Origin: Heptranchias perlo
Taxonomy: Eukaryota
Direction: 5' to 3'
Length of the DNA: 64,000 nucleotides
Assembly (NCBI RefSeq): GCF_035084215.1
Contig: NW_027139260.1
Coordinates: 62,001 to 126,000 of the forward strand
The notes under the pieces were generated by a model. That model worked only from the letters and a program-made list of their open reading frames with translations, searched no databases and was not told the origin of the DNA. The first letter of the stretch is position 1. The number at the start of each line of letters is the position of its first letter. This document shows positions 1 through 64,000 of this stretch, piece by piece. The position numbers and the translations under genes were made by a program.

Positions 1-287
1 AGCTTGTGATGTAAAATCAGGGTGTGCAGCTCCCCACACGCACTGAGAATCCTCGTTCTCCGTCCCCTTGTTCCCCATTCACCCACCAGTGGAAACAATC
101 TCACTATTTACCCACAGTAAGGTCCCCAGGTTTTACTCACCCCTTTACAGAGTGCTCCTCTCTCAGTGCTACTCCCACTCACCACCTTGCTGCTGCTCCT
201 GGCACTGCAGGAAATGCTGGTCCCCTCGCCCACCCCATTCCCCAGTCTCCATCTCCCCCCAATCCCCAGTCTCCCTCTCTTTCCCCC

Positions 288-408
288 CGAGCCCCGATCT
301 CCCGACTCGCCCCGAGCCCTGATCACCCGACTCCCCCCCGCACTCGAGCCCGATCACCCGACTCCTGCCCCCCACCGAGCTCCGATCACCCGACTTCAGC
401 CATCCGAG
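288..408. repeat. Short degenerate tandem repeat, about 4-5 copies of GAGCCC(C)GATCACCCGACTC
   Basis: The motif gagcc..gatc(a/t)cccgact recurs at about 289, 315, 346 and 377, directly before the L2 coding homology begins. Confidence 0.6.
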
Positions 409-1864
409 TCCCAAGTAAAACCATTACTCTCTTCCACCCTGGTCGTTCCCCATCTCCACCCCTTAAGTCCAAGGGACACAGACTTGAACGTTTATGGCGG
501 ACAACTGGTTTAGCCATTCATCGCCAGATCTGGCTGGACCACATAAAGCACTATCGGGTCCTGCTCTCCTCTGCCCAAACTGCTCACTATTCCAGGATCA
601 TCCTGGAATGTAAAGATAATCCCCGGCTTCTCTTCACTACAAACCGTCCTCTTAAACCCCTCTATCCTGCCCCCTCCACCCTCATCTCCAACAAGTGCGA
701 GGAGCTCATGGACTTCTTTGTCACTAAGATTAAGACCATTCATTCAGCTGCCTCTGATGCTTCCCCCCTTCCCCGAGCCCACAAGCCAAACCTTCCCCTA
801 CGGTTCCCCCCTGCCCTGGCCCTGACCCCATGTCTCACTCTAGTTTCTCCCCTATCTCACCTCATGCCCTCTCCGAGCTCATCCTGACCATGAGACCCAC
901 CTCCTGTTCCCTCAATCCTATTCCCAATAAACTGATGACCACCCAACTTCCCTTCCTGGCTCCTATGTTTGCTGATATTGTTAACGGTTCCCTCTCCTCA
1001 GGTACTGTCCCCCTCCCCATTAAATCTGCTGTCTTCAACCCCCCCCCCCCCTCAAAAAACACACCCCTGACCATTTTCCAATCAGGTTTCCACCCCTGTC
1101 ACAGTACTGAAACGGCCCTGATCAAAGTCACAAATGACATCCTCTGTGACTGTGACCGTGGTAAACGATCCCTCCTCATCCTTCTCCACCTGTCTGCAGC
1201 CGTTGACCACACCATCCTCCTCCAACACCTCTCCTCCATCGTCCAGCTGGGTGGGACTGCGCTCACCTGGTTCCATTCTTATCTATCCAGTCGTAGCCAG
1301 AGAATCACCTGCAATGGCTTCTCTTCCCACTCCCGCACCGTTACCTCTGGAGTCCCCCAAGGATCGATCCTTCGCCCCCTCCTATTTCTCATCTCCACGC
1401 TGCCCCTCGGTGACATCATCCTAAAACACAACGTCAGGTTCCACATGTACACTGACGACCCCCAGCTCGACCTCACCACCACCTCCCTCGACCCCTCCAC
1501 TCTCTCTCATTGGTCACATTGTTTGTCCGACATCCAGGACTGGAGGAGCAAAAATTTCCTCCAATTAAATATTGGGGAGACTGAAGCCATTGTCTTCGGT
1601 CCCGGATTTCCTTCACCCCACCATTGGCGGCCGTGCTTCAGCTGCCTAAAGCCTAAGCTCTGGAATTCCCTCCCTAAAGCCCTCCACCTCTCTCCATTCT
1701 CCTTTAAGAAACTCCTTAAAATCAATTATTTGACCAAGCATTTAGCCATCCCATGTAATGTCTCCTTCTTTGGCTCGGTGTCAACCTTTGTCTGAATACG
1801 CTCCAGTGAAGCGCCTTGGGGCATTTTCCTACGTAAAAGGTGCTATATAAATGCAAGTTGTTGT
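405..1864 (+). mobile_element. Decayed L2-clade LINE (ORF2/RT remnant plus 3' end), antisense within intron 1 of the MHC-like gene
   Basis: Translations show L2 RT motifs: FQSGFHPCHSTETALIKVTND, LHLSAAVDH, GVPQGSILRP, HMYTDD (degenerate YADD), FLQLNIGETE, KLWNSLP. There is a frameshift near 830-887 and apparent internal deletions near 1070 and 1605. The element ends in an L2-type tail, GGTGCTATATAAATGCAAGTTGTTGT. Confidence 0.9.
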
Positions 1865-3320
1865 AATATAAATATAAATATAAATATAACTCACAGACTG
1901 CACTCCCTGTAATAACACCACACTGAGCCCAGTGAGATCAGGATTATTAATATAATATAATAACTCACAGACTGCACTCCCTGTAATAACACCACACTGA
2001 GCCCAGTGAGATCAGGATTATTAATATAAATATAATAACTCACAGACTGCACTCCCTGTAATAACACCACACTGAGCCCGGTGAGATCAAGATTATTAAT
2101 ATAAATATAATAACTCACAGACTGCACTCCCTGTAATAACACCACACTGAGCCCAGTGAGATCAGGATTATTAATATAAATATAAATATAATAACTCACA
2201 GCCTGCACTCCCTGTAATAACACCACACTGAGCCCAGTGAGATCAGGATTATTAATATAAATATAAATATAATAACTCACAGCCTGCACTCCCTGTAATA
2301 ACATCACACTGAGCCCAGTGAGATCAGGATTATTAATATAATATAAATAATAACTCACAGACTGCACTCCCTGTAATAACACCACACTGAGCCCAGTGAG
2401 ATCAGGATTATTAATATAATATAAATAATAACTCACAGCCTGCACTCCCTGTAATAACACCACACTGAGCCCAGTGAGATCAGGATTATTAATATAAATA
2501 TAATAACTCACAGCCTGCACTCCCTGTAATAACACCACACTGAGCCCAGTGAGATCAGGATTATTAATATAAATATAACTCACAGCCTGCACTCCCTGCA
2601 ATAACACCACACTGAGCCCAGTGAGATCAGGATTATTAATATAAATATAATAACTCACAGACTGCACTCCCTGTAATAACACCACACTGAGCCCAGTGAG
2701 ATCAGGATTATTAATATAATATAAATATAACTCACAGCCTGCACTCCCTGTAATAACACCACACTGAGCCCAGTGAGATCAGGATTATTAATATAAATAA
2801 TAACTCACAGCCTGCACTCCCTGTAATAACATCACACTGAGCCCAGTGAGATCAGGATTAATAATATAAATATAATAACTCACAGACTGCACTCCCTGTA
2901 ATAACACCACACTGAGCCCAGTGAGATCAGGATTATTAATATAAATATAATAACTCACAGACTGCACTCCCTGTAATAACACCACACTGAGCCCAGTGAG
3001 ATCAGGATTATTAATATAAATATAATAACTCACAGACTGCACTCCCGAAAATAACATCACACTGAGCCCAGTGAGATCAGGATTATTAATATAATATAAT
3101 AACTCACAGACTGCACTCCCTGTAATAACATCACACTGAGCCCAGTGAGATCAGGATTATTAATATAATATAATAACTCACAGACTGCACTCCCTGTAAT
3201 AACACCACTGAGCCCAGTGAGATCAGGATTATTAATATAATATAAATAATAACTCACAGCCTGCGCTCCCTGTAATAACACCACACTGAGCCCAGTGAGA
3301 TCAGGATTATTAATATTAAT
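1865..3320. repeat. Minisatellite, ~75-bp unit (72-81), 19 copies
   Basis: Unit: AACTCACAG(A/C)CTGCACTCCCTGTAATAACACCACACTGAGCCCAGTGAGATCAGGATTATTAATAT plus a variable (ATAAAT/ATAAT) tract. I counted CTCACAG anchors from about 1890 to about 3253. Confidence 0.97.
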
Positions 3321-3363
3321 AATATTTATAATCTGTATTAAATTTTACTATTTAATAACTCAC

Positions 3364-3430
3364 ATTCTCCAGCCCAGGCTCCGTGTATTAAAACCAGCGC
3401 TAACACAGTAAAGTATCGCCCAACTTCCAT
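3364..3430 (-). CDS. mhc2daa: Exon 1 (signal peptide) of a probable MHC class II alpha chain gene; downstream exons lie outside the window (<1)
   Basis: The minus strand reads ATG GAA GTT GGG CGA TAC TTT ACT GTG TTA GCG CTG GTT TTA ATA CAC GGA GCC TGG GCT GGA GAA T|GTGAGT = MEVGRYFTVLALVLIHGAWAGE. It has a hydrophobic core, an A-W-A cleavage motif, and a consensus donor in phase 1 as in MHC leader exons. From memory it resembles the nurse shark class II alpha leader (not database-verified). The X1-Y promoter module lies about 150 bp upstream. Confidence 0.8.
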
Positions 3431-3582
3431 TCTGTTGCTCTTGTGTCTCCTCAATGTGACCAGTCTTCACTCACTGCCAGCTCCTCTTAATCTGCTCTCA
3501 GTCTCTCTCTGAAGTTTAGTTTCTATCTCACTCACTTTACTGAAGTATCACTCTGTAATTGACATGTGGTTTAGGATTAATA

Positions 3583-3592
3583 AACCAATCAC
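3583..3592 (-). promoter_or_regulatory. MHC Y box (inverted CCAAT, NF-Y site)
   Basis: Minus strand GTGATTGGTT versus consensus CTGATTGGYY, about 153 bp upstream of the ATG. Confidence 0.8.
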
Positions 3593-3611
3593 ACATTGAG
3601 ATCTCACCCAT

Positions 3612-3625
3612 CAGCTGTTTCCAGG
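3612..3625 (-). promoter_or_regulatory. MHC X1 box (RFX site)
   Basis: Minus strand CCTGGAAACAGCTG versus HLA-DRA X1 CCTAGCAACAGATG. Exactly 19 nt (3593-3611) separate it from the Y box, matching the conserved 19-20 bp X-Y spacing. Confidence 0.75.
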
Positions 3626-3879
3626 TGAAATGCGAGCCTGTCCTGAATTTCACTGAATGAGTCCTTGCGTTTGTTCTATTTGTGAAAGAATTGCAGTGAG
3701 ATGAAGATTTTTTTCGGTGGAGATGTTTGGAAGTGAAGAGATACTGTTTACTTGTACTGAACTAAACTGTTCCTGTTAATGGTTTTACTCTCTCCTCCAG
3801 ACCCATTCTACATTCCCAGCTAATATGTCGAGTGGAAAGGACCTTGTCCATTCTGTTTGATTTAACAGCATTTATCAGA

Positions 3880-3987
3880 AATAAAAACAGATGCTGGAAA
3901 CACTCAGCAGGTCAGGCAGCATCTGTGGGGAGAGAAACAGGGTTAATATTTCAGGTCGATGACCTTTCATCAGTATTAATCAGAACT
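3880..3987 (-). mobile_element. Short interspersed repeat remnant, probably a Penelope-like element terminus, with a degenerate minimal hammerhead core
   Basis: AAAAACAGATGCTGGAAACACTCAGCAGGTCAGGCAGCATCTGTGG...GTTAATATTTCAGGTCGATGACCTTTCATCAG resembles a common shark repeat (recollection). The minus strand carries CTGATGA-a-AGGTC-atc-GACCT-GAAA. Confidence 0.55.
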
Positions 3988-4399
3988 TTCCCTCAGGACG
4001 ATAAATGTATTGGGGTAAAGTTCATGGTGGAATCTCCCCTTTTGTGGTGCCTTTTTCTCTCTTGCCCTCTGCTGGAGATGCTGACTACAGAGGGAATAAG
4101 GTAAGACAAGCAGGGTAGGTGCCTCAGAGCCTGAAATCAGGCAGTGAAAATCACAATCACAACGTTTGAAGATGTTACAGTTTTGAGTTACAGATCGTGT
4201 TCCCCGTGCTCGAGGGTCCGTCTCACAGTGTCTCTGTTGTGAGATCTTCCCATCCTCCCAAACCAGGACAAGCCTGAAGGCAAAGGTAAGGACATAGGTT
4301 TTATTTACCCTGGTCCTGACAATAAATTCTGGCAGGTGTGTAATTGTTTGCTGCCATCCCTGCCTTACCCTCAGCACCTGCCATTAATGTCACACACAT

Positions 4400-4643
4400 G
4401 GGGGTGATTTTAAACCTCCAAGAACGGGTGGGTTGGGGGGGTGGGAGTTGAAAATAGTTGTTTTTTTTGGGTCGCGACCGCAACCCGGCTTTATTTCCGG
4501 GTTTAACGTCGGTGAGTAAAAGTCCAGGCTTCCCACTGGGAATGCAAAGTCTGAAAATTTTGCTGTTACGACCCAAAAAAACAACAATTTTCAACTCCCA
4601 CCCGCCCCCAACCCACCCGTTCTTGGGGGTTAAAATCGCCCCC
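4400..4643. mobile_element. MITE / non-autonomous DNA transposon with ~85-bp imperfect terminal inverted repeats, possibly PIF/Harbinger type
   Basis: The left arm GGGGGTGATTTTAAACCTCCAAGAACGGGTGGGTTGGGG...GAGTTGAAAATAGTTGTTTTTTTTGGGTCG is the reverse complement of the right arm CGACCCAAAAAAACAACAATTTTCAACTCCCACC...CCCGTTCTTGGGGGTTAAAATCGCCCCC. CAT flanks both sides (4397-4399 and 4644-4646) as a 3-bp TSD. Confidence 0.85.
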
Positions 4644-4667
4644 CATGGTCTCCGAACAATCAGATTC

Positions 4668-5748
4668 GCTCCACACCGTCCCATCAAACATTCCCAGGGC
4701 AGGTACAGCACGGGTTAGATACAGAGTAAAGCTCCCTCTACACTGTCCCATCAAACACTCCCAGGGCAGGTACAGCGCGGGTTAGATACAGAGTAAAGCT
4801 CCCTCTACACTGTCCCATCAAACACTCCCAGGGCAGGTACAGCACGGGTTAGATACAGAGTAAAGCTCCCTCTACACTGTCCCATCAAACACTCCCAGGA
4901 CAGGTACAGCATGGGTTAGATATGGAGTAAAGCTCCCTCTACACTGTCCCATCAAACACTCCCAGGACAGGTACAGCACGGGTTAGATACAGAGTAAAGC
5001 TCCCTCTACACTGTCCCATCAAACACTCCCAGGACAGGTACAGCACAGGGTTAGATACAGAGTAAAGCTCCCTCTACACTGTCCCATCAAACACTCCCAG
5101 GACAGGTACAGCGCGGGTTAGATACAGGGTAAAGTTCCCTCTACACTGTCCCATCAAACACTCCCAGGGCAGGTACAGCACAGGTTAGATATGGAGTAAA
5201 GCTCCCTCTACACTGTCCCATCAAACACTCCCAGGGCAGGTACAGCACAGGTTAGATATGGAGTAAAGCTCCCTCTACACTGTCCCATCAAACACTCCCA
5301 GGGCAGGTACAGCACGGGTTAGATACAGAGTAAAGTTCCCTCTACACTGTCCCATCAAACACTCCCAGGGCAGGTACAGCACAGGTTAGATATGGAGTAA
5401 AGCTCCCTCTACACTGACCCATCAAACACTCCCAGGGCAGGTACAGCACGGGTTAGATACAGAGTAAAGCTCCCTCTACACTGTCCCATCAAACACGCCC
5501 AGGGCAGGTACAGCACGGGTTAGATACAGAGTAAAGCTCCCTCTACACTGTCCCATCAAACACTTCCAGGGCAGGTACAGCACGGGTTAGATACAGAGTA
5601 AAGTTCCTTCTACACTGTCCCATCAAACACTCCCAGGGTAGGTACAGCACGGGTTAGATACAGAGTAAAGTTCCTTCTACACTGTCCCATCAAACACTCC
5701 CAGGGCAGGTACAGCACGGGTTAGATACAGGGTAAAGCTCCCTCTACA
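4668..5748. repeat. 67-bp minisatellite, ~16 copies (left part)
   Basis: Unit CTACACTGTCCCATCAAACACTCCCAGGGCAGGTACAGCACGGGTTAGATACAGAGTAAAGCTCCCT; period 67 (4741 to 4808). Confidence 0.97.
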
Positions 5749-5901
5749 TAAATACATAAAGGGCAAAAGAGTAACTAGGGAGAGAGTAGGGCCTCTTAAG
5801 GATCAACAAGGTCATCTATGTGCGGAACCACAAGAGATGGGTGAGATCCTAAACGAATACTTCGCATCAGTATTTACGGTTGAGAAAGGCATGGATGTTA
5901 G

Positions 5902-7024
5902 TGTAAGGGGTTTCTTTTTTACTGTTTCTCGGGCTTATAATAGGTCAGCCAGTTATGTTTTCCTGAGCTGCCCTGCCCGCAGTGCGGTTGCGAATCGCTT
6001 ACCCCTTCCTGATTCTGAGCTGAGGACTTATCGAGTGGTAACAAAGACAGACAAACAGACCAGTGGATTGGTACAAGGAAAATCAATGTTTATTAATAAG
6101 AAAACTAAAACTACAAAGTAAACAGTATAATACAGAAGATAAAAAGAAATCGCTATGGATGTAATACAGTCTTATGCTTAACGGGTTGGAAGAAACGGAC
6201 ACATCGAGGGAAAATTCTAAAATCACAAGTTTAGCAATATCCCCTTTAACCCCCACCCTTACACCTATGCTAAGCTGTCTTGTGGCGGCCAGAAAATTAA
6301 TGCTCACCAGTGAAAACAGATGAAAATGCCTGGCCCCTGATGCCCTGCTGCTGCCGTCGACATGTGGTTGCGAGGTTTACTGGATGGCCTTCCTTCTTAG
6401 TTGCTAGCAGACAGCAGGACCCCGAGCCAGGAGGCGAAGAGAAAAGAGGAGAGAGAGAGATACTGGGCAGCCCCAGTTATACCCTCTTGGTAACAGGTTT
6501 TTTTCATACCTCATCAGCTTGCTTCATTGTTTGATTTAAGCACGAAACGTAAGACAAAGGACCCCATCTCTGGTCCATTTACATTAATGGCCAATTCCTG
6601 TATTTCTGAGTTCCATAACTGCTTTAAGACAAAGGACCTAATTTCTGGCCCATTTACATAATGGCCGTTTCCTGTATCGATCTGTTCGCTAACTGCTTTA
6701 CCATTGTTCCGAATGTACCTTGATGGTTCACCTTTTGTCCTGCGATCACTTCCTGCTCGAATTTTGATGTGTTGGCCGGCCATGTTGATAGCTTGCCTCA
6801 GGGCTAGAATGCAGCTGCATTGTTTAAAGAAACCTGTCTGAGACACGAAGCCTGCCGAGTTGTTGAGAATGCAATTTCAAATCTGCCGGTCCTCGGCCAT
6901 GTGTCTGACTGCTGCCATTTTGAGAGACCTTGGATTTTTTAAAACAGTCACACCAGGGTTTCTTTAATAACTCCAATAAATCTTCGGGGTGGGGGGAACA
7001 TGTGAAATTTTGCGAATCCCTTCA
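5902..7024 (-). mobile_element. Solo LTR, 1123 bp (Gypsy or ERV type)
   Basis: Termini TGTAAGGG...CCCTTCA (TG..CA, short inverted repeat). A 4-bp TSD, TTAG, lies at 5898-5901 and 7025-7028, and removing the insert restores the CR1. The minus strand has TATAA near 6480 and AATAAA near 6090. Confidence 0.92.
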
Positions 7025-7028
7025 TTAG

Positions 7029-8560
7029 GGAACTTGGGGAAATAAATAGTGATGTCTTGAGGAGTGTACATATTACAGAGAGGGAGGTGCTGGAAGTCTT
7101 AACGCGCATCAAGGTAGATAAATCTCCGGGACCTGATGAAATGTATCCCAGGACGTTATGGGAGGTTAGGGAGGAAATTGCGGGTCCCCTAGCAGAGATA
7201 TTTGAATCATCCACCGCTACAGGTGAGGTGCCTGAAGATTGGAGGGTAGCAAATGTTGTGCCTTTGTTTAAGAAGGGAGGCAGGGAAAAGCCTGGGAACT
7301 ACAGACCGGTGAGCCTGACATCTGTAGTGGGTAAGTTGTTAGAGGGTATTCTGAGATACAGGATCTACGGGCATTTGGAGAGGCAGGGACTAATTAGGAA
7401 CAGTCAGCATGGTTTTGTGAGAGGAAAATCATGTCTCACAAATTTGATTGAGTTTTTTGAAGGGGTAACCAAGAAGATAGATGAGGGCTGTGCAGTAGAC
7501 GTGGTCTACATGGACTTTAGCAAGGTACCGCATAGTAGGTTGTTACATAAGGTTAGATCTCACGGGATCCAAGGTGAGGTAGCCAATTGGATACAAAATT
7601 GGATTGACGACAGAAGACAGAGGGTGGTTGTCGAGGGCTGTTTTTCAAACTGGAGGCCTGTGTCCAGCGGTGTGCCTCAGGGATCGGTGCTGGGTCCGCT
7701 GTTATTTGTTATTTATATTAATGATTTGGATGAGAATTTAGGAGGCATGGTTAGTAAGTTTGCAGATGACACCAAGATTGGTGGCATTGTGGACAGTGAA
7801 GAAGGTTATCTAGGATTGCAACGGGATCTTGATAAATTGGGCCAGTGGACCGATGAATGGCAGATGGAGTTTAATTTAGATAAATGTGAGGTGATGCATT
7901 TTGGTAGATCAAATCGGGCCAGGACCTACTGCGTTAATGGTAGGGCGTTGGGGAGAGTTATAGAACAAAGAGATCTCGGAGTACAGGTTCATAGCTCCTT
8001 GAAAGTGGAGTCACAGGTGGATAGGGTGGTGAAGAAGGCATTCAGCATGCTTGGTTTCATTGGTCAGAATATTGAATACAGGAGTTGGGATGTCTTGTTG
8101 AAGTTGTACAAGACATTAGTAAGGCCACACTTGGAATACTGTGTACAGTTCTGGTCACCCTATTATAGAAAGGATATTATTAAACTAGAAAGAGTGCAGA
8201 AAAGATTTACTCGGATGCTACTTGATGGTTTGACTTATAGGGAGAGGTTGGATAGACTGAGACTTTTTCCCCTGGAGAGTAGGAGGTTTAGGGGTGATCT
8301 TATAGAAGTCTATAAAATAATGAGGGGCATAGATAAGGTAGATAGTCAAAATCTTTTCCCAAAGGTAGGGGAGTCTATAACGAGGGGGCATAGATTTAAG
8401 GTGAGAGGGGAGAGATAGAAAAGGGTCCAGAGGGGCAATTTTTTCACTCAAAGGGTGGTGAGTGTCTGGAACGAGCTGCCAGAGGCAGTACTAGAGGCGG
8501 GTACAATTTTGTCTTTTAAAAAGCATTTGGACAGTTACATGGGTAAGATGGGTATAGAGG
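7029..8560 (+). pseudogene. CR1 ORF2 reverse transcriptase, defective
   Basis: Motifs KSPGPD, NYRPVSLTS, QHGF, GVPQGSVLGP, KFADD and YCVQFWSP are present. The AFDK motif is deleted (MDFSK-VPH), and a premature TAG at 8416-8418 precedes the terminal FFTQRVVSVWNELP. Confidence 0.9.
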
Positions 8561-8666
8561 GATATGGGCCAAGTGCAGGCAACTGGGACTAGCTTAGTGG
8601 TATAAACTGGGCGACATGGACATGTTGGGCTGAAGGGCCTGTTTCCATGTTGTAAACTTCTATGAT

Positions 8667-9013
8667 TCTACACTGTCCCATCAAACACTCCCAGGGCAGG
8701 TACAGCACAGGTGAGATACAGAGGAAAGCTCCATCTACACTGTCCCATCAAACACTCCCAGGGTAGGTACAGCACGGGTTAGATACAGAGTAAAGCTCTC
8801 TGTACACTGTCCCATCAAACACTCCCAGGGCAGGAACAGCACGGGTTAGATACAGAATAAAACTCCCTCTGCACTGTCCCATCAAACACTCCCAGGGCAG
8901 GTACAGCACGGGTTAGATACAGAGTAAAGCTCCCTCTACAATGTCCCATCAAACACTCCCAGGGTAGGTACAGCATGGGTTAGATACAGAGTAAAGCTCC
9001 CTCTACATTGTCC
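8667..9013. repeat. 67-bp minisatellite, ~5 copies (right part)
   Basis: Same unit as 4668-5748, resuming in register after the CR1 tail. Confidence 0.95.
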
Positions 9014-9134
9014 AAGTTACGATGTTTTTATCACACACCAGACATCTTGGCCTAGATTTTTGTCTTCACCGTTCGAGAAGGAGCTTCACCCATTGGGAGT
9101 TCCGATTGGAAATTGCGGAGCTCATTACACACGT

Positions 9135-11536
9135 TTTATTTTTAATTTTCTTTTGTTCGTTCATGGGATGTGGGCGTCGCTGGTGAGGCCGGCATTTATT
9201 GCCCATCCCTAATTGGCCTTGAGAAGGTGGTGGTGAGCTGCCTTCTTGAACCGCTGCAGTCCGTGTGGTGAAGGTTCTCCCACAGTGCTGTTAGGAAGGG
9301 AGTTCCAGGATTTTGACCCAGCGACGATGAAGGAACGGCGATATATTTCCAGGACGGGATGGTGTGTGACTTGGAGGGGAACGTACAGGTGGTGTTGTTC
9401 CCATGTGCCTGCTGCTCTTGTCCTTCTAGGTGGTAGAGGTCGCGGGTTTGGGAGGTGCTGTCGAAGAAGCCTTGGCGAGTTGCTGCAGTGCATCCTGAGG
9501 ATGGTACAAACTGTAGCCACTGTGCGCCGGTGGTGAAGGGAGTGAAGTTTAGGGTGGTGGATGGGGTGCCAATGAAGCTTTGTCCTGGATTGTGTCGAGC
9601 TTCTTGAGTGTTGTTGGAGCTGCACTCATCCAGGCAAGTGGAGAGCATTCCATCACACTCCTGACTTGTGCCTTGTAGATGGTGGAAAGGCTTTGGGGAG
9701 TCAGGAGGTGAGTCACTCGCTGCAGAATACCCAGCCTCTTACCTGCTCTTGTAGCCACAGTATTTATGTGGCTGGTCCAGTTAAGTTTCTGGTCAATGGT
9801 GACCCCCAGGATGTTGATGGTGGGGGATTCAGCGATGGTAATGCCATTGAATGTCAAGGGGAGGTGGTTAGACTCTCTCTTGTTGGACATGGTCATTGTC
9901 TGGCACGAATGTTACTTGCCACTTATCAGCCCAAGCCTGGATGTTGTCCAGGTCTTGCTGCATGCAGGCTCGGACTGCTTCATTATTTGAGGGGTTACAA
10001 ATGGAACTGAACACTGTGCAATCATCAGCGAACATCCCCATTTCTGACCTTATGCTGGAGGGATGGTCATTGATGAAGCAGCTGAAGATGATTGGGACTA
10101 GGACACTGCCCTGAGGAACTCCTGCAGCAATGTCCTGGGGCTGAGATGATTGGCCTCCAACAACCACTACCATTTTCCTTTGTGCTAGGTATGACTCCAG
10201 CCACTGGAGAGTTTTCCCCCTGATTCCCATTGACTTCAATTTTACTCGGGCTCCTTGGTGCCACACTCGGTCAAATGCTGCCTTGATGTCAAGGGCAGTC
10301 ACTCTCACCTCACCTCTGGAATTCAGCTCTTTTGTCCATGTTTGGACCAAGGCTGTAATGAGGTCTGGAGCCGAGTGGTCCTGGCGGAACCCAAACTGAG
10401 CATCGGTGAGCAGGTTATTAGTAAGTGCCGCTTGATAGCACTGTCGATGACTCCTTCCATCATTTTGCTGATGATTGAGAGCAGACTGATGGGGCGGTAA
10501 TTGGCCGGATTGGATTTGTCCTGCTTTTTGTGGACAGGACATACCTGGGCAATTTTTCACATTGTCGGGTAGATGCCAGTGTTGTCGCTGTACTGGAACA
10601 GCTTGGCTAGAGGCGCAGCTAGTTCTGGAGCACAAGTCTTCAGCACTACAGCTGGGATGTTGTCGGGGCCCATAGCCTTTGCTGTACCCAGTGCACTCAG
10701 CCGTTTCTTGATATCACGTGGAGTGAATCGAATTGGCTGAAGACTGGTTTCTGTGATGGTGGGGATATCGGGAGGAGGCCGAGATGGATCATCCACTCGG
10801 CACTTCTGGCTGAAGATGATTGCAAACGCTTCAGCCTTGTCTTTTGCACTCACGTGCTGGACTCCGCCATCATTGAGGATGGGGATGTTTGCAGAGCCTC
10901 CTCCTCCCGTTAGTTGTTTAATTGTCCACCACTATTCACGACTGGATGTGGCAGGACTGCAGAGCTTTGATCTGATCCGTTGGTTGTGGAATCGCTTAGC
11001 TCTGTCTATAGCATGTTGCTTCCGCTGTTTCGCATGCACGTGGTCCTGTGTTGTAGCTTCACCAGGTTGGCACCTCGTTTTTCGGTACGCCTGGTGCTGC
11101 TCCTGGCATGCTCTTCTACACTCCTCATTGAACCAGGGTTGATCCCCTGGCTTGTTGGTAATGGTAGAGTGAGGAATATGCCGGGCCATGAGGTTACAGA
11201 TTGTGCTGGAATACAATTCTGCTGCTGCTGATGGCCCACAGCGCCTCATGGATGCCCAGTTTTGAGCTGCAAGATCTGTTCTGAATCTCGCCCATTTCGC
11301 ACGGTGATCGTGCCACACAACACGATGGATGGTGTCCTCAGTGTGAAGACAGGACTTCGTCTCCACGAGGACAGTGCGGTGGTCCCTCCTACCAATAATG
11401 TCATGGACAGATGCATTTGTGCATGTGGATTGTTGAGGACGAGGTCAAGTAGGTTTTTCCCTCGTGTTGGTTCAATCACCTCCTGCCGCAGGCCCAGTCT
11501 GCAGCTCTGTCCTTCAGGACTCGGCCAGCTCGGTCA
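9135..11536 (-). mobile_element. Decayed LINE of a second family (CR1/Jockey group): end of endonuclease, RT, and 3' poly(A) end
   Basis: Frameshifted minus-strand fragments: EPTRGKNLLDLVL, QPWFNEEC, KAMGPDNIP, QFGFRQDHS, ALDIKAAFDRVWH, GVPQGSVL, MFADD, WQVTF, ILGVTIDQKLNW, SWNSLP. The 3' end has AATAAA (9195-9200 region) and an A-rich tail (about 9135-9155). Confidence 0.9.
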
Positions 11537-14500
11537 CTTTCTCTGTCCCACTGAGTGAGTGAGGGGGGAAATAATCAAACTATCGCCTGGTTTACACCCG
11601 TCACGTTCTCTGTCCCACTGAGTGAGGGGGAAATAATCAAACTATCGCCTGGTTTACACCCGTCACATTCTCTGTCCCACTGAGTGAGGGGAAATAATCA
11701 AACTATCGCCTGGTTTACACCCGTCACATTCTCTGTCCCACTGAGTGAGGGGGAAATAATCAAACTATCGCCTGGTTTACACCCGTCACATTCTCTGTCC
11801 CACTGAGTGAATGGAAATAATCAAACTATCGCCTAGTTTACACCCGTCACATTCTCTGTCCCACTGAGTGAGGGGAAATAATCAAACTATCGCCTGGTTT
11901 ACACCCGTCACATTCTCTGTCCCACTGAGTGAGGGGAAATAATCAAACTATCGCCTGGTTTACACCCGTCACATTCTCTGTCCCACTGAGTGAGGGGAAA
12001 TAATCAAACTATCGCCTGGTTTACACCCGTCACATTCTCTGTCCCACTGAGTGAGGGGAAATAATCAAACTATCGCCTGGTTTACACCCGTCACATTCTC
12101 TGTCCCACTGAGTGAGTGAGGGGGGAAATAATCAAACTATCGCCTGGTTTACACCCGTCACATTCTCTGTCCCACTGAGTGAGGGGAAATAATCAAACTA
12201 TCGCCTGGTTTACACCCGTCACATTCTCTGTCCCACTGAGTGAGGGGAAATAATCAAACTATCGCCTGGTTTACACCCGTCACATTATCTGTCCCACTGA
12301 GTGAATGGAAATAATCAAACTATCGCCTGGTTTACACCCGTCACATTCTCTGTCCCACTGAGTGAGGGGAAATAATCAAACTATCGCCTGGTTTACACCC
12401 GTCACATTCTCTGTCCCACTCAGTGAGGGGAAATAATCAAACTATCGCCTGGTTTACACCCGTCACATTCTCTGTCCCACTGAGTGAGGGGAAATAATCA
12501 AACTATCGCCTGGTTTACACCCGTCAATTTCTCTGTCCCACTGAGTGAGTGGAAATAATCAAACTATCGCCTGGTTTACACCCGTCACATTCTCTGTCCC
12601 ACTCAGTGAGGGGAAATAATCAAACTATCGCCTGGTTTACACCCGTCACATTATCTGTCCCACTGAGTGAGGGGAAATAATCAAACTATCGCCTGGTTTA
12701 CACCCGTCACATTCTCTGTCCCACTGAGTGAATGGAAATAATCAAACTATCGCCTGGTTTACACCCGTCACATTCTCTGTCCCACTGAGTGAGGGGAAAT
12801 AATCAAACTATCGCCTGGTTTACACCCGTCACATTCTCTGTCCCACTGAGTGAGGGGAAATAATCAAACTATCGCCTGGTTTACACCCGTCACATTCTCT
12901 GTCCCACTGAGTGAGGGGAAATAATCAAACTATCGCCTGGTTTACACCCGTCACATTCTCTGTCCCACTGAGTGAGGGGAAATAATCAAACTATCGCCTG
13001 GTTTACACCCGTCACATTCTCTGTCCCACTCAGTGAGGGGGGAAATAATCAAACTATCGCCTGGTTTACACCCGTCACATTCTCTGTCCCACTGAGTGAG
13101 GGGGAAATAATCAAACTATCGCCTGGTTTACACCCGTCACATTCTCTGTCCCACTGAGTGAGGGGGAAATAATCAAACTATCGCCTGGTTTACACCCGTC
13201 ACATTCTCTGTCCCACTGAGTGAGTGAGGGGAAATAATCAAAATATCGCCTGGTTTACACCCGTCACATTCTCTGTCCCACTGAGTGAGGGGGAAATAAT
13301 CAAACTATCGCCTGGTTTACACCCGTCACATTCTCTGTCCCACTGAGTGAGTGGAAATAATCAAACTATCGCCTGGTTTACACCCGTCACATTCTCTGTC
13401 CCACTGAGTGAGGGGAAATAATCAAACTATCGCCTGGTTTACACCCGTCACATTCTCTGTCCCACTGAGTGAGTGAGGGGAAATAATCAAACTATCGCCT
13501 GGTTTACACCCGTCACATTCTCTGTCCCACTGAGTGAGGGGAAATAATCAAACTATCGCCTGGTTTACACCCGTCACATTCTCTGTCCCACTGAGTGAGT
13601 GAGGGGGGAAATAATCAAACTATCGCCTGGTTTACACCCGTCACATTCTCTGTCCCACTGAGTGAGTGAGGGGAAATAATCAAACTATCGCCTGGTTTAC
13701 ACCCGTCACATTCTCTGTCCCACTGAGTGAGTGAGGGGAAATAATCAAACTATCGCCTGGTTTACACCCGTCACATTCTCTGTCCCACTGAGTGAGTAAG
13801 GGGGAAATAATCAAACTATCGCCTGGTTTACACCCGTCACGTTCTCTGTCCCACTGAGTGAGGGGAAAAACCCGTCACATTCTCTGTCCCACTGAGTGAG
13901 TGAGGGGGGAAATAATCAAACTATCGCCTGGTTTACACCAGTTACATTCTCTGTCCCACTGAGTGAGTGAGGGGGAAATAATCAAACTATCGCCTGGTTT
14001 ACACCCGTCACGTTCTCTGTCCCACTGAGTGAGGGGAAATAATCAAACTATCGCCTGGTTTGCACCCGTCACGTTCTCTGTCCCACTGAGTGAGTGAGGG
14101 GGAAATAATCAAACTATCGCCTGGTTTACACCCGTCACATTCTCTGTCCCACTGAGTGAGGGGGAAATAATCAAACTATCGCCTGGTTTACACCCGTCAC
14201 ATTCTCTGTCCCACTGAGTGAGTGAGGGGGAAATAATCAAACTATCGCCTGGTTTACACCCGTCACATTCTCTGTCCCACTGAGTGAGGGGAAATAATCA
14301 AACTATCGCCTGGTTTACACCCGTCACATTCTCTGTCCCACTGAGTGAGGGGAAATAATCAAACTATCGCCTGGTTTACACCCGTCACATTCTCTGTCCC
14401 ACTGAGTGAGTGAGGGGGAAATAATCAAACTATCGCCTGGTTTACACCCGTCACATTCTCTGTCCCACTGAGTGAGGGGGAAATAATCAAACTATCGCCT

Positions 14501-17500
14501 GGTTTACACCCGTCACATTCTCTGTCCCACAGAGTGAGGGGAAATAATCAAACTATCGCCTGGTTTACACCCGTCAAATTCTCTGTCCCACTGAGTGAGG
14601 GGGAAATAATCAAACTATCGCCTGGTTTACACCCGTCACATTCTCTGTCCCACTGAGTGAGTGAGGGGAAATAATCAAACTATCGCCTGGTTTACACCCG
14701 TCACATTCTCTGTCCCACTGAGTGAGTGAGGGGGGAAATAATCAAACTATTGCCTGGTTTACACCCGTCACATTCTCTGTCCCACTGAGTGAGTGAGGGG
14801 GGAAATAATCAAACTATCGCCTGGTTTACACCCGTCACATTCTCTGTCCCACTGAGTGAGGGGGAAATAATCAAACTATCGCCTGGTTTACACCCGTCAC
14901 ATTCTCTGTCCCACTGAGTGAGGGGAAATAATCAAACTATCTCCTGGTTTACACCCGTCACATTCTCTGTCCCACTGAGTGAGGGGGAAATAATCAAACT
15001 ATCGCCTGGTTTACACCTGTCACATTCTCTGTCCCACTGAGTGAGTGAGGGGGAAATAATCAAACTATCGCCTGGTTTACACCCGTCACATTCTCTGTCC
15101 CACTGAGTGAGTGAGGGGGGAAATAATCAAACTATCGCCTGGTTTACACCCGTCACATTCTCTGTCCCACTGAGTGAGGGGGGAAATAATCAAACTATCG
15201 CCTGGTTTACACCCGTCACGTTCTCTGTCCCACTGAGTGAGGGGAAATAATCAAACTATCTCCTGGTTTACACCCGTCACATTCTCTGTCCCACTGAGTG
15301 AGGGGAAATAATCAAACTATCGCCTGGTTTACACCCGTCACATTCTCTGTCCCACTGAGTGAGGGGAAATAATCAAACTATCTCCTGGTTTACACCCGTC
15401 ACATTCTCTGTCCCACTGAGTGAGTGAAGGGAAATAATCAAACTATCGCCTGGTTTACACCCGTCACATTCTCTGTCCCACTGAGTGAGGGGGAAATAAT
15501 CAAACTATCGCCTGGTTTACACCCGTCACATTCTCTGTCCCACTGAGCGAGTGAGGGGGAAATAATCAAACTATCGCCTGGTTTACACCCGTCACATTCT
15601 CTGTCCCACTGAGTGAGGGGGAAATAATCAAACTATCGCCTGGTTTACACCCGTCACATTCTCTGTCCCACTGAGTGAGGGGAAATAATCAAACTATCGC
15701 CTGGTTTACACCCGTCACATTTTCTGTCCCACTGAGTGAGGGGGAAATAATCAAACTATCGCCTGGTTTACACCCGTCACATTCTCTGTCCCACTGAGTG
15801 AGTGAGGGGGAAATAATCAAACTATCGCCTGGTTTACACCCGTCACATTCTCTGTCCCACTGAGTGAGGGGAAATAATCAAACTATCGCCTGGTTTACAC
15901 CCGTCACATTCTCTGTCCCACTGAGTGAGGGGGAAATAATCAAACTATCGCCTGGTTTACACCCGTCACATTCTCTGTCCCACTGAGTGAGTGAGGGGGA
16001 AATAATCAAACTATCGCCTGGTTTACACCCGTCACATTCTCTGTCCCACTGAGTGAGTGAGGGGGAAATAATCAAACTATCGCCTGGTTTACACCCGTCA
16101 CATTCTCTGTCCCACTGAGTGAGTGAGGGGAAATAATCAAACTATCGCCTGGTTTACACCCGTCACATTTTCTGTCCCACTGAGTGAGGGGGAAATAATC
16201 AAACTATCGCCTGGTTTACACCCGTCACATTCTCTGTCCCACTGAGTGAGTGAGGGGGAAATAATCAAACTATCGCCTGGTTTACACCCGTCACATTCTC
16301 TGTCCCACTGAGTGAGGGGGAAATAATCAAACTATCGCCTGGTTCACACCCGTCACATTCTCTGTCCCACTGAGTGAGGGGGAAATAATCAAACTATCGC
16401 CTGGTTTACACCCGTCACATTCTCTGTCCCACTGAGCGAGTGAGGGGGAAATAATCAAACTATCGCCTGGTTTACACCCGTCACATTCTCTGTCCCACTG
16501 AGTGAGGGGAAATAATCAAACTATCGCCTGGTTTACACCCGTCACATTCTCTGTCCCACTGAGTGAGGGGAAATAATCAAACTATCGCCTGGTTTACACC
16601 CGTCACATTCTCTGTCCCACTGAGTGAGTGGGAAATAATCAAACTATCGCCTGGTTTACACCCGTCACATTCTCTGTCCCACTGAGTGAGTGAGGGGGGA
16701 AATAATCAAACTATCGCCTGGTTTACACCCGTCACATTCTCTGTCCCACTGAGTGAGGGGGAAATAATCAAACTATCGCCTGGTTTACACCCGTCACATT
16801 CTCTGTCCCACTGAGTGAGTGAGGGGAAATAATCAAACTATCGCCTGGTTCACACCCGTCACATTCTCTGTCCCACTGAGCGAGTGAGGGGGAAATAATC
16901 AAACTATCGCCTGGTTTACACCCGTCACATTCTCTGTCCCACTGAGTGAGTGAGGGGGAAATAATCAAACTATCGCCTGGTTTACACCCGTCACATTCTC
17001 TGTCCCACTGAGTGAGGGGGAAATAATCAAACTATCGCCTGGTTTACACCCGTCACATTCTCTGTCCCACTGAGTGAGGGGAAATAATCAAACTATCGCC
17101 TGGTTTACACCCGTCACATTCTGTGTCCCACTGAGTGAGGGGGAAATAATCAAACTATCGCCTGGTTTACACCCGTCACATTCTCTGTCCCACTGAGCGA
17201 GTGAGGGGGAAATAATCAAACTATCGCCTGGTTTACACCCGTCACATTCTCTGTCCCACTGAGTGAGGGGAAATAATCAAACTATCGCCTGGTTTACACC
17301 CGTCACATTCTCTGTCCCACTGAGTGAGGGGAAATAATCAAACTATCGCCTGGTTTACACCCGTCACATTCTCTGTCCCACTGAGTGAGGGGAAATAATC
17401 AAACTATCGCCTGGTTTACACCCGTCACATTCTCTGTCCCACTGAGTGAGTGAGGGGAAATAATCAAACTATCGCCTGGTTTACACCCGTCACATTCTCT

Positions 17501-20500
17501 GTCGCACTGAGTGAGGGGGAAATGATCAAACTATCGCCTGGTTTACACCCGTCACATTCTCTGTCCCACTGAGTGAGTGAGGGGAAATAATCAAACTATC
17601 GCCTGTTTCACACCCGTCACATTCTCTGTCCCACTGAGTGAGTGAGGGGGAAATAATCAAACTATCGCCTGGTTTACACCCGTCACATTCTCTGTCCCAC
17701 TCAGTGAGGGGAAATAATCAAACTATCGCCTGGTTTACACCCGTCACATTCTCTGTCCCACTCAGTGAGGGGAAATAATCAAACTATCGCCTGGTTTACA
17801 CCCGTCACATTCTCTGTCCCACTGAGTGAGTGAGGGGGAAATAATCAAACTATCGCCTGGTTTACACCCGTCACATTCTCTGTCCCACTGAGTGAGTGAG
17901 GGGGAAATAATCAAACTATCGCCTGGTTTACACCCGTCACATTCTCTGTCCCACTGAGTGAGGGGGAAATAATCAAACTATCGCCTGGTTTACACCCGTC
18001 ACATTCTCTGTCCCACTGAGTGAGTGAGGGGAAATAATCAAACTATCGCCTGGTTTACACCCGTCACATTCTCTGTCCCACTGAGTGAGGGGGAAATAAT
18101 CAAACTATCGCCTGGTTCACACCCGTCACATTCTCTGTCCCACTGAGTGAGGGGGGAAATAATCAAACTGTCGCCTGGTTTACACCCGTCACATTCTCTG
18201 TCCCACTGAGTGAGGGGGAAATAATCAAACTATCGCCTGGTTTACACCCGTCACATTCTCTGTCCCACTGAGTGAGTGAGGGGAAATAATCAAACTATCG
18301 CCTGGTTTACACCCGTCACATTCTCTGTCCCACTGAGTGAGGGGAAATAATCAAACTATCGCATGGTTCACACCCGTCACATTCTCTGTCCCACTGAGTG
18401 AGTGAGGGGGAAATAATCAAACTATCGCCTGGTTTACACCCGTCACATTCTCTGTCCCTCTGAGTGAGGGGGAAATAATCAAACTATCGCCTGGTTTACA
18501 CCCGTCACATTCTCTGTCCCACTGAGTGAGTGGAAATAATCAAACTATCTCCTGGTTTACACCCGTCACATTCTCTGTCCCACTGAGTGAGTGGAAATAA
18601 TCAAACTATCGCCTGGTTTACACCCGTCACATTCTCTGTCCCACTGAGTGAGGGGAAATAATCAAACTATCGCCTGGTTTACACCCGTCACATTCTCTGT
18701 CCCACTGAGTGAGGGGAAATAATCAAACTGTCGCCTGGTTTACACCCGTCACATTCTCTGTCGCACTGAGTGAGTGAGGGGAAATAATCAAACTATCGCC
18801 TGGTTTACACCCGTCACATTCTCTGTCCCACTGAGTGAGTGAGGGGGAAATAATCAAACTATCGCCTGGTTTACACCCGTCACATTCTCTGTCCCACTGA
18901 GTGAGGGGGAAATAATCAAACTATCGCCTGGTTTACACCCGTCACATTCTCTGTCCCACTGAGTGAGTGGAAATAATCAAACTATCGCCTGGTTTAAACC
19001 CGTCACATTCTCTGTCCCACTGAGTGAGTGGAAATAATCAAACTATCTCCTGGTTTACACCCGTCACATTCTCTGTCCCACTGAGTGAGTGAAGGGAAAT
19101 AATCAAACTATCGCCTGGTTTACACCCGTCACATTCTCTGTCCCACTGAGTGAGGGGGAAATAATCAAACTATCGCCTGGTTTACACCCGTCACATTCTC
19201 TGTCCCACTGAGCGAGTGAGGGGGAAATAATCAAACTATCGCCTGGTTTACACCCGTCACATTCTCTGTCCCACTGAGTGAGGGGGAAATAATCAAACTA
19301 TCGCCTGGTTTACACCCGTCACATTCTCTGTCCCACTGAGTGAGGGGAAATAATCAAACTATCGCCTGGTTTACACCCGTCACATTTTCTGTCCCACTGA
19401 GTGAGGGGGAAATAATCAAACTATCGCCTGGTTTACACCCGTCACATTCTCTGTCCCACTGAGTGAGTGAGGGGGAAATAATCAAACTATCGCCTGGTTT
19501 ACACCCGTCACATTCTCTGTCCCACTGAGTGAGGGGAAATAATCAAACTATCGCCTGGTTCACACCCGTCACATTCTCTGTCCCACTGAGTGAGGGGGAA
19601 ATAATCAAACTATCGCCTGGTTTACACCCGTCACATTCTCTGTCCCACTGAGCGAGTGAGGGGGAAATAATCAAACTATCGCCTGGTTTACACCCGTCAC
19701 ATTCTCTGTCCCACTGAGTGAGGGGAAATAATCAAACTATCGCCTGGTTTACACCCGTCACATTCTCTGTCCCACTGAGTGAGGGGAAATAATCAAACTA
19801 TCGCCTGGTTTACACCCGTCACATTCTCTGTCCCACTGAGTGAGTGGGAAACAATCAAACTATCGCCTGGTTTACACCCGTCACATTCTCTGTCCCACTG
19901 AGTGAGTGAGGGGGGAAATAATCAAACTATCGCCTGGTTTACACCCGTCACATTCTCTGTCCCACTGAGTGAGGGGGAAATAATCAAACTATCGCCTGGT
20001 TTACACCCGTCACATTCTCTGTCCCACTGAGTGAGTGAGGGGAAATAATCAAACTATCGCCTGGTTCACACCCGTCACATTCTCTGTCCCACTGAGCGAG
20101 TGAGGGGGAAATAATCAAACTATCGCCTGGTTTACACCCGTCACATTCTCTGTCCCACTGAGTGAGTGAGGGGGAAATAATCAAACTATCGCCTGGTTTA
20201 CACCCGTCACATTCTCTGTCCCACTGAGTGAGGGGGAAATAATCAAACTATCGCCTGGTTTACACCCGTCACATTCTCTGTCCCACTGAGTGAGGGGAAA
20301 TAATCAAACTATCGCCTGGTTTACACCCGTCACATTCTGTGTCCCACTGAGTGAGGGGGAAATAATCAAACTATCGCCTGGTTTACACCCGTCACATTCT
20401 CTGTCCCACTGAGCGAGTGAGGGGGAAATAATCAAACTATCGCCTGGTTTACACCCGTCACATTCTCTGTCCCACTGAGTGAGGGGAAATAATCAAACTA

Positions 20501-23500
20501 TCGCCTGGTTTACACCCGTCACATTCTCTGTCCCACTGAGTGAGGGGAAATAATCAAACTATCGCCTGGTTTACACCCGTCACATTCTCTGTCCCACTGA
20601 GTGAGGGGAAATAATCAAACTATCGCCTGGTTTACACCCGTCACATTCTCTGTCCCACTGAGTGAGTGAGGGGAAATAATCAAACTATCGCCTGGTTTAC
20701 ACCCGTCACATTCTCTGTCGCACTGAGTGAGGGGGAAATGATCAAACTATCGCCTGGTTTACATCCGTCACATTCTCTGTCCCACTGAGTGAGTGAGGGG
20801 AAATAATCAAACTATCGCCTGTTTCACACCCGTCACATTCTCTGTCCCACTGAGTGAGTGAGGGGGAAATAATCAAACTATCGCCTGGTTTACACCCGTC
20901 ACATTCTCTGTCCCACTCAGTGAGGGGAAATAATCAAACTATCGCCTGGTTTACACCCGTCACATTCTCTGTCCCACTCAGTGAGGGGAAATAATCAAAC
21001 TATCGCCTGGTTTACACCCGTCACATTCTCTGTCCCACTGAGTGAGTGAGGGGGAAATAATCAAACTATCGCCTGGTTTACACCCGTCACATTCTCTGTC
21101 CCACTGAGTGAGTGAGGGGGAAATAATCAAACTATCGCCTGGTTTACACCCGTCACATTCTCTGTCCCACTGAGTGAGGGGGAAATAATCAAACTATCGC
21201 CTGGTTTACACCCGTCACATTCTCTGTCCCACTGAGTGAGTGAGGGGAAATAATCAAACTATCGCCTGGTTTACACCCGTCACATTCTCTGTCCCACTGA
21301 GTGAGGGGGAAATAATCAAACTATCGCCTGGTTCACACCCGTCACATTCTCTGTCCCACTGAGTGAGGGGGGAAATAATCAAACTGTCGCCTGGTTTACA
21401 CCCGTCACATTCTCTGTCCCACTGAGTGAGGGGGAAATAATCAAACTATCGCCTGGTTTACACCCGTCACATTCTCTGTCCCACTGAGTGAGTGAGGGGA
21501 AATAATCAAACTATCGCCTGGTTTACACCCGTCACATTCTCTGTCCCACTGAGTGAGGGGAAATAATCAAACTATCGCATGGTTCACACCCGTCACATTC
21601 TCTGTCCCACTGAGTGAGTGAGGGGGAAATAATCAAACTATCGCCTGGTTTACACCCGTCACATTCTCTGTCCCTCTGAGTGAGGGGGAAATAATCAAAC
21701 TATCGCCTGGTTTACACCCGTCACATTCTCTGTCCCACTGAGTGAGTGGAAATAATCAAACTATCTCCTGGTTTACACCCGTCACATTCTCTGTCCCACT
21801 GAGTGAGTGGAAATAATCAAACTATCGCCTGGTTTACACCCGTCACATTCTCTGTCCCACTGAGTGAGGGGAAATAATCAAACTATCGCCTGGTTTACAC
21901 CCGTCACATTCTCTGTCCCACTGAGTGAGGGGAAATAATCAAACTGTCGCCTGGTTTACACCCGTCACATTCTCTGTCGCACTGAGTGAGTGAGGGGAAA
22001 TAATCAAACTATCGCCTGGTTTACACCCGTCACATTCTCTGTCCCACTGAGTGAGTGAGGGGGAAATAATCAAACTATCGCCTGGTTTACACCCGTCACA
22101 TTCTCTGTCCCACTGAGTGAGGGGGAAATAATCAAACTATCGCCTGGTTTACAACCGTCACATTCTCTGTCCCACTGAGTGAGTGGAAATAATCAAACTA
22201 TCGCCTGGTTTAAACCCGTCACATTCTCTGTCCCACTGAGTGAGTGGAAATAATCAAACTATCGCCTGGTTCACACCCGTCACATTCTCTGTCCCACTGA
22301 GTGAGTGAGGGGAAATAATCAAACTATCGCCTGGTTTACACCCGTCACATTCTTTGTCCCACTGAGTGAGTGAGGGGCAAATAATCAAACTATCGCCTGG
22401 TTTACACCCGTCACATTCTCTGTCCCACTGAGTGAGTGAGGGGAAATAATCAAACTATCGCCTGGTTTACACCCGTCACATTCCCTGTCCCACTGAGTGA
22501 GTGGAAATAATCAAACTATCGCCTGGTTTACACCCGTCACATTCTCTGTCCCACTGAGTGAGTGGAAATAATCAAACTATTGCCTGGTTTACACCCGTCA
22601 CATTCTCTGTCCCACTGAGTGAGGGGAAATAATCAAACTATCGCCTGGTTTACACCCGTCACATTCTCTGTCCCACTGAGTGAGTGGAAATAATCAAACT
22701 ATCGCCTGGTTTACACCCGTCACATTCTCTGTCCCACTGAGTGAGGGGGGAAATAATCAAACTATCGCCTGGTTTACACCCGTCACATTCTCTGTCCCAC
22801 TGAGTGAGGGGAAATAATCAAACTATCGCCTGGTTTACACCGTCACATTCTCTGTCCCACTGAGTGAGGGGAAATAATCAAACTATCGCCTGGTTTACAC
22901 CCGTCACATTCTCTGTCCCACTGAGTGAGGGGAAATAATCAAACTATCGCCTGGTTTACACCCGTCACATTCTCTGTCCCACTGAGTGAGGGGGAAATAA
23001 TCAAACTATCGCCTGGTTTACACCCGTCACATTCTCTGTCCCACTGAGTGAGTGAAGGGAAATAATCAAACTATTGCCTGGTTTACACCCGTCACATTCT
23101 CTGTCCCACTGAGTGAGGGGGAAATAATCAAACTATCGCCTGGTTTACACCTGTCACATTCTCTGTCCCACTGAGTGAGTTCGGGGGGAAATAATCAAAC
23201 TATCGCCTGGTTCACACCCGTCACATTCTCTGTCCCACTGAGTGAGGGGGGAAATAATCAAACTATCGCCTGGTTTACACCCGTCACATTCTCTGTCCCA
23301 CTGAGTGAGGGGCGAAATAATCAAACTATCGCCTGGTTTACACCCGTCACATTCTCTGTCCCACTGAGTGAGGGGAAATAATCAAACTATCGCCTGGTTT
23401 ACACCCGTCACATTCTCTGTCCCACTGAGTGAGGGGAAATAATCAAACTATCGCCTGGTTTACACCCGTCACATTCTCTGTCCCACTGAGTGAGGGGAAA

Positions 23501-26500
23501 TAATCAAACTATCGCCTGGTTTACACCCGTCACATTCTCTGTCCCACTGAGTGAGTGGAAATAATCAAACTATCGCCTGGTTTACACACGTCACATTCTC
23601 TGTCCCACTGAGTGAGTGAGGGGAAATAATCAAACTATCGCCTGGTTTGCACCCGTCACATTCTCTGTCCCACTGAGTGAGTGAGGGGCAAATAATCAAA
23701 CTATCGCCTGGTTTACACCCGTCACATTCTCTGTCCCACTGAGTGAGTGAGGGGAAATAATCAAACTATCGCCTGGTTTACACCCGTCACATTCTCTGTC
23801 CCACTGAGTGAGTGGAAATAATCAAACTATCGACTGGTTTACACCGTCACATTCTCTGTCCCACTGAGTGAGTGGAAATAATCAAACTATCGCCTGGTTT
23901 ACACCCGTCACATTCTCTGTCCCACTGAGTGAGTGGAAATAATCAAACTATCGCCTGGTTTACACCCGTCACATTCTCTGTCCCACTGAGTGAGTTAGGG
24001 GGGAAATAATCAAACTATCGCCTGGTTTACACACGTTACATTCTCTGTCCCACTGAGTGAGGGGAAATAATCAAACTATCGCCTGGTTTACAACCGTCAC
24101 ATTCTCTGTCCCACTGAGTGAGTGGAAATAATCAAACTATCGCCTGGTTTACACCCGTCACATTCTCTGTCCCACTGAGTGAGTGAGGGGAAATAATCAA
24201 ACTATCGCCTGGTTTACACCCGTCACATTCTCTGTCCCACTGAGTGAGTGAGGGGCAAATAATCAAACTATCGCCTGGTTTACACCCGTCACATTCTCTG
24301 TCCCACTGAGTGAGTGAGGGGAAATAATCAAACTATCGCCTGGTTTACACCCGTCACATTCTCTGTCCCACTGAGTGAGTGGAAATAATCAAACTATCGC
24401 CTGGTTTACACCCGTCACATTCTCTGTCCCACTGAGTGAGTGGAAATAATCAAACTATCGCCTGGTTTACACCCGTCACATTCTCTGTCCCACTGAGTGA
24501 GTGGAAATAATCAAACTATCGCCTGGTTTACACCCGTCACATTCTCTGTCCCACTGAGTGAGTGGAAATAATCAAACTATCGCCTGGTTTACACCCGTCA
24601 CATTCTCTGTCCCACTGAGTGAGGGGAAATAATCAAACTATCGCCTGGTTTACACCCGTCACATTCTCTGTCGCACTGAGTGAGTGAAGGGAAATAATCA
24701 AACTATCGCCTGGTTTACACCCGTCACATTCTCTGTCCCACTGAGTGAGTGGAAATAATCAAACTATCGCCTGGTTTACACCCGTCACGTTCTCTGTCCC
24801 ACTGAGTGAGTGAGGGGAAATAATCAAACTATCGCCTGGTTTACACCCGTCACATTCTCTGTCCCACTGAGTGAGGGGGGAAATAATCAAACTATCGCCT
24901 GGTTTACACCCGTCACATTCTCTGTCCCACTGAGTGAGGGGAAATAATCAAACTATCGCCTGGTTTACACCCGTCACATTCTCTGTCCCACTGAGTGAGG
25001 GGAAATAATCAAACTATCGCCTGGTTGACACCCGTCACATTCTCTGTCCCATTGACTGAGGGGAAATAATCAAACTATCGCCTGGTTTACACCCGTCACA
25101 TTCTCTGTCCCACTGAGTGAGGGGGAAATAATCAAACTATCGCCTGGTTTACACCCGTCACATTCTCAGTCCCACTGAGTGAGTGAAGGGAAATAATCAA
25201 ACTATCGCCTGGTTTACACCCGTCACATTCTCTGTCCCACTGAGTGAGGGGGAAATAATCAAACTATCGCCTGGTTTACACCCGTCACATTCTCTGTCCC
25301 ACTGAGTGAGTGAGGGGGGAAATAATCAAACTATCGCCTGGTTTACACCCGTCACATTCTCTGTCCCACTGAGTGAGGGGGGAAATAATCAAACTATCGC
25401 CTGGTTTACACCCGTCACATTCTCTGTCCCACTGAGTGAGGGGAAATAATCAAACTATCGCCTGGTTTACACCCGTCACATTCTCTGTCCCACCGAGTGA
25501 GGGGAAATAATCAAACTATCGCCTGGTTTACACCCGTCACATTCTCTGTCCCACTGATTGAGGGGAAATAATCAAACTATCGCCTGGTTTACACACGTCA
25601 CATTCTCTGTCCCACTGAGTGAGGGGAAATAATCAAACTATCGCCTGGTTTACACCCGTCACATTCTCTGTCCCACTGAGTGAGTGAAGGGAAATAATCA
25701 AACTATCGCCTGGTTTACACCCGTCACATTCTCTGTCCCACTGAGTGAGTGAGGGGGAAATAATCAAACTATCGCCTAGTTTACACCCGTCACATTCTCT
25801 GTCCCACTGAGTGAGGGGAAATAATCAAACTATCTCCTGGTTTACACCCGTCACATTCTCTGTCCCACTGAGTGAGGGGGAAATATTCAAACTATCGCCT
25901 GGTTTACACCCGTCACATTCTCTGTCCCACTGAGTGAGTGGAAATAATCAAACTATCGCCTGGTTTACACCCGTCACATTCTCTGTTCCACTGAGTGAGT
26001 GAGGGGGAAATAATCAAACTATCGCCTGGTTTACACCCGTCACATTCTCTGTCCCACTGAGTGAAGGGAAATAATCAAACTATCGCCTGGTTTACACCCG
26101 TCACGTTCTCTGTCCCACTGAGTGAGGGGAAATAATCAAACTATCGCCTGGTTTACACCCGTCACATTCTCTGTCCCACTGAGTGAGTGAGGGGAAATAA
26201 TCAAACTATCGCCTGGTTTACACCCGTCACATTCTCTGTCCCACTGAGTGAGTGAGGGGGGAAATAATCAAACTATCGCCTGGTTTACACCCGTCACATT
26301 CTCTGTCCCACTGAGTGAGGGGAAATAATCAAACTATCGCCTGGTTTACACCCGTCACATTCTCTGTCCCACTGAGTGAGTGAAGGGAAATAATCAAACT
26401 ATCGCCTGGTTTACACCCGTCACATTCTCTGTCCCACTGAGTGGGGGGAAATAATCAAACTATCGCCTGGTTTACACCCGTCACATTCTCTGTCCCACTG

Positions 26501-29500
26501 AGTGAGGGGAAATAATCAAACTATCGCCTGGTTTACACCCGTCACATTCTCTGTCCCACTGAGTGAGTGAGGGGGAAATAATCAAACTATCTCCTGGTTT
26601 ACACCCGTCACATTCTCTGTCCCACTGAGTGAGGGGAAAATAATCAAACTATCGCCTGGTTTACACCCGTCACATTCTCTGTCCCACTGAGTGAGGGGAA
26701 ATAATCAAACTATCGCCTGGTTTACACCCGTCACATTCTCTGTCCCACTGAGTGAGGGGAAATAATCAAACTATCGCCTGGTTTACACCCGTCACATTCT
26801 CTGTCCCACTGAGTGAGTGAGGGGAAATAATCAAACTATCGCCTGGTTTACACCCGTCACATTCTCTGTCCCACTGAGTGAGTGAGGGGAAATAATCAAA
26901 CTATTGCCTGGTTTACACCCGTCACATTCTCTGTCCCACTGAGTGAGTGAGGGGGAAATAATCAAACTATCGCCTGGTTTACACCCGTCACATTCTCTGT
27001 CCCACTGAGTGAGGGGAAATAATCAAACTATCGCCTGGTTTACACCCGTCACATTCTCTGTCCCACTGAGTGAGGGGGGAAATAATCAAACTATCGCCTG
27101 GTTTACACCCGTCACATTCTCTGTCCCACTGAGTGAGGGGAAATAATCAAACTATCGCCTGGTTTACACCCGTCACATTCTCTGTCCCACTGAGTGAGGG
27201 GAAATAATCAAACTATCGCCTGGTTGACACCCGTCACATTCTCTGTCCCACTGACTGAGGGGAAATAATCAAACTATCGCCTGGTTTACACCCGTCACAT
27301 TCTCTGTCCCACTGAGTGAGGGGGAAATAATCAAACTATCGCCTGGTTTACACCCGTCACATTCTCAGTCCCACTGAGTGAGTGAAGGGAAATAATCAAA
27401 CTATCGCCTGGTTTACACCCGTCACATTCTCTGTCCCACTGAGTGAGGGGGAAATAATCAAACTATCGCCTGATTTACACCCGTCACATTCTCTGTCCCA
27501 CTGAGTGAGTGAGGGGGGAAATAATCAAACTATCGCCTGGTTTACACCCGTCACATTCTCTGTCCCACTGAGTGAGGGGGGAAATAATCAAACTATCGCC
27601 TGGTTTACACCCGTCACATTCTCTGTCCCACTGAGTGAGGGGGGAAATAATAAAACTATCGCCTGGTTTACACCCGTCACATTCTCTGTCCCACTGAGTG
27701 AGGGGAAATAATCAAACTATCGCCTGGTTTACACCCGTCACATTCTCTGTCCCACTGAGTGAGGGGAAATAATCAAACTATCGCCTGGTTTACACCCGTC
27801 ACATTCTCTGTCCCACCGAGTGAGGGGAAATAATCAAACTATCGCCTGGTTTACACCCGTCACATTCTCTGTCCCACTGATTGAGGGGAAATAATCAAAC
27901 TATCGCCTGGTTTACACACGTCACATTCTCTGTCCCACTGAGTGAGGGGAAATAATCAAACTATCGCCTGGTTTACACCCGTCACATTCTCTGTCCCACT
28001 GAGTGAGTGAAGGGAAATAATCAAACTATCGCCTGGTTTACACCCGTCACATTCTCTGTCCCACTGAGTGAGTGAGGGGGAAATAATCAAACTATCGCCT
28101 AGTTTACACCCGTCACATTCTCTGTCCCACTGAGTGAGGGGAAATAATCAAACTATCTCCTGGTTTACACCCGTCACATTCTCTGTCCCACTGAGTGAGG
28201 GGGAAATATTCAAACTATCGCCTGGTTTACACCCGTCACATTCTCTGTCCCACTGAGTGAGTGGAAATAATCAAACTATCGCCTGGTTTACACCCGTCAC
28301 ATTCTCTGTTCCACTGAGTGAGTGAGGGGGAAATAATCAAACTATCGCCTGGTTTACACCCGTCACATTCTCTGTCCCACTGAGTGAAGGGAAATAATCA
28401 AACTATCGCCTGGTTTACACCCGTCACGTTCTCTGTCCCACTGAGTGAGGGGAAATAATCAAACTATCGCCTGGTTTACACCCGTCACATTCTCTGTCCC
28501 ACTGAGTGAGTGAGGGGAAATAATCAAACTATCGCCTGGTTTACACCCGTCACATTCTCTGTCCCACTGAGTGAGTGAGGGGGGAAATAATCAAACTATC
28601 GCCTGGTTTACACCCGTCACATTCTCTGTCCCACTGAGTGAGGGGGAAATAATCAAACTATCGCCTGGTTTACACCCGTCACATTCTCTGTCCCACTGAG
28701 TGAGTGAAGGGAAATAATCAAACTATCGCCTGGTTTACACCCGTCACATTCTCTGTCCCACTGAGTGGGGGGAAATAATCAAACTATCGCCTGGTTTACA
28801 CCCGTCACATTCTCTGTCCCACTGAGTGAGGGGAAATAATCAAACTATCGCCTGGTTTACACCCGTCACATTCTCTGTCCCACTGAGTGAGTGAGGGGGA
28901 AATAATCAAACTATCTCCTGGTTTACACCCGTCACATTCTCTGTCCCACTGAGTGAGGGGAAAATAATCAAACTATCGCCTGGTTTACACCCGTCACATT
29001 CTCTGTCCCACTGAGTGAGGGGAAATAATCAAACTATCGCCTGGTTTACACCCGTCACATTCTCTGTCCCACTGAGTGAGGGGAAATAATCAAACTATCG
29101 CCTGGTTTACACCCGTCACATTCTCTGTCCCACTGAGTGAGTGAGGGGAAATAATCAAACTATCGCCTGGTTTACACCCGTCACATTCTCTGTCCCACTG
29201 AGTGAGTGAGGGGAAATAATCAAACTATTGCCTGGTTTACACCCGTCACATTCTCTGTCCCACTGAGTGAGTGAGGGGGAAATAATCAAACTATCGCCTG
29301 GTTTACACCCGTCACATTCTCTGTCCCACTGAGTGAGGGGAAATAATCAAACTATCGCCTGGTTTACACCCGTCACATTCTCTGTACCACTGAGTGAGGG
29401 GAAATAATCAAACTGTCGCCTGGTTTACACCCGTCACATTCTCTGTCCCACTGAGTGAGTGAGGGGGAAATAATCAAACTATCGCCTGGTTTAAACCCGT

Positions 29501-30576
29501 CACATTCTCTGTCCCACTGAGTGAGGGGAAATAATCAAACTATCGCCTGGTTTACACCCGTCACATTCTCTGTCCCACTGAGTGAGGGGAAATAATCAAA
29601 CTATCGCCTGGTTTACACCCGTCACATTCTCTGTCCCACTGAGTGAAGGGAAATAATCAAACTATCGCCTGGTTTACACCCGTCACATTCTCTGTCCCAC
29701 TGAGTGAGGGGAAATAATCAAACTATCGCCTGGTTTACACCCGTCACATTCTCTGTCCCACTGAGTGAGGGGAAATAATCAAACTATCGCCTGGTTTACA
29801 CCCGTCACATTCTCTGTCCCACTGAGTGAGGGGAAATAATCAAACTATCGCCTGGTTTACACCCGTCACATTCTCTGTCCCACTGAGTGAGTGAGGGGGA
29901 AATAATCAAACTATCGCCTGGTTTACACCCGTCACATTCTCTGTCCCACTGAGTGAGGGGGAAATAATCAAACTATCGCCTGGTTTACACCCGTCACATT
30001 CTCTGTCCCACTGAGTGAGTGAGGGGGAAATAATCAAACTATCGCCTGGTTTACACCCGTCACATTCTCTGTCCCACTGAGTGAGGGGGGAAATAATCAA
30101 ACTATCGCCTGGTTTACACCCGTCACATTCTCTGTCCCACTGAGTGAGGGGGAAATATTCAAACTATCGCCTGGTTTACACCCGTCACATTCTCTGTCCC
30201 ACTGAGTGAGTGAGGGGGAAATAATCAAACTATCGCCTGGTTTACACCCGTCACATTCTCTGTCCCACTGAATGAGGGGAAATAATCAAACTATCGCCTG
30301 GTTTACACCCGTCACATTCTCTGTCGCACTGAGTGAGGGGAAATAATCAAACTATCTCCTGATTTACACCCGTCACATTCTCTGTCCCACTGAGTGAGTG
30401 AGGGGGAAATTATCAAACTGTCGCGTGGTTTACACCTGTCACATTCTCTGTCCCACTGAGTGAGGGGAAATAATCAAACTATCGCCTGGTTTACACCCGT
30501 CACATTCTCTGTCCCACTGAGTGAGGGGAAATAATCAAACTATCGCCTGGTTTACACCCGTCACATTCTCTGTCCC
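11533..30576. repeat. ~19-kb satellite array, 61-bp base unit (61-67), roughly 300 copies
   Basis: Unit GTCACATTCTCTGTCCCACTGAGT(GAGT)GAG4-6AAATAATCAAACTATCGCCTGGTTTACACCC. Length varies only through an optional GAGT and the G-run; substitutions are rare. Confidence 0.99.
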
Positions 30577-33020
30577 CACCCAGATGCTCCTGGACGGGAG
30601 AATCAAGGGTGGGACAGTGAGCAGTGCCCGTATTGCTCGCTGGACCCTGCTTCTCTCACCGATGGACCTGAAAGTAAAAGGGCTCTGCGAGCCAAAGCTC
30701 GCAGCTAACCTGGTATATCCTGGAACAGCCCACCGGTGTTCCATAGAAGAGGTTTGGGAAGTAGGCATCGGTTTACGGGCCGGGATACACCCCACAGGCC
30801 GTGAAATCTATGTGGATGGCTCCAGCACAGTATCTGTTGGTGAGCGACTCACGGGGTGTGGAGTTTATGACCCAGCGGCAGACCTTGCCCTGGCAATTAA
30901 GCTTCCCAGCACCATGAGCGCCCAGCAGGCTGAACTGCCCGCTGTAGTGTACGTGGTTACACACCCGGAGATCTTCCCCACCCCATACATGATTTGCTCA
31001 GACAGCATGTTCACATGCAATTCGTGTACGGAGTACCTGGCCATCTGGTCCCACCGCGGATACACCTCCGCTGACGGGAGACCCCTCACAGTGAAACCCT
31101 TGCTGGAGAAAATCTTAGCAGCAGTGGGGGAGGAAGGGGAGGTTTTCATCCACAAGGTGAAAGCCCATTCCTCCGCAGAACCCCGGAGTGAGGGCAACCG
31201 GCAGGCCGACGTGCTGGCTAAGGAGGATGCCCGCACAGGCACTTTCTGGGATCCATATGGGTCCTGTCCAATAGCAGCAGTCACGGGTAGGAATGGGACA
31301 CAGGGGAGTGCAGGGGTAGCTCTAACCCCGGACCTTAAGACGGTCCAAACCCAAGACCCCGTCCTCAAGGCAGTCCTCAGTGCAGTGGCAGAAGGGAAAA
31401 GGGTAGAGGGCCCTTACAGCACAGCAGCCCTCTCTGTAAAGGAGGGCATACTGTTTAAGGGAGAGCAATGGGTAGTACCGCAGCAGCACAGGAGGGAATT
31501 CCTTCAACTGGCCCATGAGGGTCCAGGAGCGGGGCATCCCGGGCCTGAGACCACCTGGCAGCGGGTGGAACAGGCAGGATGGTGGCCAGGACTCAGGGAA
31601 GATGTCCGCGAGTTCTGTGCCAGCTGTCTGGTGTGTGCTGCTAACATCCCTGACCCCCACAAAAGGAAGGTACCTATGGGACACATCAGGAGGGTAGAGG
31701 GACCATGGCAGTCGATCCAGGTCGACTACATCGTGCCCCTACCCACCGCCCAGGGAGGCTATAAGTACTGCCTAGTCCTGGTGGATGTGTTCACAAAGTG
31801 GGTAGAAGCCTTCCCCTGTCGAACAGCCACGGCTATGAGTACAGCCAGGATCCTGGTCAGGGAGGTGTTCTCACGATGGGGGCTACCACAGTACATGGAG
31901 TCCTACCAAGGCAGGTCATGCAGAATACCCTTATGGTACTCGGCATAGAGGGGAAATGGCACGTTGCACACAACCCACAATCCTCAGGGATTGTAGAGAG
32001 GATGAACAGAACCTTGAAAGAAAGTGGGTAGAAGTCTTACCATTGGTCCTAATGGGGATCCGAGCCAGCCAGTCAAAAAGCACGGGGTATTCCCCACACG
32101 AGCTCATGACTGGTAGGGTTATGCGGACCCCCACCCATGTGCTAGCCCCGGTGCTCACGGAGGGTCAGCTCAGAGAGGTGAACCGGGACAGCTTCGTCAG
32201 GAATCTGTTTGAACACCTTAAACAGGTTCACTGGCAGGCTGCTAGCAACATGGGAAAACAGCATCGGAGTAACCGACTGCTGTTCGAACCCCGTACGCAC
32301 CACGAGTGGGAGATAGGGGATCAGGTTATGGTTAGGAATTTTGCTCGGGTAGGCAGTCTAGAACCATTATACAAGGGGCCCTACAGCATTGTAGATAAGG
32401 CAAGCTCCATGGTATACGCCATAAAGCTGCCTCGGCGCACCAAATGGTTCCACATTAACCAATGTAAGTTGTTTAAATCCGAGAGAAGGGAACAGCCAGT
32501 TGGGGCAAGGTCTGAGGATAAAAATCCTCAGCCTGCAGCAGGAGCAAACTCACAGACTGCACAAGCAGGTGCAGTGGCTTGTTTTAAGGGAAGGGCCATC
32601 CCACCCACCATTTGGGACACTCCCCCGCTCATCTGGGACTCAGACGAGGTGGGACCTGAGGGCAGAGAGTCACCTGCCCCTGACACAGGTTTAGAAGAGG
32701 TACAGCCTGAGGATAGAAATCCCCAGCCAGCGGCAGTGGAGATTCCACAGACCGCACAAGAGGGGACAGTGGCTCGGGTTGAAGACCCACCAGCCAGAAA
32801 ACCACCACCAGCCAGAGTCCCTAGAAGGTCCCCACGAACGCCACGGCCAAAGAAACCGTGGTCCCCGGCTCCCCAGTTTAAAAGGGCAGCCCCTCAAGTC
32901 AGGGATCGATCTGAGGACAGAGGTCCCCAGCCAGCAGCCACAGGCTGCGAAGGACCAAAGGTGCAGGACAGGGCGGCCACACCGAAGGGAGTAGTGTGCT
33001 GTAGCCCGAACAGGGATTAG
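30577..33020 (+). pseudogene. pol: Truncated pol of a retrovirus-like LTR element: tether remnant, RNase H, integrase (HHCC, DDE, GPY/F) and a low-complexity tail
   Basis: Tether-like SSARIARWTLLL. RNase H: IYVDGS, SAQQAEL, CSDS, KVKAH, GNRQADVLAK. Integrase zinc finger AHEGPGAGH...CLVC and core [26 protein letters not shown] (D mutated), [16 protein letters not shown] (in another frame). GPY/F region GDQVMV...YKGPY...FHINQCK. Frameshifting deletions near 31910 and 32020. Confidence 0.92.
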
Positions 33021-33650
33021 CCTGGCCGCCCGGGGACGGGCGGTGGATGTACATAGCTTCCGTTATTTAATTTTGAGATTGTTAAGTTTGGGTGGTTTAG
33101 TTAAATTTTAAATAAGGTGGTTGGTAGTTTAAGTATTATTGTTTAAGAGTGTTTGTATTGAGTCGAGGTCGATAAAGTTTTGTGACCGTGTGTTATTTTT
33201 CTATGTATGTACCATATTTTCCAAGTGGTGCAGGGGTGTTGGACCCCCTCCGTGCTTGGATATGAATGTCACTGAATTCTTACCTGTGTCTGCATCTGAA
33301 CACTGCACCTAAAGGGGAATGTATGTTTTGGGTCTTAGATAGGTAAACTACAGGGGAAGGTTGGCTCTTGAGGATTGAGAATTTTGCTCACCTTTTACCA
33401 GTATGCTATTTGAAGCAAGGTTAAAGTATCACAGCGGGGAGTGTAAGATTCTCAAAATTCACAGATCCCCCAAAACTCGGAGGAAAAAAAAACTTAAAGA
33501 AAAGGACTTTGGACTCTTTTCTAACCATTTCAGGGTGATGAAATATTGGGCCGACTCACACACGCGCCTCACCAGGAAGCATCAACCAGGGAAAAGTACT
33601 TTTCGAGGAATTCACATCCTTTAAGGGACTCGCTTCCTCGTAGGGGCGAC

Positions 33651-34946
33651 TGTAAGAGTTCTGGGAATTCACCTTTTCCCTGAGAATGGAAAACTTTGGC
33701 CATTGACTAAAATCCTAAGATGGAAGGATAGGTGAAAGGTCACCAGACGAATCAACAACACACACAGTGGAATGTGGGAGAATTACTGCTGTTTTATCTC
33801 TGTTTTAATGCAAAACCTACAGCAGGTGGTCAACACTCAGCACTAATTCGAAAGGCAGTAGGCCATTGAAAGAGGCAACTGCTCCAGACATGGTGGGGCC
33901 ATGTCTTTGTTTTAAAGCAAAACTGATCAACACCTAGGATGTTGGGTACAAAAGGAACCCTGTAGGCCTGGTGCTACAAATCGGAATGAAACAGTGTCCC
34001 ATCGAGAAAAGCAATGGCAACATGATGAGGGACCATCAAAAGCCATCAAAGATTCTTAAGGACTTTGTAAGAACTGTTTAAACAGACATGAAGTGTTTTT
34101 TTTTAAGTGACGAAGACCAATGTAAGAGAGGGTTATAGAAGTGGAAACTCAAAACCTCTCTCGCTCTCTCTCTGGCTCTTGCTGGCTCTGGTGTTCTGCT
34201 TCTCTTGTTCTGCCTGTCTCTGGAAGGAGAGCAGTTTCCAGCAAAACCAACGAACCCTACGTGAGAGAACCGGTCAGCCAGACCTGCAAGGGCAAAGCAG
34301 TTCAGTTGAGCCAGGAGTTCGACAGCTCGGGAGACGACAGTTCAACAAGGCAAGGGGGCAACAGGAAAGCAGTTCAACAGAGAAGGTCAGCAGCTCTAGA
34401 AGCAGGCCGACACACAAGAAGAAACCAGAGCAACAGCCCCAGTGACCATCAGACACCTCGCGGCAACAAGGGCCTTACGAAACAACCAACCGAATATTAC
34501 CACCAACCAACCGGGTAATATTGAGTCACCGCGACCAAAGAAAACCAACTTGGGAGAAAACCGAAGATCCGCAAAGTTTCCATTCTACAATCTATTCCTG
34601 ACTTACCTCTGGGTGAATTACTGTCAAGGATCCGTTTGGTGAGCATTATCTCTGGCCCTTTAGAGTCCAACCTAGCTAGTACAGTGGGATTGGGAGGGGT
34701 GAGGTATCTTTCTACTGTAATTTCCCTCATGTACCGAAGTGTTCCCCATTTTATTGGAGTGTTAAAATTGTTGTGTTGTATTTTCTCTCTTGAATAAAGG
34801 TCAAAGTTTCTTGCACCAAAACCAGTTGTCTGCTGCACTTTGTCACAACCCCCAAATAAGTCCAAGGTCCAGAACCCAGGGAGTGGAAGCGATTCGAACC
34901 ACTCAGAAGTCAGAGGTGAAGCTGACACACTCCACCACCCCCTACA
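33651..34946 (+). mobile_element. 3' LTR of the pol-bearing element (alternative start at 33320)
   Basis: AGGGGCGAC|TGTAAG at 33651, or PPT-like AAAGGGGAA|TGTATG at 33320. TATA-like TTATAGAA near 34133, AATAAA at 34793-34798, and the end CCTACA at 34946 directly abuts the satellite. Confidence 0.7.
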
Positions 34947-37900
34947 CTCAATGGAGAGCCTGATGGAGAGGAGAGCTCGTTGGAGAGCCCGATGGAGAGG
35001 AGAGCTCGATGGAGAGGAGAGCTCGATGGAGAGGAGAGCCTGATGGAGAGCTCGATGGAGAGTTCGATGGAGAGCTCGATAGAGAGGAGAGCTCGATAGA
35101 GAAGGGAGCTCGATGGAGAGCCCGAAGGAGAGCACGATGGAGAGCAGAGCTTGATAGAGAGGAGAGCCCGATGGAGAGGAGAGCTCAATGGAGAGCCCGA
35201 TGGAGAGGAGAGCGCAATGGAGAGACCGATGGAGAGGAGAGCCCAACGGAGAGCCCGATGGAGAGCTCGATGGGGAGGAGAGCTCAATAGAGAGGAGAGC
35301 CTGATGGAAAGCTCGATGGAGAGCCGGATGGAGAGCTCGATGGAGAATGCGATGGAGAGCGCGATGGAGAGCCCGCTGGAGAGCTCAATGGAGAGGAGAG
35401 CGCGATGGAGAGCCTGATGGAGAGGAGAGGTCGATGGAGAGCTCGATGGAGAGCTCAATGGAGAGCGCGAAGGAGAGCCCGATGGAGAGCTCGATGGAGA
35501 GGAGAGCACGATGGAGAGCCTAATGGAGAGGAGAGCTCAATAGAGAGGAGAGCCCAATGGAAAGCTCGATGGAGAACCCGATGGAGAGCTCGATGGAGAG
35601 CGCGATGGAGAGCCCCGATGGAGAGCTCGATGGAGAGGAGAGCTCGCTGGAGAGCCCGATGGAGAGCTCGATGGAGAGAAGAGCCCGATGGAGAGCTCGA
35701 TGGAGAGGAGAGCCCAATGGAGAGGAGAGCTTGACAGAGAGAAGCGCTTGATGGATAGGAGAGCTCGATGGACAGCTCAATGGAGAGCCAGATGGAGAGT
35801 CCAATGGAGAGTCAGATCGAGAGCTCGATGGAGAGCCCGATGGAGAGTCAGATGGAGAGGAGAGCCCAATGGAGAGTCCGATGGAGAGCTCGATGGAGAG
35901 TTCGATGGAGAGGGGAGCCCGATGGAGAGCTCGATGGAGAGTCCGATGGAGAGGAGAGCCCAATGGAGAGTCCGATGGAGAGGAGAGCCTGATGGAGAGT
36001 CCGATGGAGAGGAGAGCTCGATAGAGAGGAGATCCTGATGGAGAGCCCGATGGAGGGTCCGATCGAGAGGAGAGCTCGATAGAGAGGAGATCCTGATGGA
36101 GAGGAGAGCTCGTTGGAGAGCCCAATGGAAAGGAGAGCTCAATGGAGAGCCCAATGGAGAGGGGAGCCCGATGGGGAGCTTGATGGAGAGCCTGATGGAG
36201 AACCTGATGGAGAGAAGAGCTCGATGGAGAGCCCGATGGAGAGGAGAGCTCGCTGGCGAGTCCGATGGAGAGCCTGATGACGAGTCTGATGCAGAGCCCA
36301 ATGGAGAGCCTGATGGAGAGCCCGATGGAGAGCCTGATGGAGAGGATAGCCCAATGGAGAGCCTGATGCAGAGGAGAGCCCGATGGAGAGGAGAGCTTGA
36401 TAGAGAGGAGAGCTTGATGGAGAGGAGAGCTCGATGGACAGCTCGATGGAGAGCAAGATGGAGAGCCCGATGGAGAGCTCGATGGAGAGACCGATGGAGA
36501 GTCCGATCGAGAGCTCGATGGAGAGCCCGACACAGAGGAGAGCCTGATAGAAAGCCCGATGGAGAGGAGAGCTCGATAGTGAAGGGAGCTCGACGGAGAG
36601 CCCGAAGGAGAGGAGAGTTCAACGGAGAGGAGAGCCCGATGGAGAACCTGATGGAGAGGAGAGCCCGATGGAGAGCACGATGGAGAGGAGAGCTCGATGG
36701 AGAGCCCGATGGAGAGGAGAGCCTGATGGAGAGCACGATGGAGAGGAGAGCCCGATGGAGAGCCCGATGGAGAGGAGAGCCCAATGGAGAGCCCGATGGA
36801 GAGGAGAGCCCGATGGAGAGCTCAATGGAGAGCCCGATGGAGAGGAGAGCCCGATGGAGAGCCCGATGGAGAGGAGAGCCCGATGGAGAGAGAGTTCGAT
36901 GGAGAGCCTGATGGAGAGCCCGATGGAGAGGAGAGCTCGATGGAGAGCCGAATAGGGAGCTCGATGGAGAGCCCGATGGAGAGCTCGAAAGAGAGCCCGA
37001 TATAGTTCCTGATGGAGAGCCCGATGGAGAGCCTGATGGAGAGCCCAGTGGAGAGCTCGATGGAGAGCCCGATGGAGAGTTCGATGGAGAGCCTGTGAAG
37101 AGCCCGATGGAGACCCTGAAGGAGAGTCCGATGGAGAGCTTGGTGGAGAGCCCAATGGAGAGCTCGATGGAGAGGAGAGCCCGATGGAGAGCCCGATGGT
37201 GAGGAGAGCTCGATGGAGAGGAGGGCTCGATGGACAGCTCGATGGAGAGCCCGATGGAGAGGAGAGCTTGATGGAGAGCCCGATGGAGAGGAGAGCTTGA
37301 TGGAGAGCCGGATGGAGAGCCCGATGGAGAGTCCAATGGAGAGAAGAGCTCGATAGAGAGGAGAGTCCGATGGAGAGGAGAGCTCGATCGAGTGGAGAGC
37401 CTGATGGAGAGGAGAGCTCGTTGGAGAGCCCAATGGAGAAGAGAGCTCAATGGAGAGCCCGATGGAGAGGAGAGCCCGACGGAGAGGAGAGCCCAATGGA
37501 GAGTCCGATGGAGAGCTCAATGGAGAGCCCGACGCAGAGGAGAGCCTGATGGAAAGCTCGATGGAGAGTCCGATGGAGCGGAGAGCTCGATGGAGAGCCC
37601 GATGGAGAGGAGAGCCCAATGGAGAGCCCGATGGAGAGGAGAGCTCGATAGAGTGGAGATCCTGATGGAGAGCTCAATGGAGAGCCCGATGGAGAGCCTG
37701 ATGGAGAGGAGAGCCCGATGGAGAGCACGATGGAGAGCCTGATGGAGAGGAGAGCCCGATGGAGAGCCCGATGCAGAGAGAGCTCGATGGACAGCTCGAT
37801 GGAGAGCCCGATGAAGAGCCTGATGGAGAGCCCGAAAGAGAGTCCAATGGATAGCTCGTTGGTGAGGAGAGCTCGATGGAGAACCCGATTGAGAGGAGAG

Positions 37901-40900
37901 CTCGATGGACAAACCGATGGAGAGTCCAATGGAGAGCCCGAAGGAGAGCCCAATGGAAAGCTCAATGGATAGCCCGATGGAGAGTCCAATGGAGAGCCCG
38001 ATGGAGAGCTTGGTGGAGAGCCCAATGGAGAGCTCGATGGAGAGCCTGATGGAGAGGAGAGCCCGATGGAGAGCTCGATGGAGAGGAGAGCCCGATGGAG
38101 AGCCCGATGGTGAGGAGAGCTTGATAGAGAGGAGATGTCGATGGAGAGGAGGGCTCGATGGACAGCTCGATGGAGAGCCCGATGGACAGCTCGACGGTAG
38201 AGGCGAGCATGATGGAGAGCTTGATGGATGGAGAGTCCGATGGAGACCTCGATGGAGAGCACAATGGAGAGACCGATGGAGAGCACGATGGAGAGTCCAA
38301 TGGAGAGAAGAGCTCGATAGAGAGGAGAGTCCGATGGAGAGGAGAGCTCGATAGAGAGGAGAGCCTGATGGAGAGGAGAGCTCGTTGGAGAGCGCAATGG
38401 AGAGGAGAGCTCAATGGAGAGCCCGATGGAGAAGAGAGCTCAATGGAGAGCCCGATGGAGAAGAGAGCTCAATGGAGAGCCCGATGGAGAGGAGAGCCCG
38501 ACGGAGAGGAGAGCCCAATGGAGAGTCCGATGGAGAGCTCAATGGAGAGCCCGACGCAGAGGAGAGCCTGATGGAAAGCTCGATGGAGAGTCCGATGGAG
38601 AGGAGAGCCCGATGGAGAGGAGAGCTTGATAGAGAGGAGAGCTCGATGGACAGCTCGATGGAGAGCAAGATGGAGAGCCCGATGGAGAGCTCGATGGAGT
38701 GCCCGACACAGAGGAGAGCTCGATAGTGAAGGGAGCTCGACGGAGAGCCCGAAGGAGAGGAGAGCTCAACGGAGACCCCGATGGAGAGGAGAGCCCGATG
38801 GAGGGCTTGATGAGAGCCTGATGGAGAACCTGATGCAGAGGAGAGCTCGATGGAGAGCCCGATGGAGAGGAGAGCTCAACGGAGAGCCCGATGGAGAGGA
38901 GAGCCCAATGGAGAGCACGATTGAGAGGAGAGCTCGATGGAGAGCCCGATGGAGAGGAGAGCCTGATGGAGAGCACGATGGAGAGGAGAGCCCGATGGAG
39001 AGCCCGATGGAGAGGAGAGCCCAATGGAGAGCCCGATGGAGAGGAGAGCCCGATGGAGAGCTCAATGGAGAGCCCGATGGAGAGGAGAGCCCGATGGAGA
39101 GCCCGATGGAGAGGAGAGCTCAATGGAGAGCCCGATGGAGAGGAGAGCCCGATGGAGAGCCCGATGGAGAGGAGAGCTCGATGGAGAGAGAGTTCGATGT
39201 AGAGCCTGATGGAGAGCCCGATGGAGAGGAGAGCTCGATGGAGAGCCGAATAGGGAGCTCGATGGAGCGCTCGATGGAGAGCCCGATGGAGAGCTCGAAG
39301 GAGAGCCCGATATGGCGCCTGATGGAGAGCCCGATGGAGAGCCTGATGGAGAGCTCGATGGAGAGCCCGATGGAGAGTTCGATGGAGAGCTCGATGGAGA
39401 GTTCGATGGAGAGCCTGTGAAGAGCCCGATGGAGACCCTGAAGGAGAGTCCGATGGAGAGCCCGATGGAGAGCTTGGTGGAGAGCCCAATGGAGAGCTCG
39501 ATGGAGAGGAGAGCTTGATGGAGAGGAGAGCTCGATGGACAGCTCGATGGAGAGCCCGATGGAGAGGAGAGCATGATGGAGAGCTTGATGGAGAGCCCGA
39601 TGGAGAGTCCGATGGAGACCTCGATGGAGAGCACAATGGAGAAGAGAGCTCAATGGAGAGCCCGATGGAGAGGAGAGCCCGACGGAGAGGAGAGCCCAAT
39701 GGAGAGTCCGATGGAGAGCTCAATGGAGAGCCCTACGCAGAGGAGAGCCTGATGGTAAGCTCGATGGAGAGTCCGATGGAGAGGAGAGCTCGATGGAGAG
39801 CCCGATGGAGAGGAGAGCTCGATAGAGTGGAGATCCTGATGGAGAGCACGATGGAGAGGAGAGCCCGATGGAGAGCCTGATGGAGAGGAGAGCCCGATGG
39901 AGAGCCCGATGAAGAGCCTGATGGAGAACCCGATGGAGAGTCCAATGGATAGCTCGATGGAGAGGAGAGCTCGATGGAGAGCTCAATGGAAAGCCCGATG
40001 GAGAGTCCAATGGATAGCTCGAGGGTGAGGAGAGCTCGATGGAGAACCCGATTGAGAGGAGAGCTCGATGGACAAACCGATGGAGAGTCCAATGGAGAGC
40101 CCGAAGGAGAGCCCAATGGAAAGCTCGATGGAGAGCCCGATGGAGAGTCCAATGGAGAGAAGAGCTCGATAGAGAGGAGAGCCTGATGGAGAGGAGAGCT
40201 CGTTGGAGAGCGCAATGGAGAGGAGAGCTCAATGGAGAGCCCGATGGAGAAGAGAGCTCAATGGAGAGCCCGATGGAGAGGAGAGCCCGACAGAGAGGAG
40301 AGTCCGATGGAGAGCTCAATGGAGAGCCTGACGCAGAGGAGAGCCTGATGGAAAGCTCGATGGAGAGTCCGATGGAGAGGAGAGCTCGATGGAGAGCCCG
40401 ATGGAGAGGAGAGCCCAATGGAGAGCCCGATGGAGAGGAGAGCTCGATAGAGTGGAGATCCTGATGGAGAGCTCAATGGCGAGCCCGATGGAGAGTCCGA
40501 TGGAGCGGAGAGCCTGATGGAGAGCACGATGGAGAGGAGAGCCCGATGGAGAGCCCGATGGAGTGGAGAGCACGATGGAGAGGAGAGCCCGATGGAGAGC
40601 CTGATGGAGAGGAGAGCCCGATGGAGAGAGAGCTCGATGGACAGCTCGATGGAGAGCACGATGGAGAGCCCAATGGAAAGCCCGATGGAGAGTCCAATGG
40701 AAAGCTCGATGGTGAGGAGAGCTCGATGGAGAGGAGAGCTCAATGGAGAGCTCGATGGAGAGGAGAGCTCGATGGAGAGGAAAGCACGATGGAGAGCCCG
40801 GTTGAGAGGAGAGCTCGATGGACAAACCGATGGAGAGTCCAATGGAGAGCCCGAAGAAGAGCCCAATGGAAAGCTCGATGGAGAGCCCGATGGAGTGTCC

Positions 40901-41746
40901 AATGGAGAGCCCGATGGAGAGGAGAGCTCGATAGAGAAGGGAGCTCGATGGAGAACCCCAAGGAGAGCCAGATGGAGAGCAGAGCTCGATACAGATGAGA
41001 TCCCGATGGAGAGGAGAGCTCAATGGAGAGCCCGATGGAGAGGAGAGCTCAATGGAGAGCCCGATGGAGAGGAGAGCCCAATGGAGAGCCCGATAGAGAG
41101 TCCGATGGAGAGCTCGATGTGGAGGAGAGCGCAATAGAGAGGAGAGCCCGATGGAAAGCTCGATGGAGAGTCCGATGGAGAGCTCGATGGAGAGCTCAAT
41201 GGAGAGCCCGATGGAGAGTCCGATGGAGAGCTCGATGGAGAGGCTGATGGAGAGCTCAATGGAGCACTCGAAGGAGAGCCCGATGGAGAGGAGAGCCCGA
41301 TGGAGAGCTCAATGGAGAGCTCAATGGAGAGCCCGATGGCGAGCCCGATGGAGAGCTCGATGGAGAGCCTAATGGAGAGCTCGATGGAGAGCCTGATGGA
41401 GAGGAGAGCCCGATGGAGAGCTCAATGGAGAGGAGAGCCCTATGGAGAGTCGAGCCCGATGGAAAGCCCGATGGTGAGGAGAGGTTGATAGGGAGGAGAG
41501 CTCGATGGAGAGGAGGGCTTGATGGACAGCTCGATAGATAGCTCGATTGAGAGCCCGATGGTGAGTCCGACGGAGAGCCTGATATCGAGACTGATGCAGA
41601 GCACAATGGAGAGCCTGATGGAGAGCCCAATGGAGAGCCTGATGGAGAGCACGATGGAGAGCCTGATGGAGAGCTCGATGGACAGCCTGATGGAGAGCTC
41701 GATGGGGAGCCTTGTGGAGAGGAGAGCCCGATGAAGAGCCCAATGG

Positions 41747-42367
41747 AACATAAGAATATAAGAAATAGGAGCAGGAGTAGGCCAATCGGCCCCTCGAGCC
41801 TGCCCTGCCATTCAATAAGATCATGGCTGATCTGATCCTAACCTCAAATCTAAATTCATGTCCAATTTCCTGCCCGCTCCCTGTAACCCCTAATTCCCCT
41901 TACTTCTAGGAAACTGTCTATTTCTGTTTTAAATTTATTTACTGGTGTTGCTTCCACAGCTTCCTGGGGCAGCAAATTCCACAGACCCACCACCCTCTGA
42001 GTGAAGAAGTTTCTCCTCATCTCAGTTTTGAAAGAGCAGCCCCTTATTCTAAGATTATGCCGCCTAGTTCCAGTTTCACCCATCCTTGGGAACATCCTTA
42101 CCGCATCCACCCGATCAAGCCCCTTCACAATCTTATATGTTTCAATAAGATCGCCTCATTATTCTGAACTCCAATGAGTAGAGTCCCAATCTACTCAACC
42201 TCTCCTCATATGTCCACCCCCTCATCCCCGGGATTAACCGAGTGAACCTTCTTTGTACTGCCTCGAGAGCAAGTATGTCTTTTCTTAAGTATGGAGACCA
42301 AAACTGTATACAGTATTCCAGGTGCGGTCTCACCAATACCTTATATAACTGCAGCAATACCTCCCTG
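41747..42367 (-). mobile_element. CR1 3' fragment, copy 1 of 5
   Basis: Minus strand [20 protein letters not shown]...FFTQRVVGLWNLLP plus the (TTCTTATG)-type tail. Confidence 0.95.
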
Positions 42368-45300
42368 AGAGAGCTCGAATGTCAGCTCGATGGAGAGCCC
42401 GATGGAGAGCCCGATGGACAGCCCAATGGAGAGCCCGATGGAGAACCTGACGGAGAGTCCAATGGACAGCTCGATGGAGAGGAGAGCTCGATGGAGAGCT
42501 TGATGAAGAGGAGAGCTCGATGGAGAGGAGAGCTCGATGGAGAGCTCGATGAAGAGGAGAGCTCGATGGAGAGGAGAGCATGATGGAGAGCTCGATTGAG
42601 AGGAGAGCTCGATGAACAATCCGATGGAGAGTCCAATGGAAAGCCCGAAGGAGAGCCCAATGGAAAGCTCGATGGTGAGTCCAATGGAGAGCCCGATGGA
42701 GAGGAGAGCTCGATAGAGAAGGGAGCTCGATGGAGAGCCCGAAGGAGAGCCCGATGGCGAGCATAGCTCAATAGAGATCAGAGCCCGATGGAGAGGAGAG
42801 CCCGATGGAGAGAGATCTCGATGGAGAGCCCGATATGGAGCCAGATGGAGAGCCCGATGGACAGGCCGATGGAGAACCCGATGGAGAGTCCAATGGATAG
42901 CTCAATGGAGAGGAGAGCTCGATAGAGAGGAGGTCCTGATGGAGAGCCCGATGGAGGGTCCGATCGAGAGGAGAGCTCGATAGAGAGGAGATCCTGATGG
43001 AGAGGAGAGCTCGTTGGAGAGCCCAATGGAAAGGAGAGCTCAATGGAGAGCCCAATGGAGAGGGGAGCCCGATGGGGAGCTTGATGGAGAGCCTGATGGA
43101 GAACCTGATGGAGAGAAGAGCTCGATGGAGAGCCCGATGGAGAGGAGAGCTCGCTGGCGAGTCCGATGGAGAGCCTGATGGCGAGTCTGATGCAGAGCCC
43201 AATGGAGAGCCTGATGGAGAGCCCGATGGAGAGCCTGATGGAGAGGATAGCCCAATGGAGAGCCTGATGCAGAGGAGAGCCCGATGGAGAGGAGAGCTTG
43301 ATAGAGAGGAGAGCTTGATGGAGAGGAGAGCTCGATGGACAGCTCGATGGAGAGCAAGATGGAGAGCCCGATGGAGAGCTCGATGGAGAGACCGATGGAG
43401 AGTCCGATCGAGAGCTCGATGGAGAGTCCGATGGAGAGGACAGCCCGATGGAGAGGAGAGCTTGATGGAGAGGAGAGCTCGATGGACAGCTCGATGGAGA
43501 GCAAGATGGAGAGCCCGATGGAGAGCTCGATGGAGAGCCCGACACAGAGGAGAGCCTGATGGAAAGCCCGATGGAGAGGAGAGCTCGATAGTGAAGGGAG
43601 CTCGACGGAGAGCCCGAAGGAGAGGAGAGTTCAACGGAGAGGAGAGCCCGATGGAGAACCTGATGGAGAGGAGAGCCCGATGGAGAGCACGATGGAGAGG
43701 AGAGCTCGATGGAGAGCCCGATGGAGAGGAGAGCCTGATGGAGAGCACGATGGAGAGGAGAGCCCGATGGAGAGCCCGATGGAGAGGAGAACCCAATGGA
43801 GAGCCCGATGGAGAGGAGAGCCCGATGGAGAGCTCAATGGAGAGCCCGATGGAGAGGAGAGCCCGATGGAGAGCCTGATGGAGAGGAGAGCTCAATGGAG
43901 AGCCCGATGGAGAGGAGAGCCCGATGGAGAGCCCGATGGAGAGGAGAGCTCGATGGAGAGAGAGTTCGATGGAGAGCCTGATGGAGAGCCCGATGGAGAG
44001 GAGAGCTCGATGGAGAGCCGAATAGGGAGCTCGATGGAGAGCCCGATGGAGAGCTCGAAAGAGAGCCCGATATAGTGCCTGATGGAGAGCCCGATGGAGA
44101 GCCTGATGGAGAGCCCAGTGGAGAGGTCGATGGAGAGCCCGATGGAGAGTTCGATGGAGAGCCTGTGAAGAGCCCAATGGAGACCCTGAAGGAGAGTCCG
44201 ATGGAGAGCCCGATGGAGAGCTTGGTGGAGAGCCCAATGGAGAGCTCGATGGAGAGGAGAGCCCGATGGAGAGCCCGATGGTGAGGAGAGCTTGATGGAG
44301 AGCTTGATGGAGATCCCGATGGAGAGTCCGATGGAGACCTCAATGGAGAGCACAATGGAGAGCCCGATGGAGAGTCCGATGGAGACCTCGATGGAGAGCA
44401 CAATGGAGAGCCCGATGGAGAGCACGATGGAGAGTCCAATGGAGAGAAGAGCTCGATAGAGAGGAGAGTCCGATGGAGAGGAGAGCTCGATAGAGAGGAG
44501 AGTCCGATGGAGAGGAGAGCTCGATAGAGTGGAGAGCCTGATGGAGAGGAGAGCTCGTTGGAGAGCCCAATGGAGAAGAGAGCTCAATGGAGAGCCCGAT
44601 GGAGAGGAGAGCCCGACGGAGAGGAGAGCCCAATGGAGAGTCCGATGGAGAGCTCAATGGAGAGCTCGACGCAGAGGAGAGCCTGATGGAAAGCTCGATG
44701 GAGAGTCCGATGGAGAGGAGAGCTCGATGGAGAGCCCGATGGAGAGGAGAGCCCAATGGAGAGCCCGATGGAGAGGAAAGCTCGATAGAGTGGAGATCCT
44801 GATGGAGAGCTCAATGGAGAGCCCGATGGAGAGCCTGATGGAGCGGAGAGCCCGATGGAGAGCACGATGGAGAGGAGAGCCCGATGGAGAGCCTGATGGA
44901 GAGGAGAGCCCGATGGAGAGCCGGATGCAGAGAGAGCTCGATGGACAGCTCGATGGAGAGCCCGATGGACAGCCCGATGGAGAACCCGATGGAGAGTCCA
45001 ATGGATAGCTCGATGGTGAGGAGAGCTCAATGGAGAGCTCGATGGAGAGGAGAGCTCGATGGAGAGCTCGATGGAGAGCTCAATGGAGAGGAAAGCACGA
45101 TGGAGAGCCCGGTTGAGAGGAGAGCTCGATGGACAAACCGATGGAGAGTCCAATGGAGAGCCCGAAGAAGAGCCCAATGGAAAGCTCGATGGAGAGCCCG
45201 ATGGAGAGTCCAATGGAGAGCCCGATGGAGAGGAGAGCTCGATGGAGAGCTCAATGGAAAGCCCGATGAAGATCCTGATGGAGAGCCCGATGGAGAGTCC

Positions 45301-47029
45301 AATGGATAGCTCGATGGTGAGGAGAGCTCGATGGAGAGCTCGATGGAGAGGAGAGCTCAATGGAGAGCTCGATGAAGAGGAGAGCTCGATGGAGAGGAGA
45401 GCTCGATGGAGAACCCGATTGAGAGGAGAGCTCGATGGACAAACCGATGGAGAGTCCAATGGAGAGCCCGAAGGAGAGCCCAATGGAAAGCTCGATGGAG
45501 AGCCCGATGGAGAGTCCAATGGAGAGCCCGATGGAGAGCTTGGTGGAGAGCCCAATGGAGAGCTCAATGGAGAGCCTGATGGAGAGGAGAGCCCGATGGA
45601 GAGCCCGATGGTGAGGAGAGCTCGATGGAGAGCTCGATGGAGAGGAGAGCTCAATGGAGAGCTCGATGAAGAGGAGAGCTCGATGGAGAGGAGAGCTCGA
45701 TGGAGAACCCGATTGAGAGGAGAGCTCGATGGACAAACCGATGGAGAGTCCAATGGAGAGCCCGAAGGAGAGCCCAATGGAAAGCTCGATGGAGAGCCCG
45801 ATGGAGAGTCCAATGGAGAGCCCGATGGAGAGCTTGGTGGAGAGCCCAATGGAGAGCTCGATAGAGAGCCTGATGGAGAGGAGAGCCCGATGGAGAGCTC
45901 GATGGAGAGGAGAGCCCGATGGAGAGTCGAGCCCAATGGATAGCCCGATGGTGAGGAGAGCTTGATAGAGAGGAGAGCTCGATGGAGAGGAGGGCTCGAT
46001 AGACAGCTCGATGGAGAGCCCGATGGAGAGCACGATGGATAGTCCAATGGAGAGAAGAGCTCGATAGAGAGGAGAGTCCGATGGAGAGGAGAGCTCGATA
46101 GAGAGGAGAGCCTGATGGAGAGGAGAGCTCGTTGGAGAGCGCAATGGAGAGGAGAGCTCAATGGAGAGCCCGATGGAGAAGAGAGCTCAATGGAGAGCCC
46201 GATGGAGAGGAGAGCCCGACGGAGAGGAGAGCCCAATGGAGAGTCCGATGGAGAGCTCAATGGAGAGCCCGACGCAGAGGAGAGCCTGATGGAAAGCTCG
46301 ATGGAGAGCCCGATGGAGAGGAGAGCTCAATGGAGAGCCCGATGGAGAGGAGAGCCCAATGGAGAGCCCGATAGAGAGTCCGATGGAGAGCTCGATGTGG
46401 AGGAGAGCGCAATAGAGAGGAGAGCCCGATGGAAAGCTCGATGGAGAGTCCGATGGAGAGCTCGATGGAGAGCTCAATGGAGAGCCCGATGGAGAGGAGA
46501 TCCCGATGGAGAGCTCGATGGAGAGGCTGATGGAGAGCTCAATGGAGCACTCGATGGAGAGCCCGATGGAAAGGAGAGCCCGATGGAGAGCTCGATGGAG
46601 AGCCTAATGGAGAGTTCGATGGCGAGCCCGATGGAGAACTTGATGGAGAGCCCAATGGAGAGCTCGATGGAGAGCCTGATGGAGAGGAGAGCCCGATGGA
46701 GAGCTCAATGGAGAGGAGAGCCCTATGGAGAGTCGAGCCCGATGGAAAGCCCGATGGTGAGGAGAGGTTGATAGGGAGGAGAGCTCGATGGAGAGGAGGG
46801 CTTGATGGACAGCTCGATAGATAGCTCGATTGAGAGCCCGATGGTGAGTCCGACGGAGAGCCTGATATCGAGACTGATGCAGAGCACAATGGAGAGCCTG
46901 ATGGAGAGCCCAATGGAGAGCCTGATGGAGAGCACGATGGAGAGCCTGATGGAGAGCTCGATGGACAGCCTGATGGAGAGCTCGATGGGGAGCCTTGTGG
47001 AGAGGAGAGCCCGATGAAGAGCCCAATGG

Positions 47030-47650
47030 AACATAAGAATATAAGAAATAGGAGCAGGAGTAGGCCAATCGGCCCCTCGAGCCTGCCCTGCCATTCAATA
47101 AGATCATGGCTGATCTGATCCTAACCTCAAATCTAAATTCATGTCCAATTTCCTGCCCGCTCCCTGTAACCCCTAATTCCCCTTACTTCTAGGAAACTGT
47201 CTATTTCTGTTTTAAATTTATCTAATGATGTAGCTTCCACAGCTTCCTGGGGCAGCAAATTCCACAGACCCACCACCCTCTGAGTGAAGAAGTTTCTCCT
47301 CATCTCAGTTTTGAAAGAGCAGCCCCTTATTCTAAGATTATGCCGCCTAGTTCCAGTTTCACCCATCCTTGGGAACATCCTTACCGCATCCACCCGATCA
47401 AGCCCCTTCACAATCTTATATGTTTCAATAAGATCGCCTCATTATTCTGAACTCCAATGAGTAGAGTCCCAATCTACTCAACCTCTCCTCATATGTCCAC
47501 CCCCTCATCCCCGGGATTAACCGAGTGAACCTTCTTTGTATTGCCTCGAGAGCAAGTATGTCTTTTCTTAAGTATGGAGACCAAAACTGTATGCAGTATT
47601 CCAGTTGCGGTCTCACCAATACCTTATATAACTGCAGCAATACCTCCCTG
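47030..47650 (-). mobile_element. CR1 3' fragment, copy 2 of 5
   Basis: Near-identical to copy 1, with the same junctions and the same 2-bp deletion. Confidence 0.95.
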
Positions 47651-50600
47651 AGAGAGCTCGAATGTCAGCTCGATGGAGAGCCCGATGGAGAGCCCGATGG
47701 ACAGCCCAATGGAGAGCCCGATGGAGAACCTGACGGAGAGTCCAATGGACAGCTCGATGGAGAGGAGAGCTCGATGGAGAGCTTGATGAAGAGGAGAGCT
47801 CGATGGAGAGGAGAGCTCGATGGAGAGCTCGATGAAGAGGAGAGCTCGATGGAGAGGAGAGCATGATGGAGAGCTCGATTGAGAGGAGAGCTCGATGAAC
47901 AATCCGATGGAGAGTCCAATGGAAAGCCCAAAGGAGAGCCCAATGGAAAGCTCGATGGTGAGTCCAATGGAGAGCCCGATGGAGAGGAGAGCTCGATAGA
48001 GAAGGGAGCTCGATGGAGAGCCCGAAGGAGAGCCCGATGGCGAGCAGAGCTCAATAGAGATCAGAGCCCGATGGAGAGGAGAGCCCGATGGAGAGAGATC
48101 TCGATGGAGAGCCCGATATGGAGCCCGATGGAGAGCCCGATGGACAGGCTGATGGAGAACCCGATGGAGAGTCCAATGGATAGCTCAATGGAGAGGAGAG
48201 CTCGATAGAGAGGAGGTCCTGATGGAGAGCCCGATGGAGGGTCCGATCGAGAGGAGAGCTCGATAGAGAGGAGATCCTGATGGAGAGGAGAGCTCGTTGG
48301 AGAGCCCAATGGAAAGGAGAGCTCAATGGAGAGCCCAATGGAGAGGGGAGCCCGATGGGGAGCTTGATGGAGAGCCTGATGGAGAACCTGATGGAGAGAA
48401 GAGCTCGATGGAGAGCCCGATGGAGAGGAGAGCTCGCTGGCGAGTCCGATGGAGAGCCTGATGGCGAGTCTGATGCAGAGCCCAATGGAGAGCCTGATGG
48501 AGAGCCCGATGGAGAGCCTGATGGAGAGGATAGCCCAATGGAGAGCCTGATGCAGAGGAGAGCCCGATGGAGAGGAGAGCTTGATAGAGAGGAGAGCTTG
48601 ATGGAGAGGAGAGCTCGATGGACAGCTCGATGGAGAGCAAGATGGAGAGCCCGATGAAGAGGAGAGCCCGATCGAGAGCTCGATGGAGAGACCGATCGAG
48701 AGTCCGATCGAGAGCACGATGGAGAGCTCGATGGAGAGTCCGATGGAGAGGACAGCCCGATGGAGAGGAGAGCTTGATAGAGAGGAGAGCTTGATGGAGA
48801 GGAGAGCTCGATTGACAGCTCGATGGAGAGCAAGATGGAGAGCCCGATGGAGAGCTCGATGGAGAGCCCGACACAGAGGAGAGCCTGATGGAAAGCCCGA
48901 TGGAGAGTCCGATGGAGAGGAGAGCTCGATAGTGAAGGGAGCTCGACGGAGAGCCCGAAGGAGAGGAGAGCTCAACGGAGAGCCCGATGGAGAGGAGAGC
49001 CCGATGGAGGGCTTGATGAGAGCCTGATGGAGAACCTGATGGAGAGGAGAGCTCGATGGAGAGCCCGATGGAGAGGAGAGCCTGATGGAGAGCACGATGG
49101 AGAGGAGAGCCCGATGGAGAGGAGAGCCCAATGGAGAGGAGAGCCCGATGGAGAGCTCAATGGAGAGCCCGATGGAGAGGAGAGCCCGATGGAGAGCCCG
49201 ATGGAGAGGAGAGCTCGATGGAGAGAGAGTTCGATGGAGAGCCTGATGGAGAGCCCGATGGAGAGGAGAGCTCGATGGAGAGCCTAATAGGGAGCTCGAT
49301 GGAGCGCGCGATGGAGAGCCCGATGGAGAGGAGAGCTCGATGGAGAGCCGAATAGGGAGCTCGATGGAGAGCCCGATGGAGAGCTCGAAAGAGAGCCCGA
49401 TATAGCGCCTGATGCAGAGCCCGATGGAGAGCCTGATGGAGAGCCCTATGGAGAGCTCGATGGAGAGCCCGATGGAGAGTTCAATGGAGAGCCTGTGAAG
49501 AGCCCGATGGAGACCCTGAAGGAGAGTCCGATGGAGAGCCCGATGGAGAGCTTGGTGGAGAGCCCAATGGAGAGCTCGATGGAGAGGAGAGCCCGATGGA
49601 GAGCCCGATGGTGAGGAGAGCTTGATGGAGAGGAGGGCTCGATGGACAGCTCGATGGAGAGCCCGATGGAGAGGAGAGCATGATGGAGAGCTTGATGGAG
49701 AGCCCGATGGAGAGTCCGATGGAGACCTCAATGGAGAGCACAATGGAGAGCCCGATGCAGAGTCCGATGGAGACCTCGATGAAGAGCACAATGGAGAGCC
49801 CGATGGAGAGCACGATGGAGAGTCCAATGGAGAGAAGAGCTCGATAGAGAGGAGAGTCCGATGGAGAGGAGAGCTCGATAGAGAGGAGAGTCCGATGGAG
49901 AGGAGAGCTCGATAGAGTGGAGAGCCTGATGGAGAGGAGAGCTCGTTGGAGAGCCCAATGGAGAAGAGAGCTCAATGGAGAGCCCGATGGAGAGGAGAGC
50001 CCGACGGAGAGGAGAGCCCAATGGAGAGTCCGATGGAGAGCTCAATGGAGAGCTCGACGCAGAGGAGAGCCTGATGGAAAGCTCGATGGAGAGTCCGATG
50101 GAGAGGAGAGCTCGATGGAGAGCCCGATGGAGAGGAGAGCCCAATGGAGAGCCCGATGGAGAGGAAAGCTCGATAGAGTGGAGATCCTGATGGAGAGCTC
50201 AATGGAGAGCCCGATGGAGAGCCTGATGGAGAGGTGAGCCCGATGGAGAGCACGATGGAGAGGAGAGCCCGATGGAGAGCCTGATGGAGAGGAGAGCCCG
50301 ATGGAGAGCCGGATGCAGAGAGAGCTCGATGGACAGCTCGATGGAGAGCCCGATGGACAGCCCGATGGAGAACCCGATGGAGAGTCCAATGGATAGCTCG
50401 ATGGTGAGGAGAGCTCAATGGAGAGCTCGATGGAGAGGAGAGCTCGATGGAGAGGAGAGCTCGATGGAGAGCCCGGTTGAGAGGAGAGCTCGATGGACAA
50501 ACCGATGGAGAGTCCAATGGAGAGCCCGAAGAAGAGCCCAATGGAAAGCTCGATGGAGAGCCCGATGGAGAGTCCAATGGAAAGCCCGATGAAGATCCTG

Positions 50601-52965
50601 ATGGAGAGCCCGATGGAGAGTCCAATGGATAGCTCGATGGTGAGGAGAGCTCGATGGAGAGCTCGATGGAGAGGAGAGCTCAATGGAGAGCTCGATGAAG
50701 AGGAGAGCTCGATGGAGAGGAGAGCTCGATGGAGAACCCGATTGAGAGGAGAGCTCGATGGACAAACCGATGGAGAGTCCAATGGAGAGCCCGAAGGAGA
50801 GCCCAATGGAAAGCTCGATGGAGAGCCCGATGGAGAGTCCAATGGAGAGCCCGATGGAGAGCTTGGTGGAGAGGAGAGCCCGATGGAGAGCTCGATGGAG
50901 AGGAGAGCCCGATGGAGAGTCGAGCCCAATGGAGAGCCCGATGGTGAGGAGAGCTTGATAGAGAGGAGAGCTCGATGGAGAGGAGGGCTCGATGGACAGC
51001 TCGATGGAGAGCCCGATGGAGAGCACGATGGAGAGTCCAATGGAGAGAAGAGCTCGATAGAGAGGAGAGTCCGATGGAGAGGAGAGCTCGATAGAGAGGA
51101 GAGCCTGATGGAGAGGAGAGCTCGTTGGAGAGCGCAATGGAGAGGAGAGCTCAATGCAGAGCCCGATGGAGAAGAGAGCTCAATGGAGAGCCCGATGGAG
51201 AGGAGAGCCCGACGGAGAGGAGAGCTCAATGGAGAGCCCGACGCAGAGGAGAGCCTGATGGAAAGCTCGATGGAGATTCCGATGGAGAGGAGAGCTCGAT
51301 GGAGAGCCCGATGGAGAGGAGAGCCCAATGGAGAGCCCGATGGAGAGGAGAGCTCGATAGAGTGGAGATCCGGATGGAGAGCTCAATGGAGAACCCGATG
51401 GAGTGTCCGATGGAGCGGAGAGCCTGATGGAGAGCACGATGGAGAGGAGAGCCCGATGGAGAGTCTGATGGAGAGGAGAGCCCGATGGAGAGCCCGATGG
51501 AGAGGAGAGCCCGATGGAGAGCCCGATGGAGTGGAGAGCACGATGGAGAGGAGAGACCGATGGAGAGAGAGCTCGATGGACAGCTCGATGGAGAGCCCGA
51601 TGGAGAGCCCAATGGAGAGCCCGATGGACAGCCCGATGGAGAGTCCAATGGATAGCTCGATGGAGAGGAGAGCTCGATGGAGAGCCCGATGGAAAGCCTG
51701 ATGGAGAGCCCGATGGAGAGTCCAATGGATAGCTCGATGGTGAGGAGAGCTCGATGGAGAGGAGAGCTCAATGGAGAGCTCGATGGAGAGGAGAGCTCGA
51801 TGGAGAGGAGAGCTCGATGTGGAGCTCGATGGAGAGGAGAGCTCAATGGAGAGGAAAGCACGATGGAGAGCCCGGTTGAGAGGAGAGCTCGATGGACAAA
51901 CCGATGGAGAGTCCAATGGAGAGCCCGAAGAAGAGCCCAATGGAAAGCTCGATGGAGAGCCCGATGGAGAGTCCAATGGAGAGCCCGATGGAGAGGAGAG
52001 CTCGATAGAGAAGGGAGCTCGATGGAGAACCCCAAGGAGAGCCCGATGGAGAGCAGAGCTCGATACAGATGAGATCCCGATGGAGAGGAGAGCTCGATTG
52101 ACAAACCGATGGAGATTCCAATGGAGAGCCCGAAGGAGAGCGCAATGGAAAGCTCGATGGAGAGTCCGATGGAGAGTCCAATGGAGAGCCCGATGGAGAG
52201 GAGAGCTCGATAGAGAAGGGAGCTCGATGGAGAACCCCAAGGCGAGCCCGATGGAGAGCAGAGCTCGATACAGATGAGATCCCGATGGAGAGGAGAGCTC
52301 AATGGAGAGCCCGATGGAGAGGAGAGCTCAATGGAGAGCCCGATGGAGAGGAGAGCCCAATGGAGAGCCCGATGGAGAGTCCGATGGAGAGCTCGATGTG
52401 GAGGAGAGCGCAATAGAGAGGAGAGCCCGATGGAAAGCTCGATGGAGAGTCCGATGGAGAGCTCGATGGAGAGCTCAATGGAGAGGCTGATGGAGAGCTC
52501 AATGGAGCACTCGAAGGAGAGCCCGATGGAAAGGAGAGCCCGATGGAGAGCTCGATGGAGAGCCTAATGGAGAGTTCGATGGCGAGCCCGATGGAGAACT
52601 TGATGGAGAGTCCAATGGAGAGCTCGATGGAGAGCCTGATGGAGAGGAGAGCCCGATGGAGAGCTCAATGGAGAGGAGAGCCCTATGGAGAGTCGAGCCC
52701 GATGGAAAGCCCGATGGTGAGGAGAGGTTGATAGGGAGGAGAGCTCGATGGAGAGGAGGGCTTGATGGTCAGCTCGATGGATAGCTCAATTGAGAGCCCG
52801 ATGGTGAGTCCGACGGAGAGCCTGATATCGAGACTGATGCAGAGCACAATGGAGAGCCTGATGGAGAGCCCAATGGAGAGCCTGATGGAGAGCACGATGG
52901 AGAGCCTGATGGAGAGCTCGATGGAGAGCCTGGTGGAGAGGAGAGCCCGATGAAGAGCCCAATGG

Positions 52966-53587
52966 AACATAAGAATATAAGAAATAGGAGCAGGAGTAGG
53001 CCAATCCGCCCCTCGAGCCTGCCCTGCCATTCAATAAGATCATGGCTGATCTGATCCTAACCTCAAATCTAAATTCTTGGCCAATTTCCTGCCCGCTCCC
53101 TGTAACCCCTAATTCCCCTTACTTCTAGGAAACTGTCTATTTCTGTTTTAAATGTATTTAATGATGTAGCTTCCACAGCTTCCTGGGGCAGCAAATTCCA
53201 CAGACCTACTACCCTCTGAGTGAAGAAGTTTCTCCTCATCTCAGTTTTGAAAGAGCAGCCCCTTATTCTAAGATTATGCCGCCTCGTTCCAGTTTCACCC
53301 ATCCTTGGGAACATCCTTACCGCATCCACCCGATCAAGCCCCTTCACAATCTTATATGTTTCAATAAGATCGCCTCTCATTCTTCTGAACTCCAATGAGT
53401 AGAGTCCCAATCTACTCAACCTCTCCTCATATGTCCGACCCTCATCCCCAGGATTAACCGAGTGAACCTTCTTTGTACTGCCTCGAGAGCAAGTATGTCT
53501 TTTCTTAAGTATGGAGACCAAAACTGTATGCAGTATTCCAGGTGCGGTCTCACCAATACCTTATATAACTGCAGCAATACCTCACTG
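52966..53587 (-). mobile_element. CR1 3' fragment, copy 3 of 5
   Basis: Same fragment and junctions (ATGGA|ACATAAG ... CTG|AGAGAGCTCG). Confidence 0.95.
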
Positions 53588-55399
53588 AGAGAGCTCGAAT
53601 GTCAGCTCGATGGAGAGCCCGATGGAGAGCCCGATGGACAGCCCAATGGAGAGCCCGATGGAGAACCTGACGGAGAGCCCAATGGACAGCTCGATGGAGA
53701 GGAGAGCTCGATGGAGAGCTCGATGAAGAGGAGAGCTCGATCGAGAGGAGAGCTCGATTGAAAGCTCGATGAAGAGGAGAGCTCGATGGAGAGGAGAGCA
53801 TGATGGAGAGCTCGATTGAGAGGAGAGCTCGATGAACAATCCGATGGAGAGTCCAATGGAAAGCCCGAAGGAGAGCCCAATGGAAAGCCCGAAGGAGAGC
53901 CCAATGGAAAGCTCGAAGGAGAGCCCAATGGAAAGCTCGATGGTGTGTCCATTGGAGAGCCCGATGGAGAGGAGAGCTCGATAGAGAAGGGAGCTCGATG
54001 GAGAGCCCGATGGAGAGCCCGATGGAGAGCAGAGCTCGATAGAGAGCAGAGCCCGATGGAGAGGAGAGCCTGATGGAGAGAGATCTTGATTTGAGAGCCC
54101 GATGGAGAGCCCGATGGACAGGCCGATGGAGAACCCGATGGAGAGTCCAATGGATAGCTCAATGGAGAGGAGAGCTCGATGGAGAGCTCGATGAAGAGGA
54201 GAGCTCGATGAGGAGGAGAGCTCGATGGAGAGCTCGATGAAGAGGAGAGCTCGATTGAGAGGAGAGCTCGATGGACAAACCGATGGAGAGTCCAATGGAG
54301 AGCCCGAAGGACAGCCCAATGGAAAGCTCGATGGAGAGCCCGATGGAGAGTCCAATGAAGAGCCCAATGGAGAGGAGAGCTCAATGGAGAGCCCGATGGA
54401 GAGGAATGCCCGATGGAGAGCACGATGGAGAGCCTGATGGAGAGCCCGATGGAGAGCACGATGGAGAGTCCAATGGAGAGAAGAGCTCGATAGAGAGGAG
54501 AGTCCGATGGAGAGGAGAGCTCGATAGAGAGGAGAGCCTGATGGAGAGGAGATCTCGTTGGAGAGCGCAATGGAGAGGAGAGCTCAATGGAGAGCCCGAT
54601 GGAGAGCCTGTTGGAGAGCTTGTTGGAGAGCCAGATGGAGAGCTTGATGGAGAGGAGAGCTCGATGGAGAGTCCGATGGAGAGCTCAATGGAGAGCCCGA
54701 CGCAGAGGAGAGCCTGATGGAAAGCCCGATGGAGAGTCCGATGGACAGGAGATCTCGATAGAGTGGAGAGCCCGATGGAGAGCTCAATGGAGAGCCCGAT
54801 GGAGAGTCCGATGGAGAGCCTGATGGACAGCTCGATGGAGAGCTCGATGTAGAGTCCGATGGAGAGCCTGATGGACAGCTCGATGGAGCCCCTGATGCAG
54901 AGCCCAATGGAGACCCCGATGGGGAGGAGAGCCCAATGGAGAGTCCGGTGGAGAGCACGATGGAGAGCACGATGGAGAGGAGAGCCCAATGGAGAGTCCG
55001 ATGGAGAGCTCAATGGAGAGACCGACGCAGAGGAGAGCCTCATGGAAAGCCCGATGGAGAGTCCAATGGAGAGGAGAGCTCGATAGAGAGGAGATCCTGA
55101 TGGAGAGAAGAGCTCGTTGGAGAGCCCAATGGAGAGGAGAGCTCAATTGAGAGCCCAATGGAGAGTTTAATGGAGAGCCTGATGGAGAACCTGGTGGAGG
55201 GCCTGATGGAGAGGAGAGCTCGATTGAGAGCCCGATGGAGAGTCCGACGGAGAGCCTGATGGCGAGCCTGATGCAGAGCACAATGGAGAGCCTGATGCAG
55301 AGCCCTATGGAGAGCCTGATGGAGAGCCCGATGGAGAGCCTGATGGAGAGCTCGATGGAGAGCCTGGTGGAGAGGAGCGCCCGATGAAGAGCCCGATGG

Positions 55400-56022
55400 A
55401 ACATAAGGATATAAGAAATAGGAGCAGGAGTAGGCCAATCGGCCCCTCGAGCCTGCCCTGCCATTCAATAAGATCATGGCTGATCTGATCCTAACCTCAA
55501 ATCTAAATTCATGTCCAATTTCCTGCCCGCTCCCTGTAACCCCTAATTCCCCTTACTTCCAGGAAACTGTCTATTTCTGTTTTAAATTTATTTAATGATG
55601 TAGCTTCCACAGCTTCCTGGGGCAGCAAATTCCACAGACCTACCACCCTCTAAGTGAAGCAATTTCTCCTCATCTCAGTTTTGAAAGAGCAGCCCCTTAT
55701 TCTAAGATTATGCCCCCGAGTTCCAGTTTCACCCATCCTTGGGAACATCCTTACCGCATCCACCCGATCAAGTCCCTTCACAATCTTATATGTTTCAATA
55801 AGATCGCCTCTCATTCTTCTGAACTCCAATGAGTAGAGTCCCAATCTACTCAACCTCTCCTCACATGTCCACCCCCTCATCCCCGGGATTAACCGAGTGA
55901 ACCTTCTTTGTACTGCCTCGAGAGCAAGTATGTCTTTTCTTAAGTATGGAGACCAAAACTGTATGCAGTATTCCAGGTGCGGTCTCACCAATACCTTATA
56001 TAACTGCAGCAATACCTCCCTG
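55400..56022 (-). mobile_element. CR1 3' fragment, copy 4 of 5
   Basis: Same fragment and junctions. Confidence 0.95.
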
Positions 56023-59000
56023 AGAGAGCTCGATTGTCAGCTCGATGGAGAGCCCGATGGAGAGCCCGATGGCAGCCCGATGGAGAGCCCAATGGAGAAC
56101 CTGATGGAGAGTCCAATGGACAGCTCGATGGAGAGGAGAGCTCGATGGAGAGGAGAGCTCGATGGAGAGGAGAGCCCGATGGAGAGCTCGATTGAGAGGA
56201 GGGCTCGATGGACAATCCGATGGAGAGTCCAATGGAAAGCCCGAAGGAGAGCCCAATGGAAAGCTCGATGGAGAGCCCGATGGTGAGTCCAATGGAGAGC
56301 CCGATGGAGAGGAGAGCTCGATAGAGAAGGGAGCTCGATGGAGAGTCCGATGGAGAACCCGATGGAGAGCCCGATGGAGAACCCGATGGAGAGTCCAATG
56401 GATAGCTCGATGGAGAGGAGAGCTCGATGGAGAGCTCGATGGCGAGCACGATGGAGAGAAGAGCCCGATGGACAGCTCGATGGAGAGCCCGATGGACAGC
56501 CCGGTGGAGAACCTGATGGAGAGTCCAATGGATAGCTCGATGGAAAGGAGAGCTCGATGGAGAGCTCGATGAAGAGGAGAGCTCGATGGAGAGGAGAGCT
56601 CGATGGAGAGCTCGATGAAGAGGAGAGCTCGATGGAGAGGAGAGTTCGATGGAGAGCTCTATGAAGAGGAGAGCTCGATGGAGAGCTCGATGAAGAGGAG
56701 AGCTCGATGGAGAGGAGAGCTCGATGGAGAGCTCGATGAAGAGGAGAGCTCGATGGAGAGGGGAGTTCGATGGAGAGCTCTATGAAGAGGAGAGCTCGAT
56801 GGAGAGGAGAGCTCGATGGAGAGCTCGATGAAGAGGAGAGCTCGATGGACAAACCAATGGAGAGCCCAATGGAAAGCTTGATGGAGAGCCCGATGGAGAG
56901 TCCAGAGGAGAGCCCGACGGAGAGTCCAATGGAGAGCCCGATGGAGAGGTGAGCTCGATAGAGAAGGGAGCTCGATGGAGAGCCCGATGGGGAGTCCAAT
57001 GGAGAGCCCGATGGAGAGGAGAGCTCGATAGAGAAGGGAGCTCGATGGAGAGCCCAAAGGAGAGCCCGATGGAGAGCAGAGCTCGATAGAGAGCATGATG
57101 GAGAGCTCGATGTGGAGGAGAGCTCAATAGAGAGGAGAGCCCGATGGAAAGCTCGATGGAGAGTCCGATGGAGAGTCCAATGGAGAGCTCGACGGAGAGC
57201 TCAATGGAGAGGAGAGCCCGATGGAGAGGAGAGCTTGATCGAGAGGAGAGTTCGATGTACAGCTCGATGGAGAGCCAGATGGAGAGCAGAATGGAGAGGA
57301 GAGCCCGATCGAGAGCTCGATGGAGAGCTCGATGGCGAGCACGATGGAGAGAAGAGCCCGATGGAGAGGAGAGCCCGATGGAGAGAGAGCTCGATGGACA
57401 GCTCGATGGAGAGCCCAATGGACAGCCCGGTGGAGAACCTGATGGAGAGTCCAATGGATAGCTCGATGGAAAGGAGAGCTCGATGGAGAGCTCGATGAAG
57501 AGGAGAGCTCGATGGAGAGGAGAGCTCGATGGAGAGCTCGATGGAGAGGAGAGTTCGATGGAGAGCTCTGTGAAGAGGAGAGCTCGATGGAGAGGAGAGC
57601 TCGATGGAGAGCTCGATGAAGAGGAGAGCTCGATGGACAAACCAATGGAGAGCCCAATGGAAAGCTTGATGGAGAGCCCGATGGAGAGTCCAGAGGAGAG
57701 CCCGACGGAGAGTCCAATGGAGAGCCCGATGGAGAGGTGAGCTCGATAGAGAAGGGAGTTCGATGGAGAGCCCAAAGGAGAGCCCGATGGAGAGCAGAGC
57801 TCGATAGAGAGCATGATGGAGAGCTCGATGTGGAGGAGAGCTCAATAGAGAGGAGAGCCCGATGGAAAGCTCGATGGAGAGTCCGATGGAGAGTCCAATG
57901 GAGAGCTCGATGGAGAGCTCAATGGAGAGGAGAGCCCGATGGAGAGGAGAGCTTGATCGAGAGGAGAGTTCGATGTACAGCTCGATGGAGAGCCAGATGG
58001 AGAGCAGAATGGAGAGGAGAGCCCGATCGAGAGCTCGATGGAGAGCTCAATGGAGAGTCTGATGGAGAGCTCAGTGGAGAGACCGACGCAGAGGAGAGCC
58101 TGTTGGAAAGACCGATGGAGAGTCCGATGGAGAGGAGAGCTCGATAGTGAAGGGAGCTCGATGGAAAGCCCGATGGAGAGTCCGATGGAGAGGAGAGCTC
58201 GATAGTGAAGGCAGCTCGATGGAAAGCCCGATGGAGAGTCCGATGGAGAGCCCGATGGAGAGGAGAGCCTGATGGAAAGCTTGATGAGAGCCTGATGGTG
58301 AACCTGATGGAGAGGAGAGCTCGATGGAGAGCCCGATGGAGAGGAGAGCACGTTGGAGAACCCGATGGAGAGGAGAGCCCGATGGAGAGCCCGATGGAGA
58401 GGATAGCCCAATGGAGAGCCCGATGGAGAGGAGAGCCCAATGTAGAGCCCGATGGAGAGGAGAGCCCGAGGGAGAGCTCAATGGAGAGCCCGATGGAGAG
58501 TCCGATGGAGAGGAGAGCCCAATGGAGAGTCCGATGGAGAGGAGAGCCCCATGGAGAGCCCGATGAAGAGCCCGATGGAGAGGAGAGCCCCATGGAGAGC
58601 CCGATGGAGAGTCCGATGGAGAGCCTGATGGACAGCTCGACGGAGAGCCAGATGCAGAGCCCAATGGAGAGCCCGATGGGGGGCACGATGGAGAGGAGAG
58701 CCCGATGGAGAGCCCAATGGAGAGGAGAGCCCCATGGAGAGCCCGATGGAGAGCCCGATGGAGAGGAGAGCATGATGGAGAGCTCGATTGAGAGGAGAGC
58801 TCGATTGAGAGGAGAGCTCGATGGACAATCCGATGGAGAGTCCAATGGAGAGCCCGAAGGAGAGCCCAATGGATAGCTCGATGGAGAGGAGAGCTCGATG
58901 GAGAGCTCGATGGAGAGGAGAGCTCGATGGACAAACCGATGGAGAGCCCAATGGAGAGCCCGATGGAGAGGAGAGCTCGATAGAGAAGGGAGCTCGATGG

Positions 59001-62000
59001 AGAATCCGAAGGAGAGCCCGATGGAGAGCAGAGCTCGATACAGAGGAGAGCCCGATGGAGAGGAGAGCTCAATGGAGAGCCCGATGGAGAGGAAAGCCCG
59101 ATGGAGAGCACGATGGAGAGCCTGATGGAGAGCCCGATGGAGAGCATGATGGAGAGTCCAATGGAGAGAAGAGCTCGATAGAGAGGAGAGTCCGATGGAG
59201 AGGAGTGCTCGATGGAGAGGAGAGTTCGATGGACAGCTCGATGGAGAGCCAGATGGAGAGCAGAATGGAGAGGAGAGCCCGATGGAGAGCTCGATGGAGA
59301 GTCTGATGGAGAGCTCAGTGGAGAGACCGACGCAGAGGAGAGCCTGTTGGAAAGCCCGATGGAGAGTCCGATGGAGAGGAGAGCTCGATAGTGAAGGGAG
59401 CTCGATGGAAAGCCCGATGGAGAGTCCGATGGAGAGCCCGATGGAGAGGAGAGCCTGATGGAAAGCTTGATGAGAGCCTGATGGTGAACCTGATGGAGAG
59501 GAGAGCTCGATGGAGAGCCCGATGGAGAGGAGAGCACGTTGGAGAGCCCGATGGAGAGGAGAGCTCGATGGAGAGACCGATGGAGAGTCCGATGGAGAGC
59601 TCAATGGAGAAACAGACGCAGAGGAGAGTCTGATGGAAAGCCCGATGGAGAGTCCGATGGAGAGGAGAGCTCGATAGTGAAGGGAGCTCGATGGAAAGCC
59701 CGATGGAGAGTCCGATGGAGAGGAGAGCCCGATGGAGAGCCCGATGGAGAGGAGAGCCCAATGTAGAGCCCGATGGAGAGGAGAGCCCGATGGAGAGCCC
59801 GATGGAGAGGAGAGCCCAATGGAGAGCCCGATGGAGAGGAGAGCCCAATGTAGAGCCCGATGGAGAGGAGAGCCCGATGGAGAGCCCGATGGAGAGGAGA
59901 GCCCAATGGAGAGCCCGATGGAGAGGAGAGCCCAATGTAGAGCCCGATGGAGAGGAGAGCCCGAGGGAGAGCTCAATGGAGAGCCCGATGGAGAGTCCAA
60001 TGGAGAGGAGAGCCCAATGGAGAGTCCGATGGAGAGGAGAGCCCAATGGAGAGCTCAAGGGAGAGCCCGATGGAGAGTCCGATGGAGAGCCCAGTGGAGA
60101 GTCCGATGGAGAGCCCGATGGAGAGGAGAGCATGATGGAGAGCTCGATTGAGAGGAGAGCTCGATTGAGAGGAGAGCTCGATGGACAATCCGATGGAGAG
60201 TCCAATGGAGAGCCGGAAGGAGAGCCCAATGGATAGCTCGATGGAGAGCTCGATGGCGAGCACGATGGAGAGAAGAGCTCGATGAGAGGAGAGCCCGATG
60301 GAGAGAGAGCAATGTGGACAGCCCGATGGACAGCCCGATGGAGAGTCCAATGGATAGCTCGATGGAGAGGAGAGCTCGATGGTGAGCTCGATGAAGAGGA
60401 GAGCTCGATGGAGAGGAGAGCTTGATGAAGAGGAGAGCTCGATGGAGAGCTCGATAGAGAAGGGAGCTCGATGGAGAATCCGAAGGAGAGCCCGATGGAG
60501 AGCAGAGCTCGATACAGAGGAGAGCCCGATGGAGAGGAGAGCTCAATGGAGAGCCCGATGAAGAGGAAAGCCCGATGGAGAGCATGATGGAGAGCCCGAT
60601 GGAGAGCATGATGGAGAGTCCAATGGAGAGAAGAGCTCAATAGAGAGGAGAGTCCGATGGAGAGGAGTGCTCGATGGAGAGGAGAGCCTGATGGAGAGGA
60701 GAGCTCAATGGAGAGCCCGATGGAGAGGAGAGCCTGATGGAGAGCTTGTTGGAGAGCCTGATGGAGAGCTTGATGGAGAGGAGAGCTCGATGGAGAGTCC
60801 GATGGAGAGCTCAATGGAGAGCCTGACGCAGAGGAGAGCCTGATGGAAAGCCCGATGGAGAGTCCGATGGAGAGGAGAGCTCGATGGAGAGCCCGATGGA
60901 GAGGAGAGCCCAATGGAGAGCCCGATGGAGAGGAGAGCTCGATAGAGTGGAGAGCCCGATGGAGAGCTCGATGGAGAGCACGAGGGAGAGTCCAATGGAG
61001 AGCCTGATGGACAGCTCGATGGAGCCCCTGATGCAGAGCCCAATGGAGAGCCCGATGGGGAGCACGATGGAGAGCCCGACGCAGAGGAGAGCCTGATGGA
61101 AAGCCCGATGGAGAGTCCGATGGAGAGGAGAGCTCGATGGAGAGCCGATGGAGAGGAGAGCCCACTGGAGAGCCCGATGGAAAGGAGAGCTCGATAGAGT
61201 GGAGAGCCCGATGGAGAGCTCAATGGAGAGCCCGATGGAGAGTCCGATGGAGAGCCTGATGGACAGCTCGATGGAGAGCCTGATGCAGAGCCCAATGGAG
61301 AGCCCGATGAGGAGCACGATGGAGAGGAGAGCCCGATGGAGAGCCCGATGGAGAGGCGAGCCCGATGGAGAGCCCGATGGAGAGGAGAGCCCAATGGAGA
61401 GAGAGCTGGATGGACAGCTCGATGGAGAACCCGATGGAGAGTCCAATGCTTAGCTCGATGGAGAGGAGAGCTCGATGGAGAGCTCGGTGGAGAGTTGAGC
61501 TCGATGGAGAGGAGAGCTCAATGGAGAGCTCGATGGAGAGGAGAGCTCGATGGAGAGCTCGATGAAGAGGAGAGCTCGAAGGAGAGCTCGATGAAGAGGA
61601 GAGCTCGCTGCAGAGGAGAGCTCGATGGAGAGGAGAGCATGATGGAGAGCTCGATTAAGAGGAGAGCTCGATGGACAAACCGATGGAGAGTCCAATGGAG
61701 AGCCCGAAGGAGAGCCCAATGGAAATATCAATGGAGAGCCCGATGGAGAGTCCAATGGAGAGCCCGATGGAGAACCCGATCGAGAGGAGAGCTCGATGGA
61801 GAGGAGAGCTCAATGGAGAGCTCGATGAAGAGGAGAGCTCGATGGAGAGCTCAATGGAGAGGAGAGCTCGATGGAGAGCTCGATGGAGAGGAAAGCACAA
61901 TGGAGAGCTCGATTGAGAGGAGAGCTCGATGGACAAACCGATGGAGAGTCCAATGGAGAGCCCGAAGGAGAGCCCAATGGAAAGCTCGATGGAGAGCCCG

Positions 62001-63339
62001 ATGGAGAGTCCAATGTAGAGCCCGATGGAGAGGGGAGCTCGATAGAGAAAGAAGCTCGATGGAGAACCCAAAGGAGAGCCCGATGGAGAGCAGAGCTCGA
62101 AACAGAGGCGAGCCCGATGGAGAGGAGAGCACAACGGAGAGCCCGATGGAGAGGAGAGCTCGATGTGGAGGAGAGCTCAACGGAGAGCCCGATGGAGAGG
62201 AGAGCTCGATGGAGAGCTCGATGTGGAGGAGAGCTCAATATAGAGGAGAGCCCGATGGAAAGCTCGATGGAGTGTCCGATGGAGAGTCCGATGGAGAGCC
62301 CGATGGAGAGCTCAATGGAGAGGAGAGCTCAATGGAGAGCCCGATGGAGAGGAGAGCCCGATGGAGAGCTCAATGGACAGCCTGATGGATAGCTCGATGG
62401 AGAGCCCGATCGAGAGGAGAGCCCGATGGAGAGCTCGATGGAGAGCCTAATGGAGAGTTCGATGGAGAGCCCGATGGAGAGCTTGATGTCGAGCCCAATG
62501 GAGAGCTCGATGGAGAGCCTGATGGAGAGTTCGATGGAGAGCCCGATGGAGAGCTTGATGTAGAGCCCAATGGAGAGCTCGATGGAGAGCCTGATGGAGA
62601 CGAGAGACCGATGGAGAGCTCAATGGAGAGAAGAGCCCGATGGAGAGTCGAGCCCGATGGAGAGCCCGATGGTGAGGAGAGCTTGATCGGGAGGAGAGCT
62701 CGATGGAGAGGAGGGCTCGATGGACAGCTCGATGGAGAGCTCGATGTAGAGCCCGATAGAGAGCACGATGGAGAGCCCGATGGAGAGTCCGATGGAGAGC
62801 TCGATGGAGAACTCGATAGAGAGCACGATGGAGAGGAGAGCCCAATGGAGAGTCCGATAGAGAGCTGAATGGAGAGCCCGACGCAGAGGAGAGCCTGATG
62901 GAAAGCCAGATTGAGAGTCCGATGGAGAGGAGAGCGCGAGAGGGAGGAGATCCTGATGGAGAGGACAGCTCGTTGGAGAGCCCAATGGAGAGGAGAGCTC
63001 AATGGAGAGCCCAATGGAGAGTTTAATGGAGAGCCTGATGGAGAACCTGGTGGCGGGCCTGATGGAGAGGAGAGCTCGATGGAGAGCCCGATGGTGAGTC
63101 CGACGGAGAGCCTGATGGCGAGCCTGATGCAGAGCACAATGGAGAGCCTGATGCAGAGCCCAATGGAGAGCCTGATGCAGAGCCCAATGGAGAGCCTGAT
63201 GGCGAGCCTGATGGAGAGCCCGATGGAGAGCCTGATGCAGAGCACAATGGAGAGCCTGATGCAGAGCCCAATGGAGAGCCTGATGCAGAGCCCAATGGAG
63301 AGCCTGATGGAGAGGAGAGCCCGATGGAGAGCCCGATGG

Positions 63340-63962
63340 AACATAAGAACATAAGAAATAGGAGCAGGAGTAGGCCAATCGGCCCCTCGAGCCTGCTCTG
63401 CCATTCAATAAGATCATGGCTGATCTGATCCTCACCTCAAATCTAAATTCATGTCCAATTTCCTGCCCGCTCCGTGTAACCCCTAATTCCCCTTACTTCC
63501 AGGAAACTGTCTATTTCTGTTTTAAATTTATTTAATGATGTAGCTTCCACAGCTTCCTGGGGCAGCAAATTCCACAGACCCACCACCATCTGAGTGAAGA
63601 AGTTTCTCCTCATCTCAGTTTTGAAAGAGCAGCCCCTTATTCTAAGATTATGCCGCCTAGTTCCAGTTTCACCCATCCTTGGGAACATCCTTACCGCATC
63701 CACCCGATCAAGTCCCTTCACAATCTTATATGTTTCAATAAGATCGCCTCTCATTCTTCTGAACTCCAATGAGTAGAGTCCCAATCTACTCAACCTCTCC
63801 TCATATGTCCGCCCCCTCATCCCCGGGATTAACCGAGTGAACCTTCTTTGTACTGCCTCGAGAGCAAGTATGTCTTTTCTTAAGTATGGAGACCAAAACT
63901 GTGTGCAGTATTCCAGGTGCGGTCTCACCAATACCTTATATAACTGCAGCAATACCTCCCTG
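63340..63962 (-). mobile_element. CR1 3' fragment, copy 5 of 5
   Basis: Same fragment and junctions; the frame is uninterrupted (ORF 63449..63952). Confidence 0.95.
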
Positions 63963-64000
63963 AGAGAGCTCGATTGTCAGCTCGATGGAGAGCCCGATGG

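What the first reader, a model, noticed from the sequence alone, without database searches (positions are those of the whole stretch)
3364..3650. Hidden immune gene: MHC class II alpha leader exon with an intact X1-19 bp-Y promoter, missed by the ORF track
Seen: a 22-codon signal peptide with a phase-1 GTGAGT donor, and upstream CCTGGAAACAGCTG-N19-GTGATTGGTT. Established: RFX (X1) and NF-Y (Y) sites at this spacing recruit CIITA in MHC class II promoters. The spacer also contains ATCTCAA, as I recall for HLA-DRA. No convincing S box or CRE-like X2 is present (ATGGGTGA follows X1). Inference: the enhanceosome geometry is conserved in a cartilaginous fish, with diverged S and X2 elements.
Basis: partly seen in the sequence, partly recalled or inferred. 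Interest (0 to 1): 0.7.

Follow-up and report, generated by a model that had tools for sequence, protein, structure and literature searches.

The report
Shark MHC class II alpha promoter
This is the first exon of an intact, already annotated shark immune gene (MHC class II alpha), and just upstream lie two of the four control boxes known from mammalian class II genes at nearly the same spacing, so it is likely switched on by the same protein complex as in mammals.

Summary
Confirmed, but not hidden. The 67-nt exon at 3430-3364 (minus) is exon 1 of an intact MHC class II alpha gene. Exons 2-4 lie 14.6-29 kb beyond the window edge. The spliced 247-aa product is identical to RefSeq XP_067834313-15, labelled Heptranchias perlo. 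Contigs from two probable RNA runs splice at this donor, into a different allele or locus.

The X1 / 19 bp / Y module is real: it is the only consensus match in the window, and 0 of 100 shuffles match. X1, the Y core and the spacing are invariant in two other species while the spacer changes (P about 0.02-0.04). B2M has the same module with an identical Y box.

S and X2 are absent here, although other modules in this genome carry both. Against: a loose pattern shows no genome-wide spacing excess, CD74 lacks the module, and no class II beta gene was found.

RFX/NF-Y/CIITA use is inferred. I found no shark class II promoter in print, but this scan noted such modules before in other shark MHC genes.

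The parts
3612..3625 (-). X1-like box (predicted RFX site)
   Evidence: 2 mismatches to a recalled class II X1 consensus; no listed substitution in organisms B or C
3593..3611 (-). 19-nt X1-Y spacer; the X2 slot (TGATGGG, overlapping the end of X1) is not CRE-like
   Evidence: length kept without indel in B and C; 5 of 19 positions vary, two of them in the X2 slot in B
3583..3592 (-). Y box (inverted CCAAT; predicted NF-Y site)
   Evidence: GTGATTGG invariant in B and C, 3584 is C in both; same 10-mer as the B2M Y box
3642..3647 (-). S-box slot 16 nt before X1: no S box (TTCAGG)
   Evidence: best match to a recalled S pattern has 3 of 6 mismatches; 3642 differs in B and C and 3641 in C
3431..3524 (-). 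5' UTR; upstream limit approximate (start likely near 3524)
   Evidence: RNA? contigs X5 and X7 reach 3492 and 3483; the deep contig of X10 (other species) ends at 3524; contigs cannot show a start, so a weak hint; no upstream ATG in 3524-3431
3364..3430 (-). Coding part of exon 1 (leader peptide, 22 codons + 1 nt) of MHC class II alpha
   Evidence: 22 of 22 residues identical to RefSeq P0002; 11-20 of 22 identical in 17 of the 20 other cartilaginous-fish class II alpha proteins compared and 0 of 22 in one N-truncated model (rows P0003-P0020)
3358..3363 (-). Phase-1 splice donor GTGAGT
   Evidence: RNA? contigs of three runs continue into exon-2-like sequence at the phase expected for this donor
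1..3363 (-). Start of intron 1 (14,577 nt in all; exon 2 begins at G000:C1093:50786, outside the window)
1867..3321 (.). 75-bp satellite (19 copies) in intron 1; carries 19 further copies of the donor-like 8-mer GTGAGTTA

Best explanation
This is the leader exon and proximal promoter of an intact shark MHC class II alpha gene, whose X1 and Y boxes likely bind RFX and NF-Y and would recruit CIITA as in mammals, although recognisable S and X2 boxes are missing. Shown: four GT-AG, phase-1 coding exons on C1093 (65430-65364, 50786-50538, 40418-40137, 36148-36003) give a stop-free 247-aa chain identical to a RefSeq protein; probable RNA contigs splice from this donor; the X1-19-Y module sits 152 nt before the ATG and keeps sequence and spacing in two other species. 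Inferred: RFX5/RFXAP/RFXANK binds X1 and NF-Y binds Y on one helix face; this scaffold clears nucleosomes and sets a TATA-less start about 60 nt downstream; CIITA docks on it to give expression in antigen-presenting cells. CREB/ATF, if present, would be held by protein contacts on a degenerate site.
For: Gene: PF00993 E 3e-16 and C1-set E 1e-19; 247 of 247 identity to XP_067834313-15; splice-consistent loose ends in X5, X7 and X10. Module: 1 match and 0 of 100 shuffles. 0 of 22 core positions vary against 16 variable sites in the flanking 104-126 nt, P 0.016-0.037. B2M promoter has X1-20-Y with an identical Y box. In 953 kb of held stretches 11 of 12 modules found over spacers 8-35 have spacers of 19-21; 7 of these 11 were not among the hits that made me fetch the stretches. 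Distance to ATG (152) is within the bat range 92-152 (PMC5437515, passages), and the Y box lies about 60 nt from the putative start, matching 50-100 bp in human (PMC2677874, passages). RFXAP domain and an RFX5-like N-terminal exon (RFX5 versus RFX7 judged from recall) are in the genome. CIITA has a whale shark ortholog (PMC8455134, passage). X2 is the least conserved element at human CIITA sites, and S/W is absent from many (PMC4381081, passages).
Against: S and X2 tested and not met, yet both matter for HLA-DRA (PMC4381081, passages). With a loose pattern there is no genome-wide spacing excess: 134 hits over 26 spacings (5.2 each) against 20 over spacings 20-23 (5.0 each); the 20:1 ratio to the reversed control therefore overstates the case. 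CD74, which has an S-Y module in human, shows an ATTGG at -150 but no X1 match, and no module in 80 kb. No class II beta gene was found in the assembly, so the partner promoter is untested. The footprint rests on two unnamed species with one contig each and region limits that I chose; the stretch near the putative start is also invariant. The spacer is 19, whereas the other 14 modules listed have 20 or 21. A near-perfect module lies in a GC-rich promoter-like stretch on C20 with no MHC exon found nearby. CIITA was not looked up in this genome. The RNA label of the runs is a guess by the tool.
Confidence: 0.8

Rival explanations
1. The gene is class II alpha and RFX plus NF-Y bind, but as a general RFX/CCAAT promoter (RFX1-3 or RFX7 type, or with NLRC5) that does not depend on CIITA.
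For: No S or X2; no module at CD74; X1-like plus ATTGG pairs are common at all spacings; a module occurs on C20 away from any MHC exon found; most human CIITA-bound non-MHC sites are not CIITA-dependent (PMC4381081, passages).
Against: Spacing fixed across species and concentrated at 19-21 in B2M and the C1093, C1382 and C20 stretches; the S box is the element that confers NLRC5 specificity (PMC4374748, passages) and it is missing here.
Confidence: 0.13
2. Only the CCAAT (Y) box is functional; the X1 likeness and its spacing are coincidence, and cell-type control comes from other sites or distal enhancers.
For: Footprint P is modest (0.016-0.037); X1 has 2 mismatches to the recalled consensus; the consensus was applied after the site had been pointed out.
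Against: 0 of 100 shuffles and 0 in 5.7 Mb shuffled; X1 invariant over 14 nt in two species while the adjacent spacer carries 5 changes.
Confidence: 0.06
3. The exon is an orphan leader, or belongs to a non-classical, DM-like or W-category gene.
For: The RNA contigs laid show a different exon-2 start from the assembly (7 of 30 nt differ), so the assembled allele itself was not seen spliced; no beta gene on the contig.
Against: Intact ORF identical to RefSeq; 53-67 of 83 identity in alpha1 and 67-81 of 94 in alpha2 to other shark and ray class II alpha chains; DM is reported absent from cartilaginous fish (PMC8010645, passages).
Confidence: 0.01

Closest known systems
RefSeq XP_067834313.1 / 14.1 / 15.1 (H-2 class II A-Q alpha chain-like, Heptranchias perlo)
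   Same: 247 of 247 residues
   Different: Nothing at protein level; the promoter is not part of that record as shown by the tool
Nurse shark class II alpha (AAA49310/AAA49311; DAA and DBA lineages of PMC8010645)
   Same: Same length and domain layout; 14/22, 56/83, 72/94, 41/48 identity to AAA49311 by exon; no Trp at alpha43 (Pro here, from the alignment; nurse shark Ala per PMC4219347, passage)
   Different: Does not join the well-supported nurse shark / Stegostoma alpha2 clade; lineage unresolved in my tree
Mammalian class II W/S-X1-X2-Y module (HLA-DRA type; RFX, CREB, NF-Y, CIITA)
   Same: X1, Y, order, near-identical spacing and position before the gene
   Different: No S/W box, no CRE-like X2; binding not tested
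Teleost class II promoters with conserved motifs (cited in PMC6523485, passages; the primary papers were not read)
   Same: Conserved mammal-like promoter motifs in a fish class II gene
   Different: Cartilaginous rather than bony fish; sequences not compared here
Class I / B2M SXY module (NLRC5; PMC4374748)
   Same: X and Y 20-22 bp apart by that paper's box limits; this shark's B2M has the same Y box
   Different: B2M here also has an ISRE-like site, an S-like 6-mer and a CRE-like X2; the class II alpha promoter has none of these

Membership tests
Classical MHC class II alpha gene | Leader exon ending in phase 1 | tested here: met
Classical MHC class II alpha gene | alpha1 domain exon (PF00993) | tested here: met
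   59.4 bits, cut-off 23; best PDB matches are I-A, I-E, DQ, DP and DR alpha chains
Classical MHC class II alpha gene | alpha2 C1-set exon and CP/TM/cytoplasmic exon, open frame | tested here: met
   no internal stop
Classical MHC class II alpha gene | Spliced transcript | tested here: met
   Exon 1 joined to an exon-2 variant in contigs of 2 same-species runs of 2 laid, and 1 other-species run; RNA status guessed by the tool; the assembled allele's own junction was not seen
Classical MHC class II alpha gene | Allelic polymorphism in alpha1 | tested here: inconclusive
   One variant start of exon 2; allele or unassembled second locus cannot be told apart; only one alpha1 and one alpha2 exon in the assembly
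Classical MHC class II alpha gene | Linked class II beta gene | tested here: inconclusive
   None found on C1093 or in the assembly; the gene lies 36 kb from the contig end and the assembly may be incomplete
Shark DAA versus DBA lineage | Placement by alpha2 domain | tested here: inconclusive
   31-row protein tree, 2 rows left out because the motif extraction failed; query in an unresolved fork; no labelled DBA reference in the set
Class II W/S-X1-X2-Y module | X1 box | tested here: met
   2 mismatches to a recalled consensus; invariant in two species
Class II W/S-X1-X2-Y module | Y box | tested here: met
Class II W/S-X1-X2-Y module | Fixed X-Y spacing | tested here: met
   19 nt, no indel in two species; 19-20 is the recalled mammalian range for these box limits
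Class II W/S-X1-X2-Y module | CRE-like X2 box | tested here: not met
   TGATGGG; two of its positions differ in organism B
Class II W/S-X1-X2-Y module | S/W box about 16 nt before X1 | tested here: not met
   3 of 6 mismatches at best over gaps 14-18; 6 of the other 14 modules listed (4 of one family, 2 duplicates) have AAACCT at exactly 16 nt
Class II W/S-X1-X2-Y module | 50-100 bp upstream of the start site | tested here: inconclusive
   About 60 nt if the start is at 3524, which rests on one contig end in another species
Class II W/S-X1-X2-Y module | Binding of RFX, NF-Y and CIITA; CIITA dependence | not testable with these tools
   Only the presence of RFXAP and an RFX5-like exon was checked

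The most novel reading that the evidence does not exclude
The shark class II alpha promoter is a true two-factor (RFX + NF-Y) enhanceosome. It has no S or X2 box although the same genome builds full S-X1-X2-Y modules elsewhere, so the S/X2 requirement of mammalian class II promoters would be derived, or would be supplied in sharks by arrays of distal modules such as the eight same-strand modules on the apparently MHC-exon-free contig C1382, an early form of the class II super-enhancer.
Probability: 0.2. Interest if true: 0.55.

Novelty: new member of a known kind. Interest (0 to 1): 0.3.

Why it matters
The gene is known and its control switch is of a well-studied kind, so the result is expected rather than surprising. 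It extends the RFX/NF-Y promoter geometry of class II genes to the oldest lineage that has an MHC, and it gives a short, conserved, testable fragment for asking whether CIITA control is as old as class II itself. The contrast inside one genome (S and X2 absent here, present at other modules) offers a natural comparison for what those boxes add.

Tried and rejected
Genome-wide enrichment: one search gave 20 hits against 1 for the reversed pattern, but one search showed the same rate at other spacings, so I dropped it as evidence; the pattern was also written to fit this site. Class II beta: PF00969 gave nothing at E 0.001 and only two weak hits on C48 at E up to 10; C48 looks like a W-category cluster (recalled likeness), and no beta C1 exon was recognised among the 30 loci fetched of 41 C1-set hits. 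RFX5 C-terminal family PF14621: no match, uninformative. CD74 promoter: no module. C1382 as the beta locus: no C1-set exon and no convincing leader after its modules. Run X11 laid nothing, no evidence either way; the run search listed no holder on record as RNA. DAA/DBA assignment unresolved. ATCTCAA as a conserved DRA-like element: rejected. Literature: searches listed no paper on a cartilaginous-fish class II promoter; 'promoter' occurs 0 times in the main text of PMC8010645, PMC10751288 and PMC4219347. Subscription and older papers are not searched and no supplements were opened, so prior description is not excluded. No structure or complex prediction was run, as it would not bear on the question.

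Full report
Observation. On the minus strand the window has ATG at 3430, 22 codons plus one base, and a GTGAGT donor at 3363. Upstream lie CCTGGAAACAGCTG (3625-3612), 19 nt, and GTGATTGGTT (3592-3583), ending 152 nt before the ATG. The exon is the only leader-like phase-1 exon in the window by my scan. A recalled mammalian X1-N19-Y consensus with up to 3 mismatches matches once in 64 kb, and in 0 of 100 shuffles.

The gene. The window is G000:C1093:62001-126000. A genome search with PF00993 found one alpha1 exon, on the same contig and strand. Reading the fetched stretches gave exons at 50786-50538, 40418-40137 and 36148-36003, with AG acceptors, GT donors after exons 1-3, all phase 1, and a further donor just after the stop codon; introns are 14,577, 10,119 and 3,988 nt. 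The spliced frame has 247 residues and no internal stop, and it equals P0002 at every position. P0002 is XP_067834313.1/14.1/15.1, labelled class II alpha-like, Heptranchias perlo. Pfam confirms MHC_II_alpha and C1-set. About 75% of C1093 is tandem repeat, and a class II alpha profile finds only these four exons on it. One alpha2 exon of this kind exists in the assembly. No beta gene was found. An alpha2 tree of 31 proteins did not resolve DAA versus DBA.

Transcripts. Of 4 runs laid on 3300-3900, two probable RNA runs of this species cover 3369-3492 and 3369-3483 with no difference, then continue into sequence like exon 2 at the expected phase. The 30 loose letters differ from the assembly at 7 positions (2 at the end of exon 1, 5 in exon 2), so they come from a second allele or an unassembled locus. 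A run of organism C has nearly the same 30 letters (29 of 30) while differing at 11 positions in exon 1 and UTR, which hints at a shared allelic lineage; old class II lineages are known in sharks (PMC8010645, passages). The deep contig of organism C ends at 3524, about 60 nt below the Y box. Contigs cannot show a start, so this is a weak hint. It fits the 50-100 bp of human class II genes (PMC2677874, passages).

The promoter across species. Contigs of organisms B (DNA) and C cover the module with 16 differences each in 162 and 195 nt, of which 12 and 13 are listed, the rest lying near contig ends. No listed change falls in X1 or in GTGATTGG and there is no indel. Five of 19 spacer positions vary. 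The chance of 0 variable sites in these 22 positions is 0.037 or 0.016, depending on the region chosen. This is the pattern reported for mammals, where spacing is kept and spacer sequence is not (PMC4381081, passages). The X2 slot and the S slot both vary, and the last base of ATCTCAA differs in both species.

The promoter within the genome. A loose X1+ATTGG pattern gave 20 hits at spacers 20-23 against 1 for the reversed control, but 134 hits at spacers 10-35 against 41 (100 of 134 listed), so there is no genome-wide spacing excess at that looseness. With the stricter consensus, 12 modules were found over spacers 8-35 in 953 kb of held stretches and 11 have spacers 19-21. Three of the five stretches (C1093, C1382, C20) were known to hold hits beforehand; 7 of the 11 were new. 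One is the B2M promoter (C736:593831, 3.4 kb before its C1 exon, followed by a leader-like exon): ISRE-like site, S-like 6-mer, X1, TGACCCA, 20-nt spacer and the same Y box. Of the 15 modules tabulated, 6 have AAACCT exactly 16 nt before X1 with TGATTCA or TGACACA in the X2 slot; they belong to two sequence families. The class II alpha module has neither element and is the only one with a 19-nt spacer. CD74 (ATG C14:5724029) has a kB-like site, a PU-box-like site and ATTGG at -150, but no X1 match (motif names recalled).

Trans factors. RFXAP's domain is on C6. Two RFX5_N hits exist; I read the C47 one as RFX5 and the C37 one as RFX7 from recalled sequences. CIITA and NLRC5 orthologs are reported in whale shark (PMC8455134, one passage). 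CIITA was not searched here.

Mechanism. Shown: gene structure, splicing from this donor, presence and conservation of X1, Y and spacing, absence of S and X2. Inferred from mammalian work (PMC4381081, PMC4374748, PMC2677874, passages): RFX on X1 and NF-Y on Y form a phased scaffold, open the chromatin, position the start and recruit CIITA. I give this 0.8, a CIITA-independent RFX/NF-Y promoter 0.13, and a coincidental X1 0.06. It works like an SXY module but fails two defining features, so I do not file it as a full SXY module.

Novelty. The protein is in RefSeq, and shark class II alpha genes are well described (PMC8010645, PMC10751288, passages). Conserved class II promoter motifs are cited for teleosts (PMC6523485, passages). 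Eight searches listed no study of a cartilaginous-fish class II promoter; many journals are outside the library and I opened no supplements. This scan has noted X1-Y modules before at shark class I, class II beta and B2M loci (unchecked notes). Papers: PMC4219347, PMC10751288, PMC1351924, PMC4374748, PMC4381081, PMC8455134, PMC7281430, PMC8010645, PMC6523485, PMC6155461, PMC5437515 and PMC2677874 were seen as passages only; all others as search listings.

Verdict. Real, correctly read by the first stage, but an annotated gene with an expected type of promoter: new member of a known kind, interest 0.3.

Noticed in passing
G000:C1382 (L095-L110), positions 20434, 25305, 34728, 76070, 85144, 131458, 148266, 159481: Eight X1-Y modules in 160 kb, all on the minus strand with spacers of 20 or 21, in non-repeat islands of a contig that is only 13.5% unique and has no C1-set exon; two pairs are duplicates. 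Candidate array of distal enhancers; target gene unknown.
   Followed up: partly
G000:C736:593831 (+), L124: B2M promoter with ISRE-like, S-like, X1, X2-like and Y elements; a short tandem repeat lies between the module and the leader ATG about 470 nt downstream.
   Followed up: partly
G000:C1057:395842, C1161:144199 and 145803, C1854:25860 (L058, L060, L061, L064); C1057:338253 and 352013: Family of complete S(AAACCT)-16-X1-TGATTCA-Y modules, and a second duplicated module with a TGCGTC X2, on contigs of which C1057 and C1161 carry class I-like exons; genes not assigned.
   Followed up: no
G000:C20:58843859 (+), L053: Near-perfect X1-20-CTGATTGGCC module in a GC-rich promoter-like stretch; no MHC exon found in 40 kb; gene not identified.
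   Followed up: partly
window 3368-3364 and start of exon 2 (runs X5, X7, X10): Expressed variant differing from the assembly at 7 of 30 nt and shared at 29 of 30 nt with another species: possible trans-species allele or unassembled second locus.
   Followed up: partly
window 1867-3321: The intron-1 satellite repeats the donor 8-mer GTGAGTTA 19 times, each preceded 12 nt earlier by an AG; the true donor resembles a first copy. Organism B's contig stops matching at 3336. No sign of use as splice sites in the contigs laid.
   Followed up: partly
G000:C14:5724029 (-), L117: CD74 proximal promoter has a GGGACTTTCC kB-like site, a PU-box-like site and ATTGG but no X1, unlike human CD74 (PMC2677874 passage).
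   Followed up: partly
window 3506-3891 (run X10): A low-depth contig from a probable RNA run of organism C covers the promoter upstream of the putative start: upstream transcription or DNA in the run.
   Followed up: no
window 11533-30576 and 34947-63340: 19-kb array of a 61-bp unit and 28 kb of degenerate GGAGAG(C/G)-type repeats upstream of the gene; a 48-nt piece of the 61-bp unit also lies near the end of C1382.
   Followed up: no
G000:C48:1.65-1.76 Mb: Cluster of alternating C1-set exons with weak class II beta-domain hits, probably W-category MHC genes (recalled likeness).
   Followed up: no
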